Origin: Thermodesulfobacteriota bacterium
GTDB taxonomy: Bacteria; Desulfobacterota; Desulfobulbia; Desulfobulbales; JBFMBH01
Length of the DNA stretch: 64,000 nt
Reading direction: 5' to 3'
Assembly (NCBI GenBank): GCA_040755095.1
Contig: JBFMBH010000005.1
Coordinates: forward strand, 479-64,478
Shown here: one piece after another, positions 1 to 64,000 of the stretch
Layout: the number at the start of each line of letters is the position of its first letter
Position numbering within the stretch: the stretch's first letter is position 1
Notes under the pieces: generated by a model
Databases searched by the model: none
What the model saw: the letters and a program-made list of their open reading frames with translations, nothing else
What the model was told of the DNA's origin: nothing
Made by a program: the position numbers and the translations under genes

Positions 1-1
1 G

Positions 2-910
2 GTGCAGGGCGCCATCCGGCTGAGCACCGGCCGCGTCCATCGGGGGGCGGTGACCGGCCTGGCCCTGAGCCAGGATGGATCGGTCCTGGCCAGCGCCGGC
101 CGGGACGGCCGGGTGATCCTCCGGCGGCTGGTGCCGCCCAAGGGCAGCCGTGAGGTCCTGGGACCCGATCTGGGCAGCGGCTGCCTGGCCTTGAGCCCCA
201 AGGGTCAACGCCTGGTCACCGGCGGCCGTGATGGCACGGTCAGCCTCTGGAGCTTCGACCGGCCCGAGCCCCTGTCCACGGTCCACGCCCACAGCGGTGC
301 GGTGTCCGCGGTGGCGGTGAGCGAGGACGGTCGCTTCCTGGCCTCCGCCGGCATGGACGGCCGCTGCCGGGTGGTCGACTTGGTGGACAAGAAGGAGCGG
401 ACCCTGGACGTGAGCGCCGCCGGCGCCATGCGGGGGGTAGCCTTCCTGCCCCGCTCCCAGGAGCTGCTCACGACCAGCGATGACGGCACCGTCCGGGTCT
501 GGGCGCAGAGGGGCAAGGAATGCACCCGGGTTCTGCCGGCCCACGCCCTGCCGGTGACAGCGTTGGCAACTGCTGCCGATGGCCGCTTGTTCGCCACCGC
601 CAGCGCCGACCGGCGTATCTGCCTGTGGGAGGCGATGAGCGGCCGCTGCTTGAAGGTTCTGGAGGGGCAGCAGGAGGCGGTGACCGCCCTGGCGATGCTG
701 GCCGACGGCCACCATCTGGCGTCCGGCTGCGAGGATGATACCCTGTTCGTCTGGAGCCTGAGCCGGGGGGCTTGCGTCCTGGTTCTGGATGGTCGAGGCG
801 ATGGCATCGCTGCCCTGGCCACTGGTCCCAAGCCGCACATGCTGTCGGTGGGCCGGGCGGACGGCGCCATCGGCTTGTGGATGCTCATCTACGAGCTGGA
901 GCTCCGTTGA
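2..910 (+). CDS. WD40-repeat beta-propeller protein, C-terminal part (5' end lies outside window)
   Basis: ORF is open to the window edge. About seven tandem ~40-aa units of the form H-x-G-x-V-x-x-[LV]A-x-S-x-DG-x-x-LAS[AG]-x-DG-x-[VI]-x-[LV]W. Confidence 0.8.
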   Translation: MQGAIRLSTGRVHRGAVTGLALSQDGSVLASAGRDGRVILRRLVPPKGSREVLGPDLGSGCLALSPKGQRLVTGGRDGTVSLWSFDRPEPLSTVHAHSGAVSAVAVSEDGRFLASAGMDGRCRVVDLVDKKERTLDVSAAGAMRGVAFLPRSQELLTTSDDGTVRVWAQRGKECTRVLPAHALPVTALATAADGRLFATASADRRICLWEAMSGRCLKVLEGQQEAVTALAMLADGHHLASGCEDDTLFVWSLSRGACVLVLDGRGDGIAALATGPKPHMLSVGRADGAIGLWMLIYELELR

Positions 911-970
911 GCCCCCGGGACGGTGGGCGCAGGAGAAGAAGGTCCGGCGACGTGCTCAAAGGAGAAGGCT

Positions 971-1747
971 ATGACGCTCCTCAATCGACTTCTGCGCCGC
1001 TGCCTGACGCTGGCGGCCTTTGGCCGCACCGACACCGGCCTGGCCCGCGGCCATAACGAGGACAGCTTCTGCGTCCTGCCCGGCCAGCGTCTTTTTGTGG
1101 TCGCTGACGGCATGGGCGGCCACAACGCCGGCGAAGTGGCAAGCCGCATCGCGGTGGAGACCCTGGTGGTCGCCTTCCCCGGCGAGACGGTGAAGGGCCT
1201 CTTGGGCAAGCCGGAGGCCATCCGGCATGCCCTGATTCGGGGCGTGCGGGAGGCCAACGAGGCGGTGATGGCCGCTGCCGTGGCCGACGATGCCCGGGCC
1301 GGCATGGGCTGCACCCTGATCGCCGCGTTCTGCGACCGGGCCGCTCTCCACACCTGCCACCTCGGCGACGTCCGGTGCTATCTGGCCAGCCGCGGCTCCT
1401 TCCGCCAGATCACCACCGACCACTCCCAGGTCGCCCAGCAGGTGGCCGCCGGGCTTCTGGACCCGGAGGAAGCGCGGGTCGGCTTCGGCCGCAACATCGT
1501 CACCCGGGCCGTGGGCTTTCCCATGGCCGAGGATCCGGAGTGCCACCAGGTGGAGCTGGCCGAGGGCGACCGGGCGCTCCTGTGCTCGGATGGCCTGTGG
1601 TCCATGGTTCCCGATGCCAGGCTGGCCGAGATCCTGGCAGCGGGCAGCTCGGCAGAGGCGATCTGCAACCAGCTGGTGGATGCGGCCAACGAGGCTGGCG
1701 GCCGGGACAATATCACCGCCGTGGTCATCCTGTTCGGGAAGGCGTGA
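971..1747 (+). CDS. PP2C-family Ser/Thr protein phosphatase
   Basis: Motifs GRTDTGLARGHNEDSF, VADGMGGHNAGEVAS, LLCSDGLW and GGRDNITAVV. ATG at 971 follows GGAGAAGG; the ORF as drawn opens at 923. Confidence 0.85.
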   Translation: MTLLNRLLRRCLTLAAFGRTDTGLARGHNEDSFCVLPGQRLFVVADGMGGHNAGEVASRIAVETLVVAFPGETVKGLLGKPEAIRHALIRGVREANEAVMAAAVADDARAGMGCTLIAAFCDRAALHTCHLGDVRCYLASRGSFRQITTDHSQVAQQVAAGLLDPEEARVGFGRNIVTRAVGFPMAEDPECHQVELAEGDRALLCSDGLWSMVPDARLAEILAAGSSAEAICNQLVDAANEAGGRDNITAVVILFGKA

Positions 1748-1824
1748 TGGCGCGGCCGGGCGCCCGGCTCCGCCCCGGCCGGACCTCGCGCCCCGGCAGG
1801 CCCGACTGACCGGACCCGGCTGCC

Positions 1825-2577
1825 ATGGCTGCCCTTGCCTGCCGTTTCCTGGGGGACCTGCCCACCCTCCTCACCGTGCCCCATGACCGCGGCCTGGTCA
1901 GCCGGCCGCTGGGCCGGCGGACCTCGGTCAAGGACCTCATCGAGGCCTACGGCGTGCCGCACACCGAGGTGGCGGCCCTGACCATCAATGGCCAGGAAAG
2001 CGGGTTTGCGGCCCTCCTCCGGGATGGCGATGCGGTGATGGTGGCGCCGGTGCAAAGCCCGGACGATTTCTTCCGGCCCGGCTGCCTGCGGCCGGCCCTG
2101 GCCGCCAAGCCCGGTTTTCTGGTGGATATCAACGTCGGCCAGCTGGCCCGCCAGCTGCGGCTTCTGGGCCTGGACGCCCTCTATGACCCCCGGGCCGGCG
2201 ACGAGGAGCTGGCGGCCCAGGCGGCGGCCAGCGGCCGGGTGCTTTTGACCCGGGACCGGCGGCTCCTGAAGCGAAAGGGGGTGGTCTTCGGCCGCCTCAT
2301 CCGGGCCGGCGCACCGGAAGAGCAGCTCCTGGAGGTGGTGCGGCTCTTTGGCCTTGAGGAGCACTTCCAGCCCCTCAGCCGCTGCCTGCGCTGCAACGCC
2401 CTCCTGCAGCCGGTGGCCAAGGAGGCGATCGAGCACCGCCTCCTGCCCCTCACCCGCCTCTATTACCACAGCTTTCGTCGCTGCCCCGCCTGCGACCGCC
2501 TCTACTGGGCCGGCTCCCATCAGGAGGGGATGCGCCGCTTCCTGGCGGGTCTGCAAGGCCGGTTGGCTCGGCCTTGA
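1825..2577 (+). CDS. Ubiquitin-like (beta-grasp) + Mut7-C/PIN-like RNase domain protein with C-terminal zinc ribbon
   Basis: N-terminal ThiS/MoaD-like segment (SVKDLIEAYGVPHTEV...INGQ...DGDAVMVAP). Then FLVDINVGQLARQLRLLGLDALY...VLLTRDRRLLKR and CLRCN...CPACDRLYWAGSH, typical of Mut7-C (DUF82) proteins. Confidence 0.7.
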   Translation: MAALACRFLGDLPTLLTVPHDRGLVSRPLGRRTSVKDLIEAYGVPHTEVAALTINGQESGFAALLRDGDAVMVAPVQSPDDFFRPGCLRPALAAKPGFLVDINVGQLARQLRLLGLDALYDPRAGDEELAAQAAASGRVLLTRDRRLLKRKGVVFGRLIRAGAPEEQLLEVVRLFGLEEHFQPLSRCLRCNALLQPVAKEAIEHRLLPLTRLYYHSFRRCPACDRLYWAGSHQEGMRRFLAGLQGRLARP

Positions 2578-2649
2578 CTTCCTCCTCTGGCCCGGGCATG
2601 ATGCGAACCTGTAGGAATTTGACCATTCTTGGCAGGGAGGATGGCGACC

Positions 2650-3624
2650 ATGGGCAACGGGGTGTTTTCTCTTGTGGTGGCGGCGGTGGCAGGCGTCCTG
2701 GCCGTGGCCGGCTGCGAGCACCGGCCTGCGGTCAAGCCGAAGAAGGTGGGCATTGTCAACCCCAGCGCCGGCCTGGAGCAGGTGGTGGCAGGATTCAAGG
2801 CCGGCCTGGCCGAGCGGGGCCACCAGGAGGGCGAGACCATCGTCTTCCGCTATGACGGTCCCCTCCAGGGCTCAGGCGAGGTCGACAGCAGGATCGCCGC
2901 CCTCATCGCCGAGGATGTCGACCTTATCCTCGGCCTCACCACGCCGGTGGCCAGGAGGCTCAAGGAGGCTCTGACCGGGACGGCCATCCCCGGGCTCTTT
3001 GCCCCGGTCTTCGCGCCAGCGGAGGCCGGGCTGGTGGAAAGCCTGGCCCGGCCCGGCGGGCCTGTAACCGGGATCAGGATCCGGGGCAGCACGGCCAAGG
3101 CCCTGGAGTATCTCCTGGCCGTGGTGCCGGGGGTCAGGCGGGTGTACGTCCCCTGTCATGCCGGGGACATGGCCTCGTGTCTGACCCGGGACGATCTTGA
3201 GGCCGGCGCCGTGAAGCTGGGCGTTGAGCTGGTCTCGACCGAGGTGGACGGTCTGCCCGCCCTGCAGGCGGCCCTGGCCGCCATCCCCCCGGACGTGCAG
3301 GCGGTCTGGCTGACCTGCTCGCACCTTCTGACCTCCCAGGTGCGGGAGTATGTGGTGGCCGCCACGGCCCGGGGTATCCCGGTGGCCTCCTGCGCCCATC
3401 TCTTCTCCGGCAGCGGCGTCATGATCTCCTATGGCGAGAACGACTTCCGGATGGGGGAGCAGGCCGGCCGGATGGCAGACCGGCTTCTGAACGGCGCCTC
3501 CCCGCAGACCATGCCGGTGGAGACCGCCTCGTTCTATCTGCGGATCAACCGCGGCAAGGCCCGGGAGCTGGGCATCGAGGTGCCGGAGCGGCTCTTGCAG
3601 CAGGCAACGTTCATCGAGGACTGA
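2650..3624 (+). CDS. Lipoprotein, ABC-transporter-type substrate-binding protein (ABC_sub_bind/PF04392-like), copy 1
   Basis: Lipobox LAVAGC. Shares the KKVGIVN...GF..GL.E.G..EG....Y pattern with copies at 6611 and 20878. GGAGG lies 9 nt before ATG 2650; alternative starts are TTG 2629 and ATG 2641. No permease or ATPase gene is adjacent. Confidence 0.75.
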   Translation: MGNGVFSLVVAAVAGVLAVAGCEHRPAVKPKKVGIVNPSAGLEQVVAGFKAGLAERGHQEGETIVFRYDGPLQGSGEVDSRIAALIAEDVDLILGLTTPVARRLKEALTGTAIPGLFAPVFAPAEAGLVESLARPGGPVTGIRIRGSTAKALEYLLAVVPGVRRVYVPCHAGDMASCLTRDDLEAGAVKLGVELVSTEVDGLPALQAALAAIPPDVQAVWLTCSHLLTSQVREYVVAATARGIPVASCAHLFSGSGVMISYGENDFRMGEQAGRMADRLLNGASPQTMPVETASFYLRINRGKARELGIEVPERLLQQATFIED

Positions 3625-6455
3625 TGCCCGAGCCCTTCCCTCCCATGCCGCCGGCGGCGCCCGGCGGCGGTGCCCAGGCACCGGCAGGACGGCCAGGTCG
3701 CGGCCTGCGCCAGCGGTTCGCCGTGGCCGTCTGTCTGGTGGTCATTGTGCCTCTGATCCTCCTGGGGCTGACCTTGTCGGTTCTGGTCTACAGCTCCCAG
3801 AGGGAGCAGATCCTGGACCTGGAGCGGGAGGTGGTGAAGAGGGCGAGGAACGAGATTGCCCTGGCCACCCACGAGTTGGAGAGCATGCTCCACGTCGCCA
3901 TGCTCACGGGCGAGATCCTGGACCTGGGCCCGGCCGACCGCGAAAACCTCCTGCAGCAGCTCATCTTTGTCGAGAACGCCGGCGGGCAGGAGATCATCGA
4001 GGAGCTGCTCCTGGTCGACCGGAGCGGCCAGGAGCGGGCCCATGTCTCCCGGGTCGATATCTTCACCAGCGCCGACCGCCGGGACTGGGCCGGCAGGGCC
4101 GAGATCCAAGAGCCCCTGGCCACCGGCAAGCACGCCTACGGTCCGGTGGTCGTGGACGAGGAGAACCTGGAGCCCTGGATCCTGCACTCCATGCCCATCA
4201 CCAACTACCCGGGCGGCCCGGTGCAAGGGGTGCTCCTGGCCAAGCTTCGCATCAGCGCCATCTGGCGGCCGGTGGTGGACCGGCCGTTCGGCGAGCGGGG
4301 CCTCCTTTTCATCACCGATGCCACCGGCCGGGTCGTCGCCCACCCCAACATCTCCGCGACGCTCAGCAGCACCTTTTTCCTGCCGGGCATCGATGAGGGC
4401 CGCGGTCACGGACTGGAGGGGGAGGATCTGCTCCTGGTCCGGGAGCACTTCGATCTGCACCAGCAGCGCTTCTTCCTGGTCGCCACCACCCCCCACAGCG
4501 AGGTGCTCCACACGGCCTGGCACTCGCTGGGCACCACCGGCGTCTTTGTGCTGGTCTTTCTGGTCGCCGGCACCGCTCTGGGCCTGGCGGTGATCGGCCG
4601 GCTGGTCGGTCCCATCGAGAACCTGGCCCAGCGGGCCCGGCAGATCGGGGCCGGCGATCTGGGCGTCCGGGCGCCGCTGGTCGGCAGCGACGAGCTGGGC
4701 GACCTGGCGGCCAGCTTCAACGCCATGACCGACGAACTGGTGGCGAAGATTGACCTCCTGGCCACCCGGGAGGCGGCCATCCAGGACAGCTACCAGGTGC
4801 AGGCCCTGCTCAACCGCCTTCTGGAGCTCTCGTTGACCGGTCAGGGCCTGGACGAGATCCTGCGCCGGTTCATCGAGACCGTGACCTCGTTCCACGTCTT
4901 CGGTCTCGAGCACACCGGTGTGGTTTTCCTGCGGGAGGGCGATGTTCTCAAGATGAAGGCGGCCAGCAACCTGGCAGAGCCGTTGCGGGCGCTTTGCGCC
5001 GAGGTGGCTCTGGGACAGTGCTGTTGCGGCAAGACGGCCTTGAGCCGGGAGGTGCTGTTCGCGGACCGGGTTGATGAGCGTCACGACATCACCTATCCCG
5101 GGATGCCGCCCCATGGCCACTACTGCGTGCCGATCGTCACCGAGGGCAGCGAGGTGCTCGGCGTCTTCACCTGCTACACCAAGGCCGGCTACCGCCGCTC
5201 CGACAAGCTGGAGGCCGCTCTCAAGGCAGCCGGCAGCCTGGCGGCCCGGATCATCCGCGCCAAGCTGGCCGAAGAGGAGCAGGACAAGCTCCGGGCCCAG
5301 CTGCGGCAATCCCAGAAACTGGAGGCGATCGGCACCCTGGCCGGCGGCATCGCCCATGATTTCAACAACATCCTCTGCCCGATCGTCGCCTACAGCGAGC
5401 TGGGCCTGGCCGAGGTGCCCAGGGACAGCAAGGTCCACGGCTACCTGGCCGGCATCGGCCAGGCAGCCCGGCGAGCCAGCCAGCTGGTCCAGCAGATCCT
5501 GTCCTTCAGCCGCCGGAACAGCCAGGAGGTGGCGCCGGTGGAGCTGCAGGTGGTGATCAAGGAGGCCTTGAAGCTCCTGCGGGCCTCGATCCCCACCTTC
5601 ATCCAGATCCGGACCAACATCGATCCCCGGTGCGGGCCGGTGCTGGCCAACCCGGTGCAGATCCACCAGGTGCTCATGAATCTGTGCACCAACGCCTACC
5701 ATGCCATGCGCACCAGCGGCGGCACGCTGGGCGTCACCCTGCTGCCGGTCCGGATCAGCGCCGGCGACAAGGTCAAGGGCCTGCACCTGGCCCCCGGACC
5801 CTATCTGCGCCTGGAGGTGAGCGACACCGGCTCGGGCATGGAGCGGGCGGTTCTGGAGCGGATCTTCGAGCCCTATTTCACCACCAAGGAGAAGGGCGAG
5901 GGTACGGGTCTGGGCCTGGCGGTGGTGCATGGGATCATGCAGAGCCTGGGTGGACACGTCACCGTGTACAGCGAGGTCGGCCAGGGCACCACCTTTCACC
6001 TCTACTTCCCGGAGAGGCCAGCCACCTCTGCGGCCGCGGCGATCGACTCGGAGGCCCCCCTGCCGAAGGGCAGCGAGCGGCTGCTGTTTGTGGATGACGA
6101 GGCCGTCATTGTGGACATGGCCCGGCAGGTCCTGGCCGAGCTGGGGTACCAGGTGACGGCCTTCACCGATCCCCAGGAGGCTCTGGCCAGCTTCCAGGCG
6201 GCTCCGGATGGCTTCGATCTGCTGATGACCGACATGACGATGCCCAAGCTCACCGGCGACCGGTTGGCCCATGAGGCGAGGGCCTTGCGACCTGGGCTCC
6301 CGGTGGTGCTGTGCACGGGCTTCAGCGAGATCCTCAACGAGGAGAGCGCCAAGGCAGCCGGCATCGATGAATACGTGACCAAGCCGATGGGGATCCGGAC
6401 CATCGCCACCGTGGTCCGGCGGGCCCTGGACCGGGCCGCGGCCCGGCGGCCGTAG
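3624..6455 (+). CDS. Hybrid sensor histidine kinase (TM - Cache-like periplasmic domain - TM - HAMP - GAF - HisKA - HATPase - receiver)
   Basis: H-box LAGGIAHDFNNIL; G-boxes DTGSGM and GTGLGLAVVHGI; receiver LLFVDDE...LLMTDMTMPKLTG. Its ATG overlaps the stop of the upstream SBP gene (cTGATGc at 3622-3626). Confidence 0.9.
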   Translation: MPEPFPPMPPAAPGGGAQAPAGRPGRGLRQRFAVAVCLVVIVPLILLGLTLSVLVYSSQREQILDLEREVVKRARNEIALATHELESMLHVAMLTGEILDLGPADRENLLQQLIFVENAGGQEIIEELLLVDRSGQERAHVSRVDIFTSADRRDWAGRAEIQEPLATGKHAYGPVVVDEENLEPWILHSMPITNYPGGPVQGVLLAKLRISAIWRPVVDRPFGERGLLFITDATGRVVAHPNISATLSSTFFLPGIDEGRGHGLEGEDLLLVREHFDLHQQRFFLVATTPHSEVLHTAWHSLGTTGVFVLVFLVAGTALGLAVIGRLVGPIENLAQRARQIGAGDLGVRAPLVGSDELGDLAASFNAMTDELVAKIDLLATREAAIQDSYQVQALLNRLLELSLTGQGLDEILRRFIETVTSFHVFGLEHTGVVFLREGDVLKMKAASNLAEPLRALCAEVALGQCCCGKTALSREVLFADRVDERHDITYPGMPPHGHYCVPIVTEGSEVLGVFTCYTKAGYRRSDKLEAALKAAGSLAARIIRAKLAEEEQDKLRAQLRQSQKLEAIGTLAGGIAHDFNNILCPIVAYSELGLAEVPRDSKVHGYLAGIGQAARRASQLVQQILSFSRRNSQEVAPVELQVVIKEALKLLRASIPTFIQIRTNIDPRCGPVLANPVQIHQVLMNLCTNAYHAMRTSGGTLGVTLLPVRISAGDKVKGLHLAPGPYLRLEVSDTGSGMERAVLERIFEPYFTTKEKGEGTGLGLAVVHGIMQSLGGHVTVYSEVGQGTTFHLYFPERPATSAAAAIDSEAPLPKGSERLLFVDDEAVIVDMARQVLAELGYQVTAFTDPQEALASFQAAPDGFDLLMTDMTMPKLTGDRLAHEARALRPGLPVVLCTGFSEILNEESAKAAGIDEYVTKPMGIRTIATVVRRALDRAAARRP

Positions 6456-6610
6456 CGCCCGACGCTGCTCCGACCTTCCTGTACGCCCGCGGCTGCACCG
6501 GGCGGGTGCCCCTGTTCGTCGCGGAACGTGAAGGCGCTTGACATGAAGGGCACTTTTTGGGAAGGTGACCGTACAGTCGGGCGTAACCCCAGCCCCAGGA
6601 GGGAGGTGTC

Positions 6611-7585
6611 ATGCGTGTGCAGCTCGGCAGTCCCCTGGTTGTCCTGGCCCTCTTCTGGCTGCCTTTGCTCGGCGGATGCTCGACCGAAGAGCCCGAATCC
6701 CGGATGAAGATCATCGGCGTGCTCAACGCCAACGACAAGCACCTGCCCATGGTGGCCGGCTTCAAGGCCGGCCTGGCGGATCTGGGCTACCAGGAAGGGG
6801 AGAGCATCGTCTATCTGGAGGCCGGGCGGGTCTGCTCGGAAGGGGAGCTGGGGGCGGCAATGGGGGATCTGCTCCGCCGGCGGGTGGATCTGGTGCTGGC
6901 CCTGTCCACCAAAGCGGCGCAGGCTGCGGTGGCGGCGACCGCCGGCACGGCCGTCCCGGTGATCTTTGCCGGGGTCGTCGATCCGCTCGGGTCCGGTCTG
7001 GCCACCAGTATGCGGGCGCCGGATCGGAACGCCACCGGCGTCCGGGCCAGCCCTGGCACCGGCAAGGCCCTGGAGTGGCTGCTCCGCATCCGGCCCGGGG
7101 TGAAGAGGATCCTGGTCCCCTTTGCTGACGACAGTCCCCCGGCGGCCCAAAGCCTGGCCGCCCTCCGCGAGGCGGCGGAGAAGCTTCAGGTGGAGCTGGT
7201 CGTGCCTACCGTCGCCTCGTTGCCGGAGCTGGAGCAGGCTCTGGCCTCGCCGCCCAATGGGGTGGACGGGCTGTTCCTGCTGAGCTCGGCGCTGCTCGCC
7301 CGGCACATGGACCGGTTCGTGGCCGCCGCCATCCGGCACCAGCTGCCGTTGGCCTCGGCCATCGGCCATGAGAACGGGGTGCCGGTCACGGTCGGCCAGG
7401 ACCGCTTCCAGGTGGGGCGCCAGGCGAGTCGTCAGGCCCATGCCGTCCTCCAGGGTACCCCCGCCTGGCGCATCCCCATCGAGCAGCCTGATGTGCTCCT
7501 GCAGCTCCACCTGCCCACTGCCGCTGCCAGCGGCCTGGCCATCCCCCCGGAAGTCCTGATCCTGGCCCAGGATGTCATCCGCTGA
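6611..7585 (+). CDS. Lipoprotein, ABC-transporter-type substrate-binding protein (PF04392-like), copy 2
   Basis: Lipobox LLGGC, GGAGGGAGG RBS, paralogous to 2650..3624 and 20878..21843. Confidence 0.8.
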   Translation: MRVQLGSPLVVLALFWLPLLGGCSTEEPESRMKIIGVLNANDKHLPMVAGFKAGLADLGYQEGESIVYLEAGRVCSEGELGAAMGDLLRRRVDLVLALSTKAAQAAVAATAGTAVPVIFAGVVDPLGSGLATSMRAPDRNATGVRASPGTGKALEWLLRIRPGVKRILVPFADDSPPAAQSLAALREAAEKLQVELVVPTVASLPELEQALASPPNGVDGLFLLSSALLARHMDRFVAAAIRHQLPLASAIGHENGVPVTVGQDRFQVGRQASRQAHAVLQGTPAWRIPIEQPDVLLQLHLPTAAASGLAIPPEVLILAQDVIR

Positions 7586-7609
7586 CCGGCTCCGGCAGGC
7601 GATCGGCGC

Positions 7610-10600
7610 TCAGGGCCGGTACTCGTCCGCCCCCATGTCGTAGTCATCGGTGCCATCACCCAGGCCGGCCACGTCGTACGGCCGGCCCTGGCCGTCGTAG
7701 TCGTCCGCCGGCGCGTTGGCGGTGCCCGCCACGTCGATGGCCCCGGAGGCGCCGAGGCAGCCGGCCACCGGGTCGTCGACGCCGCGGCAGATATGGAAGT
7801 TCCCGCCGGCGTTGGGATTGCCGGCCGTGGCGAACTGCAGGTCCACGAAGACCGGATCGAGGTCGATATTGCCGGTCTTGTCCACACAGGCCGTGCAGCC
7901 GCCGGCGATATCGGTGTAGGTGGTGGTGGGCGAGCCGTTGATCTGGTGGTTGGTGCCGCCGGCGGTATTGCCCCAGAAGATGGAGTTGCGGATGGTGCCG
8001 CCGCCTTGCCAGCCGCCGCCGTTCCTGGCAGCCCGGTTGCCGGCCACCGTCGAGCTGTACAGGCTCATGGTGCCGCTGGTATAGACGCCACCACCGTCGT
8101 TGTACGAGACCCCCTCGATGAGGTTGCCGGTGATCATGCTGTTGGTGACGGTGGCGGTGGCGGTATTGTAGATGCCGCCGCCGTAGGTCTTGGCCTTGTT
8201 GGCCCTGAGCCAGGCCTTGCTCACGCTGGCGGTGGCGTTGCCGGCGACGGTGAGGCCGCCGCCGTAGCCGTTGATCGCCTCGTTCTCCTGGATGGTGGTG
8301 CCGGTGATGTTGAGGACCAGGGCCGGACTGTTGGTGCCGCTCACCGCGGTGTGGATGCCGCCGCTGTTGCGGGCCGAGTTGTTGCTGATGGTGCCGCCGG
8401 TGATGTTGGCGGTCAGGGTCAGCCCGGCCACGTTGCTGGCGGCCAGGTACAGACCGCCGCCGTCGGAGCCGGCGGTGTTGGTGACGGTGTTGGTGTCGAT
8501 GGTGCAGTTGGTGAGCGAAAAGGTCAGGCTGGTGCCGGCCGAGAGGTAGATGCCGGCGCCCTGGGCGGAGGTGGAGTTGTTGGTGATCGCCGTGTTGGTC
8601 ACGGTAATGCTGCTGGTCATGGCGGTCAGGTGCATGCCCCCGCCCATGCCGGTGGAACTGGTGTTGGCGTTCAGCGTGGTATCGGAGACCGAGACGGTCC
8701 CGATGCCGTTGGCATAGATGCCCGGACCGTGGCGGGAGGAGTTGTGGCTGATCGAGGTGGGGCCGGTGATGGTGAGGGTGGTGGCAGCGCCGGTCAGATA
8801 CAGGCCGCCGCCTTCATAGTTGGTGGGGGTTGAATTGTACTCGATGGTGCTGCTGTTGATCACCAGAGGCGAATTGGCGCAGTAGATGCCGCCGGCATGC
8901 TGGCCCGCGGTGTTGTTGCTCACGGTGGTGCCGGTGATCGTGGTGGTGGAGCTGCGGTTGTTGAGATAGATTGCGCCGCCCATGAAGATGGTCTGGTTGG
9001 AGACCAGGCTGCTGTTGGTGATGGTCAGGGCGCCACCGGCATTGGCCGCGTAGACCCCGGAGCCGTAGCGGGAGGAGTTGGGGGCCACGGCGTCACCGAT
9101 GGTGCAGCTGTCGATGGTCGCTCCGCCGCCGTCGATGTGGATCCCGGCGCCCCCATTGTAGTTGTTGGCCGGCGTGTGGCCCTTGACGATGCAGTTCTTG
9201 ATCGTCGGCGCCGCGTTGTTGGAGATGAAGATGCCCCGGTCCTTCTCGGCGCCGGAGAACTGGTTGTCGATGGTGAAGCCGTCCACCACGGCGCTGGCTG
9301 TCTCGCCGTTGCTGAAGGTGAGCACCGGGTTGTTGCCGGCAGCGCCCTGGATGGTGGTATTGGCGGCGCCGTTCTCGGAATAGACGTAGACGTTCTTGCC
9401 GCCGAAGTTGACGTTCTCCGAGTAGGTGCCGTTCTTGACCAGGATGTAGGCGCCGCTCGGGGTGCTGCCGCTGCTGATCGCCCCCTGGATGGAGGTGTAG
9501 TCGCAGCCCGAGGCGCAGACCGTGATGGGGTTGACCACCGTCAAGGTGCCGCCCGGGTCGGCTGGCGTCCCGGTGGCCTCCGCCGCCTCCGTATCCTGGG
9601 CGTAGAAGCGGTACTTGAGGGTGCCGTCGCCGTTGTAGGCCACGGCCCGGCTGGCGGTGAAGAGCTTGCCGTCGGTGTAGGTGGTGTCGCCGGCGTCCAC
9701 CGCGGTCATGTCGTGCTTTTCGCCGGCCTCGTAGGCCAGGTTGTCGTTGGCATCGATCCACACCTGCACAGCGCTGGGGGCGTCGTTGTCTGTGTCGCTG
9801 TACGACACCCGGAAGACGAAGGTGTTGCCGCCAGGACCGGAATCCGGGGCGACGCCGTCGGCGGTGTAGCCGGCCTCGCCGGTCCAGGCCAGGGTGGGGG
9901 CGTTGTTGGGGGTGAAGGTCACGGTGACCGTGCTGTTGGCCGTGGGCGGGCCGGTGGCATCGGCCGTGCCGTCGTTGGCGAAGAAGCGGTAGGTGTAGAC
10001 GCCGTCACCGGTGTAGGCCAGGGGCTGGGTGGCGGCGTACCGCTTGCCGTCGGTCACGGTGGTATCGCCAGCATCCGTGGCGGTCAGGGCCATCTTCTCG
10101 CCCGGCTCGTAAGTGCTGTTGTCGTTGGCGTCCACCCAGACCTGGATCAGGGCCGGCAGGGTGTTGTCGGTATCGGTGTAGTCCACCCGGAACTGGAAGC
10201 TGCTGGCATCCGGACCGCTGTCCGGGTTGACGCCGTCGCTGGCATAGCCGGCCTCGCCGGTCCAGGCCAGGGTGGGGGCATTGTTGGTCACGGTCAGGGT
10301 CTGGTCGGCGGTGGGCAGCCCGGTGGCGTCGTCGCTGCCGTCGGAGGCGAAGAACCGGTACTTGAGGCTGCCGTCGCCGGCAAAGAGCACCGGGACCGCA
10401 GCGGCGTACCGTTTGCCGTCGCTGTACGTGGCGTCGCCGCCGTCCGTGGCGGTCAGGGCGTGCTTTTCGCCCGCCCCGTAAGTGTTGTTGTCATCGGCGT
10501 CCACCCAGACCTCGATGAAGGCCGGCGCCGTGTTGTCAGCATCGGTGTAGTCCACCCGGAAGGCAAAGCTGGTGCCGCCGATGGCGCTGTCCGGATGGAC

Positions 10601-13600
10601 GCCGTCGGCAACGTAATTGGCTTCGCCGGTCCAGGCCAGGGTGGGCGGGTTGTTGGTGACCGTGAGGCTGCCGCCAGCCACCGGCGCGCCGGTGGCCTCG
10701 AAGGTCCCGTCCTGGGCGGAGAAGCGGTACGGGATGCTGCCATCGCCCGCCATGCTCACCGCCAGGGTCAAGGTGTACCGCTTGCCGTCGGAATAGGTGG
10801 TGTCGCCGGCATCGGCGGCAGTCATGGCGTGCTTTTCGCTGGGGCCGTATGTCCCGTTGTCGTCGGCATCCACCCAGACCTCCATCGCCACCGGCGGGTC
10901 GTTGTCGGCATCGGTGTAGTCGACCCGGAAGACAAAGCCGGTGCCGCTGCCGCCGCTGTCCGGGCTGACGCCGTCGGCGGTGTAGCCGGCTTCGCCGGTC
11001 CAGGCCAGGCTGGGCGCGCTCACGGCCGAGCGGTACTCGTCGGCGCCGAGGTCATCCGCCGCCCCCTGGGGCCGGGCATCGCCGTCGAGATCCGTGGCCG
11101 GCGCGTAGGCGGCGTTGCCGTGGTCGACGGCCGCCGAGACGCTCTGGAGGTGGAAGTCGCCGGCCGCCGCATCCACGAACAGGGGGTCGCTGTCCGACAG
11201 ATAGCCCTCGACGGTGAGGGTGTAGGCGGCTCCGGTGTGGTCCAGGTACGGGCGGTTGGTGAAGATGCCGTCGTGGCCGCTGGCCAGGAGGGCGTCCTGG
11301 ATGGTGACCGAGCCGGCGTTGAAATGGACGACATGGCCGCCGCTGGTGGCGCTGTTGTCCCAGAGGATGCAGTTCCGGAAGACGCTGCTGGCGCCCTGGT
11401 TGTAGATGACGCCGCCGCTGCCGGCCGTAGCCTGGTTGCCGGCAAAGGTGGAGTTGACTGCGGTCAGGCTGCCGGTGTTGACGTAGGAAACGCCGCCCTG
11501 GGTGCCCCGGTTGTTGGCCACCAGGCAGCTCTCGAACAGGATGCTGGTGCCGGCGTTGGACGGGTAGACCACGCCACTGGTACCGCTGGCCGTATTGCCG
11601 GTGATGGTGCAACGGACGAAGCTGGCGCCGGAGCCGTTGGCATACACCGCACCACCGGCACCGGTCGCGGTGTTGTCCTTGAGGACGACATCGATGAAGT
11701 CCGCAGAGCCGTTCTGGGAGAAGACCGCACCACCGCCGCCACTGGCGGTGTTGTTGCGGATGGTGCAGTTGGTGAAGGAATGACCAGTGGCCGCATTGAA
11801 GAAGGCACCGGCGCCGTTGCCGGCGGTGTTGTTGTAGATCTCCGAATTGGTGATGGTGGCCACTGCCGCGATGTTGGCGGTGTAGATGCCGCCGCCGTTG
11901 GCGCCCGGGTTGTTGTTGCTGTGGATCTTGCAGTTGTTCACCGTGGCGGTGGCGGAGTTGAAGTAGACACCGATGGTGCCGCCGGTGACGGTGAAGCCGT
12001 CCAGCAGGTTGCCGGAGTTGCTCAAGAACAGCACCACGGTGCCCGGGTTGCTGATCGTGGTCACCTCGGGGCCGCAGACCGAGCGGACCGTGGTGTCGGC
12101 ATCATTGACTCCGGAGAAGGACAGGTTCTCGTTGTAGGTCCCGTCGTAGACCAGGACCGTGTGGGCGCCGTCGACGGCATCGATCGCCCCCTGGATGGTG
12201 GCATACCAGCCTACGCCGCCGCCCGGCCGCACCTTTTGGGCATTGACCACGGTCAGGGTGCTGCCGGTGACCGGCGTGCCGATGGCCGGGTCTGTGCCGT
12301 CCGAGGCGGCGAAGCGGTACGCGAGGACATTGTCGCCGGCCAGGGCCAGGGACATGGTCTTCTTGTACAGCTTGCCATCGGCGCAATTGGCGTCACCGGG
12401 ATCGTCGGCACTGAGATTGTACTTCTCGCCCGGCTCGTAGGCGCTGTTGTCGTTGACATCCACCCAGACCTGGATGTCGCTGGCCGCTGGCGGGCACTGA
12501 TTCTCGGGGTCGGTATAGCGGACGAAAAACTCGAAGTCGGCGCCCGTGGCGCCTGCCGCGGGCTTCACCCCTTCGGCCCGGCAGGTGGCCGCCACCCACT
12601 CCAGAAGCGGTGGGCTGTTGGCCCCGGCCACCACGCTGAAGGTGCTGTCCGCGGCCGGCAGCCCGGTGGCGGCGCTGCTGCCGTCGCTGGCATAGAAGCG
12701 GTAGCCAAGAGTGCCGTCGCCGGCAAAGGCTACCGCCCTGGTGGTGGCGTAGAGCTTGCCGTCGGCATAATTGGTGTCGCCGCCGTCCATCGCGGTCAGG
12801 TCGTGCTTCTCTCCAGCCTCGTACGAGCCGTTGTCGTTGGCGTCGATCCAGACCTGGATGCTCGCCGGCGCCTGGTTGTCGGCATCGGTGTAGCTGACCC
12901 GGAAGGTGAAGCTGGCGCCGTTACCGCCGGTATTGGGGCTGACGCCGTCGTCGGTGAAGGATGCCTCGCCGGTCCAGGCCAGGGTCGGGCCGTTGTTGAG
13001 GATGGTCACGGAGCCATCGCCAGTGGGGGCACCGGTGGCGCTGTTGCTGCCGTCCGAGGCGGTGAAGCGGTAGCGGATGATGTTGTCGCCGGCACTGGTC
13101 AGGGTGAGGCTCTTGGTATAGATCTTGCCGTTCATGACATTGACGTCGCCGGCATCGACCCCGGTCATGGCGTGCTTTTCGCCCGCCTCGTAGGAGCCGT
13201 TGTCGTTGGCATCCACCCAGACCTCGACGAAGCTGGGCGGCTCATTGTTGAAGTCTGTGTATTCCACCCGGAAGGTGAAGGTGGAGGAGGAAGGACCGCT
13301 GTCCGGGCTGGCGCCATCGGCGGTGTAGCCGGTCTCGCCGGTCCAGGAGAGGAAGGGGGCCTGATCCGTGCTCTGGTATGGATTCCGGTCCTTGCCCTCC
13401 AGGTTGTTGTTGCCATGGCAGCCGACACAGATATTGGTCACCGAGTGGTTGATCCAGGCGGTGCCGTCGCTGGCCGCCAGGGGCACATCGGCGGGATCGG
13501 GCGGAACGGGAGCGCCCAGGATGGTGGTGATGGCGTTCTTGTACCAGATCTCCAGGCCCGGCTCGCGGCCGGTGAGCTTGCCGTCCCGGACCATGGCCAA

Positions 13601-15412
13601 CCGCGTGGAGCCATGGACGTTATGACAGTTGGGACAGGTCATCAGGCTGGTGTTGCCGCCGCTCCAGTCCGCCGGATACTGGTAGTTGTTGATCACCATG
13701 TGGTACTCGTGGCGGTTGACGCCAGCGGTGACTAGGTTGGTGCTCATGTTGCTGGAGCTGAGGAACGGGCCCGAGTCGTGGCAGTTGTAGCACAGTCGGG
13801 ACTGGTTGATCAGGTTGCCGGAGTTGGGGGGCCGCGGGACCAGCATGGGCTCCCGGGTGCTGGTGCCGGTGCCCTGGCCCATGCCCACCAGCTTCAGCCG
13901 GAACCCCTCCCGGTAGACGCTGGGGTCGGTGGTCGCCGATTCACCGTCGTCAAAGGTCCTGGGGTCCGCGTCGATGTTGTGGTCGCTGGCGTAATCGTGG
14001 CAGGAGTCGCAGTGCACCGGCCGTCCGGCCAGGGTCTGGATTCCCCCTTTCGAGGGGTAGTTTTCGCCGGCCACCAGGCCGTGGCCGGTCTTGTAGTAGC
14101 CCCAGCCGGTGCCGTAGGTGTAGCTGCCGTCCTCGTCGCCCACCACGTTGGGGGCGCTCACGCCATAGATCTCGGAAGGCTCCTTGTCATGGCAGGTGGC
14201 GCACCACTTCTCCTTGCCCGACCGCAAGGTGCTGTTGTTGGTGGCCAGATAGACGCCGGCATCCCAGTTGGCCTTGGCGCCGAGGATCGGATCGTCGACC
14301 CCGTCGTAATCGCCGCCCGGAGAGTGGCAGGGGTTGCAGACCGTGGTGGCGGCCAGGGTGGTGGCGCTGTCCTTGAAGTTGGGGAAGGCGTTGGTGTCGT
14401 GGCAGCCGTCGCAGCCGATGTTCGGGCCTTTGGCGTCGTCGGTGTCGTTCTCGGTGTGGGTGGAGTGGCTGGCAAAGGTGCCGGCGCCACCCGTGGCGCC
14501 GCCGTAGCCCAGGTCGTGGCCGTGGCAGTCCGGGCAGGTGCCGCCCCCGACGCCGCTGCCGTGGGCAAAGCCGTTGTCGTGGCTGTGGCAGGGGATGCAG
14601 TACGCGCCGGCCTGGCCGCCGCGCACGTTGGTGTGCAACTGGTCCGGGGCCGAGCCGTCGTTGCGGAAATGCCGGGGCAGGGTGTGGCAGACCTCGCAGA
14701 CCCCGTCGTAGACGGCATTGCCATCGGCGTAGGAGTTGGCGCCCTCCTTGCGGAAGAACTTCACGGTCTTCGTGCCGCTGTTGGGGGTGGGCAGGCTGGA
14801 CTTCACCAGCTTGCCGTAGAAGATGGCAAAGGTGTTGCCGGCACTGGCCTTGCCGAGCTCCATGGCCGGATCCACGGTCAGGGTCTCGGCGGAGTTGCCG
14901 GTGATCCGGTAGTTGTACGAGATCTGGCTGGTGTTGGGCATGAGGATGTAGCCCACCAGCGCATCCGGCTCCCAGCCGGCGCCGTCCATGGTCAGGGTGG
15001 TGGCGGTCAGTCCGGTGGAGGTCCCGGTGGCCACGTAGCTGGCGGCACCGTATGTGCGCATCTGCATCTGGTGGTGGGGCCAGTGGCAGGTCCGGCATTC
15101 GATGGACCAGGTGCCACGCTGGCTGTTGGTGGTCCGGCTGGAGTGGGGCACCACGTAGGGGGCCCGCACGTCGTTGTGGCAGCTCCAGCACAGGTTGTTG
15201 AACGGCGTGTCGTCGATGTTCTGAGGCTCATGATCCACCCAGGCAGGGTGCTGATCCTCGACGATGTAGTGGCAGGAGTCGCAGCCGATGGTCTCCTGCG
15301 CATAGTGGGGATAGTCGACCCCCAACTGGTCCGCCCGCACCGTCCGAACCCAGCCCCCGGCCAGCACCAGCACGGTGGTCACGGCCAACGCTGTCATCAT
15401 CCTGATCTTCAT
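7610..15412 (-). CDS. Giant secreted multidomain protein (~2,600 aa): 13-haem cytochrome c module + 7 tandem ~124-aa repeats + 2 right-handed parallel beta-helix blocks
   Basis: Signal peptide MKIRMMTALAVTTVLVLAGGWVRTVRA; RBS GAGAGGG before ATG 15412. Thirteen CxxCH motifs between about 13417 and 15283. Repeats start with LAWTGE.GY..DGV.PD. PbH1-like N-x-[ST]-x-x-x-N-x-A-x-x-GG-[AG]-[IV]-[YF] rungs. Both helix blocks end in D.DG..RP......D[LM]GADEY. Confidence 0.9.
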   Translation of the reverse strand: MKIRMMTALAVTTVLVLAGGWVRTVRADQLGVDYPHYAQETIGCDSCHYIVEDQHPAWVDHEPQNIDDTPFNNLCWSCHNDVRAPYVVPHSSRTTNSQRGTWSIECRTCHWPHHQMQMRTYGAASYVATGTSTGLTATTLTMDGAGWEPDALVGYILMPNTSQISYNYRITGNSAETLTVDPAMELGKASAGNTFAIFYGKLVKSSLPTPNSGTKTVKFFRKEGANSYADGNAVYDGVCEVCHTLPRHFRNDGSAPDQLHTNVRGGQAGAYCIPCHSHDNGFAHGSGVGGGTCPDCHGHDLGYGGATGGAGTFASHSTHTENDTDDAKGPNIGCDGCHDTNAFPNFKDSATTLAATTVCNPCHSPGGDYDGVDDPILGAKANWDAGVYLATNNSTLRSGKEKWCATCHDKEPSEIYGVSAPNVVGDEDGSYTYGTGWGYYKTGHGLVAGENYPSKGGIQTLAGRPVHCDSCHDYASDHNIDADPRTFDDGESATTDPSVYREGFRLKLVGMGQGTGTSTREPMLVPRPPNSGNLINQSRLCYNCHDSGPFLSSSNMSTNLVTAGVNRHEYHMVINNYQYPADWSGGNTSLMTCPNCHNVHGSTRLAMVRDGKLTGREPGLEIWYKNAITTILGAPVPPDPADVPLAASDGTAWINHSVTNICVGCHGNNNLEGKDRNPYQSTDQAPFLSWTGETGYTADGASPDSGPSSSTFTFRVEYTDFNNEPPSFVEVWVDANDNGSYEAGEKHAMTGVDAGDVNVMNGKIYTKSLTLTSAGDNIIRYRFTASDGSNSATGAPTGDGSVTILNNGPTLAWTGEASFTDDGVSPNTGGNGASFTFRVSYTDADNQAPASIQVWIDANDNGSYEAGEKHDLTAMDGGDTNYADGKLYATTRAVAFAGDGTLGYRFYASDGSSAATGLPAADSTFSVVAGANSPPLLEWVAATCRAEGVKPAAGATGADFEFFVRYTDPENQCPPAASDIQVWVDVNDNSAYEPGEKYNLSADDPGDANCADGKLYKKTMSLALAGDNVLAYRFAASDGTDPAIGTPVTGSTLTVVNAQKVRPGGGVGWYATIQGAIDAVDGAHTVLVYDGTYNENLSFSGVNDADTTVRSVCGPEVTTISNPGTVVLFLSNSGNLLDGFTVTGGTIGVYFNSATATVNNCKIHSNNNPGANGGGIYTANIAAVATITNSEIYNNTAGNGAGAFFNAATGHSFTNCTIRNNTASGGGGAVFSQNGSADFIDVVLKDNTATGAGGAVYANGSGASFVRCTITGNTASGTSGVVYPSNAGTSILFESCLVANNRGTQGGVSYVNTGSLTAVNSTFAGNQATAGSGGVIYNQGASSVFRNCILWDNSATSGGHVVHFNAGSVTIQDALLASGHDGIFTNRPYLDHTGAAYTLTVEGYLSDSDPLFVDAAAGDFHLQSVSAAVDHGNAAYAPATDLDGDARPQGAADDLGADEYRSAVSAPSLAWTGEAGYTADGVSPDSGGSGTGFVFRVDYTDADNDPPVAMEVWVDADDNGTYGPSEKHAMTAADAGDTTYSDGKRYTLTLAVSMAGDGSIPYRFSAQDGTFEATGAPVAGGSLTVTNNPPTLAWTGEANYVADGVHPDSAIGGTSFAFRVDYTDADNTAPAFIEVWVDADDNNTYGAGEKHALTATDGGDATYSDGKRYAAAVPVLFAGDGSLKYRFFASDGSDDATGLPTADQTLTVTNNAPTLAWTGEAGYASDGVNPDSGPDASSFQFRVDYTDTDNTLPALIQVWVDANDNSTYEPGEKMALTATDAGDTTVTDGKRYAATQPLAYTGDGVYTYRFFANDGTADATGPPTANSTVTVTFTPNNAPTLAWTGEAGYTADGVAPDSGPGGNTFVFRVSYSDTDNDAPSAVQVWIDANDNLAYEAGEKHDMTAVDAGDTTYTDGKLFTASRAVAYNGDGTLKYRFYAQDTEAAEATGTPADPGGTLTVVNPITVCASGCDYTSIQGAISSGSTPSGAYILVKNGTYSENVNFGGKNVYVYSENGAANTTIQGAAGNNPVLTFSNGETASAVVDGFTIDNQFSGAEKDRGIFISNNAAPTIKNCIVKGHTPANNYNGGAGIHIDGGGATIDSCTIGDAVAPNSSRYGSGVYAANAGGALTITNSSLVSNQTIFMGGAIYLNNRSSTTTITGTTVSNNTAGQHAGGIYCANSPLVINSSTIEYNSTPTNYEGGGLYLTGAATTLTITGPTSISHNSSRHGPGIYANGIGTVSVSDTTLNANTSSTGMGGGMHLTAMTSSITVTNTAITNNSTSAQGAGIYLSAGTSLTFSLTNCTIDTNTVTNTAGSDGGGLYLAASNVAGLTLTANITGGTISNNSARNSGGIHTAVSGTNSPALVLNITGTTIQENEAINGYGGGLTVAGNATASVSKAWLRANKAKTYGGGIYNTATATVTNSMITGNLIEGVSYNDGGGVYTSGTMSLYSSTVAGNRAARNGGGWQGGGTIRNSIFWGNTAGGTNHQINGSPTTTYTDIAGGCTACVDKTGNIDLDPVFVDLQFATAGNPNAGGNFHICRGVDDPVAGCLGASGAIDVAGTANAPADDYDGQGRPYDVAGLGDGTDDYDMGADEYRP
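9530..11008 (-). repeat. Intragenic tandem repeat block B: 4 copies of the same ~124-aa domain
   Basis: The DNA string ctcgccggtccaggccagg (antisense of LAWTGE) recurs near 9885, 10255, 10625 and 10995, and also at 12970. Copies are more alike than those in block A. Confidence 0.85.
12242..13357 (-). repeat. Intragenic tandem repeat block A: 3 copies of a ~124-aa (about 370-bp) domain
   Basis: Protein consensus [LF][AS]WTGE.GYT.DG.SP..G....F.FRV.YTD.DN..P..++VW+D.NDNG.YE.GEKH.+T..D.GD.....GK.Y.......AGD....YRF.ASDGS..ATG.P. The third copy (LLEWVAATCRAEGVKP...) is diverged. Confidence 0.85.
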
Positions 15413-15476
15413 GCCGCCCTCTCTTTGCGATCCTGCGTTGCCAGTCAACCCGCGCACGGCCAACGTGCCTGCGGCC

Positions 15477-17876
15477 CTAAGGGGTCACCCGGAGCACGGC
15501 CCCGTCCGCCAGCAGCGCCGCCGGTGTCAGCCGGCCGTTGGCCACAAAGTCCACCAGGTAGTAGAAGGTGTAGCTGCCCGGCGGCAGGGGTGGCAGCTCC
15601 ACCACCGGCCGGTGGGCGTAGGAGCTTTCGTCCAGGGCTCCCCGCCAGAAGGGCACCAGCCGGCGCTGCCAGATCTGCCGCGTGCTGTCGTAGGCCAGCC
15701 ATTGCTGGCCGGCCCGGATGAGCAGATACCATTCGCAGTTCACTCCCAGGGCAGCGCCCGGGGCCACGGCTACGCTCAGGCGTCCCCGCCCGGCGGCCGC
15801 CAGATCGACCGTATCGAGATCGTTGGCCTTGAGATCCGGCACCGGATAGGGCGAAGGCGCCACGATCGGCGGCAGCGAGACGTCATCCAGCCAGGCCATG
15901 CCGGCCGCTGTCTGCTCCGCCCCTTGCGCCAAGTATTCCCAGCGCAGGACATGGCGGCCCGGCTCCACGGCGAAGCGCTCTTCGTCCCAGTCCCGCTCGC
16001 CGGACCAGCGTCCCCTCTCCTCGCCGTCCACCAGGAAGCGCAGGAGCTGGCCTTCGGGCAGGGTCGAGATCCGGGCCCAGAATCCTACCTCACCCGGGGC
16101 GGTGGCCTCCAGCGCCACCTCCAGGAAGCTGAGTCCCGCATCGCCCACCGCGCCCGCTGCCATGGCCCCGCTGCCGGAGCGGCTGACCCCATTTTGCAGC
16201 TGCCAGGGCGCCACGCCGCCGGAGATCCAGGGCAGGGTCCCCAGCCCGCTCTCGTCAAAGGTCACCAGGCTTGCCGCCGGCAGGAAGCGGGCGGCGGCCG
16301 TCTTGGCCTCGTCCATGGTCAGCTGGCAGCTGGGCTGGGCACCGGTGCAGGCACCGCTCCAGCCGGCAAAGACCTGCTCGGCGCCGGCCGTGGCCACCAG
16401 AGTCACCGGGGTGCCCTCCGGGTACTGGGCGCTGCAGTCGTCCGGGCAGGCAATGCCTGCCGCTGCCACCGAGCCCAGGCCTTGCACCTGAACGGTCAGC
16501 GGCCAGTTGACCGGCTCGGCCCCGAACAGGGCATGGATGATGTGGCTCCGGTCCACGGCCCGGAAGGTGTAGCTGGCCACCGGTCCCTGGGAAACGCCGT
16601 CCACCAGCACGTCAAGGATGGCAAGCCCCGGATCCGGGGTGATCTCGTAGCCTTGATCCTGGCCGTGCAGCACCGGGGAGAGGCCGGGAGGCGAGATGGC
16701 GCCGCCCGGGCTGCTCGTGGCCTCGATCGTATACTCGTTGAGGGCAAAGCGGGCCTCCACCGCGTGGCTCATGAGCACCCGGGGCATGGTCAGCTCGGCC
16801 AGCGGGCCGGCGTCGTCGCCGTCTACCAGCACCGCGGCCACGTGGTAGCCGGCTTCGGCGCTGACCGCCAGGCGCAGGTCCTGGCCGGCGGGCACCGGAA
16901 TGCGGCCCGCCGGTGCAATCCGGCCGCCGGCCCGGGCCCAGGCCTCCACCACCGGGGTGGGGGCAGGGCCGAAGACCTCCACGGTGCCGGCGTTGAGGGA
17001 GGCGACCAGCACCTGGCCGGTGCTGGCCACCGCCACGGACAGGGGGGTGCGCAAGGGGCTCTCCAAGTCGAAGATGGTGCTCAGATGCTCGCCGTCGCCA
17101 GCGAAGACCTGAACCACGTTCTGGTACGCATCGCTGACCAGCACCCGGCCGGCGTCGTCCACGGCCAGGCCCAGGGGCTTGATCAGCAGGCCGTCGCCGA
17201 TGCCAAAGGTGCCGAAGGCGCGCCGGTAGCGGCCCGCCAGATCGAAGACCTGCACCCGCGCCCCTTCATGGGGTCCCATGGCCGAGGTGACCAGGGGCAG
17301 GTCAGCCACCAGAAGCTCGTGCCGGACGTCATCCACGGCCAGGGCCGTGGGGTGGTTGAGCTGCCCGGCGCCACTCCCGGCCCCGGCAAAGGAGAAGAGC
17401 CGCCGGCCGTTCCCGTCATAGACCTTGATCACGCCGTCCCGGTCGTCGGCCACATAGACGGTGCCATTGGCAGCAACGGCAATGGCCAACGGCCGGCCAA
17501 GCTCGCCATCCCCTTGGCCCAGTGCATGGAGTCTCTTGCGGTCGGCGCCGAACACCTGCACCGAGCCGTTGGTCACGCTGCCGGCGAAGATCCGGTCGTC
17601 CGGGCCCACCGCCAGACTGACCGGCTGGGTCAGACCGTCGAGGCCCGGCAGAGACCGTCCCTCCCGATCCCACGCCGCCACCCGGTTCTCACCGGCCGGA
17701 ATGCCGTAGATTCGGTCCTGCCGGTCCAGCGCCATGGCGGTGACCTTGCCGGTGAGGATGGGCGCCTGGCGTCCGAAGCCTTCGGCCGGACCGGCGGCCC
17801 CGGCCGCCGGCAGGAAGGGTGCCAGGACCAGAACAGCCAGCAGCAACAGGATCCCGCATCGCCACGTTCCCTTCAT
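15477..17876 (-). CDS. Secreted NHL-repeat beta-propeller protein with two divergent InlB-B-repeat-like domains and a ~300-aa C-terminal extension
   Basis: Signal peptide MKGTWRCGILLLLAVLVLAPFLPAAGAAG, with ATG at 17876. NHL units such as LGRPLAIAVAANGTVYVADDRDGVIKVYD and KPLGLAVDDAGRVLVSDAYQNVVQVF. InlB-B-like WPLTVQVQGLGSVAAAGIACPDDCSAQYPEGTPVTLVATAGAEQVFAGWSGACTG...CQLTMD. Confidence 0.85.
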   Translation of the reverse strand: MKGTWRCGILLLLAVLVLAPFLPAAGAAGPAEGFGRQAPILTGKVTAMALDRQDRIYGIPAGENRVAAWDREGRSLPGLDGLTQPVSLAVGPDDRIFAGSVTNGSVQVFGADRKRLHALGQGDGELGRPLAIAVAANGTVYVADDRDGVIKVYDGNGRRLFSFAGAGSGAGQLNHPTALAVDDVRHELLVADLPLVTSAMGPHEGARVQVFDLAGRYRRAFGTFGIGDGLLIKPLGLAVDDAGRVLVSDAYQNVVQVFAGDGEHLSTIFDLESPLRTPLSVAVASTGQVLVASLNAGTVEVFGPAPTPVVEAWARAGGRIAPAGRIPVPAGQDLRLAVSAEAGYHVAAVLVDGDDAGPLAELTMPRVLMSHAVEARFALNEYTIEATSSPGGAISPPGLSPVLHGQDQGYEITPDPGLAILDVLVDGVSQGPVASYTFRAVDRSHIIHALFGAEPVNWPLTVQVQGLGSVAAAGIACPDDCSAQYPEGTPVTLVATAGAEQVFAGWSGACTGAQPSCQLTMDEAKTAAARFLPAASLVTFDESGLGTLPWISGGVAPWQLQNGVSRSGSGAMAAGAVGDAGLSFLEVALEATAPGEVGFWARISTLPEGQLLRFLVDGEERGRWSGERDWDEERFAVEPGRHVLRWEYLAQGAEQTAAGMAWLDDVSLPPIVAPSPYPVPDLKANDLDTVDLAAAGRGRLSVAVAPGAALGVNCEWYLLIRAGQQWLAYDSTRQIWQRRLVPFWRGALDESSYAHRPVVELPPLPPGSYTFYYLVDFVANGRLTPAALLADGAVLRVTP

Positions 17877-17934
17877 GATTGCAGACCTCGCCTCGGAATG
17901 GTCGGCCTCTGGAGGTCGGGGAGCCCAGGGGGCC

Positions 17935-19065
17935 TCAGATCCCGTCCTTGGTGGAATGACATTTGAAACAGCCCGTGCCGGCGGCGGCGCCGGTGGTGCC
18001 CACCACCATGGCTGTCCGGTCCCAGCGCAGCATGTCCGGGAAAGGACTGCCATGGGCGCGGTGGCAGGACAGGCAGATGACCTTGTCGGTGCCTGGACGT
18101 ACGACGTTGGCCGCAAAACCGGTCAGGGTCGGCTCCGGCCGGCCCACCGGCACCTGGGGGTCATAGACCGTGTAGCTGGTGTACTCGGACCCCGCCTCGC
18201 CGGGAATGACCGCATCGGCGGGGTGCCGCAGCCAGGGGCTGGCGCCGCCGCCGTTGTCGGTGCCCATGAAGGTGGTGGCAAAGCCGGGAGAGTGGAAGTT
18301 GTAGTGGCAGCCGGCACAAAACTTGCCAATCGATTGCGGACTCTGGTTGTCCGAGCCGTCGCCGCCGTAATAGGTGTTGTGAGCGGTACCGGTCGGGCTC
18401 TGCTCCCAGTCAGGATCCTCGATGCCAGTGACACCGGCACCGCCCAGGAAATCGTGACCGGAGGGGGCGGCCAGGAAGCGGTACCAGCCGCCGTCTGCGC
18501 CCACCGGCTGGCCGGCCGGGTCGCCGCCGTGGTGCCTGACGCTGTTGTGGCAGCCCTGGCAGCCGTTCTTGCGGCCGCCGGTGGTCTGGGCATCGGTCAG
18601 GGTCAGGGAGACATGGCAGCTGTTGGCGCAGCCGACCGCGCCCGGCGCCACCTCGAGGGCGGCGTCTCTGGCCGAGACGCCCCGGACGTTGTGGCCGTGC
18701 TCGTCGCCCAGCGCGGCCACCCAGTAGAAGTTGCCTCCAGCCAGCGGGTCGGCGGGCGGAACCAGATTGTAGACGATGGGAATGCGGGAATCGGCGACAC
18801 TGACGATGGTTGCCCCGGCACTGCTTGTGTGGCAGCCGACGCAGTCGGTGACCAGGAGGGCGCCCTGGGGGCCGCTACCGGTGCCACCGCTCAGGCTGCC
18901 GCCGCTCCAGCCCGCCCCGGTGCCACTGGCCACCACCGCGGCGCCGGCCTGGCTGTTGTGCATGGTGTGGCAATTGCTGCACAGGCCGCTCACCCGAGCG
19001 TGACTGGTCGATTCCCAGCACAGCACCATGCCCATCGCCAGAGCCATGATCCGTCCGTCGTGCAT
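17935..19065 (-). CDS. OmcS-like multihaem cytochrome c, paralogue 1 (7 haem motifs, one of them CX3CH)
   Basis: Motifs CSNCHTMHNSQ, CVGCH, CANSCH, CQGCH, CAGCH, WLRHP, CLSCHRAHGS and C-terminal GCFKCHSTKDGI. GGAG lies 7 nt before ATG 19065 (MHDGRIMALAMG...). The longer ORF back to 19455 has a Pro/Arg-rich, non-protein-like N-terminus. Confidence 0.8.
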   Translation of the reverse strand: MHDGRIMALAMGMVLCWESTSHARVSGLCSNCHTMHNSQAGAAVVASGTGAGWSGGSLSGGTGSGPQGALLVTDCVGCHTSSAGATIVSVADSRIPIVYNLVPPADPLAGGNFYWVAALGDEHGHNVRGVSARDAALEVAPGAVGCANSCHVSLTLTDAQTTGGRKNGCQGCHNSVRHHGGDPAGQPVGADGGWYRFLAAPSGHDFLGGAGVTGIEDPDWEQSPTGTAHNTYYGGDGSDNQSPQSIGKFCAGCHYNFHSPGFATTFMGTDNGGGASPWLRHPADAVIPGEAGSEYTSYTVYDPQVPVGRPEPTLTGFAANVVRPGTDKVICLSCHRAHGSPFPDMLRWDRTAMVVGTTGAAAGTGCFKCHSTKDGI

Positions 19066-19393
19066 GCCCGTGCTCCATCCGCCATTCGGCGCCGGGGCCG
19101 CGAATCCTTGGCCCCGGTGCAGCGCGCCGCCGGCCGTGCTGGCCTCGGAGCTGCGCTGGCTGGCCCCCCGATCATCACGTGGCCCGGATGGCCGACAAGG
19201 CTTCCTTTTCCCTTTATCGCGGCACTGTTCCGATGTCTTTTCTAGGGGTTGGCGTGAGCTGGCAACACTCAAGCCATAATCCCATAGTACGAAATAGCCC
19301 CTGCCAGGACAATGGAAGCCATTTCTCGGAAGCTTGACCTTGTGGGAAGGGACTTCTCGTAACGTTCCTGGGGCGGGGCCGGGGCAGGACCTT

Positions 19394-19798
19394 TCAGCCA
19401 GCGTTTCCGGCGTTGCGCAGGGTCCGGCTGGGGGGAGTCGGACGGCAGGGGGCACGTTGGGCCGCGAGCCTGTCCAGAAACAGGGACAGCTCCAGAAAGA
19501 GATCCGAGGGCAGCTGGCAGAAGGCGACGCCCAGACGGAAGAGGCGGCGGTGCCCTGCTCCGACCTCGGTGCATGAGGTCACCCGGCCGCTGAGGCGAAC
19601 CCGGGAGGTCAGGCGGAACGGAAACTGGACCACCAGCTCCAGGTGGGCTCCTGGAGGCAGGCACTGCTCGCAGACCAGACAGAGGCCACCCTGGCTCAGG
19701 TCCTGACTCTGGGCCATGCAAAAGGGAGCCTGGGATCCTTGCCGCCGCAGGCTCAGGACCAGCGGGCGGTCAAGACGGCAGTACTGGCGCGTTTCCAT
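19394..19798 (-). CDS. PilZ-domain (putative c-di-GMP binding) protein
   Basis: RQYCRLDRP (RxxxR-like) followed by DLSQGG (D-x-S-x-x-G). GGAGGAG RBS before ATG 19798. Confidence 0.65.
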   Translation of the reverse strand: METRQYCRLDRPLVLSLRRQGSQAPFCMAQSQDLSQGGLCLVCEQCLPPGAHLELVVQFPFRLTSRVRLSGRVTSCTEVGAGHRRLFRLGVAFCQLPSDLFLELSLFLDRLAAQRAPCRPTPPSRTLRNAGNAG

Positions 19799-19841
19799 GG
19801 CTGGCTCTCCTCCTGTCCGGCTGCCGTCCCGTACAAAACGA

Positions 19842-20537
19842 TCACGGGGCAGCTGCGCCGGTTCCCGGCAGCTCGGCGAGGCGCTGCCGGGCCCGGCCGG
19901 CCAACTGCCCATCGGGGTAGCGGTCGATCAATGTCTGGAATCCCTGGCGGGCTGCCGTCAGGTCGCCCAGCTGGCTCTGGGACTCGGCACGGTAGAACAG
20001 CCACAGGGGCGACTTGCTGTCGATCCTGTCCGGGGATGCGGTGGCGGTAGCAGACAACTGCAGGAGCTCGGCCCAGGAGCCGTTCAAATACAACGCCCTG
20101 GCCATGGAGATCTCTGCGGCCGGCAGCACCGGGGAGGCGGGATAGCGGCTTCGGAGCTGGGCACGGCGTGCCAGCGCTGCCGCCACCCGGGGCGGCTGAT
20201 AGTCCCGCAGATCCATCTCGATCAGGCGCCAGTAGCTTTCCTGGGCCAGGGGCACATCCGGACACTGGTCGATGATCTCCTGGTACAGATCCGTCATCCG
20301 CCCCAGGTTCGCGGTCCGGTCCGGTCCTTGCGCCAGGTCGTGGATGGTGGAGAAGAGGGCCATGGCCCTCTTCTCCTGGTCATCACGGGACATCGGCGCC
20401 TTGTGCACGGGGCCCGCCTGGGAATCGGCCGTGATCCCTGCCGCCTCCGGTTGGGCAGCGGGGGCAGACGGCGGCCGCCACAGATGGGGGGCAAGAAGAA
20501 GGCTCGTGATCAGGACGACAAGAGCGGTTGGCGGCAT
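19842..20537 (-). CDS. Exported TPR-like protein (YbgF/BamD-like helical repeats)
   Basis: Signal-like N-terminus MPPTALVVLITSLLLAPHLW; GGAGAAAAAATG start context. C-terminal TPR-like LWLFYRAESQSQLGDLTAARQGFQTLIDRYPDGQLAGRARQRLAEL. Confidence 0.55.
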   Translation of the reverse strand: MPPTALVVLITSLLLAPHLWRPPSAPAAQPEAAGITADSQAGPVHKAPMSRDDQEKRAMALFSTIHDLAQGPDRTANLGRMTDLYQEIIDQCPDVPLAQESYWRLIEMDLRDYQPPRVAAALARRAQLRSRYPASPVLPAAEISMARALYLNGSWAELLQLSATATASPDRIDSKSPLWLFYRAESQSQLGDLTAARQGFQTLIDRYPDGQLAGRARQRLAELPGTGAAAP

Positions 20538-20877
20538 TTTTTCTCCTGGTCGACGCGGTGTTGATCGTTCAACAAGTCGGGGCGCGCAGTGTGATCCATG
20601 CTTCCATGCTAGGCAATGGCCAGCCGCCGGACAAGAGAAGAGAGCTGTGTGTTTCCTGGATCGTGCGTGAATCAGCTTCACATGTGGCGCGAGCCAGCAG
20701 CCAGGCAGGCAGAGGGCAGCGAAAGCTGCATGGGTGGCGCGGCCTTGGCAATGTCGGAGCCATGATTGCCATCCACCGCCCGGGTTGCTATTCTGAACCT
20801 GACCGGGGCTCGGCCCGCTGGACGTGACCGGTGGAGCCGCCTGTTCGCGGGGCGGATCCGGAAGGAGGGAAGCGATC

Positions 20878-21843
20878 GTGCGCAGCACCCGAGGGCTGAG
20901 CCTGGTGCTCGGCCTGGCCATGCTGGTGGGATGCGGGATGGGGCCGGAAGAGAAGCCCGTCCCGGTGGTGGGCATCGTCAATGCGAACCCCGCCATGGGC
21001 AAGGCGGTGGCGGGCTTCCGGGAGGAGTTCGGCCGGGAGCAGCCCGGGGCCGGCCGGGGGGTGCGCTTTGTCGATCCTGGACAGCTGGCGGGCCCTGAAC
21101 AGGTGGACGCCGCCCTTCGGGAGATGGTGGCAGGCAAGGTGGACCTGGTGTTCGTCACCTCCACGCCTACGGCTCTTCAGGCCAAGGAGGTCCTGGCCGG
21201 GCGGGACGTACCGGTGGTCTTCGCGCCGGTATTCAACGTCCTGGCTTCCGGGCTAATGGAGAACCCGATGCGGCCCGGTGGCTTCATGACCGGGATCCAG
21301 GGCGGTGGGCATGCAGGCAAGGCCCTGGAGTGGCATCTGCGGGCAGTGCCCCACGCGCGCCGCCTGCTGGTTCCTCTCTTGCCTGCCGACCCCAGTGCCC
21401 AGCAGTGTCTGGCCGAGCTCCAGGACGCCGCCTTTCCCTTGGGCGTGGAGCTGCTCGTCCGGGAGATCCAGGACGAGACCCAGCTGCGGTCGGTTTCGGA
21501 CGGCCTCCCCGGGGACATCGATGCCTTGTGGCTTCTGAACTCACCCAAGCTGATTCGCCTGGTCAAGCTGTTCACCGAGGTGGCCATCGCGCAAGGCTGG
21601 GTGCTCTCCTCCGCCACCTCCCAGGTCGAGGGCGGGGTCATGGTGTCCTTTGGCCAGGATCTGACCGAGACGGGCCGGCGGGCCGGCCGCCTGGCCAGGC
21701 GCATCCTGGAGGGCGTGCCGCCCGCGCAGATCCCGGTGGAGCCCGCCGAGTACCGCTTGGGCATCAACCTGGGCACCGCCAGGGCCGCCGGGGTGACCAT
21801 TGCGGACGAGGTCCTGCGCCAGGCCGACATCATCGTGCAATGA
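20878..21843 (+). CDS. Lipoprotein, ABC-transporter-type substrate-binding protein (PF04392-like), copy 3
   Basis: GTG 20878 after GGAAGGAGGG; lipobox AMLVGC; paralogous to the copies at 2650 and 6611. Confidence 0.8.
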   Translation: MRSTRGLSLVLGLAMLVGCGMGPEEKPVPVVGIVNANPAMGKAVAGFREEFGREQPGAGRGVRFVDPGQLAGPEQVDAALREMVAGKVDLVFVTSTPTALQAKEVLAGRDVPVVFAPVFNVLASGLMENPMRPGGFMTGIQGGGHAGKALEWHLRAVPHARRLLVPLLPADPSAQQCLAELQDAAFPLGVELLVREIQDETQLRSVSDGLPGDIDALWLLNSPKLIRLVKLFTEVAIAQGWVLSSATSQVEGGVMVSFGQDLTETGRRAGRLARRILEGVPPAQIPVEPAEYRLGINLGTARAAGVTIADEVLRQADIIVQ

Positions 21844-21859
21844 ACGAGGACCTGCTGCT

Positions 21860-24800
21860 GTGACCGGCCGGTCATCGTCCCGGAGCCTCCGGCGCCAGTT
21901 GACGGGAGCCTTCCTGCTGCTGAGCCTGGGGCCGTTGCACATCCTGGGCGTTGTCTTCCTGTGGCAGAGCTGGTCCCTGCAGTTGGAGCAGGCTGTGCGC
22001 CTGCAGATGGAGATCTCGGAGCGGGTGGCGGCGACCATCGTCAGCTATTTCGAGCGCCTCGAGGATCACCTCCTGACGGTGCTGGGCACGGAGCGTCTGG
22101 TCTCCCTGAGCCTCGACCAGCAGCGTTGGCTCCTGGAGCACGCGCGCTCCCATCGCATGAGCTCGACCGACCACCCCCAGGAAGCATTCCAGGAGCTGGC
22201 GCTTCTCGACAGCCGTGGCGTAGAGCGGGCGCGGGTATCCCGGACTGCGGTGGTCACCGGCCCTGACCTGCGGGATCGCTCCCAGGATGACGCATTTGTC
22301 GTGCCCATGATCAGCTCTGCGACGTATTTCGGACCGGTCCATTTCCACGCGGACCTGGGGGAGCCGACCATGACCATGGCGGTCCCGATTCAGGATCTGG
22401 TGCAGGACCGCCGCCGCGGGGTGCTGGCAGCAGAGATTCGCCTGCGGGAGCTGTGGGGGCTCATCACCCAGCTGCGGATCGGGGACAAGGGAGAGGCGTA
22501 TCTCGTCGACGCGAGCGGCGCGGTGGTGGCCCATCGGGATCCATCCGTGGTGCTGCGCGGCACCCGGACCATGCTGCCGGAGCGGCAGGGGCTCCGGCAG
22601 GGCCTGTCCGGCAGGTGGGTGGTGTCCGCTTCTCGGCCGGTGGCGCTGGGCGGCCAACGCCTCGTCATTGTGACGGAAAGGCCCCTCCTGGAGGCCGTGG
22701 GCTTCACCCTCTTTCTTTCCCTGACCATCACCCTGTGTGTGGCCCTGGCGGTGGGCCTGGTGGCGACCCTGGCCATCCTGGTGCGGCGGCGGATCGTGGC
22801 GCCCATCGAGCTTCTGGCCAGAGTTTCCCAGGCCATCAGCAGCGGCGATTTGTCGCGGCGGGTGGAATTCGCCAGCGACAACGAGCTGGGACTCCTGGCC
22901 GACAGCTTCAACCGCATGGCGGCCCGCCTGACTGGGACCATCAGCGCGCTGGAGGCGGGGATCGTCGCCCGGGAAGAGGCCAATGCTGAGCTGGCAGCGG
23001 AGATGGAGCGTCGCCATCAGGCGGAGCGCCAGTGGCAGGAGAGCGAGGCCCGCATGGCCGCCATCGTGCGAGCCTTTGACGGTTTCCTCTATCTGGTCGA
23101 TGCCAGGGGGCGGATCCAATTCATGAACCAGCGCCTCATCGAGCACCTGGGGCGTGACGCCACCGGCGAGCAGTGCTTCGAGGCCCTCCATGATGTCGTT
23201 CCCCCATGCCCCTGGTGCGTGCGGGATGCCGGGGTGGTCCGGGAGACGCTGCGCGTCGAGGGGCGCGCCCCCAGGAACGGCCGCTGGTACTACGCGGTGA
23301 GCACGCCGGTGCAGCACGCTGACGGTTCGTTCTCGCAGCAGATCATGCTCCTCGACATCACCGACCGGAAGCTGGCGGAGCAGCGGCTGGTAGAGGCCCA
23401 CGAGCGGCTGCTGACCGTCTTCGACAGCCTGGATGCGGCGGTCTATGTTGCCGACATGACCACCTACGAGCTGCTGGTGGTGAACCGCAAGGTCAGGGAA
23501 GCCTTCGGCGAGGTGGAGGGACGACTGTGCTACGCGGCCCTGCAGGAGGGGCAGACCGGTCCCTGCTCCTTCTGCACGAACGATCGGCTCCTGGACGAAG
23601 CCGGCTGGCCCACCGGGGTCTGCCAGTGGGAGACCAGGAACCCGGTCACCGGTCGCTGGTACGACCTGCGGGATCAGGCCATTCCCTGGCTGGATGGCCG
23701 CATGGTACGCATGGAGATCGCCACCGATATTACCGAGCGCAAGCTCATGGAGGAGAGCTTGGCTGCCGAGAAGGAGAGGCTGGCGGTGACCCTGGCGGCC
23801 ATTGCCGAAGGGGTGCTGGCCACCGATACTGGCGGTCGGGTCGTGCTCATGAACCGGGTGGCCGCGGAGCTGACCGGCTGGGATCCGGTCGAGGCCATGA
23901 CCAGGACGGTGGCCGAAGTGCTGCCGCTGCTGGATGAGGCCTCCCGTGGGCCCCTGCCCATCGCCGAGCCGCAGGCAGCGGACACCGGCCACAGCGAAGG
24001 GCGGTTTCAGGAGGCGCTGCTACGCTGCCGCAGCGGCCAGGAACGGCCGATCGCCGTGGCGGCGACGCCCATTTTTGACCAGAGCCAGATCCGACTGGGC
24101 GCGGTGTGGGTCTTCCGGGACGTTACCGAAGAGCGACGCCTGGCCCGCCAGCTGCTGGAGGTGGAGCGGCTCCGCTCTCTGGGCACCCTGGCAGCCGGGG
24201 TGGCCCACGAGATCAACAACCCCCTGGCCAGTGCCTCCCTCAATCTCCAGGTTCTGCTCCAGAGGCTGGAGTCCCGCTCGGAGGAGGACCGGCAGGCCTG
24301 TCTGCCCAAGCTGCTGTCGGCGGAGCGCAACATCGAGCGGGCCTCCACCATCGCCCGGGAGCTTCTCCAGTTCTCCCGCCCCGACCGCCCCGGCTGCAGC
24401 ACCCAGCCCCTCGGACTTTGCGAGGTTCTCTCCCACAGTCTGGCCCTCATCGAGGACCGTCTGGGGGGCGTGGTGGTCGATCTGCGGTGCGAAGGCCTCC
24501 CGGAGGTGCCAGGCGATCCCTCGCGGCTGCAACAGGTGTTCACCAATCTGCTGATCAACGCCGTCGAGGCAATGCCCGCCGGCGGCCGGGTCAGTATCAC
24601 GGGCCAGTGCCTGGGCGACCAGGTCGAGATCGCCATCAGCGACGAGGGCGCAGGTATTCCGCCCGCACAGCTCGGCCGGATCATGGATCCGTTCTTCACC
24701 ACCAAGGAGCCCGGCAAGGGCACTGGTCTCGGGCTTTTCGTCTCCTACTGGATCGTCCGGCAGCACGGTGGGATGCTGCGGCTGGAGAACAGACCGGGCG

Positions 24801-24868
24801 GCGGGGCTACAGCATTCATCACTCTACCTGTCTGGAGGGGCCATGCAGCGGATCCTGCTTGTCGATGA
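21860..24868 (+). CDS. Sensor histidine kinase (TM - Cache-like - TM - HAMP - 3 PAS - HisKA - HATPase)
   Basis: H-box LAAGVAHEINNPL; DEGAGI; GKGTGLGLFVSYWIV. The periplasmic domain is paralogous to that of the 3624 kinase (LLDSRGVERARVSR / LVDRSGQERAHVSR). Start assigned to in-frame GTG 21860, just after the SBP3 stop. Confidence 0.88.
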   Translation: MTGRSSSRSLRRQLTGAFLLLSLGPLHILGVVFLWQSWSLQLEQAVRLQMEISERVAATIVSYFERLEDHLLTVLGTERLVSLSLDQQRWLLEHARSHRMSSTDHPQEAFQELALLDSRGVERARVSRTAVVTGPDLRDRSQDDAFVVPMISSATYFGPVHFHADLGEPTMTMAVPIQDLVQDRRRGVLAAEIRLRELWGLITQLRIGDKGEAYLVDASGAVVAHRDPSVVLRGTRTMLPERQGLRQGLSGRWVVSASRPVALGGQRLVIVTERPLLEAVGFTLFLSLTITLCVALAVGLVATLAILVRRRIVAPIELLARVSQAISSGDLSRRVEFASDNELGLLADSFNRMAARLTGTISALEAGIVAREEANAELAAEMERRHQAERQWQESEARMAAIVRAFDGFLYLVDARGRIQFMNQRLIEHLGRDATGEQCFEALHDVVPPCPWCVRDAGVVRETLRVEGRAPRNGRWYYAVSTPVQHADGSFSQQIMLLDITDRKLAEQRLVEAHERLLTVFDSLDAAVYVADMTTYELLVVNRKVREAFGEVEGRLCYAALQEGQTGPCSFCTNDRLLDEAGWPTGVCQWETRNPVTGRWYDLRDQAIPWLDGRMVRMEIATDITERKLMEESLAAEKERLAVTLAAIAEGVLATDTGGRVVLMNRVAAELTGWDPVEAMTRTVAEVLPLLDEASRGPLPIAEPQAADTGHSEGRFQEALLRCRSGQERPIAVAATPIFDQSQIRLGAVWVFRDVTEERRLARQLLEVERLRSLGTLAAGVAHEINNPLASASLNLQVLLQRLESRSEEDRQACLPKLLSAERNIERASTIARELLQFSRPDRPGCSTQPLGLCEVLSHSLALIEDRLGGVVVDLRCEGLPEVPGDPSRLQQVFTNLLINAVEAMPAGGRVSITGQCLGDQVEIAISDEGAGIPPAQLGRIMDPFFTTKEPGKGTGLGLFVSYWIVRQHGGMLRLENRPGGGATAFITLPVWRGHAADPACR

Positions 24869-25496
24869 CGATACGGAGTTCAGGACCAATCTGGAGGAGG
24901 TCCTTGCCGAGGCCGGCTACGAGGTGGCGGCGGCCTCCAACGGCAATGAGGCCCTGGAGCTGCTGCGAGCGGAGAGCTTCGACGTCGCGCTGCTGGACGT
25001 GATGATGCCGGGCATCAAGGGGACTGACCTCCTGACGGCTTTGCGGCTGACCAGGCCGCGGATGCGGATCATCATGCTCACCGCCTTTGCCACGGTGGAG
25101 AATGCCGTGGATGCCATTCACCGGGGGGCCAGTGATTACATCGCCAAGCCGTTCAAGATTCCCAATCTCCTGGTGGCGATCCGCAAGGCGCTGGAGGACG
25201 CCCGGTTCGAGGAGAGCCTGGGCCAGCTGCAGCTGGACCATGCCATCCAGAGCCTTTCCAACTCCATCCGGCGGGGTATCATCTCGTCGCTGGCCCGGGT
25301 CCCCGGCATGCGGCTCATGGAATTGACGCGGGAGCTGGGCGTGGATGACCACACCAAGGTGGTCTTTCACCTGAAGATCCTGCGCGAATCGGCAGTCATC
25401 GAGCAGGGGACGGACAAGGGCTACCGTCTGACCACCGCTGGCCACAACCTGAGCTCCATCCTCAAGCTTCTGGCCGATCGCTTTCCGGGCAGCTGA
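24843..25496 (+). CDS. Response regulator: receiver + ArsR-type winged-helix DNA-binding domain
   Basis: MQRILLVDDD...LLDVMMPGIKG...DYIAKPF, then SIRRGIISSLARVPGMRLMELTRELGVDDHTKVVFHLKILRESAVIEQ. Its start overlaps the kinase stop by 26 nt. Confidence 0.85.
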   Translation: MQRILLVDDDTEFRTNLEEVLAEAGYEVAAASNGNEALELLRAESFDVALLDVMMPGIKGTDLLTALRLTRPRMRIIMLTAFATVENAVDAIHRGASDYIAKPFKIPNLLVAIRKALEDARFEESLGQLQLDHAIQSLSNSIRRGIISSLARVPGMRLMELTRELGVDDHTKVVFHLKILRESAVIEQGTDKGYRLTTAGHNLSSILKLLADRFPGS

Positions 25497-25556
25497 CGCG
25501 GGAGGGGGCAGGACACAAGGCTGCTGCCCGCAGGGAAGAACGCCGGGCGCCGGGGC

Positions 25557-25946
25557 CTATTCGCGGTCGGCGTCGGCGAAGGGGTGGGGGGCGAGCTGGC
25601 GGCGGATGCGGTTGTCTGCATCCAGGAGGATGATGGCCGGCTGGAAATCCGCCAGCTCGGCATCGGAATAGAAGGCGTAGCTGGCCACGATCACCAGGTC
25701 GCCGACCGCCACCTTGCGGGCGGCGGCGCCGTTCACACAGATGATTCCCGAGTCGGGCGGGCCTTCGATCACATAGGTGCTGAACCGTTCTCCGTTGTTG
25801 ATGTCATAGACATCCACCGCCTCGAACGGCAGCAGGCCGACGGCGTCCATGAGGGCCCGGTCCACGGTCAGACTCCCCTCGTACCGGAGGTTGGCGTCGG
25901 TAACCGTGGCCCGGTGGATCTTCGATTTCAGCATCGAGCGCATCAT
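25557..25946 (-). CDS. panD: Aspartate 1-decarboxylase
   Basis: MMRSMLKSKIHRATVTDANLRYEGSLTVD...; 129 aa. Confidence 0.95.
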   Translation of the reverse strand: MMRSMLKSKIHRATVTDANLRYEGSLTVDRALMDAVGLLPFEAVDVYDINNGERFSTYVIEGPPDSGIICVNGAAARKVAVGDLVIVASYAFYSDAELADFQPAIILLDADNRIRRQLAPHPFADADRE

Positions 25947-26812
25947 GACCGGCCTTGCTCCTCGCCGGGCAGCAAGAGCCCGTTGTCGATGAGGCGGGTC
26001 TCCCCTATCCAGACTGCCATGGCCAGAATCGAGCGGCGGTCCACGATCTGCTGGCGGTCCATGGTCTCCTGGTCGACGATGGTGGCGTAGTCGATGCGCG
26101 TGCCGCGGTGGCCGGCGATGGAGGCCCGGACCGCCTCCTCCAGCCGTTCGGACGCGGTCTCGCCGGCCGCCACCAGCTGGCGCGCCAGCTGCAGCCCCTG
26201 CCAAAGGGCCAGGGCTGGCCCCCGCCGTTGCTCATCACTCAGGTAGCGGTTGCGGGAGCTCATCGCCAGGCCGTCCGCTTCCCGCACCGTGGGATGGCCC
26301 ACCACGGTCAGGTCCCAGTCCAGGTCTTGCACCATGCGGCGGATCACTGCCAGCTGCTGCCGGTCTTTCTCGCCGAAGATGGCCACGTGGGGCGCGACGA
26401 TGTGGAAGAGCTTGGCTACCACAGTGGCCACCCCTTCGAAATGCCCCGGCCGACTGGCCCCGCACAGCCCCGCGCCCACCCCCTCGACCCGGATGCGGGT
26501 CCGGTGGCCGGGGGGATACATGGCGGCGGCTGGAGGGGTGAAGAGAACATCGACACCGGCCTTGGCAGCCAGGGCGGTATCCCGGGTCAGATCCCGCGGG
26601 TAGCGCTCCAGGTCCTCGTTGGCCCCGAATTGCAGTGGATTGACGAAAAGACTTGCCACCACCCGATCCGCGTGCCGGTGGCCAGCGGCCATGAGGGCCA
26701 GATGGCCGGCATGGAGAGCGCCCATGGTGGGCACCAGGGCCAGGGTGCGGCCGCTGGCCCGGGCGGCCTTGGACCAGCCGGACATGGCAGCAGGCGAAGC
26801 GATCGTCTCCAT
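25943..26812 (-). CDS. panC: Pantoate--beta-alanine ligase
   Basis: LVPTMGALHAGHLAL...SLFVNPLQFG..EDL..YPR; 289 aa. Its stop overlaps the panD start (ATGA). Confidence 0.93.
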   Translation of the reverse strand: METIASPAAMSGWSKAARASGRTLALVPTMGALHAGHLALMAAGHRHADRVVASLFVNPLQFGANEDLERYPRDLTRDTALAAKAGVDVLFTPPAAAMYPPGHRTRIRVEGVGAGLCGASRPGHFEGVATVVAKLFHIVAPHVAIFGEKDRQQLAVIRRMVQDLDWDLTVVGHPTVREADGLAMSSRNRYLSDEQRRGPALALWQGLQLARQLVAAGETASERLEEAVRASIAGHRGTRIDYATIVDQETMDRQQIVDRRSILAMAVWIGETRLIDNGLLLPGEEQGRS

Positions 26813-26829
26813 GAGGGTACTGGGAGGAA

Positions 26830-27516
26830 TTACTGCGCCTTCAAGCGAGCCAGGCGCTCCGCCACCCGCTCCTTGGGCAGGGCGCTGTTCTGGTCGGCCC
26901 GGGCGAGATAGGCCTCGTAGGTCTGACGGGCCTGGTCCAAGGCCCCCTGGGCCTCGTGGAGCCGCCCCATGCCCAGGCAGGCCTGCTCGGCAAAGCCGTC
27001 CCAGGCGGCCAGGCCCTGGTAGTGGCTCATGGCCTCGCCAGGCTGCCCTTTGATCTCCAGGGTGACCGCCAGGGCCAGCTCCACCAGGGGAGCCAGGGGA
27101 CTCTTCCTGTTCAGCTCTTCCGCCACCGCCCGGTAATGGCTGAGGGCCTCGTCCAAGCGTCCGGCCTGCCGTTCCAGATGGCCCAGCTCCAGCCGCGCCC
27201 ACAACCCGGCGCCAGTGCTGCCGTACCGATCTCCCACCTCGGCCAGAAGCCGTTGGCGCTCGCCGCTGTCGACAGCCTCCAAGGCCAAAGCCAACCGGGC
27301 CGCTCCCTCATCTGCCGTGCGCTCCTGCCAGGCCGAGAAGGCCTGCCAGCCCACCACAGCCAGCACCACGACCACGCCGGCGACCTGCAGCTTCAGGGCG
27401 TGCTCCCTCAGGAAGGCAGCGGCCCGAGGAGGCACGTTCAGCTGCTCCAGGAGGCCCTGCTTCTCGGCCACCAGGGTTTCCAGCCGCTTCTTGCTGAAGG
27501 CACTGTCGTCTGCCAT
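26830..27516 (-). CDS. Single-pass membrane TPR protein (YfgM-like)
   Basis: TM segment LKLQVAGVVVVLAVVGWQAF followed by TPR-like helices. Only the 3' third of the long ORF 26830..29148 is protein-like. Confidence 0.6.
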   Translation of the reverse strand: MADDSAFSKKRLETLVAEKQGLLEQLNVPPRAAAFLREHALKLQVAGVVVVLAVVGWQAFSAWQERTADEGAARLALALEAVDSGERQRLLAEVGDRYGSTGAGLWARLELGHLERQAGRLDEALSHYRAVAEELNRKSPLAPLVELALAVTLEIKGQPGEAMSHYQGLAAWDGFAEQACLGMGRLHEAQGALDQARQTYEAYLARADQNSALPKERVAERLARLKAQ

Positions 27517-27702
27517 GCATTCCTCGCTGTCCAACGGCACGGCCGCCGGGGGCATCTGTCCTCTTCGGGACGACATCACAAGCGACGGGGATCGCGGCAC
27601 GAGACATGGCCGCCATCGAAAAGGTGGATTGTGACACAGGCCGACAGGGTTGTCAAAATCAAATCCGGCTCTGGCCGCGGGTTTTGACGGCCGGGCGGGG
27701 CC

Positions 27703-29076
27703 GTGGTAAGAGACCAGACCATGTTCGCCACCACCATTCCGGTGCAGACGGTCAGCGAGCTGACCCGATCCATCCGAGGCCTCATCGAAGCCCATTTCCC
27801 CTTTGTCGCCGTTGCCGGCGAGATCTCCAACCTGCGCCGGCCCCTGTCCGGTCACCTCTATTTTTCCCTGAAAGACCAGGAGGCCCAGCTCAAGGCGGTG
27901 CTCTTCAAGCCGCAGCTGCGCTACCTGGCCATGACCCCGGCCGATGGGCTGGAAGTCGTCTGCCGGGGACGGCTGTCGGTCTACGAGCCGCGGGGTGAGT
28001 ACCAGCTGGTGGTGGATCTCATGGAGCCCCGCGGGGTGGGGGCCCTGCAGCTGGCCTTCGAGGCCCTGAAGGGGCGGCTGGCCGCGGAGGGCCTTTTCGC
28101 TGCCGAGCGCAAGCGGCCGCTGCCGGTCCTGCCAGAGCGGATCGCCCTCATCACCTCGCCCGCCGCGGCCGCCCTGTTTGACTTCCTGCGGCTGGCCCGC
28201 CAGCGCTGCCCCGGGGTGGCCATCGATATCCATCCGGCACGGGTGCAGGGCGAGGGAGCGGCCGCCGAGATGGTGGAAGCCCTGACCCGGATCCAGGCCT
28301 TGCGGCCGGCGGACGTTATCGTCTTGTGCCGAGGGGGCGGCTCGGCAGAAGACTTGGCCCAGTTCAACGACGAGGGCCTGGCCAGGGCCATCGCGGCCTC
28401 GACCATTCCGGTCGTCTCGGCGGTGGGCCACGAGACCGATTTCACCATTGCCGATCTCGTGGCCGATCTTCGCGCCCCCACCCCTACCGCCGCCGTGGCG
28501 CTGGTCCTGCCGGATCGGCGCCGGCTCCTGGAGGCGATCTGCGAGCTGGAGGGACGTCTGGGGCGGGCGCTCGGGCGGCGGCTTGTCCAGGAGCGGCAGG
28601 CGCTTGTCGGCCTGCGCCGGGCCCTGGGCGACCCGCGGGCGCTCCTGGATCACCAGCTCTTGCGCCTCGACTATGGTGTCCAGGGGCTGCGGCAGGCCAT
28701 GATTGCCCGCCTGCAGGCAGGCACCGGCGCCCTGCTTCGGCTGCAGGCGCTGCTGGGCTCGCAGAGTCCCGCAGAGCGCCTCTTCCGGCAGGCCCAACGT
28801 CGGGAGCACCTGCGCCGGGAGTTGAATCAGCTCATGCGCCAGAGACTGGCTTTCGGCCGCAGCCGGCTGGAGCGACTGGTCGGGGTGTTGCAGGCAGTGA
28901 GTCCCTTGGCGGTGCTGGGACGGGGCTACGCCCTGGTGCGGACGACACCGGACGGGGTGGTGGTGCGGGACAGCGGGCAGGTGGCCAGGGGGCAGGAGCT
29001 GTCGGTGCGCCTGGCCGCGGGGCAGCTCCTGGTGCGGGTGCTGGAGACAGGGCGGGGTGAAGACGGAGGGAAATAA
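27703..29076 (+). CDS. xseA: Exodeoxyribonuclease VII large subunit
   Basis: [21 protein letters not shown]......GH.YFSLKD, then ITSP.AAA..D and RGGGS.EDL..FN.E. The start may instead be ATG 27721. Confidence 0.9.
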
Positions 29077-29111
29077 GAAAGCCCCCGGAGGATCTTCCCC
29101 CGGGGGCTTTC
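29077..29111. terminator. GC-rich hairpin between xseA (+) and tRNA-Pro (-), probably a bidirectional intrinsic terminator
   Basis: GAAAGCCCCCGG-N11-CCGGGGGCTTTC. On the minus strand it is followed by TTATTTCC. Confidence 0.6.
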
Positions 29112-29121
29112 CCAGCGCGTG

Positions 29122-29198
29122 TGGTCGGGACGAGTGGATTCGAACCACCGACCCCAGCGTCCCGAACGCTGTGCTCTACCAGGCTGAGCCACGTCCCG
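29122..29198 (-). tRNA. tRNA-Pro (anticodon CGG), CCA encoded
   Basis: Cloverleaf folded by hand. Acceptor CGGGACG/CGTCCCG; D arm GCTC-AGCCTGGTA-GAGC; anticodon arm CAGCG-TTCGGGA-CGCTG; T arm GGTGG-TTCGAAT-CCACT; discriminator A + CCA. 77 nt. Confidence 0.93.
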
Positions 29199-29259
29199 AC
29201 ACGATGAGCTGTATCCGCCTTACGCCGTCTCCTGTCTCGAATACACCTTACGAACCGTA

Positions 29260-29532
29260 CTACTTGATATTGTCCGTCAACCGGCTGCCCGGCTTGAAGC
29301 GTGCCACCTTGCGGGCCTCGATCTTCATCATGCTACCGGTGCGGGGATTGCGCCCCTGGCGAGCAGCCCGCTCCGCCACTGAGAAGGTGCCGAAGCCAAC
29401 CAGCGTTACCCGATCCCCGCTGCCGAGGGCATCGACGATGCCATCGATCAGGCCGTTGAGAGCCTTTTCCGCGGCGGCCTTGCTGATGTCGGCTTCACTG
29501 GCCATTCTCTCCACCAAGTCACTTTTGTTCAT
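29260..29532 (-). CDS. HU-family nucleoid-associated DNA-binding protein
   Basis: [11 protein letters not shown]...[30 protein letters not shown]; 90 aa. Confidence 0.95.
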
Positions 29533-29688
29533 GCTGCCTTCCTCCTCAGTGTGTTGTGGGTTCGAGCCAGGTTCTCATGTGCGTCGGCGTCTGTCACAGG
29601 CCCCTCACCGCGATGCAGAGCCGGATTGTAGCAAATCGAAGTCGGTTGTCAAACAAAAAAATGGCCAGCAAAGCGCCTTTGCAGCCGG

Positions 29689-30594
29689 CTAACAGGTGTC
29701 GCGGGCGGCCAGATTGACGGTGACCTCCTGGACACCCAGCGCATCGAAGCGCGTGACTACAGACCGCCGCCAGGCGGGATCCGCTATCCGGGGGAAATCG
29801 CCAGCGGTGATCTCGATGCGGCAAGCTGCATCGGCCACCAGGCGCACCCGGCAGTCACCGATAGCACAGGCCTTCAGCACGGCCTCCAGCTCGGCCACCA
29901 GGGCCAGCCTTTCCCGGGTTACCGCCAGGCCGCTGGCCAGGCGGGTGGCCAGGCAGGAGCCGGCCGGCCGGTTCCAGGTGACAAGGCCCAGGAGCCGGCT
30001 CGCTTCCCGGACCTCGGCCTTGGTCAGGGTGGCCGTTGCCAAGGGAGTGCCGACGCCCAGCTCGGCCAGGGCACGCCGGCCTGGCCGGGTCTCCCTGGTG
30101 TCATCGGCATTGGTGCCATCGACCAGACTGCCCCCGCCGGCGCCGGCCAGATGGGCCAGGAAGGCCTGATACAGCCGCCGCTTGCAGTGATAACAGCGAT
30201 CGGCTGGGTTGGCCACCAGCTCAGGCCAGTCCAGAGGCGACGTCCGGATTGCGGTGACCGCGGCGCCCAGGCCGCGGGCCACGGTCTCGGCCCAGCCCCG
30301 GTCCGCGGGAGGCTGCAGAATGGAGTGGGCGTGGAGAGCCAGGACCCGGCCGGGTCGCGCGGCAAGGGCGGTGGCCAGGAGCAGGGTGCTGTCCGCGCCG
30401 CCGGAGAAGGCTACGGCCAGCAGTCCGCCTCCGCCCAACAGGTCGTGAAGATGCCGAAGTTTGGCGGCCAGGGCCGGGGGCCAGACCGCGGCCGCCGCCG
30501 GCCCACCCGTCAGCCAGTCTTGGCTGGGGAAGCCAGAGAGGACGGCAGGGGCGTGATCGGTTGCGTGAGGAGGAGCTTGTCGTCCACGATCCAT
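29689..30594 (-). CDS. PP-loop ATP pyrophosphatase, LarE-like putative sulfur transferase (TIGR00268-like)
   Basis: PP-loop AFSGGADSTLLL and CYHCK motif. The start is uncertain: ATG 30594 overlaps the upstream gene by 85 nt, and no ATG/GTG/TTG lies between it and the PP-loop. Confidence 0.7.
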   Translation of the reverse strand: MDRGRQAPPHATDHAPAVLSGFPSQDWLTGGPAAAAVWPPALAAKLRHLHDLLGGGGLLAVAFSGGADSTLLLATALAARPGRVLALHAHSILQPPADRGWAETVARGLGAAVTAIRTSPLDWPELVANPADRCYHCKRRLYQAFLAHLAGAGGGSLVDGTNADDTRETRPGRRALAELGVGTPLATATLTKAEVREASRLLGLVTWNRPAGSCLATRLASGLAVTRERLALVAELEAVLKACAIGDCRVRLVADAACRIEITAGDFPRIADPAWRRSVVTRFDALGVQEVTVNLAARDTC

Positions 30595-31703
30595 CGCTTC
30601 AGAGTCTCCGCGATCTCCCGCGCCCGCACCACACTCGACAAGGGCGCGGTGGGGATCTTCTTCCCGGCCACCTCGATCACACCACTCTTGAGCTGGGCGT
30701 ACGAGACCTCGCCGTAGTTGCGGGCGACGCCGTTCGGGTAGTCGTAGGCGTAGTCAACCACCTGGGTGAGGAGATCGCCGTCCGAAACCCCGGTGAAGGC
30801 GGCCATGGCCGCGTCCAGGATCGGGATCGGCACTCCCAGGCCTACGGCCAGCGAGCTGCCGTACCCCTGCATGCTCACCCCGCGGAGCCAACGGGGATGC
30901 ATGGCCCTGAGGTCCCCTTGCACCATGAGGGTACCGGCGGGCCGGCGTGGTGTGCCGTTCTTGCGCCGGGCCTGATCCGGGTTGTGCTGAGTACCGTGCC
31001 AGGTGACATAGCCGATTCCGCCTCCCAGGAAGATGCGGGTGCCGAGGCCGATGGTCCGGTACAGGGGGTCATTCATGAGTGGGCTCAGCTCGCCGGCGCT
31101 GCAGTATGTGGCGTTGCGGCCCTGGGATTTCAGGGTCCCCATGTAGGTGTAAATGGTGCGGTCGGAAAGATTGATGGCGCAGTTGTAGTTCTGGTAGCCG
31201 TTGCGGGGGTTGCACAGGAGCGCGTAGGGCAGGTCGTCCAGGGTGACCTCCCGGTCGAGCCGCTTGTTGGGGTAACAATGGGTGCCGTAGCCCTCGACCC
31301 GCAAGCGCACCTTGCGCCGGGCAACCAGGTCCTCGATGACGTGGCCGCCGCCGTACCGGAACTCCCCTGGGAAGACCTTGTTCAAGGGGTCATCTTCACT
31401 GGGCTCGGTGGCGCCGATGTAGATGTCCACCGCTGCCAGGCCGGCGTACGCCGGAACGTCGTTGAGCCAGACCCGGGAGCCCTTGATGGTGGGCTTGGCA
31501 TGGCCGAAATTGATGAAGGCCCCTGAGGAGCACATGGGGGCAAAGGTGCCGGTGGTGACGACGTCGACGCTGCGGGCCGCGTCCTCAGGACCGACGCGCC
31601 GCACGACTTCCACCATCTCTTCTGCGGTCACCACCACCGCCTCGCCGGCCAGAATCCGGCGATTGATCTCTTCATACGTTTTGATGCAGGGCTGTTCGCT
31701 CAT
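30510..31703 (-). CDS. COG1900/DUF39 homocysteine-biosynthesis protein (HcyBio family)
   Basis: KTYEEINRRI..GEAVVVTAEEM...VDVVTTGTF.PMCSSGAF.NFGH..P.IK....LNDV.AY.G.AAVD.Y.GAT; 397 aa. Confidence 0.85.
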   Translation of the reverse strand: MSEQPCIKTYEEINRRILAGEAVVVTAEEMVEVVRRVGPEDAARSVDVVTTGTFAPMCSSGAFINFGHAKPTIKGSRVWLNDVPAYAGLAAVDIYIGATEPSEDDPLNKVFPGEFRYGGGHVIEDLVARRKVRLRVEGYGTHCYPNKRLDREVTLDDLPYALLCNPRNGYQNYNCAINLSDRTIYTYMGTLKSQGRNATYCSAGELSPLMNDPLYRTIGLGTRIFLGGGIGYVTWHGTQHNPDQARRKNGTPRRPAGTLMVQGDLRAMHPRWLRGVSMQGYGSSLAVGLGVPIPILDAAMAAFTGVSDGDLLTQVVDYAYDYPNGVARNYGEVSYAQLKSGVIEVAGKKIPTAPLSSVVRAREIAETLKRWIVDDKLLLTQPITPLPSSLASPAKTG

Positions 31704-31819
31704 GGACAGGGTTGGCCTTGCGGCCTGGTCATACCGGGAAGAGGGGCGGAAGAAGGGTCGGGGCCGAGCACGGGATCGGCCGCGCAGGCGCCTCCGGGGC
31801 GGGCCAGGGACTGGCGCTG

Positions 31820-32419
31820 TCAGCTCATGACCGACAGGACCTTGTGCCCAGCCCGCTCCAGGGCGTCAACGATGGGATCCATGTCGCCCTTCTCCAGACG
31901 GAAATAGTAGATCTTGCGACGGGAGGAATGGGTTTCGGTGGCGAAGCTGATGATCTCGCCATGGTGCTCCTTGATGATGCGGGTGACCTCGGCGAGACCG
32001 CCCTTCTTGCCAATGACGATATCCAGACGGGAGGAGGCCTTGAGCACCCCCATGACCTCGATGAAGGACGAGAGGATGTCGGTCGCGGTGATGATGCCCA
32101 CCAGCCGCTTCTTCTCCAGAACTGGCAGGCCACCGATCTTGTAGTCGTGGATCAGCTTGGCCGCCGATTCGATGTTGGCACTGCTGTTGATGGTAATGGG
32201 GTTGATGATCATCACCTGCTCCACCGGGATGTCTTCCATCATCGAAGGAAAGAAGAACTGCCGGAGGTCGCTCTCGGTGATGAACCCCACCAGCTCCTCG
32301 CTGTCCATCACCGGCAAGTGACGGATCGAGTGCTTGCGCATCAGCTGCGCCGCATCCTGCAGGAGGGCACGCCGATCGATGGTGACCGGATCCTTCGTCA
32401 TCCAGGTTTTGATCTTCAT
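31820..32419 (-). CDS. CBS-pair + ACT-like domain protein
   Basis: Two CBS motifs (MTKDPVTI...IRHLPVMD...LVGFITESDL and IGGLPVLEKKRLVGIITATDI) plus a C-terminal small regulatory domain. Confidence 0.85.
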   Translation of the reverse strand: MKIKTWMTKDPVTIDRRALLQDAAQLMRKHSIRHLPVMDSEELVGFITESDLRQFFFPSMMEDIPVEQVMIINPITINSSANIESAAKLIHDYKIGGLPVLEKKRLVGIITATDILSSFIEVMGVLKASSRLDIVIGKKGGLAEVTRIIKEHHGEIISFATETHSSRRKIYYFRLEKGDMDPIVDALERAGHKVLSVMS

Positions 32420-32663
32420 GGCGCGTCCGGAGCGGGTCAGGGAGCGGCCAGCAGGCCGGGCCAGGGGATGATGGCAGTCGGCTGGGCTGCTGCACAGTAG
32501 AATACTTTGCTGTTCTTTTCAAGGCTATTCCTGCCCGGGCCGGCCGCCTGGATCCGGCCGGCCGCAAGGATTTTCCTTTCCAAGGCCGGCCGGATGCTTT
32601 ACAGTTCTGGCTCTCCTGTGACCTGGAACGACGTGTTGCCCTGTCCCTTCTTCGACCGTTGCC

Positions 32664-33779
32664 ATGACCATCGAGCACGATCTGGACGACGATCTGGATG
32701 CCATCCGGCATCGGATTGATGCCATTGACAGCCAGCTCCTGGGTCTCCTCCATGAGCGGTTGGCCTGCGCCCGGGAGATCGGCCGCCTCAAGGCGCAAGA
32801 CAATCGGGCCAGTTGGGATCCGCGGCGGGAGCAGCAGATTCACGAACGGCTGGCAGCACAGAACCGTGGTGTCTTCCCGGAGGACGCGCTCCACAGCATA
32901 GTTCACGAGATCATCACCACCTGCCGCCTGGCGCAGCGGCCGACGACAGTGGCCTACCTCGGCCCTGAGGGCACCTTCACCCAGGAGGCGGCTGAGCTTC
33001 ATTTCGGCCGGCAAGCGTTGTTTCTGCCCAGGGAGAGCGCCGAGGACATCTTCGAGGATGTGGCTCGGGGCCGCTCGGAGTACGGCGTGGTGCCGGTGGA
33101 GAATTCCATCGAGGGCTCGGTGACCTCCACGCTCGATGGCTTCATCCGGTGCCGGGTGCAGATTGTCGCCGAGCTGTACCTGCCGATCCGTCACCATCTG
33201 TTGTGCCGATCCGGTGACCGGGAGGCGATCCGGACGGTCACCTCCCACCCCCAGGCCCTGGCCCAATGCCGGGGCTGGCTGCAGAAGAACCTGCCTGGGA
33301 TCCCTTGTCAGCCGGTGCTCAGCACCGCGCTCGCTGCGCAGCTGGCAGCCCAGGACGGGAGCGTGGCTGCCATCGCCAGCCACGAGGCTATGAAGCGGTA
33401 TCGGCTGCAGGTGGTGGCGCCCCGCATCGAGGATCGGGCCGGCAACACGACCCGCTTCCTGGTCATTGGCCGCCAGTCCCCCATGCGAACCGGCCGTGAC
33501 AAGACCTCGGTGCTCATCGGTCTCATGGACCGTCCGGGTGCCCTTCAGGCCACCTTGAGCCTCCTGGCCGACCGCCACATCAACCTGACCCGCATCGAGT
33601 CCCGGCCCAACCGGGATCAGCCCTGGAGCTACCTGTTCTTCCTGGATCTGGAGGGACACTACGACGACGACGTGGTGCAGGACGGCTGCCAGCGGCTGCG
33701 GGAGGCGTGCACCGCCTTTGTCTGGCTGGGCTCTTATCCCAAGGCTGACCGCCGGGATGAGCCGGCGGCGGGCTGTTGA
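32664..33779 (+). CDS. pheA: Bifunctional chorismate mutase / prephenate dehydratase (P-protein)
   Basis: CM helix LDAIRHRIDAIDSQLLGLLHERLACAREIGRLK; PDT VAYLGPEGTFTQEAA and TRFLVIG; ACT TSVLIGL.DRPGAL...L......INLTRIESRP. Confidence 0.92.
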   Translation: MTIEHDLDDDLDAIRHRIDAIDSQLLGLLHERLACAREIGRLKAQDNRASWDPRREQQIHERLAAQNRGVFPEDALHSIVHEIITTCRLAQRPTTVAYLGPEGTFTQEAAELHFGRQALFLPRESAEDIFEDVARGRSEYGVVPVENSIEGSVTSTLDGFIRCRVQIVAELYLPIRHHLLCRSGDREAIRTVTSHPQALAQCRGWLQKNLPGIPCQPVLSTALAAQLAAQDGSVAAIASHEAMKRYRLQVVAPRIEDRAGNTTRFLVIGRQSPMRTGRDKTSVLIGLMDRPGALQATLSLLADRHINLTRIESRPNRDQPWSYLFFLDLEGHYDDDVVQDGCQRLREACTAFVWLGSYPKADRRDEPAAGC

Positions 33780-33823
33780 CAGACGCCCTGTTGCCGGATG
33801 CCGGCAGGCGCCTCCGGTGAGCT

Positions 33824-34846
33824 ATGCTGGTCCTGGGTATCGAGACCTCCTGCGACGAGACAGCGGCCGCGGTGCTGACCGAGGACGGTCGGGTGCTGGC
33901 CTCGGTGGTGGACTCCCAGGTGGCGATCCACAGCCGTTTCGGCGGCGTGGTGCCGGAGCTGGCCTCCCGCCGGCACATGGAGGCCGTTGCCCCGGTGGTC
34001 TTTGCCGCCTTGGATGGGGCCGGGGTTGGCCTGGAGGCCATTGACTTCGTGGCCGCTACCCAGGGGCCGGGCCTGGTGGGCTCGCTCCTGGTGGGCTTCT
34101 CGTTTGCCAAGGCCCTTGCCTACGTGCGCCGGCTGCCCCTGGTGGGGGTCAATCACATGGCCGGTCATGTCGCGTCCGTGTTCCTGACCGAGGATCCGCC
34201 TGCCTTCCCCTTCGTCTGCCTCGTGGCATCCGGCGGGCACTCCAGCCTGTTCCTGGTCGAGGCGCCTGCGAGGCTCCGCCTTCTGGGTCAGACGCGGGAT
34301 GACGCTGCCGGTGAGGCCTTCGACAAGGTGGCCAAGATCCTTGGCCTGGGCTATCCGGGTGGTCCCCTGGTGAGTGCGGCGGCGCAGGGGGCGGATCCGG
34401 CGGCGATCCGTTTCCCCCGAGCCCTGCTGGAAGAGGACAGCCTGGATTTCAGCTTCAGCGGCATCAAGACCGCCGTGGCCCAGCATGTCTGGCAGGAGGC
34501 GAGGGCGGGCCGACCGGTCAGCCCCGGGGAGGTCTGCGCCGGCTTCCAGGAGGCAGTAGTGGAGGTGTTGGTTGCCAAGCTGCTGCGGGCGGCGGCACAG
34601 TGTCGCTGTCCGCGGTTGGCCCTGGCCGGCGGGGTGGCGGCCAACGAGCGGCTGCGTGCACTGCTCGCGGCCCGGGCCACTGCCTCCGGGCTGGCGGTTT
34701 GGCTGCCGGCGCCGGCCTGGTGCACCGATAACGCTGCCATGATCGCCTTGGCTGGGCTTGCCAAGTACGATCCCGGCTTGCCATCGGCCTTGGACGCTGA
34801 TGTCTACTCCCGCTCTTCATTTCCGGGCGGTCTTCTTGCGGTCTAG
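33824..34846 (+). CDS. tsaD: tRNA N6-adenosine threonylcarbamoyltransferase
   Basis: MLVLGIETSCDETAAAV...HSRFGGVVPELASRRH...VNHMAGH...SGGHS. Confidence 0.95.
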   Translation: MLVLGIETSCDETAAAVLTEDGRVLASVVDSQVAIHSRFGGVVPELASRRHMEAVAPVVFAALDGAGVGLEAIDFVAATQGPGLVGSLLVGFSFAKALAYVRRLPLVGVNHMAGHVASVFLTEDPPAFPFVCLVASGGHSSLFLVEAPARLRLLGQTRDDAAGEAFDKVAKILGLGYPGGPLVSAAAQGADPAAIRFPRALLEEDSLDFSFSGIKTAVAQHVWQEARAGRPVSPGEVCAGFQEAVVEVLVAKLLRAAAQCRCPRLALAGGVAANERLRALLAARATASGLAVWLPAPAWCTDNAAMIALAGLAKYDPGLPSALDADVYSRSSFPGGLLAV

Positions 34847-34854
34847 GGACGCCT

Positions 34855-35379
34855 ATGGCCCTGTTGCAGCCTCGCCGGGCTTTGCGCTACTACTCCCTGC
34901 GGCTGCAGCGGCTCCGGGGTGAGCCTCGGGGGCTGGCCCTGGGAGTGGCCATCGGCGTCTTCATAGGCATCACCCCCACCATCCCTCTGCATTCCCTCCT
35001 GATCATCGCTTTGACCTTGGCCTGCCGGGCCAGCACCCTGGCCGGAATCCTGGCCAGTTGGCTAGTCAGCAACCCGGCAACCTTTGTCCTCCAGTATTAT
35101 TTGTCCTGGTGGCTGGGGGAGGCCCTCTTGCGACGAGGGCTGTGCTGGAGTCAAGTCCAGGGGGTGGTGGCCTGCGTCCTTTCCGAGGCTCCCTTTCTGG
35201 AACGGCTGTCCGCCGTCTGTCGGCTGGGTCTCGACAGCTTGTCGGTGCTTCTGGTGGGCGGTGCGGTTCTTGCCCTGCCGTTTGGACTGGTGAGCTATTT
35301 CGTGGCCTGGCGTTTCTTCCGGATGCTGGCCAAACGGCGACCGTTGCGGTCTGGTGCCGCCCGGACATCGGAGGAGTAG
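34855..35379 (+). CDS. DUF2062-family membrane protein
   Basis: GLALGVAIGVFIGITPTIPLHSLLIIALTLACRAS...SNP.TF; three or four TM segments. Confidence 0.7.
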   Translation: MALLQPRRALRYYSLRLQRLRGEPRGLALGVAIGVFIGITPTIPLHSLLIIALTLACRASTLAGILASWLVSNPATFVLQYYLSWWLGEALLRRGLCWSQVQGVVACVLSEAPFLERLSAVCRLGLDSLSVLLVGGAVLALPFGLVSYFVAWRFFRMLAKRRPLRSGAARTSEE

Positions 35380-35384
35380 CCGCC

Positions 35385-36311
35385 ATGAGTCGCCGTGGTC
35401 GGCGCCCGGAAGCGCCGGGGCAGGATGGGCCTGGGGAAGGCCGGTCCACGGTTCGCGAGGTGCTGGACCGGCAGGGCCTCGCCCCCAGCCGCCGGCTGGG
35501 GCAGAACTTTCTGGTCCATCCCGGGCTGGCGCAGAGGATCGTCGACCAGGCAGGGATTGAGGCCGGCGATCTGGTGGTGGAGCTGGGGGTCGGGCTTGGC
35601 GCTCTCACCAATCTTCTGGCCGCCCGGGCCCATACCGTGGTGGGGTTGGAGATCGATGCCGGACTGGTGCGCTGGCACCAAGAGGCCGCCGGCCTGGCCG
35701 CCAACGTCCGCCTCCTCCACGCCGACCTGCTGCACTTCGACTTGGCTTCCCTGGCCGCGGAAGAGGGACGGCCGCTCAAGATCGTCGCCAACCTGCCCTA
35801 TTCGGTATCGTCGCCATTCCTGTTCCGCCTTCTGGATCTGCGGTCCGCCGTGGCCTGGGCGGTGATCATGCTCCAGAAGGAGGTGGCGACCCGCCTGGCC
35901 GCCCTTCCCGGCTCCAGGGACTACGGTATCCTCTCGGTGCTGCTGGGGGCCTGCGCCCGGGTCCAGACCCTGTTCACGGTGGGGGCGGCCCATTTTCACC
36001 CCAGGCCCCGGGTGGATTCCGCGGTGGTGCGGGTCACCTTCCTCCCTCCGCCACCGGCAGTGGCCAACCTCCCGTTGCACGATCCCGACTGGCTAAGGGC
36101 GGTGGTCAAGGCCGCCTTCGGCCAGCGCCGGAAGACGCTGGCCAATGCCCTGTCCGCTGGCCTGGGCCTTGAGCGGTCGCTGGTGGAGGAGGCGACCACT
36201 GGTCTGGGCTGGGCCGGGGAGCGGCGGGCCCAGGAGCTGGGGGTGGCCGAGTTCGTCCGCCTGGCCAATGCCTTGGCCCCCCATCGTCCCGTCCCCGGCC
36301 GGAGGGGATGA
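35385..36311 (+). CDS. rsmA: 16S rRNA (adenine1518/1519-N6)-dimethyltransferase
   Basis: RLGQNFLVHPGLAQRIVD...VVELGVGLGALT...KIVANLPYSVSSP. In-frame ATG 35385 lies just after the DUF2062 stop. Confidence 0.92.
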   Translation: MSRRGRRPEAPGQDGPGEGRSTVREVLDRQGLAPSRRLGQNFLVHPGLAQRIVDQAGIEAGDLVVELGVGLGALTNLLAARAHTVVGLEIDAGLVRWHQEAAGLAANVRLLHADLLHFDLASLAAEEGRPLKIVANLPYSVSSPFLFRLLDLRSAVAWAVIMLQKEVATRLAALPGSRDYGILSVLLGACARVQTLFTVGAAHFHPRPRVDSAVVRVTFLPPPPAVANLPLHDPDWLRAVVKAAFGQRRKTLANALSAGLGLERSLVEEATTGLGWAGERRAQELGVAEFVRLANALAPHRPVPGRRG

Positions 36312-36319
36312 CCTGAGCC

Positions 36320-37090
36320 ATGCAGATCCTCATCACCAACGATGACGGCATCCATGCCCCGGGCCTCGTGGCCTTATGGACGGCGCTGGCACCCCGCCAC
36401 CAGGTGAGGGTGGTGGCACCGGACAGCGAGCAGAGCGCTGTCGGTCATGCCATCAGCTTGCATACACCACTTCGGGTGCGCCGCCTGCCCGGGGACGCCG
36501 GCGATCCCTGGCTGGCAGTCAGCGGCACCCCCGCAGACTGCGTGAAGATCGCCGTCGCCGAGCTTCTGGAGAGACCGCCGGACCTGGTGGTCTCCGGCGT
36601 CAACCGCGGTCCCAATGTCGGCATCAACCTTCTGTACTCCGGCACGGTATCGGCGGCCACCGAGGCCGGCATCCTGGGCATCCCGGCCCTGGCCGTTTCC
36701 CTGGATACCTACGAGGACGTGGATTTCTCCCTGGCAGCTCAGGTTGCCGCTCGACTGGTGGATTGGGGGGGCTGGCGAGCAGGTCCCGGTCCGGCGATCC
36801 TCAACGTCAATGTGCCGGCGTTGCCCCGGGAAGCCATACGCGGCCTGCGCTGGGCGCGCCAGGCCCTGGGCGCGCCCCGGGAGCGCTACGAGCGACGCCA
36901 GGACCCCCGGGCCAACACCTATTACTGGCTGGCCGGCGAGGCGCCTCCCCCAGCCGAGGCTGTTTCGGATCGGGCGGCCCTGGCTGCAGGCTACATCACC
37001 CTTACGCCCTTGCGCTACGACCTCACCGATGAGGCGGCGCTGGCCAGCCGTCTGGGGGCGGCGATCGAGTCGGCGGACCTGGGGCTCTGA
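36320..37090 (+). CDS. surE: 5'/3'-nucleotidase SurE
   Basis: MQILITNDDGIHAPGL...VVAPDSEQSAVGHAIS...VSGVNRGPN.G....YSGTVSAA.E. Confidence 0.95.
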   Translation: MQILITNDDGIHAPGLVALWTALAPRHQVRVVAPDSEQSAVGHAISLHTPLRVRRLPGDAGDPWLAVSGTPADCVKIAVAELLERPPDLVVSGVNRGPNVGINLLYSGTVSAATEAGILGIPALAVSLDTYEDVDFSLAAQVAARLVDWGGWRAGPGPAILNVNVPALPREAIRGLRWARQALGAPRERYERRQDPRANTYYWLAGEAPPPAEAVSDRAALAAGYITLTPLRYDLTDEAALASRLGAAIESADLGL

Positions 37091-37325
37091 CGCGGGACCG
37101 CATGGAGATGGTGGAAGCAGGAGGCGTCCCGGGCTGGCGTGGTGCGGGCGGAGTGCCGGTTTGGGCCTGGAATGACTGCCGGCCGCCGGTGCGCAACCCT
37201 GGTTGATTTCAGTCCAGGGGGCAGAGTATGATGGTTTCTGGTAACTGGGCGTCCTGAAAGGACGTTCCTGTTCGGTCGGAGCTCGGATCGCCAGCAGGCC
37301 GGGAGCGGAACGGAGGCACAGCCCT

Positions 37326-37979
37326 ATGGTCCGGATCATGATCGTCGACGATCATACCATTCTCAGGCAGGGGGTGAAAGAGCTCCTGTCCCTCAACGAT
37401 GAGTTCGAGGTGGTGGGAGAGGCAGCCGACGGCCGCGAGGCCCTGGCCCTGGTGGAGCGCTGCCACCCGGATGTGGTCTTCATGGACATCTCCATGCCCG
37501 GAATGGGGGGGATCGCCGCCACCCGGGAGATCAAGAAGCGCTCCCCCGAGGTGAAGGTGATCATTCTCACCATGTACCACAACAGCCAGTATGTTCACGA
37601 GAGCTTCCAGGCCGGCGCCAGCGGTTACCTTCTCAAGGCGGCCTCCTTCAACGAGCTGGCCTTGGCCGTGCAATCGGTGGTGGAGGGCAAGACCTACCTG
37701 AGCCCTGGCATCTCCGACCAGATTGTCCGCACCTTCCTGGCGGCCGGTGACGAAGCCGCCAAGAGGAGCCCCTGGGACACCTTGTCTCCCCGGGAGAAGG
37801 AGGTGGTACGCCTGGCGGTGGCTGGGAAGACCAGTCAGGAGATTGGCGATATCCTGTGCATCAGCTCCAAGACGGTGCGGGTGCACCTGTCCAACATCAT
37901 GAAGAAGCTGGACATCCATTCCCGCACCGATTTGGTGCGCTTCGTGCACGCCATGGAAGAGATGGGGCGGGATGTCTGA
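37326..37979 (+). CDS. NarL/FixJ (LuxR-type HTH) response regulator
   Basis: IMIVDDH...VFMDISMPGMGG...GYLLK, then LSPREKEVVRLAVAGKTSQEIGDILCISSKTVRVHLSNIMKKL. Confidence 0.9.
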   Translation: MVRIMIVDDHTILRQGVKELLSLNDEFEVVGEAADGREALALVERCHPDVVFMDISMPGMGGIAATREIKKRSPEVKVIILTMYHNSQYVHESFQAGASGYLLKAASFNELALAVQSVVEGKTYLSPGISDQIVRTFLAAGDEAAKRSPWDTLSPREKEVVRLAVAGKTSQEIGDILCISSKTVRVHLSNIMKKLDIHSRTDLVRFVHAMEEMGRDV

Positions 37980-38006
37980 GAAGGCCGTCGAAGTCCAGGG
38001 GGGCAT

Positions 38007-38042
38007 CAACACAAAAGGGGCCGCAAGGCCCCTTTTGTGTTG
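38007..38042. terminator. Strong bidirectional intrinsic terminator between convergent genes
   Basis: Perfect 14-bp stem ACACAAAAGGGGCC-gcaa-GGCCCCTTTTGTGT with a GNRA-type loop. Both arms contain A/T runs, so it reads as a U-tailed hairpin on either strand. Confidence 0.75.
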
Positions 38043-38073
38043 GCAGGAGTCTGGAGCTGCTTCGGGCGCCGGT

Positions 38074-38613
38074 CTAGAGCATGAACCGCTCCAGGCGCTC
38101 TCGACAGGCCGCCAGGGCCTGGCGGGCCCGATTCAGGTCTTCCTGCTCCAGGGCCTGTGCCGCGGCTGATTCCCCGTTCCGCACCTCCCGCAGGCCGTCC
38201 CGCAGGCTGGCCAGCGTGGCATTGATGGTCGCGGCCAGGTCCTTCATGGTGTCATGCTCCCGGAGGCGAACCTGGACGGTGAGGTCCCCTCTCTGGACGG
38301 CCTGCAGATCCTGCTCGATCCGGTACATGGGGCCGGCGATCTTCTGGGGCAGGAAGATCGCGAGCAAGGCTCCCCCCAGGAGGCTGACCAGAGAGCCGGC
38401 AATCACCACCGGCAGCAGGAGGTCGCTCACCCGGCGGATCTTCAGATGGGCCTCGTAGAAGGAGGCGGCCGTTTCGTGGCGGGCATAGAAATAGAGGATC
38501 AGCGCCGCCACCAGGGAGCTGAGGATGATGGTGCCCAGGATGCGCACCAGGAGCCAGACCTGGAATTGCCTCTTGACGTTGAGATTGAGCTTTTTGCGCT
38601 TGTAGTGCGGCAT
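38074..38613 (-). CDS. Small two-TM membrane protein with HAMP-like domain
   Basis: TM1 VWLLVRILGTIILSSLVAALILYFY; TM2 LLLPVVIAGSLVSLLGGALLAIFL. Followed by PQKIAGPMYRIEQDLQAVQRGDLTVQVRLREHDTMKDLAATINATL (HAMP pattern). Confidence 0.65.
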   Translation of the reverse strand: MPHYKRKKLNLNVKRQFQVWLLVRILGTIILSSLVAALILYFYARHETAASFYEAHLKIRRVSDLLLPVVIAGSLVSLLGGALLAIFLPQKIAGPMYRIEQDLQAVQRGDLTVQVRLREHDTMKDLAATINATLASLRDGLREVRNGESAAAQALEQEDLNRARQALAACRERLERFML

Positions 38614-38719
38614 TCCCCCCTCCTCGCAACGCTTGGGTGGTCCCCTTGGTTCCCTTCTCTATTCCCGTTCGCAGATGGTGGCGGCGCCGGACCGGAAAGC
38701 ATCCGCTGCTGCCGCCCGC

Positions 38720-39904
38720 CTACGCGAGATCCTTGTGACAGCCGATGCACAGCTCCTTCTTGGACGGCTTGCGCAGCCGGAATTCAATGCTGGCGCCATG
38801 GTCGGCATGACAGGAGTTGCAGGTGATCCGTCCGTCCTCCAGGGTGTTGTATTCCTCCGGGATGGTCATCCCTTCCCGGGGGTAGACGTTCACAGGATGG
38901 GAGAGGACGTCCTTGGCTTCCTTGTGGCAGGTGTAGCAGATGGTGATGTTGGTCTCGAGCTCACTCCGCAAAGGAGGATGGTCGTCCGGCTTGCTGGCCC
39001 GCGCTCGTGGCTCGGGGGCCGCGGCTGTCCTCACCGGGGGCGGCGCTCCCACGGCCAGGCGCACTGGCTGGTTGGCGGCGAAGCGGACCAGGTAGCGATC
39101 GCCGTTGCGCAGGATGGTGTGCTCAAGCTCGATCACCTCGCTGCCCGCCTCCGCCGCCACCTCGACCGGTGAGACCGAGGTGGCCGTGGAGAGCTCCATG
39201 GCCTGCGATTCGCTCCGATTGCCGAACATGTCCTGGGATGCCACCCGGAAGCTGTATGTGGTCTTGGCCTTGAGGCCGGACAGGAGCACTTCGTGCTTGA
39301 GGCTCAGGTCATTGTCCGTGGGGGACTCGTTGTCCATGGCGCCGACACCGTAGAGCACCCGACTGTCCGCCACCTCGTCGGTGCGCCAGGCAATGGTGGC
39401 CGAGTAGAAGACCCCTCGCCGCACCTCTTTGACCTTGAGATCAGCGATCCGGGGCGGCGTGTGGTCATTGACCAGGGGGGGCAGGTCCTCCAGAGGGGGC
39501 AGGTCGAGCTGCTCGCTCACCAGGCCGCCGTGGCCATTGCTGGCCTTGACATAGAGGACATCGTCCACATCCGCCGGCGGGATCACAAACACATGCTCGG
39601 GCTGCGCCAGACCGCTTTCTCCCAGCCAGCGCAGATTGCGGGGCATGTCCGTGGTGGCGCGGCCCCTGGCGCCCTTGGTAGCGGTCCGGGTGGGGGCCAG
39701 ATGGCAGACGTGGCACTCGCGCCGCAGGAACGGCAGATGGATGAAGGGCTTGGCCAAGCTCTCGTCGCATTCCTGCTTGTGGCATTCGTAGCACGCCTCC
39801 GGGTCGTTGGGATCAGCGGCCGGGGCGCTGTGGGCAGCGGGACCGAGGGCGGCCAGGGCAGCGGCCAGCCCGGTGGCCAGAACGAGGTACTTGGGAGCAG
39901 CCAT
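38720..39904 (-). CDS. Secreted pentahaem cytochrome c with central fibronectin-type-III-like domain
   Basis: Signal peptide MAAPKYLVLATGLAAALAALGPAAHSA. Haem motifs CYECH, CHVCH, CYTCH, CNSCH and CIGCH. The middle segment ...YSATIAWRTDEVADSRVLYG...LLSGLKAKTTYSFRVASQDMFGN is FN3-like. Confidence 0.85.
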   Translation of the reverse strand: MAAPKYLVLATGLAAALAALGPAAHSAPAADPNDPEACYECHKQECDESLAKPFIHLPFLRRECHVCHLAPTRTATKGARGRATTDMPRNLRWLGESGLAQPEHVFVIPPADVDDVLYVKASNGHGGLVSEQLDLPPLEDLPPLVNDHTPPRIADLKVKEVRRGVFYSATIAWRTDEVADSRVLYGVGAMDNESPTDNDLSLKHEVLLSGLKAKTTYSFRVASQDMFGNRSESQAMELSTATSVSPVEVAAEAGSEVIELEHTILRNGDRYLVRFAANQPVRLAVGAPPPVRTAAAPEPRARASKPDDHPPLRSELETNITICYTCHKEAKDVLSHPVNVYPREGMTIPEEYNTLEDGRITCNSCHADHGASIEFRLRKPSKKELCIGCHKDLA

Positions 39905-40269
39905 GATGCATCCTCAGCGAGCAATGAGCACGAAGCGCCCCACCTGAGGACCTTGACGCCTTCCCTCCTCCATCGGGGGCTTGTCAGGGTCCGGGCCGAC
40001 CGCAACGCCTCGATCGTGTGCGCAGACGAGGTCGCACCTGGCGACCTCGCCCATCAGCAGGAAGCCCGAGGGGCGATCCTGCGACGTCAATGGAGAGGGT
40101 GGGAGTCAGCTCCCTGTGAACGGTGGGTGGCGTGTGGCGCCGGTGGGGCACCGAAGCTCCACAAAGCCATTATAGAACAATGGCCGAGGCATTTCCAGAT
40201 GCCGCTGCCGGTCGCGGTTGCGAGAAAATCCCTTGACAAGGGCAGCGGGGGGCGACTAATGGACAAGGC

Positions 40270-41718
40270 ATGCGCTCCTTCATCCTCCTTCTTGCGTTGG
40301 TGCTTGCTGCCTGTACCCCCGGTCCTGGCAAGCCTGGGCGTCAGGTGCCGCCGGCCGACGCCGCTGGCCTGGCCGTCTATCTCACCGCCTCGGAGCCGCT
40401 GGCCACGGAGGTTTCGTTCGAGCTCAATGGGCTCGCCCTCTTCAATGGCGTCGAATGGCTGCTCCTGGATCCGGGGCCCCAGACGATCAGCGCCCAGGCC
40501 GTGGGGGAGGGTCAGATGCTGTTGGGCTTTTTTGCGGTGCCGCCCGGGGATTACACCCGGCTGCGGGGCACCGTCGGCCCGGCTCGGGTCTCCGAACGGG
40601 GCGACGGCGTCCGCCTGGTGGGCCAGGCCGAGGAGCGGGAGCTGGGCTTTGAGGCCAAGATGCGGCTGGTGGCCGGTCAGCGGGCCTGCCTGCTGGTGGA
40701 CTGGCGGGTGCGCTCGTCTCTCCAGGACAAGGACTGGACCCCGGTCCTGACCGTGACGCCGCAGATGCCGGCCATGACCCGGGAGCTCCTCTATGTGGCC
40801 TGCGACGATATCGACACGGTATTCGTGGTGCGCATGGATACCAACCACGTGGTGGCCGCCTTTGGGGTCCGGGGCGGGCCCACTCAGCTGCGCTACGATG
40901 ACGCCGTGCCCATCCTCTATATACTGGCAAGAGAGACTCGCCTGATCACCGGCCACGACCCCTACGGCAACCGCCAGCTGTCGCGGGCCTTCCTGGGAGG
41001 GCTGCCCGAGCCCCGGTACTGGGATCTGTCCAGGGATGGCCGCTGGGCGTTCGTGACCGACACCGACCAGGCGCTCCTGCAGAAGATCGATGTCACCTCC
41101 GGCTTCGTGGCCCGCCAGCAGTCCTTGAGCCAGCGTCCGGGACGGGTGTTGTTTGTGGCCGAGGCGGAGTCGGGACGGCTGCGCCGGGAGCTGGTGGCGG
41201 TCGCCATGCCCCAGGCCCAGCTGGTGGCCTTCTTCGACCCCGAGACCCTGGAGGTGCTGGAGCCGGCCAGCCTGACGCCGGTCGGTGCCGGCGCCTTGAC
41301 CGGCGTTGACTCGGGCATGGAGCCCGGCCAGATGCTGATGGTGCAGGGCCTCCTCCATGTGGCGGATCGGTTGTCCGGCACCGTGACCATCTACGACCTC
41401 AACCGGGGGCGGCATCTGGCGCGGGTGGCTGTGGGCCTGGAGCCGGTGGCCCTGCTGGCCGGCAAGCAGGACCGCGTCTATGTCAGCCACGCCGGCAGCA
41501 GCAACGTCATGGCCCTGGCCCGGGGCCATCACGCGGTGCTCAAGGATGTGTTCGTGGGGCCGCAGCTGGGGGAGATGGCTCGCCACCTGCGGCGGGGCAG
41601 CCTCTATGTGGCGGTGCAGGGGACCCAGGCCGTGGCGGTCCTGGATCTCAACTCCGACGCCCTGCGGGCGCAGATCCCCTTGCCGGGGCGGCCGGTCTCC
41701 CTGCTGGCCGTCGAATAG
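40270..41718 (+). CDS. Lipoprotein with N-terminal beta-sandwich (DUF4382-like) and YVTN/YncE-like beta-propeller
   Basis: Lipobox LVLAAC. Repeated units such as LYVACDDIDTVFVVRMDTNHVVAAF, RWAFVTDTDQALLQKIDVTSGFV and LYVAVQGTQAVAVLDLNSDAL. Confidence 0.7.
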   Translation: MRSFILLLALVLAACTPGPGKPGRQVPPADAAGLAVYLTASEPLATEVSFELNGLALFNGVEWLLLDPGPQTISAQAVGEGQMLLGFFAVPPGDYTRLRGTVGPARVSERGDGVRLVGQAEERELGFEAKMRLVAGQRACLLVDWRVRSSLQDKDWTPVLTVTPQMPAMTRELLYVACDDIDTVFVVRMDTNHVVAAFGVRGGPTQLRYDDAVPILYILARETRLITGHDPYGNRQLSRAFLGGLPEPRYWDLSRDGRWAFVTDTDQALLQKIDVTSGFVARQQSLSQRPGRVLFVAEAESGRLRRELVAVAMPQAQLVAFFDPETLEVLEPASLTPVGAGALTGVDSGMEPGQMLMVQGLLHVADRLSGTVTIYDLNRGRHLARVAVGLEPVALLAGKQDRVYVSHAGSSNVMALARGHHAVLKDVFVGPQLGEMARHLRRGSLYVAVQGTQAVAVLDLNSDALRAQIPLPGRPVSLLAVE

Positions 41719-41729
41719 GCGGAAAAAGA

Positions 41730-41758
41730 GCGGCCCCCTGGCTGAGCCAGGGGGCCGC
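41730..41758 (-). terminator. Intrinsic terminator downstream of OmcS-like gene 2 (also closes the convergent + strand gene)
   Basis: 13-bp stem GCGGCCCCCTGGC-tga-GCCAGGGGGCCGC. On the minus strand it is followed by TCTTTTTCC. Confidence 0.7.
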
Positions 41759-41838
41759 GGTCATGTGGCCCGGGGCGGCAGGAGGAGGGAGGAGATGGCG
41801 AGAGGAGCCGCCCCGGAAAAGGATCTTCCTCAGGAGAT

Positions 41839-42939
41839 CTAGTCCTTGTTGGTATGACACTTGAAGCAGCCCGAGTCTGCAGCTGCGCCGGCATTGTGGG
41901 CGTTCATGGTGGCGTAGTCCCAGCGGAGCAGGTCGTCGAAGGATGTGCCGTGTGCCCGGTGGCAGGAGATGCAGGTGACGATGGCCTGGCCGGCCACCGC
42001 CGGATTGACCGCTGCGGCCAGGTTGACCACGCCCACCGGCGCCTCGGCGTTGTCGACGTACGCGGCGTACTCGGAGCCGGTGGCGTCGCTCAGGTCGAAG
42101 TCCACCGGATGCCGCAGCCAGGGCGCGCCGAAGGTGGAGTCAACGCCGGTGTTGCCGGTGCCGCTGTGGAAGTTGCCGTGGCACTCGGCGCACAGGAAGC
42201 TGATGGTGCTCTTGTCCACCGAGGCCAGCTCGTCGCTGATCCGGTCCTTGCCCTTGTACTTGTTGCGATCAACGCTGGTCTCGTTCTCCCAGTCGTTGTC
42301 CTCGACGCCGGTGATCCCCATCAGGAAGCGGAAGCTCTTGCCCACGGTGCTGCCGTCGAGGGTGGCATCATCGGCATGGTGGGCGCCGGAGATGTCCTGG
42401 AAGTCGTCCGCTGCCGCATGCTTGCCGTGGCAGCCATAGGAGCCGGCGCAGGTCAGCTGGCTGGCCCAGGAGGCGGCACCGCCCGCCACCTGCGAGCCGC
42501 CGGTGGGGGTGAAGGTGGCGTCGTTGCTCCAGCCGGGGGGCGTCAGGCCAAAGGCCGCGCCATCCTGGGTGGCGATCCCCTTGACGTTGTGGCCCTTCTT
42601 GTCGACATCACCCTGGGCGTCCGCCACCCAGTAGAAGTTGCCGCCGGCCAGCACGCTGGTCACCGGCGAGGGGGCAGCGTCGGTCTTCAGGACCAGGGGG
42701 ATGTTGCTGGAGCCGCCCAGGAGCGCCGTGCCGCTGTGGCAGCCGACGCAGTCGCCCCGGGTCAGGGCCCGTTGCGGGGTGTTTGTGCCGTCATTGGCCA
42801 TGCTGGCGCCGTTCTGGGAGTTGTGCATGGTGTGACAGTCCGAGCAGACGCCGGTGACCCGGGCCTCGGCATTCCCGCTCAAGCCGCAGAATGCCAGCGC
42901 GAAACCGAAGGCAACGATGGAACCATACAGCTTCTTCAT
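41839..42939 (-). CDS. OmcS-like hexahaem cytochrome c, paralogue 2
   Basis: Signal peptide MKKLYGSIVAFGFALAFCGLSGNAEA. Motifs CSDCHTMHNSQ, CVGCH, CAGSYGCH, CAECH, WLRHP, CISCHRAHG and C-terminal GCFKCHTNKD. GAAGGAG RBS before ATG 42939. Confidence 0.85.
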   Translation of the reverse strand: MKKLYGSIVAFGFALAFCGLSGNAEARVTGVCSDCHTMHNSQNGASMANDGTNTPQRALTRGDCVGCHSGTALLGGSSNIPLVLKTDAAPSPVTSVLAGGNFYWVADAQGDVDKKGHNVKGIATQDGAAFGLTPPGWSNDATFTPTGGSQVAGGAASWASQLTCAGSYGCHGKHAAADDFQDISGAHHADDATLDGSTVGKSFRFLMGITGVEDNDWENETSVDRNKYKGKDRISDELASVDKSTISFLCAECHGNFHSGTGNTGVDSTFGAPWLRHPVDFDLSDATGSEYAAYVDNAEAPVGVVNLAAAVNPAVAGQAIVTCISCHRAHGTSFDDLLRWDYATMNAHNAGAAADSGCFKCHTNKD

Positions 42940-43607
42940 GTCAGTGCTCCTTCTTCGAGAAGAGGTGTCGGTGATGCATGACCTGCGATGTTGTTGTTGG
43001 TAAGTCACATCCCTCCCTGTGGTCGCATTATGCTCATTTGGGCCTCATCCCGGTAATGAGCGTACTGTCCATCCCATAATGACCTCCTCATCCCCAAGAG
43101 TTGTCGTTGAGAGCACTCCTTGCTCCAATTATCTCAGATTCCGATCCCTCATTCCATAAGGCAAGTGCTGTATTCTTCTCTGAGCACCTGCTCATCATCC
43201 GTCAGCCGTCTGCTTTGCTGCTACGCGGATCAGTCACTCGGGCTCATGGCGTTGAAACCAGTCCTTGGAATCAGTGTATCATAGCTGCCAAGGGGATTGA
43301 ATGGGATAAGTGTTTATTTTTGCCTAAGCCCATGCTTAGCATGCAGTAAGCCCAGGTGATTTGGCGATGGGCAGTTTTTGGCCATTGTTCAATGTAAAGA
43401 AAACGGTATGGCTTCGGCAAGAGAGCATGTCTTCACCTCTGGCGGGCAGAAGATGAAGCGACTTGACAGATCCGGAGTGGGCGAAGGGGGGAGGAGCGGG
43501 GAATACCCCTCAGACAACGGCGCGTCCAGACGGACCTGGACGCTGCTTCAGGCCCGGTACCGCTTCGAGAAGGGCGAGCTTCTGAGAGGGCGAGGCAGGT
43601 GAAACGC
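42940..43607 (-). promoter_or_regulatory. Long, visibly A+T-enriched non-coding leader/promoter region upstream of OmcS-like gene 2
   Basis: 668 bp without a credible ORF, clearly lower in G+C than the flanks. Possible sigma70-like TTGCCG-N18-TACATT (minus strand, 43391-43420). Nested hairpin ATTAT...GCTCATT-N16-AATGAGC-ATAAT at about 43024-43080. Palindrome CTAAGC-ccat-GCTTAG at 43324-43339. Confidence 0.4.
43522..43543 (-). terminator. Possible terminator after the 12-haem cytochrome gene
   Basis: 8-bp stem GCGTCCAG-N6-CTGGACGC, followed on the minus strand by GCCGTTGTCTG (only a weakly U-rich tail). Confidence 0.4.
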
Positions 43608-44408
43608 CTACATCATCATGGCGTGGGGATCGATATGGCAGGAAAGGCAGTTGGTGGGGTTGGCAATGCTCTTGTCATGGGGATTGCCGTGGCAGGTCAG
43701 GCACTCCGGCAGCAGGTCCGGGCCGTGGCCGAAGCGGTGGCAGAACACGCAGATGAAGGCACCGTGCTTGGTCTTGTTGGTCCGCTGCAGCTCCAGCTGC
43801 TCCGGGTGACAGCCGCCACAGTACGTGGACGGGATGTCCGTTGACCAGGCCACATGGGTCGGCTCATGGGGCTGGTGGCAGCGTAGGCAGGCGCCGTAAT
43901 CCATGCCCTCCACATGGGCCTGGTGGCATTTGAGGCAGGTCTTGAAGGTGCGGTGCACCGGGTGGCAGAAGGAGCAGTCCACCTCGGCATGGGCGCTGGG
44001 GAATTCCTGCATGGCGTCCCCGGGGTAGGGGTGGCAGGACAGGCAGGCCGGCTTGTTGTCGCTATCCTCCCGGAAGGTGATGAGCAGGGGCCGGTGGGGA
44101 TCCTGGTGGCAGGTCAGACACTCGGCCCGGGCGGCGAAGTGCTTGTTGGCAGCGGGCTGGTGGCAACGGGAGCATGCGGGCACCGCGTTCGTGCCCCGGG
44201 GGGGGTGCTCCACGTGGCAGTCCAGGCAGGTGACCCGGGTGCGGTGGCGCTCGCCGTCCTCGAAGATCGCCTTCTGCTGGTCGGGATGGCACTTCTTGCA
44301 GTCGGCGTTGGTCAGGACAGGGGGCTGGGCCCCGGCCTCCAGCACGGCAACCAAGAGACTTGCTGCCAGCACGCCCGCGATACCTGCCCAATAACCTTTG
44401 CTGTCCAC
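43608..44408 (-). CDS. Dodecahaem cytochrome c (12 CxxCH in 266 aa; poly-c7/c3-like)
   Basis: GTG start after GGGAGG. N-terminal hydrophobic segment WAGIAGVLAASLLVAVLEAGA. Twelve CxxCH motifs spaced about 15-25 aa apart. Confidence 0.9.
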   Translation of the reverse strand: MDSKGYWAGIAGVLAASLLVAVLEAGAQPPVLTNADCKKCHPDQQKAIFEDGERHRTRVTCLDCHVEHPPRGTNAVPACSRCHQPAANKHFAARAECLTCHQDPHRPLLITFREDSDNKPACLSCHPYPGDAMQEFPSAHAEVDCSFCHPVHRTFKTCLKCHQAHVEGMDYGACLRCHQPHEPTHVAWSTDIPSTYCGGCHPEQLELQRTNKTKHGAFICVFCHRFGHGPDLLPECLTCHGNPHDKSIANPTNCLSCHIDPHAMMM

Positions 44409-44470
44409 CGTCGCCTCCCGCCGGTGGGCCCACCGGCATGTGCCCAGGCCAGTCGCCCAGGAAGCCTGGG

Positions 44471-45445
44471 CTACTTCTGATGGATCTCGAAAACCTGCAC
44501 GCGCTTGTTGAAGGTGTCAGCGACGATGACCCGGCCGTAGGCGTCCACGCAAACGTCGGACGGGTAGGCCAGCCACCCCCGTCCCGAGCCCTGGCCGCCG
44601 AACTCGAACAGATAGCGTCCCTTCAGGTCGTAGACGTTGACCCCATGCCGCAAATAGTCCGCCACGTAAATGCGGCCGGCCCGGTCGTCCACCGCCACCC
44701 CCCGGGCTCGGGCGAGCTTCCCTGACGAGCCACCCTTCTCGCCGAACCGGAACAGGAAGCGCTCCTCGGCGTCGTAGACATAGACCCTGCCCATGCCCTC
44801 ACTGAGGAGGTAGAGATTCCCTTCCCGGTCGGTGTCCAAGGCGATGATATCCGCCACCTGGCGGCCGCCCCGCACCGTGTCCGTGGGGGCGATGACGTGG
44901 AGAAACCGGCCCTCCCGGTCCAGGACCAGGGCACCCGGATAGTTGCTGCCAGCCATGATGAGGCGGCCTCGGGATCCTTCCACCAGATGGCGGGGGGAGA
45001 ATTCGCTGGCGCCCTCGAAGCCGTCCAGGGTCATTTCCCGCACCTTGATGAAGGCGCCGTCATAGACCTTGATCGCCGGCAGCTCGCCCTGGGCCAGAGG
45101 GCCCCGGCCGGCGTAGAGCAGGCCGTCACCGGTCACCAGCACCGCCGAGGCCCGCCCCAGCTCGCGCCCCTCTCCCAGGGTGAAGGTCGGAAAGTAGTCG
45201 GCTCCGGCATAGAGGGCGATCCGGCCGCCGGCCCCGGAATGCAGGACGTAGAGCTCCTCGGCCTTGCGGTCGTAATGGAGGACCGAGGTGTAGCCCAGGG
45301 CCATGCTGTTGGCATCCACCTCGAGGACCTTGATCACCGCCGTCTCCACATTGGCTGCCGTGGTGGCGGCGGCGCCGGCTGGCTGGGGCCAGAGCGTGGC
45401 CAGGAGCAGGATCAGGAGGAGGACAGGGCTCAGCATGGCGCCCAT
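44471..45445 (-). CDS. Secreted NHL-repeat six-bladed beta-propeller protein
   Basis: Signal peptide MGAMLSPVLLLILLLATLWPQPAGA. NHL units such as ARGVAVDDRAGRIYVADYLRHGVNVYD and YPSDVCVDAYGRVIVADTFNKRVQVFE. No SD-like sequence before either candidate ATG (45445 or 45436). Confidence 0.85.
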   Translation of the reverse strand: MGAMLSPVLLLILLLATLWPQPAGAAATTAANVETAVIKVLEVDANSMALGYTSVLHYDRKAEELYVLHSGAGGRIALYAGADYFPTFTLGEGRELGRASAVLVTGDGLLYAGRGPLAQGELPAIKVYDGAFIKVREMTLDGFEGASEFSPRHLVEGSRGRLIMAGSNYPGALVLDREGRFLHVIAPTDTVRGGRQVADIIALDTDREGNLYLLSEGMGRVYVYDAEERFLFRFGEKGGSSGKLARARGVAVDDRAGRIYVADYLRHGVNVYDLKGRYLFEFGGQGSGRGWLAYPSDVCVDAYGRVIVADTFNKRVQVFEIHQK

Positions 45446-45496
45446 ATTATATGGTAGGCTCGACCGGGAACAAGGGAAAAGTGGCCAAGAAACAAG

Positions 45497-45522
45497 AAGG
45501 GCGGCCCGAACGGGCCGCCCTT
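45497..45522 (-). terminator. Intrinsic terminator/attenuator between OmcS-like gene 3 and the downstream NHL gene
   Basis: AAGGGCGGCCC-gttc-GGGCCGCCCTT, followed on the minus strand by CTTGTTTCTT. Confidence 0.7.
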
Positions 45523-45565
45523 GGAGGAGCTTCTCGAACAGCTCCGAAAGAGGCCGGCGATGAGG

Positions 45566-46675
45566 CTAGTCCTTGTTGGTGTGGCAGCGGAAGCAGCCGG
45601 TGTCGCTGTTGGCGCCGCCGCCGCCGGCGATCATGTTGTCGTAGTTCCAGCGTAGGAGGTCCGCGTTGTCGGAGCCGTGGGCCCGGTGGCAAGAGATGCA
45701 CAGCACGATGCCGTCCGCCGGAGTGGCGGGAAGGGCAGCGGTGCCGCGGGTCGTGGCGCTCAACGGCGCGCCTACCGGAACTTCCTCGTCATAGGCGTTG
45801 GTGCCCGCCGTGCCGTAGGAGGCATAGGAATCCCAGGCCTGGGAGGCGTTGCCGAGCCGGAAATCGGTGGGATGACGCAGCCAGGGAGTGCCCCCGGGGT
45901 CAGCCTGGCGGGTGGTGTTCAGGTTGGTGTTGGCCGAGGCGCCGACGCTGTGGAACAGGCCATGGCATTCGCCGCACAGGTAGCTGATGGTGGTGGTGTC
46001 CTCGTAGCCGGTGATGGTGCCGGATCCCACGGTGGCGCTGTTGCCGTTGATGCCGTCGTAGGCATTGCCGTCCGTGTCGCCGAAGCCCTTGTAGCTGGCC
46101 GAGGACTCCGTGCCGTCGATGCCCGCCAGCAGCCGGAAGCCGACCGCGGTGTCGTTGTGGTGACCGCCGGCGATGGCCACGGTCTCGTTGGCGTAGCTGT
46201 GGTTGCCGTGGCAGCCGAAAGAGCCGGCGCAGGTCAGCCGGTTGGTGCCCCAGCCGGCGGCGTTGGCGGGCAGGCCTGCAGCCACCGCCATGTAACCGGG
46301 TGGGGTATTGGCCAGCACGCCGTCCTGGGCGCCGGTACCGTTGACGTTGTGCTTGGTGTTGTCGGCGTTGGCGCTGTTGATGTAGCCGCCGGGCAGGACT
46401 GTGGCGGTCGAAGCGGCGTCACCCCAGATCGCCGGCGCATCGACGCTGGTCAGCCGGTCGGCGGCGTTGTCCTGCTTGTGGCAGCCGGCACAGGTGTCAA
46501 TGGTGAGCGAGTCGTTGGTGGCGGTGGTGTTGCCCATCACCGTGCCGTTCTGGCTGTTGTGCATGGTGTGGCAGTTGGCGCAGGGGCCGGTGACCTTGGC
46601 ATCGGCGCTGCCACCCAGGCCAGCCAGCACAGCGGCCGCACCGACCGCAATCAGGGTGCCGTACAGCTTCTTCAT
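45566..46675 (-). CDS. OmcS-like hexahaem cytochrome c, paralogue 3
   Basis: Signal peptide MKKLYGTLIAVGAAAVLAGLGGSADA. Motifs CANCHTMHNSQ, CAGCH, CAGSFGCH, CGECH, WLRHP, CISCHRAHGS and C-terminal GCFRCHTNKD. AAGGAGG RBS before ATG 46675. Confidence 0.85.
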   Translation of the reverse strand: MKKLYGTLIAVGAAAVLAGLGGSADAKVTGPCANCHTMHNSQNGTVMGNTTATNDSLTIDTCAGCHKQDNAADRLTSVDAPAIWGDAASTATVLPGGYINSANADNTKHNVNGTGAQDGVLANTPPGYMAVAAGLPANAAGWGTNRLTCAGSFGCHGNHSYANETVAIAGGHHNDTAVGFRLLAGIDGTESSASYKGFGDTDGNAYDGINGNSATVGSGTITGYEDTTTISYLCGECHGLFHSVGASANTNLNTTRQADPGGTPWLRHPTDFRLGNASQAWDSYASYGTAGTNAYDEEVPVGAPLSATTRGTAALPATPADGIVLCISCHRAHGSDNADLLRWNYDNMIAGGGGANSDTGCFRCHTNKD

Positions 46676-46903
46676 GGTCTTGCCTCCTTGTTGTTTCGTT
46701 TTACGGGTTCTTGGGCCAGACTGCGGGACTACAGTTCGGCATCCCAGTCGTGGACTCCGGCCCGATGTCTTGTCTCCGTATGCTGCTCTACTACCCCATT
46801 TGCCATTTGCCTGCAAGGGAATTCGCCCTGCCATTCATGGTCGCCACTGTACGCGATCGGAAAGGGAAAAGATATACGGCGGCTGGCGTATTTTGTTCTG
46901 GCC

Positions 46904-46938
46904 GGTGCTTAGTTCATGATAAGCACTTCTTAAGCACC
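46904..46938. promoter_or_regulatory. Candidate operator: three GTGCTTA/TAAGCAC half-sites in the divergent intergenic region
   Basis: GGTGCTTA-gttcatga-TAAGCAC-ttct-TAAGCACC. It lies between OmcS-like gene 3 (minus) and the OM-barrel/lipoprotein cluster (plus). Confidence 0.4.
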
Positions 46939-47091
46939 CGCCAGGGCTGGCTTGCGCACTGCATTTCGCGGTAGCCGGACCGGGGCAAATATGGTAAGGG
47001 AATGCCCGGATCCAAGGCCCCGGGCCGGTTTTGGCGTCAGGCCAGGGGGGCGACAGCCGAGCGGCCACTCGCTGCTCACAAGGAGATCTCG

Positions 47092-49254
47092 TTGAAGTCC
47101 AGACAGACCTCGGTTGTCGGCCTTCTCGCCATGCTGGGGGCGGCATGCGGGCTTGGCGTTTCCTGGCGCCAGGCCGGGGCCGGGCCGGTGGCCATCAACG
47201 CCACCCTGGACTACTCCGAGACGCGGGGGGACAGGGACAATGACAACGCCTTCCGCCAGACCTTCCAGGTGAGCCTGGCGGATGATATCGCCGTCACCGA
47301 TACCGTAAGCCTCACCCCGGGCTTCCGGCTCAACAACGACTCCAGCGGCGAGCGCAGTGGCGCCTACGCCATCGACCCCAACCTGGGGCTGGCCATGAAT
47401 ACCGACCTGTTCAGCATGAACGGGTCGTACTCCACGACCACCCGCAAGTCCTCGGGGGATCAGCCCAAGACCTTCTCCCAGGCCTGGGACGTCACCTGGG
47501 CCAGCCGCTGGGACCAGCCCTGGCCCTCCTTCCCGGTGCCGGTGCCCTCGGTGCGCGTCGCCTACGGCGGCAACACCACCGAATCCGGGGACGACCTGAC
47601 CGGCCGCAGCTCCTTTGTCACCGGCACGGTGACCGAGGAGTACGACATCTCCATCTTCCAGCTCGCCTACCGCTTTTCCCGGAACATGAACTGGGACGAG
47701 ATCGACGAGATCACCGGCACCAACGACACCCATGATTTCAGTGTCGACGCCAGCGACCGCTATCTGGACGACCGGGTGCAGCTGTCCATGAGCCACCAGA
47801 CCACCCTGGACCGCCGGGTCACCGAATTCAAGGGCGGGGCCGGCAAGGTGATCGAGGAGGGCTTCACGTTGTCGGAGGACGCCTTTGCGGGGCAGGACCC
47901 TCGACCCGCAGAGGAAAATATCTTCATGGACCTCAGCCTCGCCAACGGGCTCGTGAACAGGACGCTCACGGATCGGGTCGTGAACATTCGAGCGGGGGTC
48001 GATACCCCTGGCGCCATTAGCGGGGAGGAGTTCTGGAATATCCTCGTGGAGGTGCCAGCGGCGTTACAGGAGGTCTCCCGCATCTCTCTCTGGCTGGCCG
48101 AGGAGCTTGCGCTGGAGCCGGAAGGTCTGGACACGGAAGGCGACTACAGCTTTGACGTCTACGGGGGCATGACCCAGAATGGTCCCTTCCACCGGCTGAC
48201 GGGGGCGGATGGGCTCGGCGTGTATCAGTCAGGCGTTTTCCCGTCGGCCGGCGGCCTGCCGTTGGGGGGAGGGCTGCGGCCCCGTTTCCTGATCGACCTG
48301 CCCGCTGGGGCGTGGAATGGGGAGAACTTCCTCAAGGTGGTGTGCCGGATTGAGAAGCCAGTCTCCGTGGCGGCCTGGATCAGCGAGGTGACGCTTTCCC
48401 ATGTGCGCACCCTCACCACCGACGACGAGAAGGACGTCAATATCAGCAACACCTACAAGACCGGTCTGACCATGAACGTCGTCCCGGCCATGGACTGGCG
48501 CTTCTCCACCGGCCTGGTGCACACCCTGCGGGAAAGCTCGCCCGGGGGCGAGCGCACGGACCTGACCCACAACATGAACCTGTACTGGACCCCCAACCGT
48601 TATTTCCGGCCAGTGACGGCGTTCAACCGCAGTATCTCCTCGGGGGACGAAGAGGATACCCTGGAGAACCGCTCCTACAGCATGCGGGTGGCCTCCATGC
48701 CCCTGGATGCCCTGTCCACCTCCCTGGGCTTCACCCGCACCGAGGGCTACACCAACCAGGCCCTGGAGACCATCGGGGATGCCCTGTTTCTGAGCCTGGA
48801 CTCCCAGATCCTCCCCGATTTGTCCGCCAGCCTGGCCGCTTCCTCCACCAAGACGACCAACCGGGTCAGCGGTGCCACGGCCTCGGCCATGCAGGTGGAT
48901 CTGACCGGCAACATGCGGGTGACGCCCCGGCTCACGGCGGACGCCACCCTGGAATTCAGCGAGGCGGACGAGGAGCCCTTCGGCTATGGCGCTGCCCTGT
49001 CCTGGCGGCCGACGGATGTTCTGGCCTGCACCTTGGACTACGAAGGGGGCAACGAAAGCACCATCACCTTGTCTCCGGCCGTGCGGCTGAGCCGGGAGCT
49101 GCAGCTGACCGGCTCATTCGTCCACAGTGACGAGGACGATCTGTTGTCCGTGCAGTCCAAATGGCTGCTCAACGAGCTCATGACCCTGGACCTCCGCTAC
49201 CGGTGGCGGGAGGAGGAATGGGCCTGGAACGTGCGCTTGACAGCAGGCCTGTGA
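47092..49254 (+). CDS. Putative outer-membrane beta-barrel protein with a large inserted soluble domain
   Basis: TTG 47092 lies 6 nt after AAGGAG. Signal peptide KSRQTSVVGLLAMLGAACGLGVSW. Both ends are rich in short alternating polar/hydrophobic strands with Asn/Asp/Gly/Ser turns (LDYSETRGDRDNDNAFRQTFQVSL...; ...LTGSFVHSDEDDLLSVQSKWLLNELMTLDLRYRW). No family recognised by eye. Confidence 0.6.
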   Translation: MKSRQTSVVGLLAMLGAACGLGVSWRQAGAGPVAINATLDYSETRGDRDNDNAFRQTFQVSLADDIAVTDTVSLTPGFRLNNDSSGERSGAYAIDPNLGLAMNTDLFSMNGSYSTTTRKSSGDQPKTFSQAWDVTWASRWDQPWPSFPVPVPSVRVAYGGNTTESGDDLTGRSSFVTGTVTEEYDISIFQLAYRFSRNMNWDEIDEITGTNDTHDFSVDASDRYLDDRVQLSMSHQTTLDRRVTEFKGGAGKVIEEGFTLSEDAFAGQDPRPAEENIFMDLSLANGLVNRTLTDRVVNIRAGVDTPGAISGEEFWNILVEVPAALQEVSRISLWLAEELALEPEGLDTEGDYSFDVYGGMTQNGPFHRLTGADGLGVYQSGVFPSAGGLPLGGGLRPRFLIDLPAGAWNGENFLKVVCRIEKPVSVAAWISEVTLSHVRTLTTDDEKDVNISNTYKTGLTMNVVPAMDWRFSTGLVHTLRESSPGGERTDLTHNMNLYWTPNRYFRPVTAFNRSISSGDEEDTLENRSYSMRVASMPLDALSTSLGFTRTEGYTNQALETIGDALFLSLDSQILPDLSASLAASSTKTTNRVSGATASAMQVDLTGNMRVTPRLTADATLEFSEADEEPFGYGAALSWRPTDVLACTLDYEGGNESTITLSPAVRLSRELQLTGSFVHSDEDDLLSVQSKWLLNELMTLDLRYRWREEEWAWNVRLTAGL

Positions 49255-49408
49255 TGTGCTCTACTCGCCCCGAAGTCTGCGCTGCTGCGTCCAGTCCAGG
49301 GCCGGCGGCCACGGATCCGGAACCGATTGTGCTGTGTGGGGCGACGGCATTGGCGGCAGGCGGCCGTGCTCCGGACCGGCGGCATTCTGGCAGAGAGGAC
49401 TTTTCCAT

Positions 49409-50041
49409 ATGGCTGGCTGGTGGCCGATCCGGCGGCAGGTGCGGAAGGCGGGCGGCAGGGGATGGCAGGGGGCCGTGGCGGCTCGCCTGGGGGGACTTCT
49501 GCTGGTGGTCCTGGTGGCCGGTTGCAGCTCCCATGCCCTGACCTATTATGTCCGGGAGGGCGCTGACCTGACCTTCATCAAGAAGGTGGCGGTCATGCCC
49601 CTGGCCAACAACACCAAGGAGAAGTTTGCCGCCGACCGGGTGCGCAACATCGTGCTGACCCAGGTTCTGGTGGACAGCCTGTTCGACGTCACCGAGACTG
49701 GCCAGCTGGAGAAGATCCTGGAGGAGGAGGCCGGCAAGGCGGATGCGCCTCTGGATGAGGCCCTGGCCCGCCGGCTCGGCAAGCGGTTGTCCGTACAGGC
49801 GTTTCTCCTGGGATCGGTGGATGCCTACGACGAGGAGCGCAAGGGCAACTACTCGTATCCCGTCGTTGCCATGACCTTGAAGCTGGTGGATGCCGAGACC
49901 GGTCTCATTCTGTGGCAGGCCAGCGGCTCTTACAGCGGCTACAGCAGCTGGAGCCGCATCCTCGGCACCCAGGGCAGGGATCAGTCGGCGGTGACCTTTC
50001 GTCTCGTGCGGTCGCTTCTGGCCAGTCTCAGCGGCGACTAG
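49409..50041 (+). CDS. Lipoprotein, PelC/CsgG-N/LpoB/DUF799-like alpha/beta fold, paralogue 1
   Basis: Lipobox LVAGC. KKVAVMPLANNT...DSLFDVTE...LGKRLSVQAFLLGSVDAY...VAMTLKLVDAETGLILWQA. Confidence 0.7.
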   Translation: MAGWWPIRRQVRKAGGRGWQGAVAARLGGLLLVVLVAGCSSHALTYYVREGADLTFIKKVAVMPLANNTKEKFAADRVRNIVLTQVLVDSLFDVTETGQLEKILEEEAGKADAPLDEALARRLGKRLSVQAFLLGSVDAYDEERKGNYSYPVVAMTLKLVDAETGLILWQASGSYSGYSSWSRILGTQGRDQSAVTFRLVRSLLASLSGD

Positions 50042-50098
50042 TCTGGCCTTCGCTCCGTGAGGACGCATCGTCCAGCAGGCCTGCCGTCCCACCGCCTC

Positions 50099-51640
50099 AT
50101 GAGCCTCGGCTTCTCCCCCGGTGCCTGGCCCCGCCTCCTGATCCTCCTCTTCCTGCTGGGCCTCCTGCCGGCAGCCCCGGCGCCGGCCGGTGCCGCCAGC
50201 GGCAAGGTGGCGCTTCTGCCCTTCGACGATCTGTCCCGGGGCGCCAATTCGGTGGACCTGGAGATGACCACCCAGGTCGCCGATCTCCTGACGGTGTCCG
50301 GAATCAACGTGGTGGATGCCCAGGCGGTGCGGGCGTATCTCGCGACCAACCGCGTGCGCCACACCGGGATGATCGATCTCTTCAACACCATGGGCATGCG
50401 GGAGGCCCTGGGTGTGGACTGGATCCTTACCGGCACGGTGACCCACCGCCGCCCCGAGCCGCAGCCGGCCCTGGGCCTGTCCCTTCTCCTGGTGGACGCC
50501 CACACCGGCAAGGCCGTCTGGGCCTGGAACGAGAGCCTGGCCGCCACCGAGCTGGTGAAACCCCTGGGAATCGACGCTGTCACCAGTCTGGCCGCGATCA
50601 CCGATCTGGTCCTGGCCCGGGTGCCGTTCCAGTTTCCGGAGCCCGGCGAAGCCCTGGTGGACCTGCCCATTCCGCCATACTCGGTGGAGAGCTTCGATCT
50701 GAGCTCCCGGTTCGTCGCCGGCAATGGCCGGATGGAGTGCCGGGTGGGCTTCCGTTTTGATGAGGAGCCGCCCACCGACGTCTTCCTGAAGCTGGGGGGC
50801 AAGCGCATCAGTCTGGTGTCCATGGCCAAGGAGAGCGGCACCTACTGGGCGAGCTGGCAGGCGCCGGAGGCAGAGGGGCGCTATTCGGTCGCCACGGTTC
50901 TGCGGTGGAAAGGCCGGCGGGAGGAGTCCAAGTTCCTGGCCTCCTACCGGGTGGTGAACGAGCCGCCGACCGTGTCCCTGCGCTTCGGCAACGGCGTGCC
51001 CCTGGGGGATTCCGGCGTCATCGCCTTCCGCTCCTTCCTGAGCATCAGCCCGGTCGTCAACAAGACCGCTCCCGTGGCTTCGTTCCGCATCCAGATCGAA
51101 GACCCGAAGACCGGCGCCTTCCTCATGGACTTCAAAAGCATCGAGAGCCTGCCCGAAGCCATGGTCTGGCGCGGTGCCGGTGATCAGGGGCCTCTGGGCT
51201 CCGGCTACTACCGGCTCATCCTCACCGTCACCGATGTCATGGGCAACGAGATCGCGGATTCGGCGGAGCTGTACCTGGGCAAGAATCAGCCCCGGGTGCT
51301 GCCCGCCATGGAGCGTCTCGAAGACGGGAGGGTTCAGCTCCACCTCATGGCGGTCCCCGATCCCCAGACCGGCGAGATGGAGCCGGTGCCGGTGAAGTAC
51401 TGGCAGCTGCGGGTCACGGATCGGGAGCGCAACTTCCTTCTGGAAGAGGAGGGAGAGACGCTGCCGGCCACCGTCACGCTGGATCCCGGCGCCGAGACGG
51501 TCTTTCTGGTCTCCTACCTGGTGCGGGATGTCCTGGGCAACGAGCGCCACGCCCGCAGCGAGACCGTGGAGCTGCCCGTTACCGGCGGCGGCGAGGACCA
51601 AGACAAGAAGGAGACCGATGTCTGGCATGAGGAGTTCTAG
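50099..51640 (+). CDS. Secreted protein: the same alpha/beta fold (paralogue 2) + three Ig-like/FlgD-Ig-like beta-sandwich domains
   Basis: Signal peptide ...LLILLFLLGLLPAAPAPAGA. GKVALLPFDDLS...GINVVD...LGVDWILTGTVTH...LSLLLVDAHTGKAVWAW. Later MVWRGAGDQGPLGSGYYRLILTVTDVMGNE (FlgD-Ig-like). Confidence 0.7.
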   Translation: MSLGFSPGAWPRLLILLFLLGLLPAAPAPAGAASGKVALLPFDDLSRGANSVDLEMTTQVADLLTVSGINVVDAQAVRAYLATNRVRHTGMIDLFNTMGMREALGVDWILTGTVTHRRPEPQPALGLSLLLVDAHTGKAVWAWNESLAATELVKPLGIDAVTSLAAITDLVLARVPFQFPEPGEALVDLPIPPYSVESFDLSSRFVAGNGRMECRVGFRFDEEPPTDVFLKLGGKRISLVSMAKESGTYWASWQAPEAEGRYSVATVLRWKGRREESKFLASYRVVNEPPTVSLRFGNGVPLGDSGVIAFRSFLSISPVVNKTAPVASFRIQIEDPKTGAFLMDFKSIESLPEAMVWRGAGDQGPLGSGYYRLILTVTDVMGNEIADSAELYLGKNQPRVLPAMERLEDGRVQLHLMAVPDPQTGEMEPVPVKYWQLRVTDRERNFLLEEEGETLPATVTLDPGAETVFLVSYLVRDVLGNERHARSETVELPVTGGGEDQDKKETDVWHEEF

Positions 51641-52304
51641 TTCGGCCAGCACCGGCTGCTGGCCGCCCGGGTCGAAAAGCCGCTCCGGGGGGACCCCTGG
51701 CGGTTCGCATCCAGGTCGGGTACACTGGCTCGTCACCGTTCTTCTGGCGTGTCTCGCCGCCGGCTGCGGCAAGGCCCAGCACAGTCTGGGCCTGGTGGCC
51801 GCGGGGGGGGAGGGGATCTGCCGGGTGGCGGTGCTGCCCTTCCGGGACCAGGGCAAGGTGCCCTTTGGCGGGCACGTGGTCCAGCGGACGTTCACCGCGG
51901 AGCTCATCGCCAGCGGCCGCTTCGATGTAGCCCTGGAGGGTGAGGTGCTGGCCTTTTTCCGGGAGAACCGGCAGCTGCCCCAGGCGACCCTGTCCCGGGA
52001 CTTCTACATCAAGATGGGCCAGACCATGGGCGTGGACGCCATCGTGGCGGGCACGGTGCTCGGCATGAGCGAAGGCTCCGAGGGCCGGGATATGGTGGTG
52101 CCAGAGGTGGCCTTCTCCCTGGAGCTGATCCGGATCCGGGATGGCAAGCCCCTGGTGGTGACCCACCACCACCGTGCCGGGGATGAGTATCGATGGCTCA
52201 TGCACGTCGGGGTGGTGCAGACCATTTCGGAGCTGGTGAGCCGGATGAGCAAGGAGGCGATCGAGGAATGGCGTATCTTGGGCTTCGAGGGTTGTCGGTT
52301 GTGA
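51618..52304 (+). CDS. Lipoprotein, same alpha/beta fold, paralogue 3
   Basis: Lipobox CLAAGC. CRVAVLPFRDQG...SGRFDVAL...MGVDAIVAGTVLGM...AFSLELIRIRDGKPLV. AAGGAG RBS; the start overlaps the upstream stop by 23 nt. Confidence 0.7.
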   Translation: MSGMRSSSSASTGCWPPGSKSRSGGTPGGSHPGRVHWLVTVLLACLAAGCGKAQHSLGLVAAGGEGICRVAVLPFRDQGKVPFGGHVVQRTFTAELIASGRFDVALEGEVLAFFRENRQLPQATLSRDFYIKMGQTMGVDAIVAGTVLGMSEGSEGRDMVVPEVAFSLELIRIRDGKPLVVTHHHRAGDEYRWLMHVGVVQTISELVSRMSKEAIEEWRILGFEGCRL

Positions 52305-53992
52305 AGCGGGCCAGCTTGCTGGGCCTCGTGACGGTGCTGGTGCTCTGGGGCTCCCTGGCACAGGCGGTGTGGCCCTTCGGGGAACGGCACCTCCTGGTTC
52401 TCAATGGCGCCGGGCACAGCAAGGCGGATTTTCTGCAATTCTGGGAGCAGTGGAAGGAAGAGGACAGCCCGGTTCCCGACAGCCCGGATTTCTGGATCGA
52501 CTGGCTGCTGTTTTATCAGGAGGCCGAGCAGATGGAGCTGGGCGATGCCCCGGCGGTGCAGGCCAAGCTGTTCACCTTCCTCAAGGTGCGGGCCCTCATG
52601 CAGCTGCGCCAGGACGAGGTGACCAGCAGGATGGCCGCCGTCGATGAGGAGCGCCTCTGGCAGCGCTATTTGCAGGACGAGGCGCCCCTGTACAAGATCG
52701 AGAGCGTGCTCATCGCCGACCAGGCGGCTGCTGGCCGCTTCGCTGAGCTGGCGCGGGCTGGCCGCCCGTTCGCCGAGGTCGTCACCGATCCCAGCCTCGG
52801 CCTGGCCGAGCCGCCCAAGGTGATCTCGTCGGACTGGCTGCGGAAGAGCAAGGTGCCCGAGACCTACCGGGAGGATCTGGCGAAGGCCGAGCTCGGCTCC
52901 GTGCTCGGTCCCCTGTTCTGGGAGCCCAAGAAGACCTACTACCTGGTGCGGAAGGTAGAGCAGCAGGCTGGCAGCCAAGAGGACTTCCAGAGGATCCGCA
53001 AGGACATCGAGGAGCGGCTCTTCAAGGAGGAGGACGGCCGCCTGACCAGAGACCTCCTGGTCCGTCTGATGAAGGAGTACGAGGTGGTGACCCACGACGA
53101 CCGGATCGAAGCCCTGCCCATGAACGGCGGCTCCCAGGAGCAGCTGAGCGCCGTGGTGGTGGAGATGAAGGGCGGCAGGACGGTCACCGGCGGTGAGCTC
53201 GTGCAGATGGTGATGCGGGATCTGTCCATGCGGATGCGGCCCAATGCCCAGGGCTCTTTCGACATGGTGCATGGCGATTTCAATGACGCCAAGCGCCGGG
53301 TGCTCATGGATTACCTGGGGGCGGAGCTGACGGTTCGGGCCGCCCTGGACCGTCACTATGAGCAGAAGCCGCCCATCAAGGATGTGTTCGATTTTTACCG
53401 CCAGCGGCGCATGATCCTCGAGCTGAAGAACCGGCTGTTCCGCACCCAGGTGGAGGTCAGCGACCAGGAGGCCCAGGCCTTCTACCAGGCCAACCAGCAG
53501 CTGTTCACCCACCCCGCCTCCCTGGAGCTCGCCATCCTGAGCACCCGGGACGAGAAGCTGGCCGATTTCCTGCGCAAGGAGCTTCTCTCGGGCAAGGATT
53601 TCTTCGAGGTGGCCAACCATGTGGTGGCCGGCGGGGTGAATCCGACCAATGTGCTGGTGAGCGATCTCGATCCGGCGATGGTCGAGGCCCTGTCCGGAGT
53701 GGCCGAGGGGGCGCAGGTGGGCCCGGTGAAGATCGGCGAGGATACCCACTTCATCAAGCTTATCCGCCGGCGGGAGTCGGTGGTGCGGCCCTTGGACGAA
53801 GTCAAGCACATGATCACCAGGAAGCTGCACGAGGAGCGGATCCAGGAGAAGGAGGAGGCCTTTCGGCAGAAGCTGCGGGCGGTCTCCAAGATCGAGGTGG
53901 ATGACGGCCAGTGGCAGGAGGTGGTCCGCACCCTGAAGGCCCAGGAGGCGGCCCGGCAACAGGAGAAGGACAAGCCGGCAAAGGGCAGTTGA
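52301..53992 (+). CDS. SurA/PpiD-like periplasmic chaperone with parvulin-type peptidyl-prolyl isomerase domain
   Basis: GTG 52301 overlaps the upstream stop (GTGA); the alternative is ATG 52268. Signal peptide VKRASLLGLVTVLVLWGSLAQA. C-terminal rotamase-like ...FFEVANHV...VSDLDPAMVEALSGVAEGAQVGPVKIGEDTHFIKLIRRR. Confidence 0.75.
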   Translation: MKRASLLGLVTVLVLWGSLAQAVWPFGERHLLVLNGAGHSKADFLQFWEQWKEEDSPVPDSPDFWIDWLLFYQEAEQMELGDAPAVQAKLFTFLKVRALMQLRQDEVTSRMAAVDEERLWQRYLQDEAPLYKIESVLIADQAAAGRFAELARAGRPFAEVVTDPSLGLAEPPKVISSDWLRKSKVPETYREDLAKAELGSVLGPLFWEPKKTYYLVRKVEQQAGSQEDFQRIRKDIEERLFKEEDGRLTRDLLVRLMKEYEVVTHDDRIEALPMNGGSQEQLSAVVVEMKGGRTVTGGELVQMVMRDLSMRMRPNAQGSFDMVHGDFNDAKRRVLMDYLGAELTVRAALDRHYEQKPPIKDVFDFYRQRRMILELKNRLFRTQVEVSDQEAQAFYQANQQLFTHPASLELAILSTRDEKLADFLRKELLSGKDFFEVANHVVAGGVNPTNVLVSDLDPAMVEALSGVAEGAQVGPVKIGEDTHFIKLIRRRESVVRPLDEVKHMITRKLHEERIQEKEEAFRQKLRAVSKIEVDDGQWQEVVRTLKAQEAARQQEKDKPAKGS

Positions 53993-54098
53993 AGGCAGCT
54001 GCGAGCGTCTTGCAGGGAGGGATGGAGCCTCGGCCGGTGGCCTGTGACCTGGGCGAAGGCCGGATCAGGGTACAACCGTTTGCGAAGAGGGACTCTCG

Positions 54099-56123
54099 AT
54101 GATGCAGGAGACACGCCAAGTGGGCAATGGCAGTCGGATGGGGCTCTTGGGGAGACAGGGAACGGTGTGGCTGTTGACCGCCGCGCTGCTCCTGGGGCTG
54201 GCCGCCTGCGTGCCCCAGCCGTCCGAGTCGTCCCGATCTGCCGGCAAGGCCAAGAAGAGCTGCGTGGAGTGCCACGAGACCGAGTACAAGGCCTTCCAGA
54301 CCGGGGTGGTGCACAAACCGGTACAGGAGGCCAAATGCGACGGCTGCCATGACCCCCACGGCATGATCGGCGGCACCTTGCTCAAAGCGGATGAGCCGGA
54401 GCTGTGCTATTCCTGCCACGCTGCCGTCCGCCAGGCGGTCCAGGGGGCGGCTCACGGCCATCCGCCGCTCCAGAGCACGACGGCCGCCTGCACCAGCTGC
54501 CATGCTGTCCACAACTCCCCCCATGCCAAGCTCCTCAAGGAGCCGGCCGCTACCTTGTGCTTCAAGTGTCACGATCAGACGGAGTTCGGCCGCACCAACC
54601 GTCACCAGCCGCTGCAAACCGGGTGTGCCTCATGCCACCAGGTGCATGGCGCCCCGGCAGCCAAGCTGCTGCCCAAGGAGCCGGACGCCTTCTGCCAGGA
54701 CTGCCACCAGCCGGACGGCAAGGGGATGGAGGCAGGCCACCGGGGGTACCCCGTGCAGGGGGGCTGCGTCTCTTGCCATCAGCCCCACTCGGCCAGTCGC
54801 GCCAAGCTGATCCGGGAGGTCCCGCACCAGCCGATGCTGGAGGGGCAGTGCGAGTCCTGCCATGCCGGCAAGGGCAAGCCCGAGCCACTCGCCCTGACCG
54901 GCACGGGCAGCAGCCTGTGCCGCGGCTGCCATGACGATGTGACCGCCGGTCAGACCCAGAGCGTCCATGCACCGGTCACCGGGGGCGAGTGTCTCTCCTG
55001 CCACGCCCCCCACGGCAGCAACCACCAGGCCATGTCCCGTCAGGCCCCGGAAAGGCTGTGCTTCGAGTGCCATACCTTCAAGCAGATCGGGCCGGAGAAG
55101 ACAGGGCAGACCGAGAACGGCCACCAGCCGGCTGCCGAAGGCCGGTGCCTGACCTGCCACGCGGCCCACGCCGCACCGGTCAAGCCGCTGCTCAAGAGCC
55201 CTGCCGCCGACCTGTGCTTCTCCTGCCATGGCAAGGAGCCGGGGTTGGCCGACCGGAGCCACCAGCCGGTGAAGGAGCGGCGCTGCACCTTGTGCCACTC
55301 GCCCCACGAGTCCCAGGGCAGCCATCTTCTGGCGGGAAGCGAGCAGGAGATCTGCCTGACCTGTCACAAGAAGACCGGGGACGATATGACCCTGGCCTAT
55401 CTCCATCATCCCTTTGCCAACGGCGATTGCACCGGCTGCCACGCCGCCCACGGCTCCAGAAGCGCCGGCATGCTCAAGGCCAGCGGCGTTGCCCTGTGCG
55501 CCTCCTGCCACCAGAAGCTCATCGAGGAGCGGACGGCCAATATGAAGAAGCATCAGCCCTTTGCCCAGGGCGAGTGCATGAAGTGCCACGCCCCCCATGG
55601 CTCGGACAACCCCTTCACCCTGGTGCACAAGCTGGCGGACACCTGCTTCACCTGTCACAGCGGCCTGGAGCGCCAGATCGGCTCGGCCCGGCAGGTCCAT
55701 GAACCGGTGGTCAAGCGGAACTGCACCGCCTGTCATACGCCGCATGCCTCGGCCCAGGACCACCTGATCACCCGGGCGATGCCCGAGCTGTGCCTGGCCT
55801 GCCACAAGGAGGTGGCGGAATTCTGGAGCGGCGGCTTCGCGCATGAGCCGGCGGTCTCCGGGCAGTGCGCCAGCTGCCACGTCAGCCATGCCGGCGCCGA
55901 GGCCAAGCTGCTGGCCCGCAGCGCCTCAGGTCTGTGCGCCACCTGCCATCAGATCAGTGATACGGAGATGGTGCGGATCCACAAGGGGATCCGGCCGTCG
56001 GAAAAGAGCTGCACCAGCTGCCACGACAGCCATGGCTCTCCCACCCAGAGCCTGACCTTTGCGGTGGAGCATGCCCCCTTCAAGGAGCGGGACTGCAAAC
56101 CATGCCACGAGGAGGCGAAGTGA
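54099..56123 (+). CDS. Lipoprotein multihaem cytochrome c with 26 CxxCH motifs
   Basis: Lipobox LLGLAAC. Twenty-six CxxCH motifs counted, in a paired arrangement (C..CH.[PV]H......L.......LC..CH). The start may be ATG 54138. Confidence 0.9.
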   Translation: MMQETRQVGNGSRMGLLGRQGTVWLLTAALLLGLAACVPQPSESSRSAGKAKKSCVECHETEYKAFQTGVVHKPVQEAKCDGCHDPHGMIGGTLLKADEPELCYSCHAAVRQAVQGAAHGHPPLQSTTAACTSCHAVHNSPHAKLLKEPAATLCFKCHDQTEFGRTNRHQPLQTGCASCHQVHGAPAAKLLPKEPDAFCQDCHQPDGKGMEAGHRGYPVQGGCVSCHQPHSASRAKLIREVPHQPMLEGQCESCHAGKGKPEPLALTGTGSSLCRGCHDDVTAGQTQSVHAPVTGGECLSCHAPHGSNHQAMSRQAPERLCFECHTFKQIGPEKTGQTENGHQPAAEGRCLTCHAAHAAPVKPLLKSPAADLCFSCHGKEPGLADRSHQPVKERRCTLCHSPHESQGSHLLAGSEQEICLTCHKKTGDDMTLAYLHHPFANGDCTGCHAAHGSRSAGMLKASGVALCASCHQKLIEERTANMKKHQPFAQGECMKCHAPHGSDNPFTLVHKLADTCFTCHSGLERQIGSARQVHEPVVKRNCTACHTPHASAQDHLITRAMPELCLACHKEVAEFWSGGFAHEPAVSGQCASCHVSHAGAEAKLLARSASGLCATCHQISDTEMVRIHKGIRPSEKSCTSCHDSHGSPTQSLTFAVEHAPFKERDCKPCHEEAK

Positions 56124-57307
56124 TGCGCGGCTTTTTCCTGATCGTCGTGATGGCGGCCGGCCTCGGCTTCACCCTCGCCGAGGCCCAGGCCGCCCGGACC
56201 AACTGCACGGCCTGCCACGACCCCGAGAGCTTCGCTGGCCGGGTGGTGCATGGCCCGGTGGCGGAGAAGAAATGCTTTTCCTGCCACAGCCCCCACGCCT
56301 CCCGCCATGAAGCCCTGCTCTATGGCAAATCCCCGGAGCTGTGCTTCAGCTGCCACAAGGATATCGACGAGGGGCTGAAGAAGCAGGAGATGCTGCACGG
56401 CCCGGTCCGGCAGGGCAAGTGCGCCGACTGCCACCTGCCGCATGCGGGCAAGGACGATGCCCTGCTCAAGGCCGGGGTACCGGAGTTGTGCTTCGGCTGC
56501 CACAAGGAGGTGGCCGGCCGGGGTGCCCGGCATACCCATGCGCCGTTTGCCCGGGGCCAGTGTCAGGCCTGCCACGTGGCCCACGGCTCCAGCACGGTCG
56601 CCCTGCTCAAGGCCGGGGTGCCGGGGCTGTGCCTGGGCTGCCACAAGGACGAAGGCGCGATCCGCGGCAAGCATTTGGGACGGGCCCTGGCGGGGATGGA
56701 CTGCCTCACCTGCCACAGCGGCCACGGCTCGGACCACAACGCCCTGGTGCGCAACAACCTCCACCCGCCGTTCAAAGACAAGGACTGCGGCACCTGCCAC
56801 AACCGTACCGACAAAGGGGTGGCCCTGTGCTTCGACTGCCACGAAGGCATCCAGAGCTCCTTCAACTACACCCACAACCACATGATGTCGGTGTCCGGGG
56901 TGGACAACATCTGTCTGTCCTGCCACAACGCCCATGCAGCGGACGACAAGAAGATGCTGGCCGGCACCCAGTACGGTGTCTGCAAGCGCTGTCACGCCGA
57001 CACCTTCAAGCGCCGGGAGGGGGCGTTGCACACCCATCCCAACTGGGGGGTCTGCACCAATTGCCATCAGGCCCACGGCTCCAACCAGATCGCCCTCATC
57101 CGGGGGGATGGCAATGGCACCTGTGAGCAGTGCCATGCCACCCAGGGCAAGTTTGTCCACCCCATCGGCGACAAGGTCCGGGATCCCCGTTCCGGCCAAC
57201 CGGTGACCTGTGTCACCTGCCACAATGTCCATGGCACCGCCTTCAAGTACAACCTCCGCCTGTCGGGGGAGAAGGACCTCTGTGTCCAGTGCCACAAGAG
57301 CTACTAG
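56123..57307 (+). CDS. Periplasmic/secreted multihaem cytochrome c with 16 CxxCH motifs
   Basis: Signal peptide MRGFFLIVVMAAGLGFTLAEAQA. Sixteen CxxCH motifs counted. Its ATG overlaps the upstream stop (TGATG). Confidence 0.9.
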   Translation: MRGFFLIVVMAAGLGFTLAEAQAARTNCTACHDPESFAGRVVHGPVAEKKCFSCHSPHASRHEALLYGKSPELCFSCHKDIDEGLKKQEMLHGPVRQGKCADCHLPHAGKDDALLKAGVPELCFGCHKEVAGRGARHTHAPFARGQCQACHVAHGSSTVALLKAGVPGLCLGCHKDEGAIRGKHLGRALAGMDCLTCHSGHGSDHNALVRNNLHPPFKDKDCGTCHNRTDKGVALCFDCHEGIQSSFNYTHNHMMSVSGVDNICLSCHNAHAADDKKMLAGTQYGVCKRCHADTFKRREGALHTHPNWGVCTNCHQAHGSNQIALIRGDGNGTCEQCHATQGKFVHPIGDKVRDPRSGQPVTCVTCHNVHGTAFKYNLRLSGEKDLCVQCHKSY

Positions 57308-57330
57308 CCCCGAGGAAGGAGACTCCGACC

Positions 57331-58206
57331 ATGAAGAGGACGCTCGCAGCCGCCCTGATGGCGGTCATCCTGGTCGCCGCGCCAGCGGCAGCCGATCGTT
57401 CCCCGTGGAAATGGGACAAGGCCCTGACCGGCGATGACGCCGGGGTGCATCTGCTCAGGCCGGCCAGCCTGTTCTGGGATGCGGCCGAGGAGCGCTACTA
57501 CGTGGTGGACACCATGAACTCCCGGCTTGCCTCCTACGATCGGGAGGGGGTCTTCCTCAAGCAGCTCCGGGCGGGCGGTCAGCTCGGGCTGCCGGTATCC
57601 ATGGGCCGGGATCCCCGGGGCGGGATCTGGGTGGTGGATCGCAAGCTCAATGCCCTGCAGTACGTGGATCTCAAGGCCCAGAAGGTGGAGGCCAAGACGG
57701 TCAAGTACAAGGACGGGGCAACGGTGTTCCTGGACCGGCTGTTCGTGGACCCGGCGGGCACCATCTACGTTCTGGACCGGAGCCGGGGGGGGGTTCTGCG
57801 CCTGGGCCCCGATCTGAGCGTGACCACAGAGCTCCGGGGCGAGGAGAAGGCCGCTTTCGTGGACTTCAAGGTGAGGAGTGACGGCGTCTGGGCCCTGGAC
57901 CAGAGAAACCGTGCGCTGGTGGTTTTTGGCGCCGACGGCTCGGTGTCCCGGAAGATCGGTCTGAAGGGGGATCTGGAGTTTCCGGTCTCCTTCGATGTCG
58001 ACGAGCACGGGCTCATCTACGTTCTGGACCGGCACGCCGGCGCCATTCGGGTCTTCGACCGTGGCGGCGAATTCCGCTACGGCTTCCTGGAGGTGGGCAG
58101 CGCCCGGGGCCAGCTCTATTTCCCCTCTCAGCTGCTGTTCGACGGCCTGGGCCGCCTGTGCGTGGCCAACGAGGGCAACGGCCGGGTGGATATTTACCGG
58201 CGCTAA
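57331..58206 (+). CDS. Secreted NHL-repeat beta-propeller protein
   Basis: AGGAAGGAG RBS. Signal peptide MKRTLAAALMAVILVAAPAAA. NHL-like units such as FPVSFDVDEHGLIYVLDRHAGAIRVFD and FPSQLLFDGLGRLCVANEGNGRVDIY. Confidence 0.85.
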   Translation: MKRTLAAALMAVILVAAPAAADRSPWKWDKALTGDDAGVHLLRPASLFWDAAEERYYVVDTMNSRLASYDREGVFLKQLRAGGQLGLPVSMGRDPRGGIWVVDRKLNALQYVDLKAQKVEAKTVKYKDGATVFLDRLFVDPAGTIYVLDRSRGGVLRLGPDLSVTTELRGEEKAAFVDFKVRSDGVWALDQRNRALVVFGADGSVSRKIGLKGDLEFPVSFDVDEHGLIYVLDRHAGAIRVFDRGGEFRYGFLEVGSARGQLYFPSQLLFDGLGRLCVANEGNGRVDIYRR

Positions 58207-58299
58207 CGGGCATGACCGGTCTCCACAGCGGATATCCAATGTCGAACAAGGAATGTCCAACCGCCTGAAGGGACCGGCGGAACGGGTCTGAAACGTCCA

Positions 58300-59097
58300 C
58301 TACCGGTCCCTTCGACCTTCGAAATTCCTTGTTGGACCTTCTGCGGTTCGTTCTTTCGGTTCTGGTGTGCCTTCCAGGAAGGCGTAGGCGCTGTGCTTGT
58401 GGATGGACTCGAAGCTCTCCACCCCCACCGAAAACCAGGCGATCTCCGGCAAGCCGGATGCCAGCTCCGCCACCCGGCGGACCACGTCCTCGACAAACAT
58501 CGGGTTCCGGTAGGCGGCCTCGGTCACGTACTTCTCGTCCGGCCTTTTGAGGAGAGCGAAGACCGGCGCCGAGGCGGCCCGCTCCACCAGGGCGATGAGG
58601 TCCTCCGCCCACAGGAAGCGGCGGCGGAAGCGGACGTTGAGGTTGACCTCGCCCCGCTGGTTGTGGGCCCCGAATTGACTGATCTCCTTGGAGCAAGGAC
58701 ACAGCGTGGTGATGGGCGCCCACACCCCGAGCACAAAGTCCCGGGTCTGGTCCCCCACCGTGCCGGTGAAGGCGCAGCGGTACTCCATCAGGCTGCGGGT
58801 GCCCGACACCGGCGCCTCCTTGGTGAGGAAGTAGGGAAAGCTCATGGCGAGTTGGGCGGACTGGGCGGCCAGCCGCTCCCGTACCTCCTCCAGAAGGCGG
58901 GAGAAGATCCGGACGCTCATCTGGGCCTGGTAGCGGTGCAGCACCTCGAGAAGACTGGCGGCGCAGGTGTCATGCCGGGAGCTGGGCATGGCGGCGGACA
59001 GGCAGACGGTGGCTACGGTCTGCTGCCGGCTGCCAGCCTTCTCCTCCACCTGGACCGGGTAACGGATGTTCTTGATGCCGACGCTGGCGAGCTTCAT
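58300..59097 (-). CDS. folE2: GTP cyclohydrolase FolE2/MptA family
   Basis: [54 protein letters not shown]. Confidence 0.8.
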
Positions 59098-59171
59098 GGG
59101 CGGCGCGGTTTCATGACCAAAGCCTCACGGGGAGGCGGGGGCTCTCCGAAAACGACAAGGAGCGTGGGAAG

Positions 59172-59768
59172 ATGACCAAGGTTGAGCGAGCGTTGATCAG
59201 TCTGACGGACAAGACGGGCATCGAGGCCTTTGCCAGGGAGCTGGCGGGGCTGGGGGTGGAGATCCTGTCCACCGGCGGCACGGCCAAACGCCTCCGGGAT
59301 GCCGGCATCCCGGTCAAGGACGTCTCGGAGCATACCGGCTTTCCGGAGATGCTGGACGGCCGAGTCAAGACCCTGCACCCGCTGGTGCACGGGGGCATCC
59401 TGGGCCAGCGGGCCAATCCGAGCCATCAGGCCCAGATGGCCCAGCACGGCATCAAGCCCATCGACCTGGTGGTGGTGAACCTCTATGCCTTCGAGAAGGC
59501 GATCCAAGAGCCGGGCTGTACCCTGGAGCACGCTATCGAGAACATCGATATCGGCGGCCCCACCCTGCTGCGGGCAGCGGCCAAGAACCATCGGGACGTC
59601 ACGGTGATCGTGGACCCGGCGGACTACCCGGCCGTGCTGGCGGAGATCCGGGCCAATGGCAACACCACCCTCGGGACCCGGTTCCGGCTGGCGGCCAAGG
59701 TTTTTGCGCTCACCAGCGGCTACGACCGCGCCATTGCCGACTATCTGGCCGCACACGTCAAGGCCTGA
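59172..59768 (+). CDS. Standalone IMP cyclohydrolase (PurH N-terminal MGS-like domain only, 198 aa)
   Basis: [34 protein letters not shown]...[14 protein letters not shown]...[10 protein letters not shown]...[18 protein letters not shown]. The ORF stops where full-length PurH would continue into the AICAR transformylase domain. Confidence 0.85.
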
Positions 59769-59805
59769 GGCACGCGACCGGCCGTGGGGCCGGTGAGGAG
59801 GGGGC

Positions 59806-60381
59806 ATGCAACAGCTGGCCGTACTTCTGTCCGGCAGCGGCCGGACCCTGGACAACTTCCACGAGCGCATTGCCGATGGCAGCCTGGATGCCCGCATCCA
59901 GGTGGTGGTCGCCAACGTGCCCCAGGCCCTGGGCCTGGAAAAGGCCAGGCGCTACGGCTACCCGGCCCTGGTCGCCCCGGACAGCGAGGCCACCAACCGG
60001 ATCCTCGCCGGCTACTCCCTGGACCTCATCTGTCTGGCCGGCTACCTCAAGCTCTACACCCCGCCCCCCCAACTGTCCCGGGCGGTGCTCAACATCCATC
60101 CCTCCCTCGTCCCGGCCTTTGCCGGTGCCGGCTTCTACGGCATGCGGGTGCACCGGGCAGTGCATGCCCGGGGGGTCAAGGTGAGCGGCTGCACGGTGCA
60201 TTTCGCCAACGAGGCGTATGACGAGGGCCCGATCATCGTCCAGCGCTGTGTGGCCCTGGACGATGACGAGACGCCGGAAAGCATTGCCGCCAAGGTCTTT
60301 GCGGCCGAGTGCGAGGCGTATCCTGCGGCGATCAACCGGGTGGGAGCGCTGGGCATCGACTTCTTCTGGCAGCGGCGCTAG
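59806..60381 (+). CDS. purN: Phosphoribosylglycinamide formyltransferase
   Basis: AVLLSGSGRTL...LAGYLKL...VLNIHPSL.PAF.G......VH...VK.SGCTVHF...YDEGPII.Q. Confidence 0.92.
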   Translation: MQQLAVLLSGSGRTLDNFHERIADGSLDARIQVVVANVPQALGLEKARRYGYPALVAPDSEATNRILAGYSLDLICLAGYLKLYTPPPQLSRAVLNIHPSLVPAFAGAGFYGMRVHRAVHARGVKVSGCTVHFANEAYDEGPIIVQRCVALDDDETPESIAAKVFAAECEAYPAAINRVGALGIDFFWQRR

Positions 60382-60432
60382 CCGGCGGCAAAGGCACGGG
60401 CCGCCCCGGGGAGGGCGGCCCGCGGCGCGTCC

Positions 60433-61731
60433 TCAATCGTCGAAATCGCCGGCCGGTCCCTTGTCCTGGGCCAGGTTCCGAGCCCGAGCCCGGATCTGCT
60501 CCTCGGTCCAGGCCGCGGGATCCTCGATCCGGCTGCCCTTGGGCCCGAGATCGAAGCTGCCCGCCGCCAGAATGGCCGCCACCGCCAGAGGCGCCGTATC
60601 CTGGGCGTTGAGGACCTCCACCAGCATCCGGTAGATGAAGTCCTCCACCCGCTTGGCCATCCTTTCGCGGATCTCCCGGGGCTGGGCCAGGATCCTGGTC
60701 TCGAAGGGCTGGTTGAGCCTCTTGTAGTTGCCGCCCCTGATGCCCTTCTCCTGGGCGTAGGCCTTCATCTCGGCCCACAGCTCCTCGCTCATCCCCGCGC
60801 CCGTGACCTTGATGAAGTCGCCGCTGGCGTCCATGAGGGCGTTGCCGTAGTCGTTGACCTCCAGGCCCCAGCTGATCATCTGCAGGGCGGTGGCGACGTT
60901 GGCCTTGGTGGTGCGGGTGCGGCCGGTGATCTCCCGCAGCCGCTCCGAGCTGTTGCCCGAGGTGCCGTGCTGGGCGCCGGACACCTGGTAAGGGGCCAGG
61001 GCCTCGTGGATCTGCCGGGTCAGCTCCACCTGAATGCCCTGGGCCGAGGCCTCGATGCCGTGCGTGGTGCCGTTGTTGAGGGCGATCCAGTCCGGGAAGA
61101 TGCCGTGGGCATTGAGGCCCTGAATGAGGAACAGGGCCTCGGCCCTGGTGGACAGGCCCTCCTTGCCTTTGATCTCGCCCACCTCGGTCTCCAGGCCAGC
61201 CCAGGCCGGCAGCATGGAGGCCACCCGCAGATTGGCCAGCAGGTTGTCGTCGTCGGGCATGTGGGAGGCGTCGACCGCAATGGAGGTGATGCCAGCGTCA
61301 AAGAGGCTGGGGATCTCCGCAACAGCCCGCTCCACATCGGCCCAGTTCTTGATCCCGTAGTGATCGGCGTGGATGGCCACCGGCACCGTGATGCCCAGCT
61401 CGTTGGCCAGGCTGTCCACCTGGCGGGCCATATTCCAGAAATTGACCGCGCAATAGCCGTTGGTGCCACCTTCGCTCTTGGCGATCTCGATGATGATGGG
61501 GGCGTTGGCCCGTTGGGCCGCCTGCAGGGCGCCCCGAATCACGAGATGGCTGCGGCCGTTGGCCGCCACGGCCACGGCCTGGCCTTTGGCCAGCATGGCC
61601 CGGTCCACCACCTTGCCGCTGACCAGGAGGGCACGGGAATGGGGAAAGAGACGCCGGATGTTGGGCGGCCGGCCGAGGTCCAGTGCCCGTTGGAAATCCT
61701 GCGCCGATACGCCCTGGCTGCCAGATGCCAT
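60433..61731 (-). CDS. fba: Class II (metal-dependent) fructose/ketose-bisphosphate aldolase family protein
   Basis: APIIIEIAKSE...VPVAIHADHYG...SIAVDASH...LETEVGEIKG...NNGTTHG...SGAQHGTSG. GGAGG RBS before ATG 61731. Confidence 0.85.
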   Translation of the reverse strand: MASGSQGVSAQDFQRALDLGRPPNIRRLFPHSRALLVSGKVVDRAMLAKGQAVAVAANGRSHLVIRGALQAAQRANAPIIIEIAKSEGGTNGYCAVNFWNMARQVDSLANELGITVPVAIHADHYGIKNWADVERAVAEIPSLFDAGITSIAVDASHMPDDDNLLANLRVASMLPAWAGLETEVGEIKGKEGLSTRAEALFLIQGLNAHGIFPDWIALNNGTTHGIEASAQGIQVELTRQIHEALAPYQVSGAQHGTSGNSSERLREITGRTRTTKANVATALQMISWGLEVNDYGNALMDASGDFIKVTGAGMSEELWAEMKAYAQEKGIRGGNYKRLNQPFETRILAQPREIRERMAKRVEDFIYRMLVEVLNAQDTAPLAVAAILAAGSFDLGPKGSRIEDPAAWTEEQIRARARNLAQDKGPAGDFDD

Positions 61732-61973
61732 GGTGTCCTCCTGGAAAGGGTCAAAGGTCAGGGAGCGGTCAGGCCGCCGCCCGGAAACAGTGTCAGCTCG
61801 ACAACCAGATAGCACGAAACCGGCGGCGGCCGCAACGGGGAACTGGCCTGGGGAGCGGTCCGGCAGCCTTGGTCCCCCTTGACGCCCGACAGGCGATTGA
61901 CTACACTGGCCTGATTGGGCCTCGCTGCCCGTGTCGCTATCCGGCAGGTGCCAGGTTAAGGGGGACACCGCTC

Positions 61974-62531
61974 GTGACCAGCAAGAAGACCACCCTGATG
62001 ACCGCCGAGGACATCGAGAGGGTGCTGCAAAGGATGGCGCTCCAGCTCTTGGAGCGGAACCGCAGCACCGACAAGATCGCGGTCATCGGCATCCACACCG
62101 GCGGGGTCTTCCTGGCCGACCGCCTGCAGCGGCTGATCCGCTCCCTGACCGGCGAGCGGGTGGTGCCGGCAGTGGGCAGCCTGGACATCACCCTCTACCG
62201 GGATGACTGGAGCCTGGCCTGGCAGAATCCGGTGGTGAAGAAGACGGACATCGCCTTCTCGGTGGACGACAAGACGGTGATCCTGGTGGACGACGTGCTG
62301 TTCACCGGCCGGACCATCCGGGCCGCCCTGGACGCCCTGATGGATTTCGGGCGGCCGCACTCCATTCAGCTGGCGGTGCTGGTGGATCGGGGCTGCCGGG
62401 AGCTGCCCATCCAGCCCGATTATGTGGGGCGGGTGGTCCGGACCACGGCCGATGAGCACGTGGACGTGCTTTTGCAGGAAACCGGGGCTACCGACGAGGT
62501 GCTGGTGGAGAGCTTCCGGCCACCCGCCTGA
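61974..62531 (+). CDS. pyrR: Bifunctional pyr mRNA-binding attenuation protein / uracil phosphoribosyltransferase PyrR
   Basis: IAVIGIHTGGVFLADRL...LDITLYRDD...KTVILVDDVLFTGRTIRAALDAL...GRP..IQLAVLVDRG.RELPIQPDYVG. The start is GTG 61974 or ATG 61998. Confidence 0.9.
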   Translation: MTSKKTTLMTAEDIERVLQRMALQLLERNRSTDKIAVIGIHTGGVFLADRLQRLIRSLTGERVVPAVGSLDITLYRDDWSLAWQNPVVKKTDIAFSVDDKTVILVDDVLFTGRTIRAALDALMDFGRPHSIQLAVLVDRGCRELPIQPDYVGRVVRTTADEHVDVLLQETGATDEVLVESFRPPA

Positions 62532-62574
62532 CGGGCGAGCCGTTGTCGTCAGGTCTCTGGGAGGACCCGTGCTC

Positions 62575-63927
62575 ATGATGGTCCGTCCTGATCTGGAGCT
62601 GATCCGGGATCGCATCCGGCAGAAGCGGGCCAACTACATCAAATACGATTTCACCCGCATCCAGAACGACCTCCTCAAGACGTTCTTCGATCTGGCCCAG
62701 GAATTCGACACCCTCCGGGATTTCTTCCGCATCTGCGTCTCCCTGCCTCTGGAGTTCATCAACGTCGAAAGCGCCCTCTATCTGGTCGACGAGGGCCGTG
62801 ACGAGCTGGTGCTGGTCTGCAGCAGCCTGGAAGGCGTCCGGGATGACCGGCCGCCGGCGCCGGCCGGTATCGCACTGGCCGCAGAATCGTACCGCACCGG
62901 CGACTCCTACGTGGTGCCCGTCCACGGCAAGCGGCTGGTGGCCGGCGACATGCCGCTCTTCGAGAAGGACCGGGTGATCGGCATGTTCGAGCTCTTTCCC
63001 AGCTCGCGCCTCACCGGCTCGGATCGCTTCTTTCTCACCAAGTACACCAACCGGATCGGCTTCAATCTCCACAACCGCATCATCTCCCGCCAGAACATCC
63101 GGCACCTCAAGTTCATCAATTCCCTGGTCCGGGACATCGAGCACGACGTCATCGTGCCCAACATGTACTACAAGTACCTGTTCCGGCAGCTCAGGAAGCG
63201 GATCACCGAGATCGCCGCCCTGGAGCAGCAGATGGACGAGGAGCCGGCTACCGGATTGGCGGAGATCCGCACCCGTCTGGCTGGGGTGCACCAGGACCTG
63301 TCCAGCCTGTACGAAGAGCTGCAGAAGCATCACGCCAACATCAGCCTGTTCCTGGAAAGCCTGTTCCGGCGGGACCATTTCGAGGCCGGCCACCTGGTGC
63401 TCCGGCCCCGCACCTGCATCGTCGGCAAGGAGATCGTCGAGCCCCAGCTGTCCCACTATCTCAAGCGCTTCGAGGGCCGGGGCATCGCCGTCGAGTACGC
63501 CGCGGAGATGGCCCAGGAGGAGGTCGCCCTGAGCGTCGATATCGGCCTTCTCTCCCAGGTGTACGCCAACCTCTTCTCCAACGCCCTCAAGTACACCGAG
63601 ACGATCCTCGACCGCTGGGGCCAGCCCCGCAAGACGGTGAGCTACGGCCGGGAATACCACCGCCACTACTTCGGCCCCAACAAGGACGGCATCAAGTTCA
63701 ATGTCTTCACCACCGGCCGGCATCTGAGCCCCGACGAGGGGGTGGCGGTGTTCTCGGAGGGGGTGCGTGGCTCCAACTGCGGCGTCGAGCCGGGAACCGG
63801 CCATGGCCTGTCCTTCGTCAAGCACGTCATCGAGATGCACGGCGGCCGGGTGGGCTACGAGCCCACGGAGCAGGGTAACAACTTCTACTTCGTCCTGCCC
63901 CTGAGCACCATGCCCCTGACCGAGTAG
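62575..63927 (+). CDS. Cytoplasmic sensor histidine kinase (GAF-like N-terminal domain + HATPase_c)
   Basis: No TM segment. GAF-like ...ALYLVDEGRDELVLVCSS...VIGMFEL. ATPase boxes YANLFSNALKYT and GTGHGLSFVKHVIEMHGGRVGYEP...NNFYFVLP. Confidence 0.8.
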   Translation: MMVRPDLELIRDRIRQKRANYIKYDFTRIQNDLLKTFFDLAQEFDTLRDFFRICVSLPLEFINVESALYLVDEGRDELVLVCSSLEGVRDDRPPAPAGIALAAESYRTGDSYVVPVHGKRLVAGDMPLFEKDRVIGMFELFPSSRLTGSDRFFLTKYTNRIGFNLHNRIISRQNIRHLKFINSLVRDIEHDVIVPNMYYKYLFRQLRKRITEIAALEQQMDEEPATGLAEIRTRLAGVHQDLSSLYEELQKHHANISLFLESLFRRDHFEAGHLVLRPRTCIVGKEIVEPQLSHYLKRFEGRGIAVEYAAEMAQEEVALSVDIGLLSQVYANLFSNALKYTETILDRWGQPRKTVSYGREYHRHYFGPNKDGIKFNVFTTGRHLSPDEGVAVFSEGVRGSNCGVEPGTGHGLSFVKHVIEMHGGRVGYEPTEQGNNFYFVLPLSTMPLTE

Positions 63928-64000
63928 GGGCGCCTCCCCTACCGGCCCTTTTCCTGGGCCAGCTCCGCTTCCAGGGCCATGGCCAGGGTCATCTCCTGGC

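Follow-up and report, generated by a model that had tools for sequence, protein, structure and literature searches.

The gene at positions 45566-46675 of the window, by which we mean the whole stretch of 64,000 nucleotides that was analysed, raises the question of whether a cytochrome of the OmcS nanowire type is encoded outside Geobacter. A sequence-only reading had answered that it is, pointing to landmark motifs of OmcS, to an extra histidine behind the first haem motif, and to the size and haem count of the protein. It was right about the position outside Geobacter, as the source MAG is that of a Thermodesulfobacteriota bacterium. The source lineage is uncultured, of the sulfate-reducer type and high in GC (67%). 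OmcS-like proteins outside Geobacter are already known (PMC10553843, PMC10954620, PMC12545173).

A secreted cytochrome with OmcS landmarks

The open reading frame (45566..46675, minus strand) encodes a protein of 369 aa, here called OmcS-like cytochrome 1, which starts with MKKLYG, ends with CFRCHTNKD-stop, contains five CXXCH motifs and one CX5CH motif, and is identical to NCBI MEW6218292.1 from a MAG labelled Thermodesulfobacteriota bacterium. Its first 26 residues (MKKLYGTLIAVGAAAVLAGLGGSADA|K; 46598..46675, minus strand) form a Sec-type signal peptide that is cut after ADA|K at about aa 26, leaving a mature protein of about 343 aa. Residues 2-24 are a single helix in the AF2 model, and the signal peptide has no lipobox. 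Apart from this cleavable signal peptide the sequence shows no membrane anchor, and a catalytic CXXCK motif is lacking. We conclude that the product is a secreted c-type cytochrome. The gene is preceded by the ribosome-binding site AAGGAGG (46683..46689, minus strand), 7 nt 5' of the ATG, and followed by an intrinsic terminator-like hairpin (45497..45522, minus strand) with an 11-bp stem of which 9 pairs are GC and with a T-rich tail after it. The hairpin lies 44 nt past the stop codon, which suggests that the gene is transcribed as a unit by itself. Upstream of it, a sigma-70-like promoter was looked for and not found.

All landmark strings quoted in the sequence-only reading are indeed present in the minus strand of 45566-46675, and the OmcS counterparts that it had given (CEGCHTMHNS, LRHP, CLSCHRAH and CNKCHAKD) were confirmed against PDB 6EF8 and a Geobacter locus. 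CANCHTMHNSQ corresponds to aa 32-42 and includes, by position and alignment, the haem-1 motif with the extra His, C32-A-N-C35-H36-T-M-H39 (46559..46582, minus strand). H39 is the counterpart of OmcS His16 (H41 of the precursor), with which it shares an alignment column. Further on follows W265-L-R-H268-P (aa 265-269; 45869..45883, minus strand), where H268 aligns with the His of OmcS LRHP. CISCHRAHG (aa 326-334) holds the haem-5 motif C326-I-S-C329-H330-R-A-H333 (45677..45700, minus strand), equivalent to C328-LS-C331-H332-RA-H335 of OmcS. The haem-6 motif C361-F-R-C364-H365 (45581..45595, minus strand) ends four residues before the C-terminus, within GCFRCHTNKD-stop (aa 360-369), so that haem sites occupy both extreme ends of the mature protein, as they do in OmcS.

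Remote homology to OmcS

In a single-sequence phmmer search of the PDB, cytochrome 1 matched OmcS with E=0.23, level with irrelevant pilins. Since this is not significant, a family profile was needed. A profile of 31 clade members (see below), searched against 177,635 PDB sequences, matched OmcS (6ef8_A) with E=9.3e-22 and 81 bits; the second-best match was 19 orders of magnitude weaker. Profile positions 28-342 aligned with OmcS 8-348, with sites 1-5 and LRHP in order, and the non-haem blocks GG.F.WV, GHN, YR.L, LRHP and CHRAH were collinear. A joint alignment of the two clades placed all six haem sites, the C-terminal sixth included, in common columns. In BLASTP, cytochrome 1 was 23-27% identical to OmcS, OmcT and the GSU2501-like protein in alignments of about 340-400 columns, which is near full length. 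The alignment to OmcS and OmcT proposed as a check of the sequence-only reading thus returned homology over nearly the whole length with the same haem order.

The haem-free AF2 monomer model of cytochrome 1 (pLDDT 78.5, pTM 0.77) retrieved a single PDB entry in Foldseek, again 6ef8_A (E=1.2e-4, probability 1.00). The structural likeness was modest (TM 0.41, rmsd 11 Å), the model being without haems. Pfam and NCBIfam contain no OmcS-specific model. Only Paired_CXXCH_1 scored above the cut-off for all three paralogues of the window described below, and Cytochrome_C7 was barely above it for the third paralogue only; matches to c3, NapC, NrfH, MtrC and DmsE-type families were sub-threshold. We conclude from these profile and fold comparisons that cytochrome 1 is a genuine but remote homologue of OmcS. 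The CX5CH clade itself has no solved filament, G. sulfurreducens OmcS being all that the profile search of the PDB yielded.

A sister clade with CX5CH at haem site 3

The six haems counted in the sequence-only reading stood up as six aligned sites, but only five of them are canonical CXXCH motifs. The sixth is the CX5CH sequence C149-AGSFG-C155-H156 (46208..46231, minus strand), which aligns with haem-3 CSSCHDPH of OmcS. It is a putative haem site, haem binding being assumed from the alignment with CSSCH of OmcS haem 3; if site 3 were empty, the haem chain would be broken. CX2-5CH motifs are mentioned for the OmcS-like clade of Desulfurivibrio alkaliphilus (PMC12545173), and the table of that paper counts comparable D. 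alkaliphilus proteins as "5x". The term CX5CH was found in no paper in our literature search.

Judged by alignment, cytochrome 1 falls into a large clade, sister to that of OmcS, whose proteins have about 365 aa and carry CX5CH at haem site 3. Five CXXCH plus CX5CH were found in all 120 clade members checked, CX5CH in none of 120 proteins of the OmcS clade. Within these 120 clade members the motif reads CAGxxGCH or, rarely, CSGxxGCH, TMH is kept throughout (120/120), lengths range from 341 to 419 aa, and 110 have 3-6 residues after the last CXXCH. The 120 best relatives of OmcS, on the other hand, are 390-470 aa long and 54-94% identical to OmcS, and 114 of them have six CXXCH motifs. C32, C35, H36, T37, M38 and H39 are invariant in 122 sequences, and so are C326, S328, C329, H330, H333 and R342; the two longest conserved blocks of the clade coincide with the segments that hold the donor His (30-42) and haem 5 (324-345). 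At 98% or more, the two clades have ten His columns in common, H39/H16 and H330/H332 among them.

The clade comprises about 589 clusters at 50% identity (E<=1e-30) and spans Desulfobulbia, Desulfuromonadales, Thermodesulfobacteria, Nitrospirota and others, with members in bins labelled Thermodesulfobacteriota, Nitrospirota, Deferribacteres, Aquificota and Chloroflexota. Genomes of Desulfurivibrio, Desulfobulbia and Desulfofervidaceae contain members 39-47% identical to cytochrome 1, and its closest relative among the GTDB species-representative genomes reaches only 47%. This size and taxonomic spread support a broader reading, which we put forward tentatively and hold to be possible: it may be the CX5CH clade, and not OmcS of Geobacter itself, that represents the widespread, perhaps ancestral form of the OmcS-type nanowire, with a shared barrel-like/PPIase assembly machine, a CX5CH-bound third haem, partly re-wired axial His and up to three paralogous wires in the organism of the window.

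Paralogues and neighbouring genes

Three OmcS-like paralogues are encoded in the window, all on the minus strand (45566-46675, 41839-42939 and 17935 to about 19065), and C..CHTMH, WLRHP and CHRAHG are kept by all three, as the sequence-only reading had claimed for the TMH His. OmcS-like cytochrome 2 (41839..42939, 366 aa), identical to NCBI MEW6218289.1, has the layout of cytochrome 1, with CAGSYGCH. OmcS-like cytochrome 3 (17935..19065, about 376 aa) has six CXXCH motifs and CANSCH, a deviating C-terminal tail (CHSTKDGI) and an apparently weak signal peptide. It is a member of a divergent subclade, and its best local match is a protein with seven CXXCH motifs from a Desulfofervidaceae MAG (L005_11210, 40% identity). 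A five-CXXCH candidate for the third paralogue at 38720-39904 was rejected, since the cytochrome encoded there is unrelated and contains an FN3-like domain. At least two OmcS-like paralogues were present in 26 of 75 loci. Together with the three paralogues of the window, this suggests functional specialisation, and it cannot be taken for granted that each of the three copies in this genome serves as a major filament subunit.

Directly 3' of the cytochrome 1 gene lies a gene for an NHL-repeat beta-propeller protein of 324 aa (44471..45445, minus strand; Pfam NHL 1.4e-12), whose product matched the NHL protein directly upstream of Geobacter omcS at 99.5% in hhalign; NHL homologues adjoin clade members in 20 of the 37 long loci, that is, those of at least 18 kb. 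It is followed by a 12-haem c7/c3-type cytochrome of 266 aa (43608..44408, minus strand; motifs and Pfam). Beyond cytochrome 2 are a 482-aa lipoprotein without Pfam match (40270..41718, plus strand) and a 394-aa five-haem cytochrome with a central FN3-like domain (38720..39904, minus strand; motifs and Pfam). The lipoprotein is possibly a beta-propeller, an assignment that is tentative because its hhalign match (76.8%) to the propeller protein after the Geobacter GSU2501-like gene is weak and covers 100 columns only.

Divergently from the cytochrome 1 gene, on the plus strand, begins a series headed by a gene for a probable outer-membrane barrel of 750 aa (47002..49254; weak KdgM porin match). 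BLASTP did not match its product to the 718-aa protein encoded at the Geobacter omcS locus, but the profile comparison did (hhalign 96.3%, E=1.6e-9, 590 columns), and homologues occupy the equivalent position in loci L003 and L004. Next come an LpoB/CsgG-like lipoprotein (49256..50041; Pfam LpoB 2.6e-8), which matched the Geobacter LpoB-like gene product in BLASTP (9e-12) and was found in 31/37 long loci, and a conserved 527-aa protein of unknown family without Pfam match (50057..51640), with homologues at the equivalent position in L003 and L004 and in 28/37 long loci; hhalign of the latter against the Geobacter omcS-locus part gave no match. A second, smaller LpoB-like lipoprotein (51528..52304), with its true start codon probably 3' of 51528, precedes a 599-aa protein of the PPIC-type peptidyl-prolyl isomerase family (52193..53992; Pfam Rotamase_2 8e-17), homologues of which are present in L003 and L004 and in 31/37 long loci. 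The series continues with a 26-haem cytochrome of 674 aa (54099..56123; identified by motifs, in 35/37 long loci), a 16-haem cytochrome of 401 aa (56102..57307; motifs) and a second NHL-repeat propeller protein (57130..58206; sequence matches). The gene order of this series recurs in L003 and L004, and in 30 of the 37 long loci at least two module genes lie within 10 kb of the cytochrome.

Shen et al. are said to have described, in Cell Chem Biol in 2025, an omcS-companion cluster with PPIase and 26-haem genes in Geobacter. From the gene content and the homologies above, the module consisting of the NHL, barrel-like, LpoB-like, PPIase and 26-haem genes is best described as a biogenesis cluster of the omcS-companion type (Geobacter GSU2493-2500/2505 region), partly homologous to the omcS flanks. 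Geobacter homology was computed here for the barrel-like, NHL and LpoB-like genes, and the likeness of the PPIase and 26-haem genes was taken from PMC12977616 and from the cluster reported for Shen et al. In PMC12977616 the eight-gene block GSU2500-2493 is tied to the maturation and secretion of OmcS. Furthermore, most OmcS/OmcE regions contain large beta-barrel proteins, and assembly by way of a porin-like structure has been suggested (bioRxiv 10.1101/2025.10.22.684050).

Proposed filament and alternative explanations

In OmcS, the neighbouring molecule supplies one axial ligand of haem 505, or haem 5 (Filman 2019, PMC6584659; PMC9473688). Filament formation by cytochrome 1 is regarded here as likely. 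As a whole, the following scheme has in our opinion a better than even chance of being correct: cytochrome 1 would be a Sec-exported, six-site OmcS-like cytochrome of the sister clade that polymerises into an extracellular haem wire. Haem would be attached in the periplasm, folding would then be aided by the PPIase protein, and the subunit would pass through a channel formed by the barrel and lipoprotein. Outside the cell, subunits would stack head to tail, with H39 completing the bis-His ligation of haem 5 (C326xxC329H330) in the next subunit, and with haem 1 at the N-terminus of one subunit pairing with haem 6 at the C-terminus of its neighbour to make a continuous, insulated haem chain. Such a wire could carry respiratory electrons, fed in by the neighbouring 12-, 16- and 26-haem cytochromes, to minerals or partner cells.

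The conservation of the putative donor and acceptor residues (H39 and the haem-5 block) is consistent with polymerisation, but they are found as well in members not shown to polymerise. The sequence-only reading had taken the TMH His as the mark of polymerisation, and here it went too far: OmcT and the GSU2501-like protein (locus L001) carry the identical His, so that it is a landmark of the family and not diagnostic of polymerisation. Cytochrome 1 might accordingly be a non-polymerising member of the OmcS family, either an electron carrier with six (or five) haems, soluble or attached to the cell surface, or a subunit in a minor, capping or adaptor role, that would act beside porin-cytochrome conduits or a filament made of another paralogue. 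The three paralogues of the window and the 26 of 75 loci with two or more fit this explanation, as do the count of only five canonical CXXCH motifs and the predicted periplasmic location of DA_765 of D. alkaliphilus (PMC12545173). However, in the OmcS fold a His three residues past that of haem 1 is out of reach of haem 5 in the same chain (inferred from the description of 6EF8, PMC6584659), and a strict monomer would therefore leave haem 5 lacking its sixth ligand; even so, both H39 and the haem-5 block are invariant. The tight and wide linkage of the gene to the barrel-like/PPIase module and its separate, strongly signalled transcription unit, as typical for an abundant structural protein, also argue against a non-polymerising form, which we regard as rather unlikely.

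Far less probably, the protein acts in the periplasm as a multihaem redox enzyme or as a quinol-linked electron-transfer subunit (NrfH/NapC/c3-like), with a function unrelated to nanowires. NCBI labels the protein a "cytochrome c3 family protein", and Pfam and NCBIfam give weak c3, NapC/NirT, NrfH and DmsE-type matches around single CXXCH motifs, but these all fall under the curated cut-offs and extend over 40-50 residues only. Neither a membrane anchor other than the cleavable signal peptide nor CXXCK is present, and among solved structures OmcS alone is related over the full length. That the likeness to OmcS reflects chance or the composition of a CXXCH-rich sequence, as the single-sequence phmmer result taken by itself might suggest, is refuted by the profile match, by the gap of 19 orders to the next PDB match and by the collinear non-haem blocks, with which the fold search and synteny independently agree.

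If the clade does polymerise into filaments, OmcS-type wires would not be specific to Geobacter; anaerobes of the sulfur and iron cycles, among them partners of methane-oxidising archaea, would commonly use them, and such wires could be recognised in genomes by the linked barrel-like/PPIase module. The idea of widely distributed OmcS wires has already been published (PMC10553843, PMC10954620, PMC12545173, PMC12977616), and what the present locus adds is therefore a clean and complete example, with three paralogues and the full module in a high-GC uncultured lineage. Two further points are that the clade invariably has CX5CH as its sixth haem site, which tends to be missed in published tables ("5x"), and that two axial-His positions are unlike those of OmcS.

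Comparison with known systems

Cytochrome 1 and OmcS (GSU2504; 6EF8/6NEF) are homologous over nearly their full length, with six sites in the same order. In both, T-M-H-N-S comes after haem 1, which lies a few residues past the signal-peptide cleavage site; OmcS and the clade share LRHP, CxSCHRAH and a last CXXCH 3-6 residues from the C-terminus. Both proteins match the Pfam domain Paired_CXXCH_1, and NHL, barrel-like and LpoB-like genes flank both Geobacter omcS and the cytochrome 1 gene. "OmcS-like", as it was first called, is thus justified in the sense of a true homologue, but one from a shorter sister clade with CX5CH and two distal-His swaps. The mature length given in the sequence-only reading (about 345 aa) was nearly exact, but the supposed fit to OmcS was not, as mature OmcS has 407 residues and cytochrome 1 about 343; the stretch from haem 5 to haem 6 is shorter in cytochrome 1. 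At site 3, CX5CH stands in place of the CXXCH of OmcS, the second Cys and the His being shifted three residues, to where OmcS has His147. OmcS His2 and His144 have no counterpart in the clade, which has the invariant H159, H172 and H173 instead, and the local haem geometry may therefore differ from that of OmcS. Of the two, OmcS is the one shown to polymerise. As an OmcS sensu stricto (a GSU2504 orthologue of the OmcS/OmcT/OmcJ clade) we would count a precursor of about 430 aa that has six canonical CXXCH motifs and is no less than about 55% identical to OmcS; with about 25% identity and its CX5CH site, cytochrome 1 was rejected as such.

The Geobacter GSU2501-type hexahaem cytochrome is likewise of the OmcS family and lies directly beside a propeller/barrel-like/lipoprotein/PPIase block; it always adjoins GSU2500-2493 (PMC12977616). 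It is the top Geobacter BLASTP match of window paralogues 1 and 3, but GSU2501 has six canonical CXXCH motifs and 437 aa, keeps the OmcS-type His2 and His144, and is only 23-27% identical to the window protein.

Closer in layout are DA_756 and DA_765 of D. alkaliphilus, described as "OmcS-like 5x" proteins of about 350 aa from a clade reported as sister to OmcS (PMC12545173). The OmcS-like genes of this organism were up by about 11 log2 units in ferrihydrite- versus nitrate-reducing growth, an AF2 oligomer of DA_402 was predicted to be a filament, and DA_765 was assigned to the periplasm by software (all PMC12545173). OmcS-like proteins have also been reported for the partner bacteria of ANME (PMC10553843). 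DA_756 and DA_765 share the layout of the window clade, a likening by published description and taxa, and cytochrome 1 fits this published OmcS-like sister clade (about 350 aa, five CXXCH, Desulfobulbia/Thermodesulfobacteria/Desulfuromonadales).

The tetrahaem OmcE (PDB 7TFS) is the more distant case. It has four haems, matches the clade profile weakly (E=0.039) with no significant sequence or fold match, and has the N-terminal motif CxxCHT-P-HN, similar to CxxCHT-M-HN of cytochrome 1; as in OmcS, one of its haems is ligated by a His of the neighbouring subunit (PMC9473688).

A secreted OmcS-family cytochrome

The cytochrome gene at 45566-46675 (minus strand; paralogue 1) is a single ORF with a product of 369 aa. 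Its best start codon is the ATG at 46675 with AAGGAGG 7 bases upstream; beyond the stop codon lies a strong hairpin terminator (45497-45522). At its N-terminus the product has a Sec signal peptide, MKKLYGTLIAVGAAAVLAGLGGSADA, with K as the next residue, and it contains exactly all the landmark strings that the sequence-only reading had quoted: CANCHTMHNSQ (aa 32-42), WLRHP (aa 265-269), CISCHRAHG (aa 326-334) and the terminal GCFRCHTNKD before the stop codon (aa 360-369). The counterparts given for OmcS, the hexahaem nanowire subunit of Geobacter sulfurreducens, agree with the sequence of PDB 6EF8 and with a locus from Geobacter. NCBI labels the protein, from a Thermodesulfobacteriota MAG, only as "cytochrome c3 family protein". 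Six haems had been proposed for it; six sites do align with OmcS, but only five are canonical CXXCH motifs, and the sixth is a candidate CX5CH site, C149-AGSFG-C155-H156 (46208-46231, minus strand).

A phmmer search with the single sequence of paralogue 1 against all PDB sequences returned OmcS at E=0.23, insufficient on its own, and only the generic Paired_CXXCH_1 scored above threshold in Pfam and NCBIfam for all three OmcS-like paralogues of the window. At least 714 relatives were retrieved by a word-indexed search. A profile of 31 relatives matched OmcS in the PDB with E=9.3e-22 (81 bits; profile 28-342 on OmcS 8-348), the second-best match being at E=0.0067, and the alignment was collinear over haem sites 1-5 and the non-haem blocks GG.F.WV, GHN, YR.L and LRHP. 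BLASTP with the proteins of a Geobacter omcS locus gave 23-27% identity over about 340-400 columns to OmcS, its relative OmcT and a GSU2501-like protein, and the AlphaFold2 model of the window protein (122 sequences; pLDDT 78.5, pTM 0.77) had 6ef8_A as its sole PDB match (E=1.2e-4, probability 1.00, TM 0.41). Together with a gene neighbourhood that is partly homologous to that of omcS, these matches establish the protein as an OmcS homologue and exclude chance; it almost certainly belongs to the OmcS superfamily. The sequence-only reading was right about the kinship with OmcS, about the landmarks and about a source other than Geobacter.

The other two paralogues that had been reported to keep the TMH histidine were also found; all three lie on the minus strand with C..CHTMH intact. 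Paralogue 2 (41839-42939) and paralogue 3 (17935-~19065, start codon uncertain) retain WLRHP and CHRAHG as well. Paralogue 3 is more divergent: it has seven motifs (six CXXCH and CANSCH) and a weak-looking signal peptide, MHDGRIMALAMGMVLCWESTSHA, followed by R, and its closest match is a 7-CXXCH protein that a Desulfofervidaceae MAG encodes next to a clade member. It groups with that protein in a further seven-motif subclade, outside the CX5CH clade.

The CX5CH clade and the OmcS clade

We compared OmcS and the window protein through the 120 best relatives of each. Those of OmcS had a mean length of about 437 aa, six CXXCH motifs in 114/120 and CX5CH in 0/120, whereas those of the window protein averaged about 375 aa and had exactly five CXXCH plus CX5CH (CAGxxGCH, rarely CSGxxGCH) in 120/120, with TMH after haem 1 again in 120/120. 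The window protein is not an OmcS orthologue.

In a joint alignment, ten His columns are common to both clades at ≥98%, including H39/OmcS-H16 and H330/OmcS-H332. At site 3, the family motif CAGTYGCH falls without gaps on OmcS CSSCHDPH; its second Cys and His lie three residues later than in OmcS and land on OmcS His147. Nothing in the window clade corresponds to OmcS His2 and His144; invariant H159, H172 and H173 are present instead. From these shared, shifted and replaced positions we conclude that the haem chain is probably conserved, with local re-wiring near sites 1 and 3.

The family comprises 1806 clusters (50% identity) at E≤1e-3 and 589 at E≤1e-30, and the nearest relative in species-representative genomes is 47% identical to the window protein. 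Some bins that contain clade members are labelled Chloroflexota/Anaerolineales, Aquificota or even Candidatus Methanoperedens (L016, L068, L069, L071), which may reflect horizontal transfer or binning contamination.

Gene neighbourhood and companion module

On one side of paralogue 1 lie genes for an NHL propeller (44471-45445), a 12-haem cytochrome (43608-44408), paralogue 2, a 482-aa lipoprotein (40270-41718) and a five-haem FN3-like cytochrome (38720-39904). Divergent from it are those for a 750-aa barrel-like protein (47002-49254), an LpoB/CsgG-like lipoprotein (49256-50041, plus strand), a conserved 527-aa protein (50057-51640), a second LpoB-like protein (51528-52304, plus strand), a PPIC-type prolyl isomerase (PPIase) protein (52193-53992), a 26-haem cytochrome (54099-56123), a 16-haem cytochrome (56102-57307) and another NHL protein (57130-58206). 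As called mechanically, the ORFs of both LpoB-like genes start so early that they overlap the upstream genes, and well before lipoprotein-like signals (e.g. LLLVVLVAGCSS); the true starts are therefore probably further downstream.

At the edge of the cluster are a LuxR-type response regulator (Response_reg + GerE; 37326-37979, plus strand) and a small protein whose match to the HAMP domain is weak and below threshold (38074-38613, minus strand). Two Response_reg/GerE regulators stand immediately upstream of the OmcS-like gene in the fetched locus L003, and a sigma-54 activator in L004 (Thiovibrio sp. JS02). Paralogue 3 adjoins a 2617-aa ORF with 13 CXXCH and GEVED and DUF7151 domains (7610-15463, minus strand) and the gene of an 879-aa protein whose repeats are of the NHL and InlB-B types (15477-18116, minus strand). 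These genes make up a second island of extracellular cytochromes, some 20 kb away from the main cluster. Between the islands (27703-37090) lie ordinary chromosomal housekeeping genes (exonuclease VII large subunit, tRNA-Pro at 29122-29198, a homocysteine-biosynthesis enzyme, chorismate mutase/prephenate dehydratase, TsaD and SurE), which argues that the cluster is chromosomal and on no obvious mobile element.

A scan of one genome per species found at least 576 stretches encoding clade relatives. The window, L003 and L004 share a gene order: OmcS-like gene, multihaem cytochrome, barrel-like protein, LpoB-like protein, ~500-aa protein, ~200-aa protein, PPIase and large multihaem cytochrome, every window gene of this order having a homologue in both loci. 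Of the 37 fetched loci of ≥18 kb, 30 carried two or more of four module genes (barrel-like, LpoB-like, 527-aa, PPIase) within 10 kb, and the 26-haem type was present in 35. In a Candidatus Desulfofervidaceae MAG (L005; 1-9656, 10001-12265), an OmcS-like pair, one of CX5CH and one of 7-CXXCH type, adjoins secretin, MshE-type ATPase and PilM genes in place of the barrel-like/PPIase module.

The fetched Geobacter locus runs NHL protein, omcS, omcT, large spermine-synthase-like protein, GSU2501-like hexahaem cytochrome, one-haem-site propeller, 718-aa protein and LpoB-like lipoprotein. With hhalign, the profile of the window barrel-like protein was matched to the 718-aa protein at 96.3% probability (E=1.6e-9, 590 columns) and the NHL proteins to each other at 99.5%, with cross-controls <5%; the LpoB-like proteins matched in BLASTP at 9e-12. 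By these matches, the window neighbourhood is homologous in part to the Geobacter omcS region. Shen et al. 2025 reportedly give the PPIase protein a part in folding, regard three cluster proteins as a channel and credit a propeller protein with control of morphology. The Geobacter eight-gene block GSU2500-2493, recently tied to the maturation and secretion of OmcS, is always found with the GSU2501 hexahaem cytochrome (PMC12977616).

Proposed polymerisation

The analysis shows paralogue 1 to be a secreted OmcS-family cytochrome whose six haem sites align with those of OmcS, whose donor-His and haem-5 blocks are invariant and whose companion module is conserved. Its subunits would mature in the periplasm, be exported via the barrel/lipoprotein complex with the assistance of the PPIase protein, and polymerise head to tail, H39 serving, as in OmcS, as the sixth ligand of the next subunit's haem 5. 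Eleven axial histidines of OmcS come from the same subunit and one, at haem 5, from the neighbour (PMC6584659; PMC9473688).

Two arguments go beyond homology. The longest invariant stretches in the clade, residues 30-42 and 324-345, coincide exactly with the donor-His and haem-5 segments and include the non-ligand residues T37, M38, N40, S41, Q42, D339, L341, R342 and W343. Since the OmcS fold keeps the haem-1-adjacent His out of reach of haem 5 in the same chain, the strict conservation of this His implies at least end-to-end association. Two points count against polymerisation: CX5CH is a candidate haem site, and the profile search found no filament structure from the window clade among PDB sequences. 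On balance, we lean towards polymerisation. The TMH histidine is less diagnostic than had been claimed.

Relation to known OmcS-like cytochromes

OmcS homologues outside Geobacter are already well documented. "OmcS-like" cytochromes were described in sulfate-reducing ANME partners and across Desulfobulbia, Thermodesulfobacteria and Desulfuromonadales (PMC10553843), and homologues in Geoalkalibacter and Anaeromyxobacter (PMC10954620). For Desulfurivibrio alkaliphilus, an "OmcS-like" sister clade with CX2-5CH motifs, an AF2 oligomer predicted to be filamentous and massive induction with ferrihydrite were reported, and the supplement lists DA_756 and DA_765 as "OmcS-like 5x" of about 350 aa (PMC12545173). 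The window protein is therefore a further member of a known group, and the novelty claimed for it was overstated. Our small additions are to align the invariant CX5CH explicitly to haem 3 of OmcS, to describe the re-wiring of the histidines and to put numbers on the linkage with the companion module. As far as the published description goes, DA_756 and DA_765 have the same layout as the window clade.

Follow-up and report, generated by a model that had tools for sequence, protein, structure and literature searches.

The osc cluster of Geobacter sulfurreducens, which Shen et al. 2025 (Cell Chem Biol 32:239) are said to have described, reportedly encodes a beta-propeller-like protein (OscD), channel-like proteins (OscEFG) and a prolyl-isomerase chaperone (OscH). 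In the literature, GSU2501 is oscC, GSU2495 is oscI and GSU2494 is oscJ, and the genetics link folding with OscH, OmcS secretion with OscEFG and morphology with OscD. Wherever GSU2501-type genes occur, they are accompanied by an eight-gene block, GSU2500-2493; GSU2495 is a protein of ~70 kDa with 26 haems, GSU2497 is annotated as a lipoprotein, and most OmcS and OmcE regions are reported to contain large barrels.

Other envelope machines share single features with the locus described here. Porin-cytochrome complexes such as MtrCAB (MtrB, 6R2Q) place a very large single-chain outer-membrane barrel beside multihaem cytochromes, and in LptD/LptE, CsgG and PelB/PelC the partners of an outer-membrane barrel are small lipoproteins with an alpha/beta fold of the LpoB/CsgG-N/TolB-N type.

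We analysed a 64,000-nucleotide stretch of DNA (the window) from an organism known only as a MAG. The original prediction had proposed that 47092-53992 encodes an envelope machine, analogous to osc, for OmcS-type filaments. Co-occurrence in 54/60 loci and a gene order matching GSU2500-GSU2493 support that view, and we consider the region probably (at roughly 0.8) to be the OscE-F-G-H core of an osc-type operon, an envelope machine whose dedicated task is to fold, export and mount OmcS-family cytochrome filaments. It is a divergent copy of the known osc machinery; the system is real, its kind is known and its novelty is modest.

Structural annotation should begin with the question of whether the genes are real. 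The five plus-strand ORFs are real and show the codon-position GC signature of true genes, with a GC3 of 0.83-0.89 versus 0.69-0.72 in the long antisense ORFs; export signals can be read on all five products. Their coordinates and tight translational coupling are as predicted, including overlaps of 23 nt (51618-51640) and 4 nt (52301-52304) and the 416 bp to the third OmcS-like gene on the opposite strand, which starts at 46675 (-) behind AAGGAGG. The barrel gene starts at a TTG (47092), 6 nt 3' of AAGGAG. The ORF of lipoprotein 1 opens at 49256, its likely start being the ATG at 49409, and the middle gene starts at a GTG (50057). The ATG of lipoprotein 3 (51618) follows AAGGAG and lies within the end of the middle gene (TAG 51638-51640), and the parvulin gene starts at the GTG (52301) of a GTGA start/stop overlap, giving a product of 563 aa that agrees fully with the NCBI protein. 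The unit had been thought to end at 53992, whereas it goes on to 58206, taking in two cytochromes (of 26 and 16 haems) and an NHL propeller; the five genes thus form the core of an operon of eight (Table 1). No terminator-like site was detected within the operon stretch before 58333, and a terminator-like hairpin (58333-58350) lies 3' of the NHL gene, the true start of which is probably 3' of 57307.

Table 1. Features of the osc-like island, with coordinates in the window
Feature	Coordinates	Strand	Basis
OscD-type beta-propeller lipoprotein, 482 aa, lipobox LAAC	40270..41718	+	HMM, E 5.2e-23
OmcS-like cytochrome 2	41839..42939	-	ORF to 43008; likely start MKKLYG at 42939
12-haem cytochrome, between two OmcS-like genes	43608..44408	-	Pfam, 12 CXXCH motifs
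NHL propeller, between two OmcS-like genes	44471..45445	-	Pfam
OmcS-like cytochrome 3, 369 aa, divergent from barrel	45566..46675	-	42% identity to cytochrome 2
Divergent intergenic region, 416 bp	46676..47091	.	read from sequence
Outer-membrane beta-barrel, 720 aa, OscE position	47092..49254	+	AF2 model, Foldseek, HMM
Lipoprotein 1 (OscF type), ~210 aa, lipobox LVAGC, single LpoB/CsgG-N-like domain	49409..50041	+	Pfam, HMM
Middle paralogue, 527 aa, signal without lipobox, OscG domain 1 plus extension	50057..51640	+	HMM
Lipoprotein 3, 228 aa, lipobox LAAGC, OscG domain 2	51618..52304	+	HMM, phmmer
Periplasmic SurA/PpiD-like parvulin prolyl isomerase, 563 aa, OscH position	52301..53992	+	Pfam, HMM
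26-haem c-type cytochrome, 674 aa, OscI/GSU2495 type	54099..56123	+	CXXCH count, homology
16-haem c-type cytochrome, 401 aa, OscJ position	56102..57307	+	16 CXXCH motifs
NHL-repeat beta-propeller, OscK position	57130..58206	+	Pfam NHL, E 9e-10

If such a cluster serves OmcS-type filaments, one would expect it to accompany OmcS-family genes in other genomes, as the original prediction had pointed out, and it does. We fetched 79 genome loci by OmcS similarity alone, 60 of which were informative (at least 6 kb downstream). Among these, a barrel homologue was found in 54/60, an OscD-type beta-propeller just before the barrel in 55/60 and a small lipoprotein in 54/60. A linkage of 90% to omcS homologues across several phyla, in a barrel family of only 174 clusters (one representative each, among 1.8 billion representatives), cannot be chance. 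The genes recur in the series NHL, OmcS, propeller, barrel, ~200-aa lipoprotein, ~380-aa two-domain lipoprotein, parvulin and 26-haem cytochrome, an NHL gene also lying before the omcS homologue in most canonical loci, and the window follows this order from the barrel onward. Profiles built from canonical loci only, with no window-clade sequence, matched the barrel and the parvulin and nothing else in the window.

The operon matches the osc block GSU2500-GSU2493 in order and content, the letter assignments being made by position and gene numbering rather than by direct alignment. Both share, in the same order, the barrel, a single-domain lipoprotein, LpoB-like domains 1 and 2 and a SurA-like parvulin, followed by a 26-haem cytochrome, a multihaem cytochrome and an NHL propeller; OmcS-family genes adjoin, and the island in the window also holds an OscD-type propeller and NHL genes. 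An OmcS-family neighbour and occupants of the OscE, OscF, OscH and OscI/J/K positions are thus all present, whereas a single two-domain OscG lipoprotein of ~380 aa and an OscD propeller immediately upstream of the barrel are not. The window differs further in that its OmcS-like genes are divergent (in canonical loci they lie upstream on the same strand), its barrel insert is ~40 aa longer, its OmcS-like proteins carry CX5CH for the third CXXCH, and the identity of its proteins to canonical members is very low.

The 720-aa protein, described beforehand only as barrel-like, was checked with AlphaFold and is confidently modelled as an outer-membrane barrel of roughly 28 strands (pLDDT 85.9, pTM 0.72). 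In the AF2 model, a signal peptide is followed by 11 strands, an inserted beta-sandwich of 197 aa (residues 248-444) and another 17 strands. Foldseek places the model among large outer-membrane barrels, with the top TM-score for MtrB (6r2q_B, 0.38/0.41) and LptD among the matches. Identity to canonical members is <20%, and the ORF matches an HMM of 47 canonical OmcS-linked barrels at E 2.3e-20; in most family members the final residue is F, L or Y. The barrel and its insert, put at ~160 aa, had been suggested as possible new components. The barrel is instead the conserved protein of the OscE position, and the beta-sandwich is not new either, since it is present in all 61/61 aligned members of the family.

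The next three genes had been described as paralogous lipoproteins. They are indeed paralogues with an LpoB/CsgG-type fold, as pairwise BLASTP (E 3e-12, 4e-3 and 2e-5 over a domain of ~110-170 aa) and Pfam matches to LpoB, CsgG, GNA1162 and TolB_N indicate, but the middle one has a cleavable signal-peptidase-I type signal without a cysteine and is therefore not a lipoprotein. Their assignment was made with a 3x3 table of HMMs (canonical F, G domain 1 and G domain 2), against which lipoprotein 1 scored 106.6 bits for the OscF position and 35.6 and 30.4 for the two OscG domains, the middle paralogue 21.2, 61.8 and 38.7 bits for F, G1 and G2, and lipoprotein 3 35.5, 25.3 and 56.7 bits, respectively. 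In phmmer domain comparisons, domain 2 was the best match of lipoprotein 3 in 7/7 canonical two-domain proteins. Judged by these scores, lipoprotein 1 can be assigned to F, the N-terminal domain of the middle gene to G domain 1 and lipoprotein 3 to G domain 2; identity of these domains to canonical members is 24-30%. The set comprises an OscF-type lipoprotein and the two halves of an OscG-type protein, the canonical two-domain lipoprotein being split here into two genes (50057-51640 and 51618-52304) with the domain order kept. Lipoprotein 1 also passes the Pfam cut-offs for LpoB (34.3 bits) and CsgG (24.6 bits); its identification as a CsgG channel was rejected, the match covering only profile positions 34-147 of 210.

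Unlike its canonical counterpart, the first half of OscG carries a C-terminal extension of ~340 aa, predicted to be all-beta and ending in the motif W-x-[DE]-[DE]-F, for which no counterpart was found in canonical loci. The suggestion that an Ig-domain-bearing middle paralogue might be a new component stands as far as this long beta-rich extension is concerned, which alone of the cluster features is peculiar to this small clade; the Ig call itself is based on weak Big_13 matches and the predicted all-beta structure. CsgG and PelC form homo-oligomeric rings, whereas here the conservation of three different LpoB-like domains points to a hetero-assembly. The likeness to CsgG extends to its N-terminal alpha/beta part only, and, compared with barrel-lipoprotein export machines, the putative cargo would be a folded haem protein.

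The SurA/PpiD-like PPIase of the original prediction is borne out by Pfam Rotamase_2 (E 8e-17) and by a collinear alignment to the HMM of canonical OscH-position proteins (E 4.2e-30; identity ~20%), and its N-terminus carries a signal or anchor. Its likeness to SurA, PpiD and PrsA lies in the Rotamase_2 parvulin domain, canonical OscH-position members having SurA_N and two parvulin domains. Against NCBIfam equivalogs, it falls far under every cut-off (PpiD, 31.5 bits vs 493; PRK00059, 58.3 vs 303); it is a dedicated, cluster-specific family. Further downstream, the 26-haem cytochrome (26 CXXCH motifs, 13 paired-CXXCH matches) shares 35-38% identity along its full length with same-position canonical genes (E 1e-119 to 1e-158). 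The same-position genes of canonical locus L001 are 44% identical to the 16-haem cytochrome and 39% identical to the OscK-position NHL protein (296 aa in L001).

On the other arm, the beta-propeller of osc has a homologue in the window, but as a separate gene (OscD position) outside 47092-53992. It was recognized with an HMM of 45 genes sitting directly upstream of canonical barrels, which are YVTN/YncE-type propellers, and has a GC3 of 0.88 versus 0.73 for the antisense ORF. Normally found directly before the barrel, it is here 5.4 kb away, with four minus-strand genes, among them the cytochrome genes, in between. OmcS-like cytochrome 2 matches OmcS (PDB 6EF8) by phmmer at E 7e-8 (query residues 54-368, OmcS 8-350), and OmcS-like cytochrome 3, which is related to cytochrome 2 at E 5e-74, gives a weak yet full-length match (E 0.56). 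The spacer between the two arms presumably holds the promoters of both; scans of it for sigma-70-like sites and Rfam elements found none. Low identity, the non-adjacent propeller, and the opposite-strand position and divergence of the OmcS-like genes (E 7e-8; 0.56) were counted against the osc reading.

One should also ask whether the barrel is a porin-cytochrome conduit instead of an export channel. It would then sheathe the 26-haem and/or the 16-haem cytochrome as MtrB sheathes MtrA, wiring periplasmic electrons to the filament base, while the lipoproteins and the parvulin would only assemble the conduit. Both cytochromes belong to the same operon, canonical loci conserve them in the corresponding place, and the barrel model finds its best structural match in MtrB of the Mtr complex; however, a TM-score of 0.4 conveys generic large-barrel shape only, and searches of Pfam, NCBIfam and PDB gave no sequence similarity of the barrel to MtrB or Pcc porins, an identity that was accordingly rejected. 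The barrel further differs from MtrB in having ~28 strands rather than 26 and an inserted beta-sandwich, and Mtr clusters come without the LpoB-like lipoproteins and the parvulin that accompany it. The published Geobacter genetics, as summarised in the literature, tie OscE, OscF and OscG to OmcS secretion. We consider a conduit in place of an export channel unlikely; the two roles of the barrel are not mutually exclusive.

It is far less probable still that a general envelope-biogenesis or polysaccharide-export cluster adjoins the cytochrome genes by chance, whether as an EpsD-like prolyl isomerase and barrel of the PEP-CTERM/EPS type or as LpoB-type regulators of peptidoglycan synthases. One member of the barrel family is labelled 'TIGR03016 family PEP-CTERM system-associated outer membrane protein' in UniRef, but that NCBIfam model was unmatched at E up to 1 by four barrels (the window barrel, two canonical barrels and the UniRef-labelled Dissulfurirhabdus protein itself), and the identification was discarded. 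Weak parvulin matches to the EpsD family TIGR02925 do occur (2.6e-5 here, 2.8e-9 in locus L040), and lipoprotein 1 passes the Pfam threshold for LpoB. The latter is a fold-level domain, however, and with 34.2 bits against the cut-off of 110.55 for the LpoB equivalog TIGR02722, lipoprotein 1 was rejected as LpoB. No glycosyltransferase, exosortase or PBP gene was found in the island, and the 90% linkage to omcS homologues largely refutes an envelope or EPS role of this general kind.

The sequences and models establish the homology, the gene order, the linkage to omcS homologues, the export signals and the barrel fold. For the working of a dedicated osc-type machine we propose the following course, its roles in folding, secretion and anchoring being taken from genetics reported for Geobacter only. 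OmcS-like subunits would leave the cytoplasm via Sec and acquire their haems in the periplasm, where the parvulin would hold and isomerise them and pass them to an outer-membrane complex of the barrel with the three LpoB/CsgG-N-like domains on its periplasmic face. The subunits or the growing filament may traverse this complex or be anchored in it. In this lineage, the three periplasmic domains come from three genes, not two, the two-domain lipoprotein having been split and its first half having lost the lipid anchor and gained the beta-rich arm. The position of the insert after strand 11, with the standard topology of outer-membrane proteins, would place the beta-sandwich either on the cell surface or within the lumen, where it may act as a lid or a filament dock.

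Finally, the window, L085 and the L001 group may represent a rare, distinct nanowire-export subtype, one that evolved in step with a different filament subunit, an idea that we regard as rather doubtful. If it holds, the cytochrome filament made by this organism would be new in structure, and the gene fission would be a natural dissection of which OscG domain needs an outer-membrane tether. The marks of the subtype are the split OscG, with an unanchored first half bearing the long beta-rich arm and its conserved WxDEF tail, and the CX5CH haem site of the OmcS-like proteins.

The best-supported reading of the five-gene cluster is that it would encode an export and assembly machine of the type of osc, the omcS-companion machinery of Geobacter sulfurreducens. 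Homology, gene order and linkage support the original prediction of an OmcS-type cytochrome filament machine akin to osc, and we infer the function of the cluster from that known, published kind of system.

All five genes are real and stand where they had been placed, as judged from third-position GC (GC3; 0.83–0.89 vs 0.69–0.72 in long antisense ORFs) and from starts read in the sequence, where the proposed tight coupling and divergent spacing can likewise be seen. Downstream follow a 26-haem cytochrome, a 16-haem cytochrome and an NHL propeller, with no terminator-like site between the core and position 58333, though the terminator scans performed at or below chance level. In the divergent spacer, neither Rfam nor a sigma-70 scan, itself at or below chance, revealed a credible regulatory element, and in the whole window Rfam detected one tRNA and nothing else. 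The genes form part of a cytochrome island (~38.0–58.2 kb) with housekeeping genes on its flanks. At its border, a LuxR/GerE-type response regulator (37245–37979, + strand) is a candidate regulator of the island; in G. sulfurreducens, a sigma-54 response regulator and a histidine kinase flank the omcS region.

Gene starts and cytochrome-island features in the window
Feature	Position	Strand	Observation
Barrel	start TTG 47092	+	behind AAGGAG
Lipoprotein 1	start ATG 49409 most likely; ORF opens 49256	+	sequence reading
Middle gene	start GTG 50057	+	sequence reading
Lipoprotein 3	start ATG 51618	+	behind AAGGAG; 23-nt overlap with preceding TAG
Prolyl isomerase	start GTG 52301	+	GTGA overlap; 563 aa, same length and sequence as NCBI protein
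Nearest OmcS-like gene	start 46675	-	416-bp divergent spacer to barrel
OmcS-like paralogues	41839-42939 and 45566-46675	-	five CXXCH plus CAGS[YF]GCH (CX5CH) at OmcS third-CXXCH position
OscD-type beta-propeller lipoprotein	40270-41718	+	between two - strand cytochrome genes; GC3 0.88; propeller HMM

Close relatives are few: the order barrel, lipoprotein, middle protein, lipoprotein, parvulin recurs in locus L085 and in the group L001–L005, whose parvulins are 47% and 28% identical to that of the window, respectively. In L001 this order runs on into 26-haem cytochrome, cytochrome and NHL genes, and is immediately preceded by an OmcS-like gene. To assess linkage without circularity, species-representative genomes were scanned with the OmcS sequence (taken from the PDB alignment), yielding 79 loci from Geobacterales, Geomonas, Citrifermentans, Anaeromyxobacter, Nitrospirota, Rokubacteria, Acidobacteriota, and others. 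No locus exceeded 67% identity to the query, G. sulfurreducens OmcS, so the genome of that species is apparently missing or masked among those scanned. Among the 60 loci that extend 6 kb or more beyond the omcS homologue on its downstream side, a barrel-family gene is present in 54, which bears out the co-occurrence with OmcS-family genes set beforehand as a test; a small lipoprotein occurs in 54/60, and a gene of ~480–500 aa directly precedes the barrel in 55/60. The genes recur in the order NHL, OmcS(-like), propeller, barrel, ~200-aa lipoprotein, ~380-aa protein, parvulin, and 26-haem cytochrome. HMMs built solely from these OmcS-scan loci, called canonical below, recognize the window barrel (E 2.3e-20) and parvulin (E 4.2e-30) and match nothing else in the window.

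The osc operon includes omcS, omcT, and oscC (GSU2501); GSU2495, a ~70-kDa 26-haem cytochrome, is oscI, and GSU2494 is oscJ. The eight-gene block GSU2500–GSU2493 accompanies every GSU2501-type gene and has been tied to nanowire maturation and secretion. Counting genes from oscC to oscI in the canonical loci gives the propeller as OscD, the barrel as OscE, the small lipoprotein as OscF, the ~380-aa lipoprotein as OscG, and the parvulin as OscH. Canonical barrels are indeed preceded by a YVTN/YncE-type beta-propeller, and the fifth window protein, which carries a hydrophobic segment at its N-terminus, belongs to the parvulins (Rotamase_2, 8e-17). Annotation calls GSU2497, assigned to the OscG position, a lipoprotein and labels GSU2499 hypothetical. 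This assignment agrees with what has been said of the proteins elsewhere: OscD is reportedly beta-propeller-like, OscEFG channel-like, and OscH a prolyl-isomerase chaperone. Roles reported in Geobacter are folding for OscH, secretion for OscE/F/G, and morphology for OscD. The window departs from osc in its layout: the propeller lies directly before the barrel in osc but has moved away in the window, and omcS, upstream on the same strand in osc, is represented by divergent OmcS-like genes. An antisense ORF (40087–41586, - strand, 499 aa) overlapping the moved propeller gene was rejected as spurious, its GC3 being 0.73 vs 0.88 and the propeller HMM favouring the + strand gene.

The 720-aa protein has no significant match in Pfam or NCBIfam, and word-index protein searches, whether with the protein alone or with a 61-sequence profile, found just one relative besides the protein itself. 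It took an exhaustive representative search to reveal its family, a compact one whose proteins are ~700 aa long (174 representatives at E <= 1e-3) and mostly end in F, L or Y. That it resembles an outer-membrane barrel is borne out by a confident, all-beta AlphaFold2 model (61-sequence alignment; pLDDT 85.9, pTM 0.72), comprising 11 strands, an inserted domain (residues 248–444), and 17 strands, to which Foldseek matches large outer-membrane barrels exclusively (TonB-dependent receptors, LptD, PapC). Since the model has 28 strands and standard outer-membrane-protein topology would leave both termini periplasmic, the insert after strand 11 should be exposed on the outer side or tucked into the lumen. 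Barrel and insert had been proposed as new components; they are not, as every aligned family member carries the insert (197 aa in the window, 126–174 aa elsewhere), which gives weak CBM32/F5-F8-type-C signals. Membership of TIGR03016/PEP-CTERM was tested and rejected. A barrel-family protein of Dissulfurirhabdus thermomarina (P0160) has a weak NCBIfam match (8e-6) to the C-terminal part of the 'GSU2204 family CXXCH-containing (seleno)protein', a hint of distant kinship between the barrel family and other Geobacter outer-membrane proteins linked to cytochromes.

In an osc-type machine, the parvulin would chaperone haem-loaded subunits in the periplasm, and the ~28-stranded barrel would provide their passage through, or mount on, the outer membrane, together with three LpoB-like domains at its periplasmic face. 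In the Mtr complex (PDB 6R2Q), the 26-stranded MtrB surrounds MtrA in its folded state, so there is room in a barrel of this size for a folded multihaem protein. In the main rival reading, the barrel would be an electron conduit sheathing the 26-haem or 16-haem cytochrome. MtrB is the best structural match of the model (TM-score 0.38/0.41), as a conduit would have it, but family searches and structure led us to reject MtrB membership, and the rival clashes with the secretion phenotype reported for OscE/F/G. The export and assembly machine remains our preferred reading. A generic EPS/PEP-CTERM or LpoB role was rejected on NCBIfam tests and the omcS linkage.

The three small proteins had been described as paralogous lipoproteins. 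Their paralogy stands, as all share one domain of ~110–170 aa of the LpoB/CsgG-N/GNA1162/TolB-N type (membership of the LpoB equivalog and of CsgG was tested and rejected), but only two have canonical lipoboxes; the middle paralogue, like its homologues, has a cleavable signal without the cysteine. In canonical loci, the lipoprotein at the OscG position contains two LpoB-like domains in tandem. HMMs from canonical F, G domain 1 and G domain 2 score 106.6, 35.6 and 30.4 bits on lipoprotein 1, 21.2, 61.8 and 38.7 bits on the middle N-domain, and 35.5, 25.3 and 56.7 bits on lipoprotein 3, cleanly predicting them to be F, G domain 1 and G domain 2. L085 gives the same pattern, and in L001 lipoprotein 3 is nearly tied between F and G domain 2 (58.2 vs 59.0 bits). 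Hence either OscG has split in this clade or its halves have fused in others.

Where osc has one two-domain lipoprotein, the window thus has two genes, and the first half of OscG no longer carries a lipid anchor and has acquired ~340 aa predicted to be beta structure, for which canonical loci have no counterpart. The Ig domain proposed here stands as a beta-rich extension; the Ig fold itself stays weak, with weak Big_13 matches and an alignment-free AlphaFold model (pLDDT 37.6) that is unusable. All split-type middle proteins (window, L085, L001, L087–L089) end in W-x-[DE]-[DE]-F (window 51626–51640), with W and F invariant in the six sequences; the tail is absent from canonical OscG-position proteins and could be a docking peptide. 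The split type is rare: scanning metagenomes with the middle paralogue gave only four loci, one already known and three further short contigs. Very large PKD/Y_Y_Y/Calx-beta repeat proteins fill the slot after the small lipoprotein in some other lineages (L063:15537–18995 and L015:17481–20318), so beta-sandwich additions recur there. In architecture, the split OscG and its beta-rich arm amount to a real, if modest, variant.

How folded, haem-loaded cytochromes exit the cell and polymerize into micrometre-long conductive filaments is partly understood, and osc is the current best candidate. The system encoded here is not of a new kind; the locus extends osc into a very divergent Thermodesulfobacteriota lineage and shows the invariant core: three LpoB-like domains, a barrel with insert, and a parvulin. 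It also separates the two domains of the lipoprotein naturally, which could help in designing experiments on single domains and in modelling the export complex as a multimer.

Upstream of the barrel, the - strand carries two OmcS-like genes (42% identical to each other), a 12-haem cytochrome, and an NHL protein. One OmcS-like protein matches OmcS (PDB 6EF8) over almost its whole length (E 7e-8). Where OmcS has its third CXXCH, the window proteins have the CX5CH variant, also present in the OmcS-like protein L001:3120–4484; across the fetched loci, 118 of 147 OmcS-like ORFs have six plain CXXCH motifs, and the variant occurs only in the split-OscG clade. A five-CXXCH cytochrome (38720–39904, - strand) with a central FN3/purple-acid-phosphatase-N-like domain had no match to OmcS in the PDB search and is probably not an OmcS-family member. 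Elsewhere in the window, a giant 2617-aa ORF (7610–15463, - strand; GC3 0.91) combines N-terminal multihaem cytochrome c7/c3 domains with a GEVED domain and adjoins an 879-aa NHL/InlB-B-repeat protein (15477–18116, - strand); the pair may be a second extracellular electron-transfer module.

Follow-up and report, generated by a model that had tools for sequence, protein, structure and literature searches.

Three diverged PelC/LpoB-like paralogues encoded in an osc-type cytochrome cluster of a Thermodesulfobacteriota bacterium

Three consecutive genes, here called E, F and G, encode paralogues of a single alpha/beta module and belong to a system that is already known, the published osc-type machinery. 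They lie within an eight-gene block in the window, by which we mean the whole 64,000-nucleotide stretch of DNA that was analysed. The three proteins are likely to be the outer-membrane-proximal parts of this machine, arranged as a mixed ring or collar under the large protein D and serving an OmcS-family filament. The initial annotation had described the paralogues but overlooked the context that explains them, an osc-type cluster for cytochrome-nanowire assembly adjoining OmcS-family cytochromes.

The gene block and its recurrence

The block begins with D, an all-beta protein of 750 aa. E, F and G come next, and after them the genes for a PpiC chaperone (H), for cytochromes with 26 haems (I) and 16 haems (J) and for an NHL propeller (K) (Table 1). 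E, F and G are three open reading frames on one strand, lying where the initial annotation had placed them. For F, an ATG at 50099 gives a protein of 513 aa and the GTG at 50057 that was called by NCBI one of 527 aa, both ending at 51640. G lies within an open reading frame of 51528-52304 and its likely start is the ATG at 51627, giving 225 aa, the NCBI length. Translational coupling, which had been proposed for the trio, applies to part of the region: F and G overlap by 14 nt and G and H by about 37 nt, but gaps of 15-57 nt and 154 nt lie between E and F and between D and E, respectively. Similarly tight spacing was found again in the other loci. A promoter and terminator scan gave no signal above shuffled expectation.

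Table 1. Features of the cytochrome block and of the neighbouring divergent genes in the window
Feature	Coordinates	Strand	Description
D	47002..49254	+	750-aa secreted all-beta protein, directly upstream of E; central insert variable
E	49409..50041	+	210 aa, lipobox LVAGC; single PelC/LpoB-like alpha/beta module, outer-membrane-type lipoprotein
F	50057..51640	+	513-527 aa; signal peptidase I type signal peptide, no lipobox
G	51627..52304	+	225-aa lipoprotein, lipobox LAAGC; single alpha/beta module plus C-terminal helices
H	52193..53992	+	PpiC-type peptidyl-prolyl isomerase/chaperone; Pfam Rotamase_2 8e-17; likely start at 52268, within the 3' end of G
I	54099..56123	+	674-aa cytochrome, 26 CxxCH
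J	56102..57307	+	401-aa cytochrome, 16 CxxCH
K	57331..58206	+	NHL-repeat beta-propeller; Pfam NHL 9e-10
OmcS-family hexahaem cytochrome	45566..46675	-	5 CxxCH + 1 CX5CH; divergent from D
Second OmcS-family hexahaem paralogue	41839..43008	-	42% identity to the first
12-haem cytochrome	43608-44408	-	between the two hexahaem genes
NHL propeller	44471-45445	-	between the two hexahaem genes

The lipoboxes of E and G are kept across loci, and the mature proteins are short (about 172 aa for E; about 170-185 aa for E and G). F was correctly said to lack a lipobox; its signal peptide is of the A-x-A type, and in the orthologue alignment a lipobox is absent from the F orthologues as well.

The hexahaem cytochrome encoded divergently from D is presumed to be the cargo or the filament subunit. 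Its assignment to the OmcS family comes from a profile of 34 family members, which matched OmcS (6EF8) at 7.7e-18 over residues 8-348; this profile was needed, since the single sequence searched against the PDB reached OmcS at E=0.23 only.

The order D-E-F-G-PPIase-cytochrome-cytochrome-NHL was found in MAGs of other Desulfobulbia (loci L001, L002/L003, L004, L006 and L008), in Thermosulfuriphilus ammonigenes (L011) and in Malonomonas (L014/L015). T. ammonigenes is a cultured organism with a complete genome. For every window gene of the block the positional counterpart was also the best BLAST match: E matched its counterparts in Malonomonas and Thermosulfuriphilus at 1e-49 and 2e-55, H its positional counterparts at 6e-82 and 1.5e-85, and K its Malonomonas counterpart at 5e-65. 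The counterparts of I in Malonomonas and in locus L017 likewise have 26 CxxCH motifs, and an OmcS-family hexahaem gene accompanies the block in L002, L011, L015 and L017 too. E, F and G were linked to the cytochrome/PPIase block in every locus examined. Two Desulfuromonas loci (L010 and L012) stop short of the D-H part of the block. A profile scan of the genome contigs with the E alignment returned three Desulfobulbia loci only. The 30 F-family representatives that were looked up gave Thiovibrio, Malonomonas, Desulfuromonas and Desulfuromonadaceae as names and none from Geobacter, and no Geobacter sequence was among the best 120 matches listed for the hexahaem search.

The shared alpha/beta module

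The comparisons show E, F and G to be genuine paralogues that share a single alpha/beta module, with a similarity well above chance. By BLASTP, and by hhalign on orthologue profiles, E and G were related at 1e-12 and 4e-20 (99.3%), F and G at 1e-5 and 1.6e-17 (98.9%), and E and F at 3e-3 and 2e-9 (96.2%), which bears out the common module proposed in the initial annotation. Its N-terminal motif, [KR]VA[VL][LM]P[LF].[DN], is matched exactly by E (KVAVMPLAN), by F (KVALLPFDD) and by G (RVAVLPFRD). The two other patterns given for the trio are approximate: E has LSVQA in place of [LM]GV[DQ]A, and the hairpin of G ends in LV rather than [VL]W.

An exhaustive profile search recovered 1659 relatives of F, and the F family comprised 661 representatives at E<=1e-10, with more than 100 clusters carrying F; word-indexed searches, which recovered just 3 for F and 6 for G, were misleading here. 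The three paralogues fall into three congruent clades, each genome having one member per clade, across several orders. The triplication is therefore ancient. ILWQASG is the clade signature of E, and motifs that are invariant within a clade and specific to it occupy one and the same place in the structure. The conserved motif of the G clade is [YH][HN]x[RK]xGx[ED][YF][RQ]xx[ML]H[FVI]G, which reads THHHRAGDEYRWLMHVG in the G of the window. A His-rich patch that had been singled out in G is indeed there (VVTHHHRAGDEY), but its importance was overstated, since the orthologue alignment shows that the triple His is not conserved within the clade.

Among Pfam families, E scored above the cut-offs for LpoB (35.1 bits; cut-off 22.3) and for CsgG (PF03783; 25.6 bits; cut-off 20.8), the latter match spanning only positions 34-148 of the 210 in the profile. 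Against LpoB (PF13036), F reached 13.7 and G 17.0, both under the cut-off of 22.3. Scores for GNA1162/DUF799 (PF05643) were 21.2 for E, where the cut-off is 25.9, and 11.5 for F. With the LpoB equivalog TIGR02722, E scored 35.2, far below the cut-off of 110.55. Judged by these profiles, the three proteins appear to share the LpoB domain family without being LpoB proper. One homologue is named 'TolB-like protein' by JGI.

Taken by themselves, the LpoB match of E and the TolB-like label could mean that E, F and G are generic envelope factors, acting as LpoB-like activators of peptidoglycan synthases or in a Tol-Pal/TolB-like manner, and are neighbours of the cytochromes by chance. We regard this as highly improbable: E falls far short of the equivalog cut-off, there is no TolB propeller, and the constant linkage to the cytochrome/PPIase block effectively refutes it by synteny.

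The AlphaFold model of G (pLDDT 80.4, pTM 0.73) was compared with the PDB using Foldseek. GNA1162 was the best match (3.6e-9), followed by PelC (5T0Z; 1.9e-8, with a TM-score normalised to the target of 0.65-0.72), and the list also contained FlgT (ranks 7 and 9), LpoB, TolB-N, CsgG and the PelBC outer-membrane transporter 9H80. The initial annotation was thus right about the fold class, having named GNA1162, PelC, LpoB, TolB-N and CsgG. The fit to CsgG was poor (TM 0.37-0.47, rmsd 8-12 A). In F, the alpha/beta module (residues ~35-175) is followed by three beta-sandwich blocks (~194-285, 292-393 and 400-491) and an acidic tail ending in W..[ED]F. The model of F had a mean pLDDT of only 64.6, and its Foldseek matches were tandem Ig/FN3/macroglobulin arrays; with moderate confidence, F is predicted to carry three Ig/FN3-like beta-sandwiches beyond the shared module, in agreement with the three Ig-like domains proposed previously.

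Relation to the osc cluster of Geobacter

A comparable locus, the osc (omcS-companion) cluster of Geobacter sulfurreducens, was reportedly described by Shen et al. in 2025 and is said to build conductive cytochrome "nanowires". It is an eight-gene block beside an OmcS-like hexahaem gene (PMC13194489; bioRxiv 10.1101/2025.11.06.686851), and the literature ascribes to the block roles in nanowire folding, secretion and morphology. According to Fig S3 of PMC13194489, OscD has 473 aa, OscE 701 aa with about 50 long strands, OscF 169 aa with an alpha/beta make-up and OscG 367 aa; OscH has 548 aa, OscI 627 aa and, as read from df=675, 26 haems, OscJ '16 hemes in LT', and OscK 260 aa and a beta-rich composition. 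The components OscE, OscF and OscG correspond to GSU2499, GSU2498 and GSU2497; GSU2497 is annotated as 'lipoprotein' and the gene adjoining GSU2501 as a YVTN beta-propeller.

The two blocks are alike in several respects. Both end in the same four kinds of gene: one for a PpiC chaperone (H in the window, OscH in Geobacter), two for cytochromes with 26 haems (I, OscI) and 16 haems (J, OscJ), and one for a beta-propeller (K, OscK). The CxxCH counts of I and J (26 and 16) equal the haem counts of OscI and OscJ, and H, at about 575 aa from the 52268 start (a 599-aa open reading frame), is comparable to OscH. On synteny, sizes and haem counts, H, I, J and K are equivalent to OscH, OscI, OscJ and OscK. 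Both blocks also include one or more lipoproteins and have an OmcS-family hexahaem gene as neighbour. Upstream, OscE (701 aa) resembles D (750 aa) and OscF (169 aa) resembles mature E (~172 aa), so that size and secondary structure fit for D and E; they do not fit one-to-one for F and G. The Geobacter cluster seems to start with a beta-propeller, OscD, and a propeller is missing from that place in the window. Where the window has F, with its three Ig-like domains, and G, Geobacter seems to have one 367-aa alpha/beta protein, OscG.

The best mapping is D as OscE-like, E as OscF-like and F plus G as OscG-like, bridged by the variant cluster of locus L017; it is probable for D and E. D is homologous over its full length to a 753-aa protein of L017 (hhalign 99%, 7.8e-18), and a two-module protein of the same locus gave a faint Pfam FlgO match. 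Orthology to the Geobacter Osc proteins fits these observations; the case for it is made by synteny, protein sizes and haem counts, together with bridging loci. A strictly collinear lettering (D=OscD, E=OscE and so on) was also considered and rejected, as it conflicts with the L017 layout, with the Fig S3 sizes (PMC13194489) and with the YVTN-propeller annotation beside GSU2501.

D itself had no Pfam or PDB match and no significant family match, its E-value of 0.14 against the PelB_C family not being significant. It has a single, N-terminal hydrophobic segment, its C-terminal residue is F or Y in six of the seven orthologues examined, and its beta periodicity exceeds its alpha periodicity in a crude scan that is weakly informative. 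From these sequence features, D is probably an outer-membrane beta-barrel.

An alternative is that the block itself forms a porin-cytochrome style electron conduit, in which D would be the porin sheath, I and J the haem wire through it, and E, F and G no more than structural lipoproteins that stabilise or position it, as opposed to a channel that secretes or assembles the hexahaem. The outer-membrane-protein features of D would suit such a conduit, as would the constant presence of I (26 CxxCH) and J (16 CxxCH) with D-G and the lack of a cytochrome gene upstream of D in locus L001. However, cargo handling is the better fit for a block that has its own PpiC chaperone and is always paired with an OmcS-family hexahaem gene. 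Modules of the PelC, CsgG and FlgT classes occur in scaffolds for export or assembly, and to our knowledge none comes from an electron conduit. Taken together with the nanowire functions credited to the Geobacter block in the literature, these points make a conduit unlikely.

A possible mixed collar beneath D

A solved analogue is the PelC/PelB system (5T0Z, 5T10/5T11, 9H80), in which lipoproteins of the same alpha/beta fold accompany a large outer-membrane beta protein. PelC, however, is the product of a single gene and exports polysaccharide as a homo-dodecamer, whereas the window encodes three paralogues that have diverged, of which F is soluble and bears Ig-like domains. Furthermore, the genes around E, F and G code for cytochromes and a PPIase and are not pel genes, a scan of the flanking genes revealed no glycosyltransferase, and a haem protein is the presumed cargo.

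In the Vibrio flagellar H/T ring, FlgT has its role alongside FlgP and FlgO. FlgT (3W1E, 8Z5N) is a soluble periplasmic protein with a TolB-N-like alpha/beta domain followed by beta-sandwiches, an architecture similar to that of F, and it takes part in rings that surround a filament passing through the outer membrane. It has no sequence-level relationship to the trio, and no flagellar genes are present. GNA1162/DUF799 (4HRV) is the best structural match of G and a weak Pfam match for E and F, but its genomic context differs, the Pfam scores stay under the cut-off and the function of GNA1162 is not established. CsgG and LpoB share the Pfam-level superfamily of E, which exceeds both cut-offs; in contrast to CsgG, E and G have no room for transmembrane hairpins because of their short mature length.

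An osc-type machine of this kind would export OmcS-family hexahaem cytochromes and assemble them into extracellular filaments. E and G would be tethered to the outer membrane by lipid, while F would be soluble in the periplasm and extend its three Ig-like domains there. Most likely, they would together form a mixed, hetero-oligomeric ring or collar on the side of D that faces the periplasm, like the PelC ring beneath the PelB barrel, and the PpiC chaperone H would pass cytochrome subunits to it. The periplasmic 26-haem I and 16-haem J and the propeller K would serve the same filament. We infer that E, F and G associate physically, that they do so with this ring geometry and in partnership with D, and that the cargo flows in this direction.

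The initial annotation had proposed a hetero-oligomeric ring rather than redundancy. The sequence comparisons favour a hetero-complex: each genome has one E, one F and one G, the clades are congruent, F is predicted to be anchored differently, and natural fusions occur. In variant clusters, lipoproteins of 320-390 aa combine an F-like with an E/G-like module, and this fusion in one polypeptide argues for a hetero-complex. Consistent complementarity in the net charges of E, F and G was looked for and none was seen. The opposing reading is that the three proteins are separate or partly redundant, each forming its own homo-oligomeric ring or serving different cytochrome paralogues. It draws on the homo-oligomeric nature of the solved relatives PelC and CsgG, on the two hexahaem paralogues encoded in the window and on the number of modules, which differs among cluster types. 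Set against it are the strict conservation of one E, one F and one G, with trees that agree over several orders, the clade-specific invariant motifs at one structural position, the different anchoring of F, the gene overlaps and the natural fusion of two different modules, and we consider it very unlikely.

A more specific form of the mixed collar can be imagined, in which E, F and G stand in a fixed ratio in a PelC-like collar below the D barrel and each paralogue does a different job at the same loop position. Here the His/Arg motif of the G clade (YH.R.G.EYR..MH.G) would transiently bind the haem, or an inter-subunit His ligand, of the OmcS-type subunit and so keep it unpolymerised until it is outside, while F would stretch its three Ig-like domains out into the periplasm to collect cargo from the PPIase. 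We offer this detailed version tentatively, as possible rather than likely. If true, it would constitute a dedicated outer-membrane route for the secretion and polymerisation of a redox filament, distinct in mechanism from the type II, curli and Pel pathways.

How a six-haem cytochrome crosses the outer membrane and polymerises into a conductive filament is poorly understood. At this locus the lipoprotein part of the osc machinery is made up of three copies of the PelC/GNA1162/LpoB fold that diverged long ago, and the form with an Ig-bearing middle paralogue is widespread in Thermodesulfobacteriota and Desulfuromonadales. The solved PelB-PelC analogue and the natural module fusions provide a concrete and testable model for this machinery, that of a mixed collar under a barrel.

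A shared module in E, F and G

The three tandem genes E, F and G, in a window of ~67% G+C, each encode an alpha/beta unit of ~150 residues, here called the module. Their paralogy, proposed in the initial annotation, was borne out by pairwise comparisons, each of which spans this module: E and G matched at 1e-12 by BLASTP and at 4e-20 by hhalign of orthologue profiles (alignments A1-A3), F and G at 1e-5 and 1.6e-17, and E and F at 3e-3 and 2e-9. Of the three motifs that they had been said to share, the N-terminal one is exact in all three proteins but the other two are approximate. The suggested translational coupling is consistent with the F/G and G/H overlaps (14 and ~37 nt) but not with the E-F and D-E junctions, which are separated by 15-57 and 154 nt. 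F does lack a lipobox, as annotated, and has an A-x-A signal peptide instead.

Features of the window and of the variant cluster (positions in the window unless a locus is named)
Feature	Coordinates	Strand	Description
D	47002-49254	+	750 aa; no Pfam match
E	49409-50041	+	210 aa; lipobox LVAGC
F	50099 (ATG)-51640	+	513 aa; NCBI call GTG 50057, 527 aa
G	51627 (ATG, likeliest start)-52304	+	225 aa (= NCBI length); lipobox LAAGC
H	52193-53992	+	PpiC rotamase
I	54099-56123	+	cytochrome, 26 CxxCH
J	56102-57307	+	cytochrome, 16 CxxCH
K	57331-58206	+	NHL propeller
First hexahaem	45566-46675	-	six-haem cytochrome, divergent from D
Second hexahaem	41839-43008	-	42% identical to first hexahaem
Putative lipoprotein	40270-41718	+	482 aa; flanks second hexahaem; no Pfam match
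Five-haem cytochrome	38720-39904	-	FN3/purple-acid-phosphatase-N-like insert; flanks second hexahaem
Giant ORF	7610-15463	-	2617 aa; 13 CxxCH in first ~700 residues; GEVED domain
NHL/InlB-B-repeat protein	15477-18116	-	879 aa; adjoins giant ORF
Variant osc-like cluster	L017 3639-9982; L018 2685-9028		bridging locus

E scores above the Pfam thresholds of both LpoB (35.1 vs 22.3) and CsgG (25.6 vs 20.8), and F and G gave sub-threshold Pfam matches only, to LpoB, CsgG, TolB_N and GNA1162. The AlphaFold model of G (pLDDT 80.4; core >90) comprises a beta-alpha-beta-alpha-alpha-beta3 module followed by C-terminal helices. Its Foldseek matches in the PDB were GNA1162 (4HRV, 3.6e-9), PelC (5T0Z, 5T10, 5T11), the PelBC transporter (9H80), FlgT (3W1E), the LPHT ring (8Z5N), CT253, LpoB (4Q6Z), TolB N-domains and, weakly, CsgG (TM 0.37-0.47), and so include the entire fold class anticipated beforehand (PelC, CsgG, LpoB, GNA1162 and TolB-N). 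LpoB and TolB are themselves among these matches; there is, in our view, only a very remote chance that E, F and G serve in housekeeping roles of either type. The model of F is weaker (pLDDT 64.6, pTM 0.42, from an alignment of only three sequences) and places the module at residues 35-175, ahead of three all-beta blocks. Since it matched tandem Ig/FN3/macroglobulin arrays in the PDB, the three Ig-like domains ascribed to F are supported, with moderate confidence. In alignment A2, all F orthologues have an acidic C-terminal tail of low confidence that contains an invariant W...F (W509, F513), in variants including WHEEF, WTDGF and WLEEF; this W...F may serve for docking, as a short motif.

In a neighbour-joining tree, the module sequences of seven loci formed three clades, each with one member per genome and with identical internal branching, and the Malonomonas modules join the same three clades. 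The triplication is therefore older than the split between Desulfobulbia, Thermodesulfobacteria and Desulfuromonadales, and E, F and G did not arise as tandem copies in recent times. Right after the last strand, the G clade carries the motif [YH][HN]x[RK]xGx[ED][YF][RQ]xx[ML]H[FVI]G, and at the equivalent position E has an invariant ILWQASG; thus one site is specialised in each paralogue. As for the 'His-rich patch' previously singled out in G, its three histidines are not conserved in the G clade.

A conserved block with OmcS-family cytochromes

E, F and G form the core of a more extensive block, D-K. The order D-E-F-G-PPIase(-cytochrome-cytochrome-NHL) recurs in Desulfobulbia or Desulfobia MAGs (loci L001, L002/L003, L004, L006 and L008), in Malonomonas (order Desulfuromonadales; L014/L015) and in Thermosulfuriphilus ammonigenes, a cultured organism with a complete genome (L011), where it is again divergent from two hexahaems. 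Every block protein of the window had its positional counterpart as best BLAST match; against Malonomonas the values were 4e-25 (D), 1e-49 (E), 6e-40 (F), 1e-28 (G), 6e-82 (H), 3e-167 (I), 7e-125 (J) and 5e-65 (K), and the haem counts of I and J are the same there. With word-indexed searches, F had only 3 relatives and G only 6. An exhaustive profile search with F was far more productive: it gave 1659 matches at E<=1e-3, of which 661 remained at 1e-10 and 104 at 1e-30. Most of them are full-length (480-540 aa), and the named sources are Thiovibrio, Malonomonas, Desulfuromonas, Desulfuromonadaceae and Thermodesulfobacteriota MAGs.

D is a secreted, all-beta protein with one N-terminal hydrophobic segment, and 6/7 orthologues examined end in an aromatic residue. 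Barrel-like N- and C-terminal parts of the family are separated by a central insert (~290-470) of low conservation, in which the pattern W..V...RF.L...Y.K.VV.D.P recurs and which matched nothing in Pfam or the PDB.

Farther upstream of D than the first hexahaem, the minus strand also encodes an NHL protein, a 12-haem cytochrome and the second hexahaem. As a single sequence the first hexahaem matched OmcS, the hexahaem nanowire cytochrome, at E=0.23; the profile of its family (34 members) matched OmcS (6EF8) at 7.7e-18 over residues 8-348, and it is therefore an OmcS-family cytochrome. Both hexahaems have five CxxCH sites and one CxGxxGCH (CX5CH), where the OmcS counterpart is CSSCH. Because C149, A150, G151, G154, C155 and H156 are invariant in 34/34 aligned members, this non-canonical third haem site seems to define the branch. 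By BLAST, the five-haem cytochrome is unrelated to the OmcS family. The giant ORF and its 879-aa neighbour may represent a second, unrelated extracellular cytochrome system. The block might be read as an electron conduit to which E, F and G are mere accessories, which we regard as unlikely.

Correspondence with the Geobacter osc cluster

In Geobacter sulfurreducens, the osc (omcS companion) operon includes omcS, omcT and oscC (PMC13194489). The products listed are OscD (473 aa), OscE (701 aa; ~50 strands averaging 10.6 residues), OscF (169 aa) and OscG (367 aa), both alpha/beta, OscH (548 aa), OscI (627 aa; its df=675 is interpreted here as 26 x 26 haem pairs), OscJ (strain LT, 16 haems) and OscK (260 aa, beta-rich) (PMC13194489 Supplementary Fig S3). 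In the same figure OscD is all coil at 0.5% confidence, and OscE is credited with 75.7% helix and 1% sheet although its entry counts, beside the strands, 2 helices averaging 3.5 residues; the labels for helix and sheet have evidently been exchanged. Window proteins H, I, J and K agree with OscH-OscK in type, size and haem number.

The gene beside GSU2501 has been re-annotated as GSU3586, a 'YVTN family beta-propeller', and GSU2497 is annotated 'lipoprotein'. A strictly collinear mapping of letters is ruled out by this propeller, this lipoprotein and the listed sizes, which give second place in the block to a beta protein of 701 aa. Published Geobacter protein sizes are fitted better by the variant cluster of L017/L018 than by the window. 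Its order is hexahaem, NHL protein, 523-aa propeller lipoprotein, 753-aa protein, two small E-like lipoproteins, a 345-aa lipoprotein, PPIase, and 26-haem and 16-haem cytochromes. Full-length homology links the 753-aa protein to D (hhalign 99%, 7.8e-18), and the 345-aa lipoprotein has two tandem PelC/LpoB-like modules, the first sister to the F clade and the second on the E/G side of the module tree. This bridging layout therefore makes D = OscE-like, E = OscF-like and F+G = OscG-like the best mapping, and we infer two modules in the 367-aa OscG. Unlike the Geobacter cluster, the window encodes F and G as separate genes, and its F carries an Ig-like tail.

A proposed collar for nanowire subunits

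Among the F-profile matches, about ten other proteins (320-390 aa) share the two-module layout. Such fusions offer Rosetta-stone evidence that different modules act together; a hetero-ring of E, F and G is plausible, and independent homo-oligomers of each seem distinctly improbable. Characterised members of the fold class act as rings or collars on the periplasmic side of the outer membrane, for example PelC under PelB (9H80), CsgG and FlgT. In the abstract of Shen et al., OscEFG are reportedly 'channel-like' and OscD 'beta-propeller-like', and OscG and OscH are said to interact with OmcS.

The locus is an osc-type nanowire assembly cluster, a system already described in 2025. Most likely, a mixed collar of lipid-anchored E and G modules and the soluble, Ig-tailed F module, products of tightly coupled genes, with a ring geometry and stoichiometry that we infer, would sit on D and pass or template hexahaem subunits, the OmcS-family cytochromes being the candidate cargo, with H as a dedicated PPIase encoded alongside.
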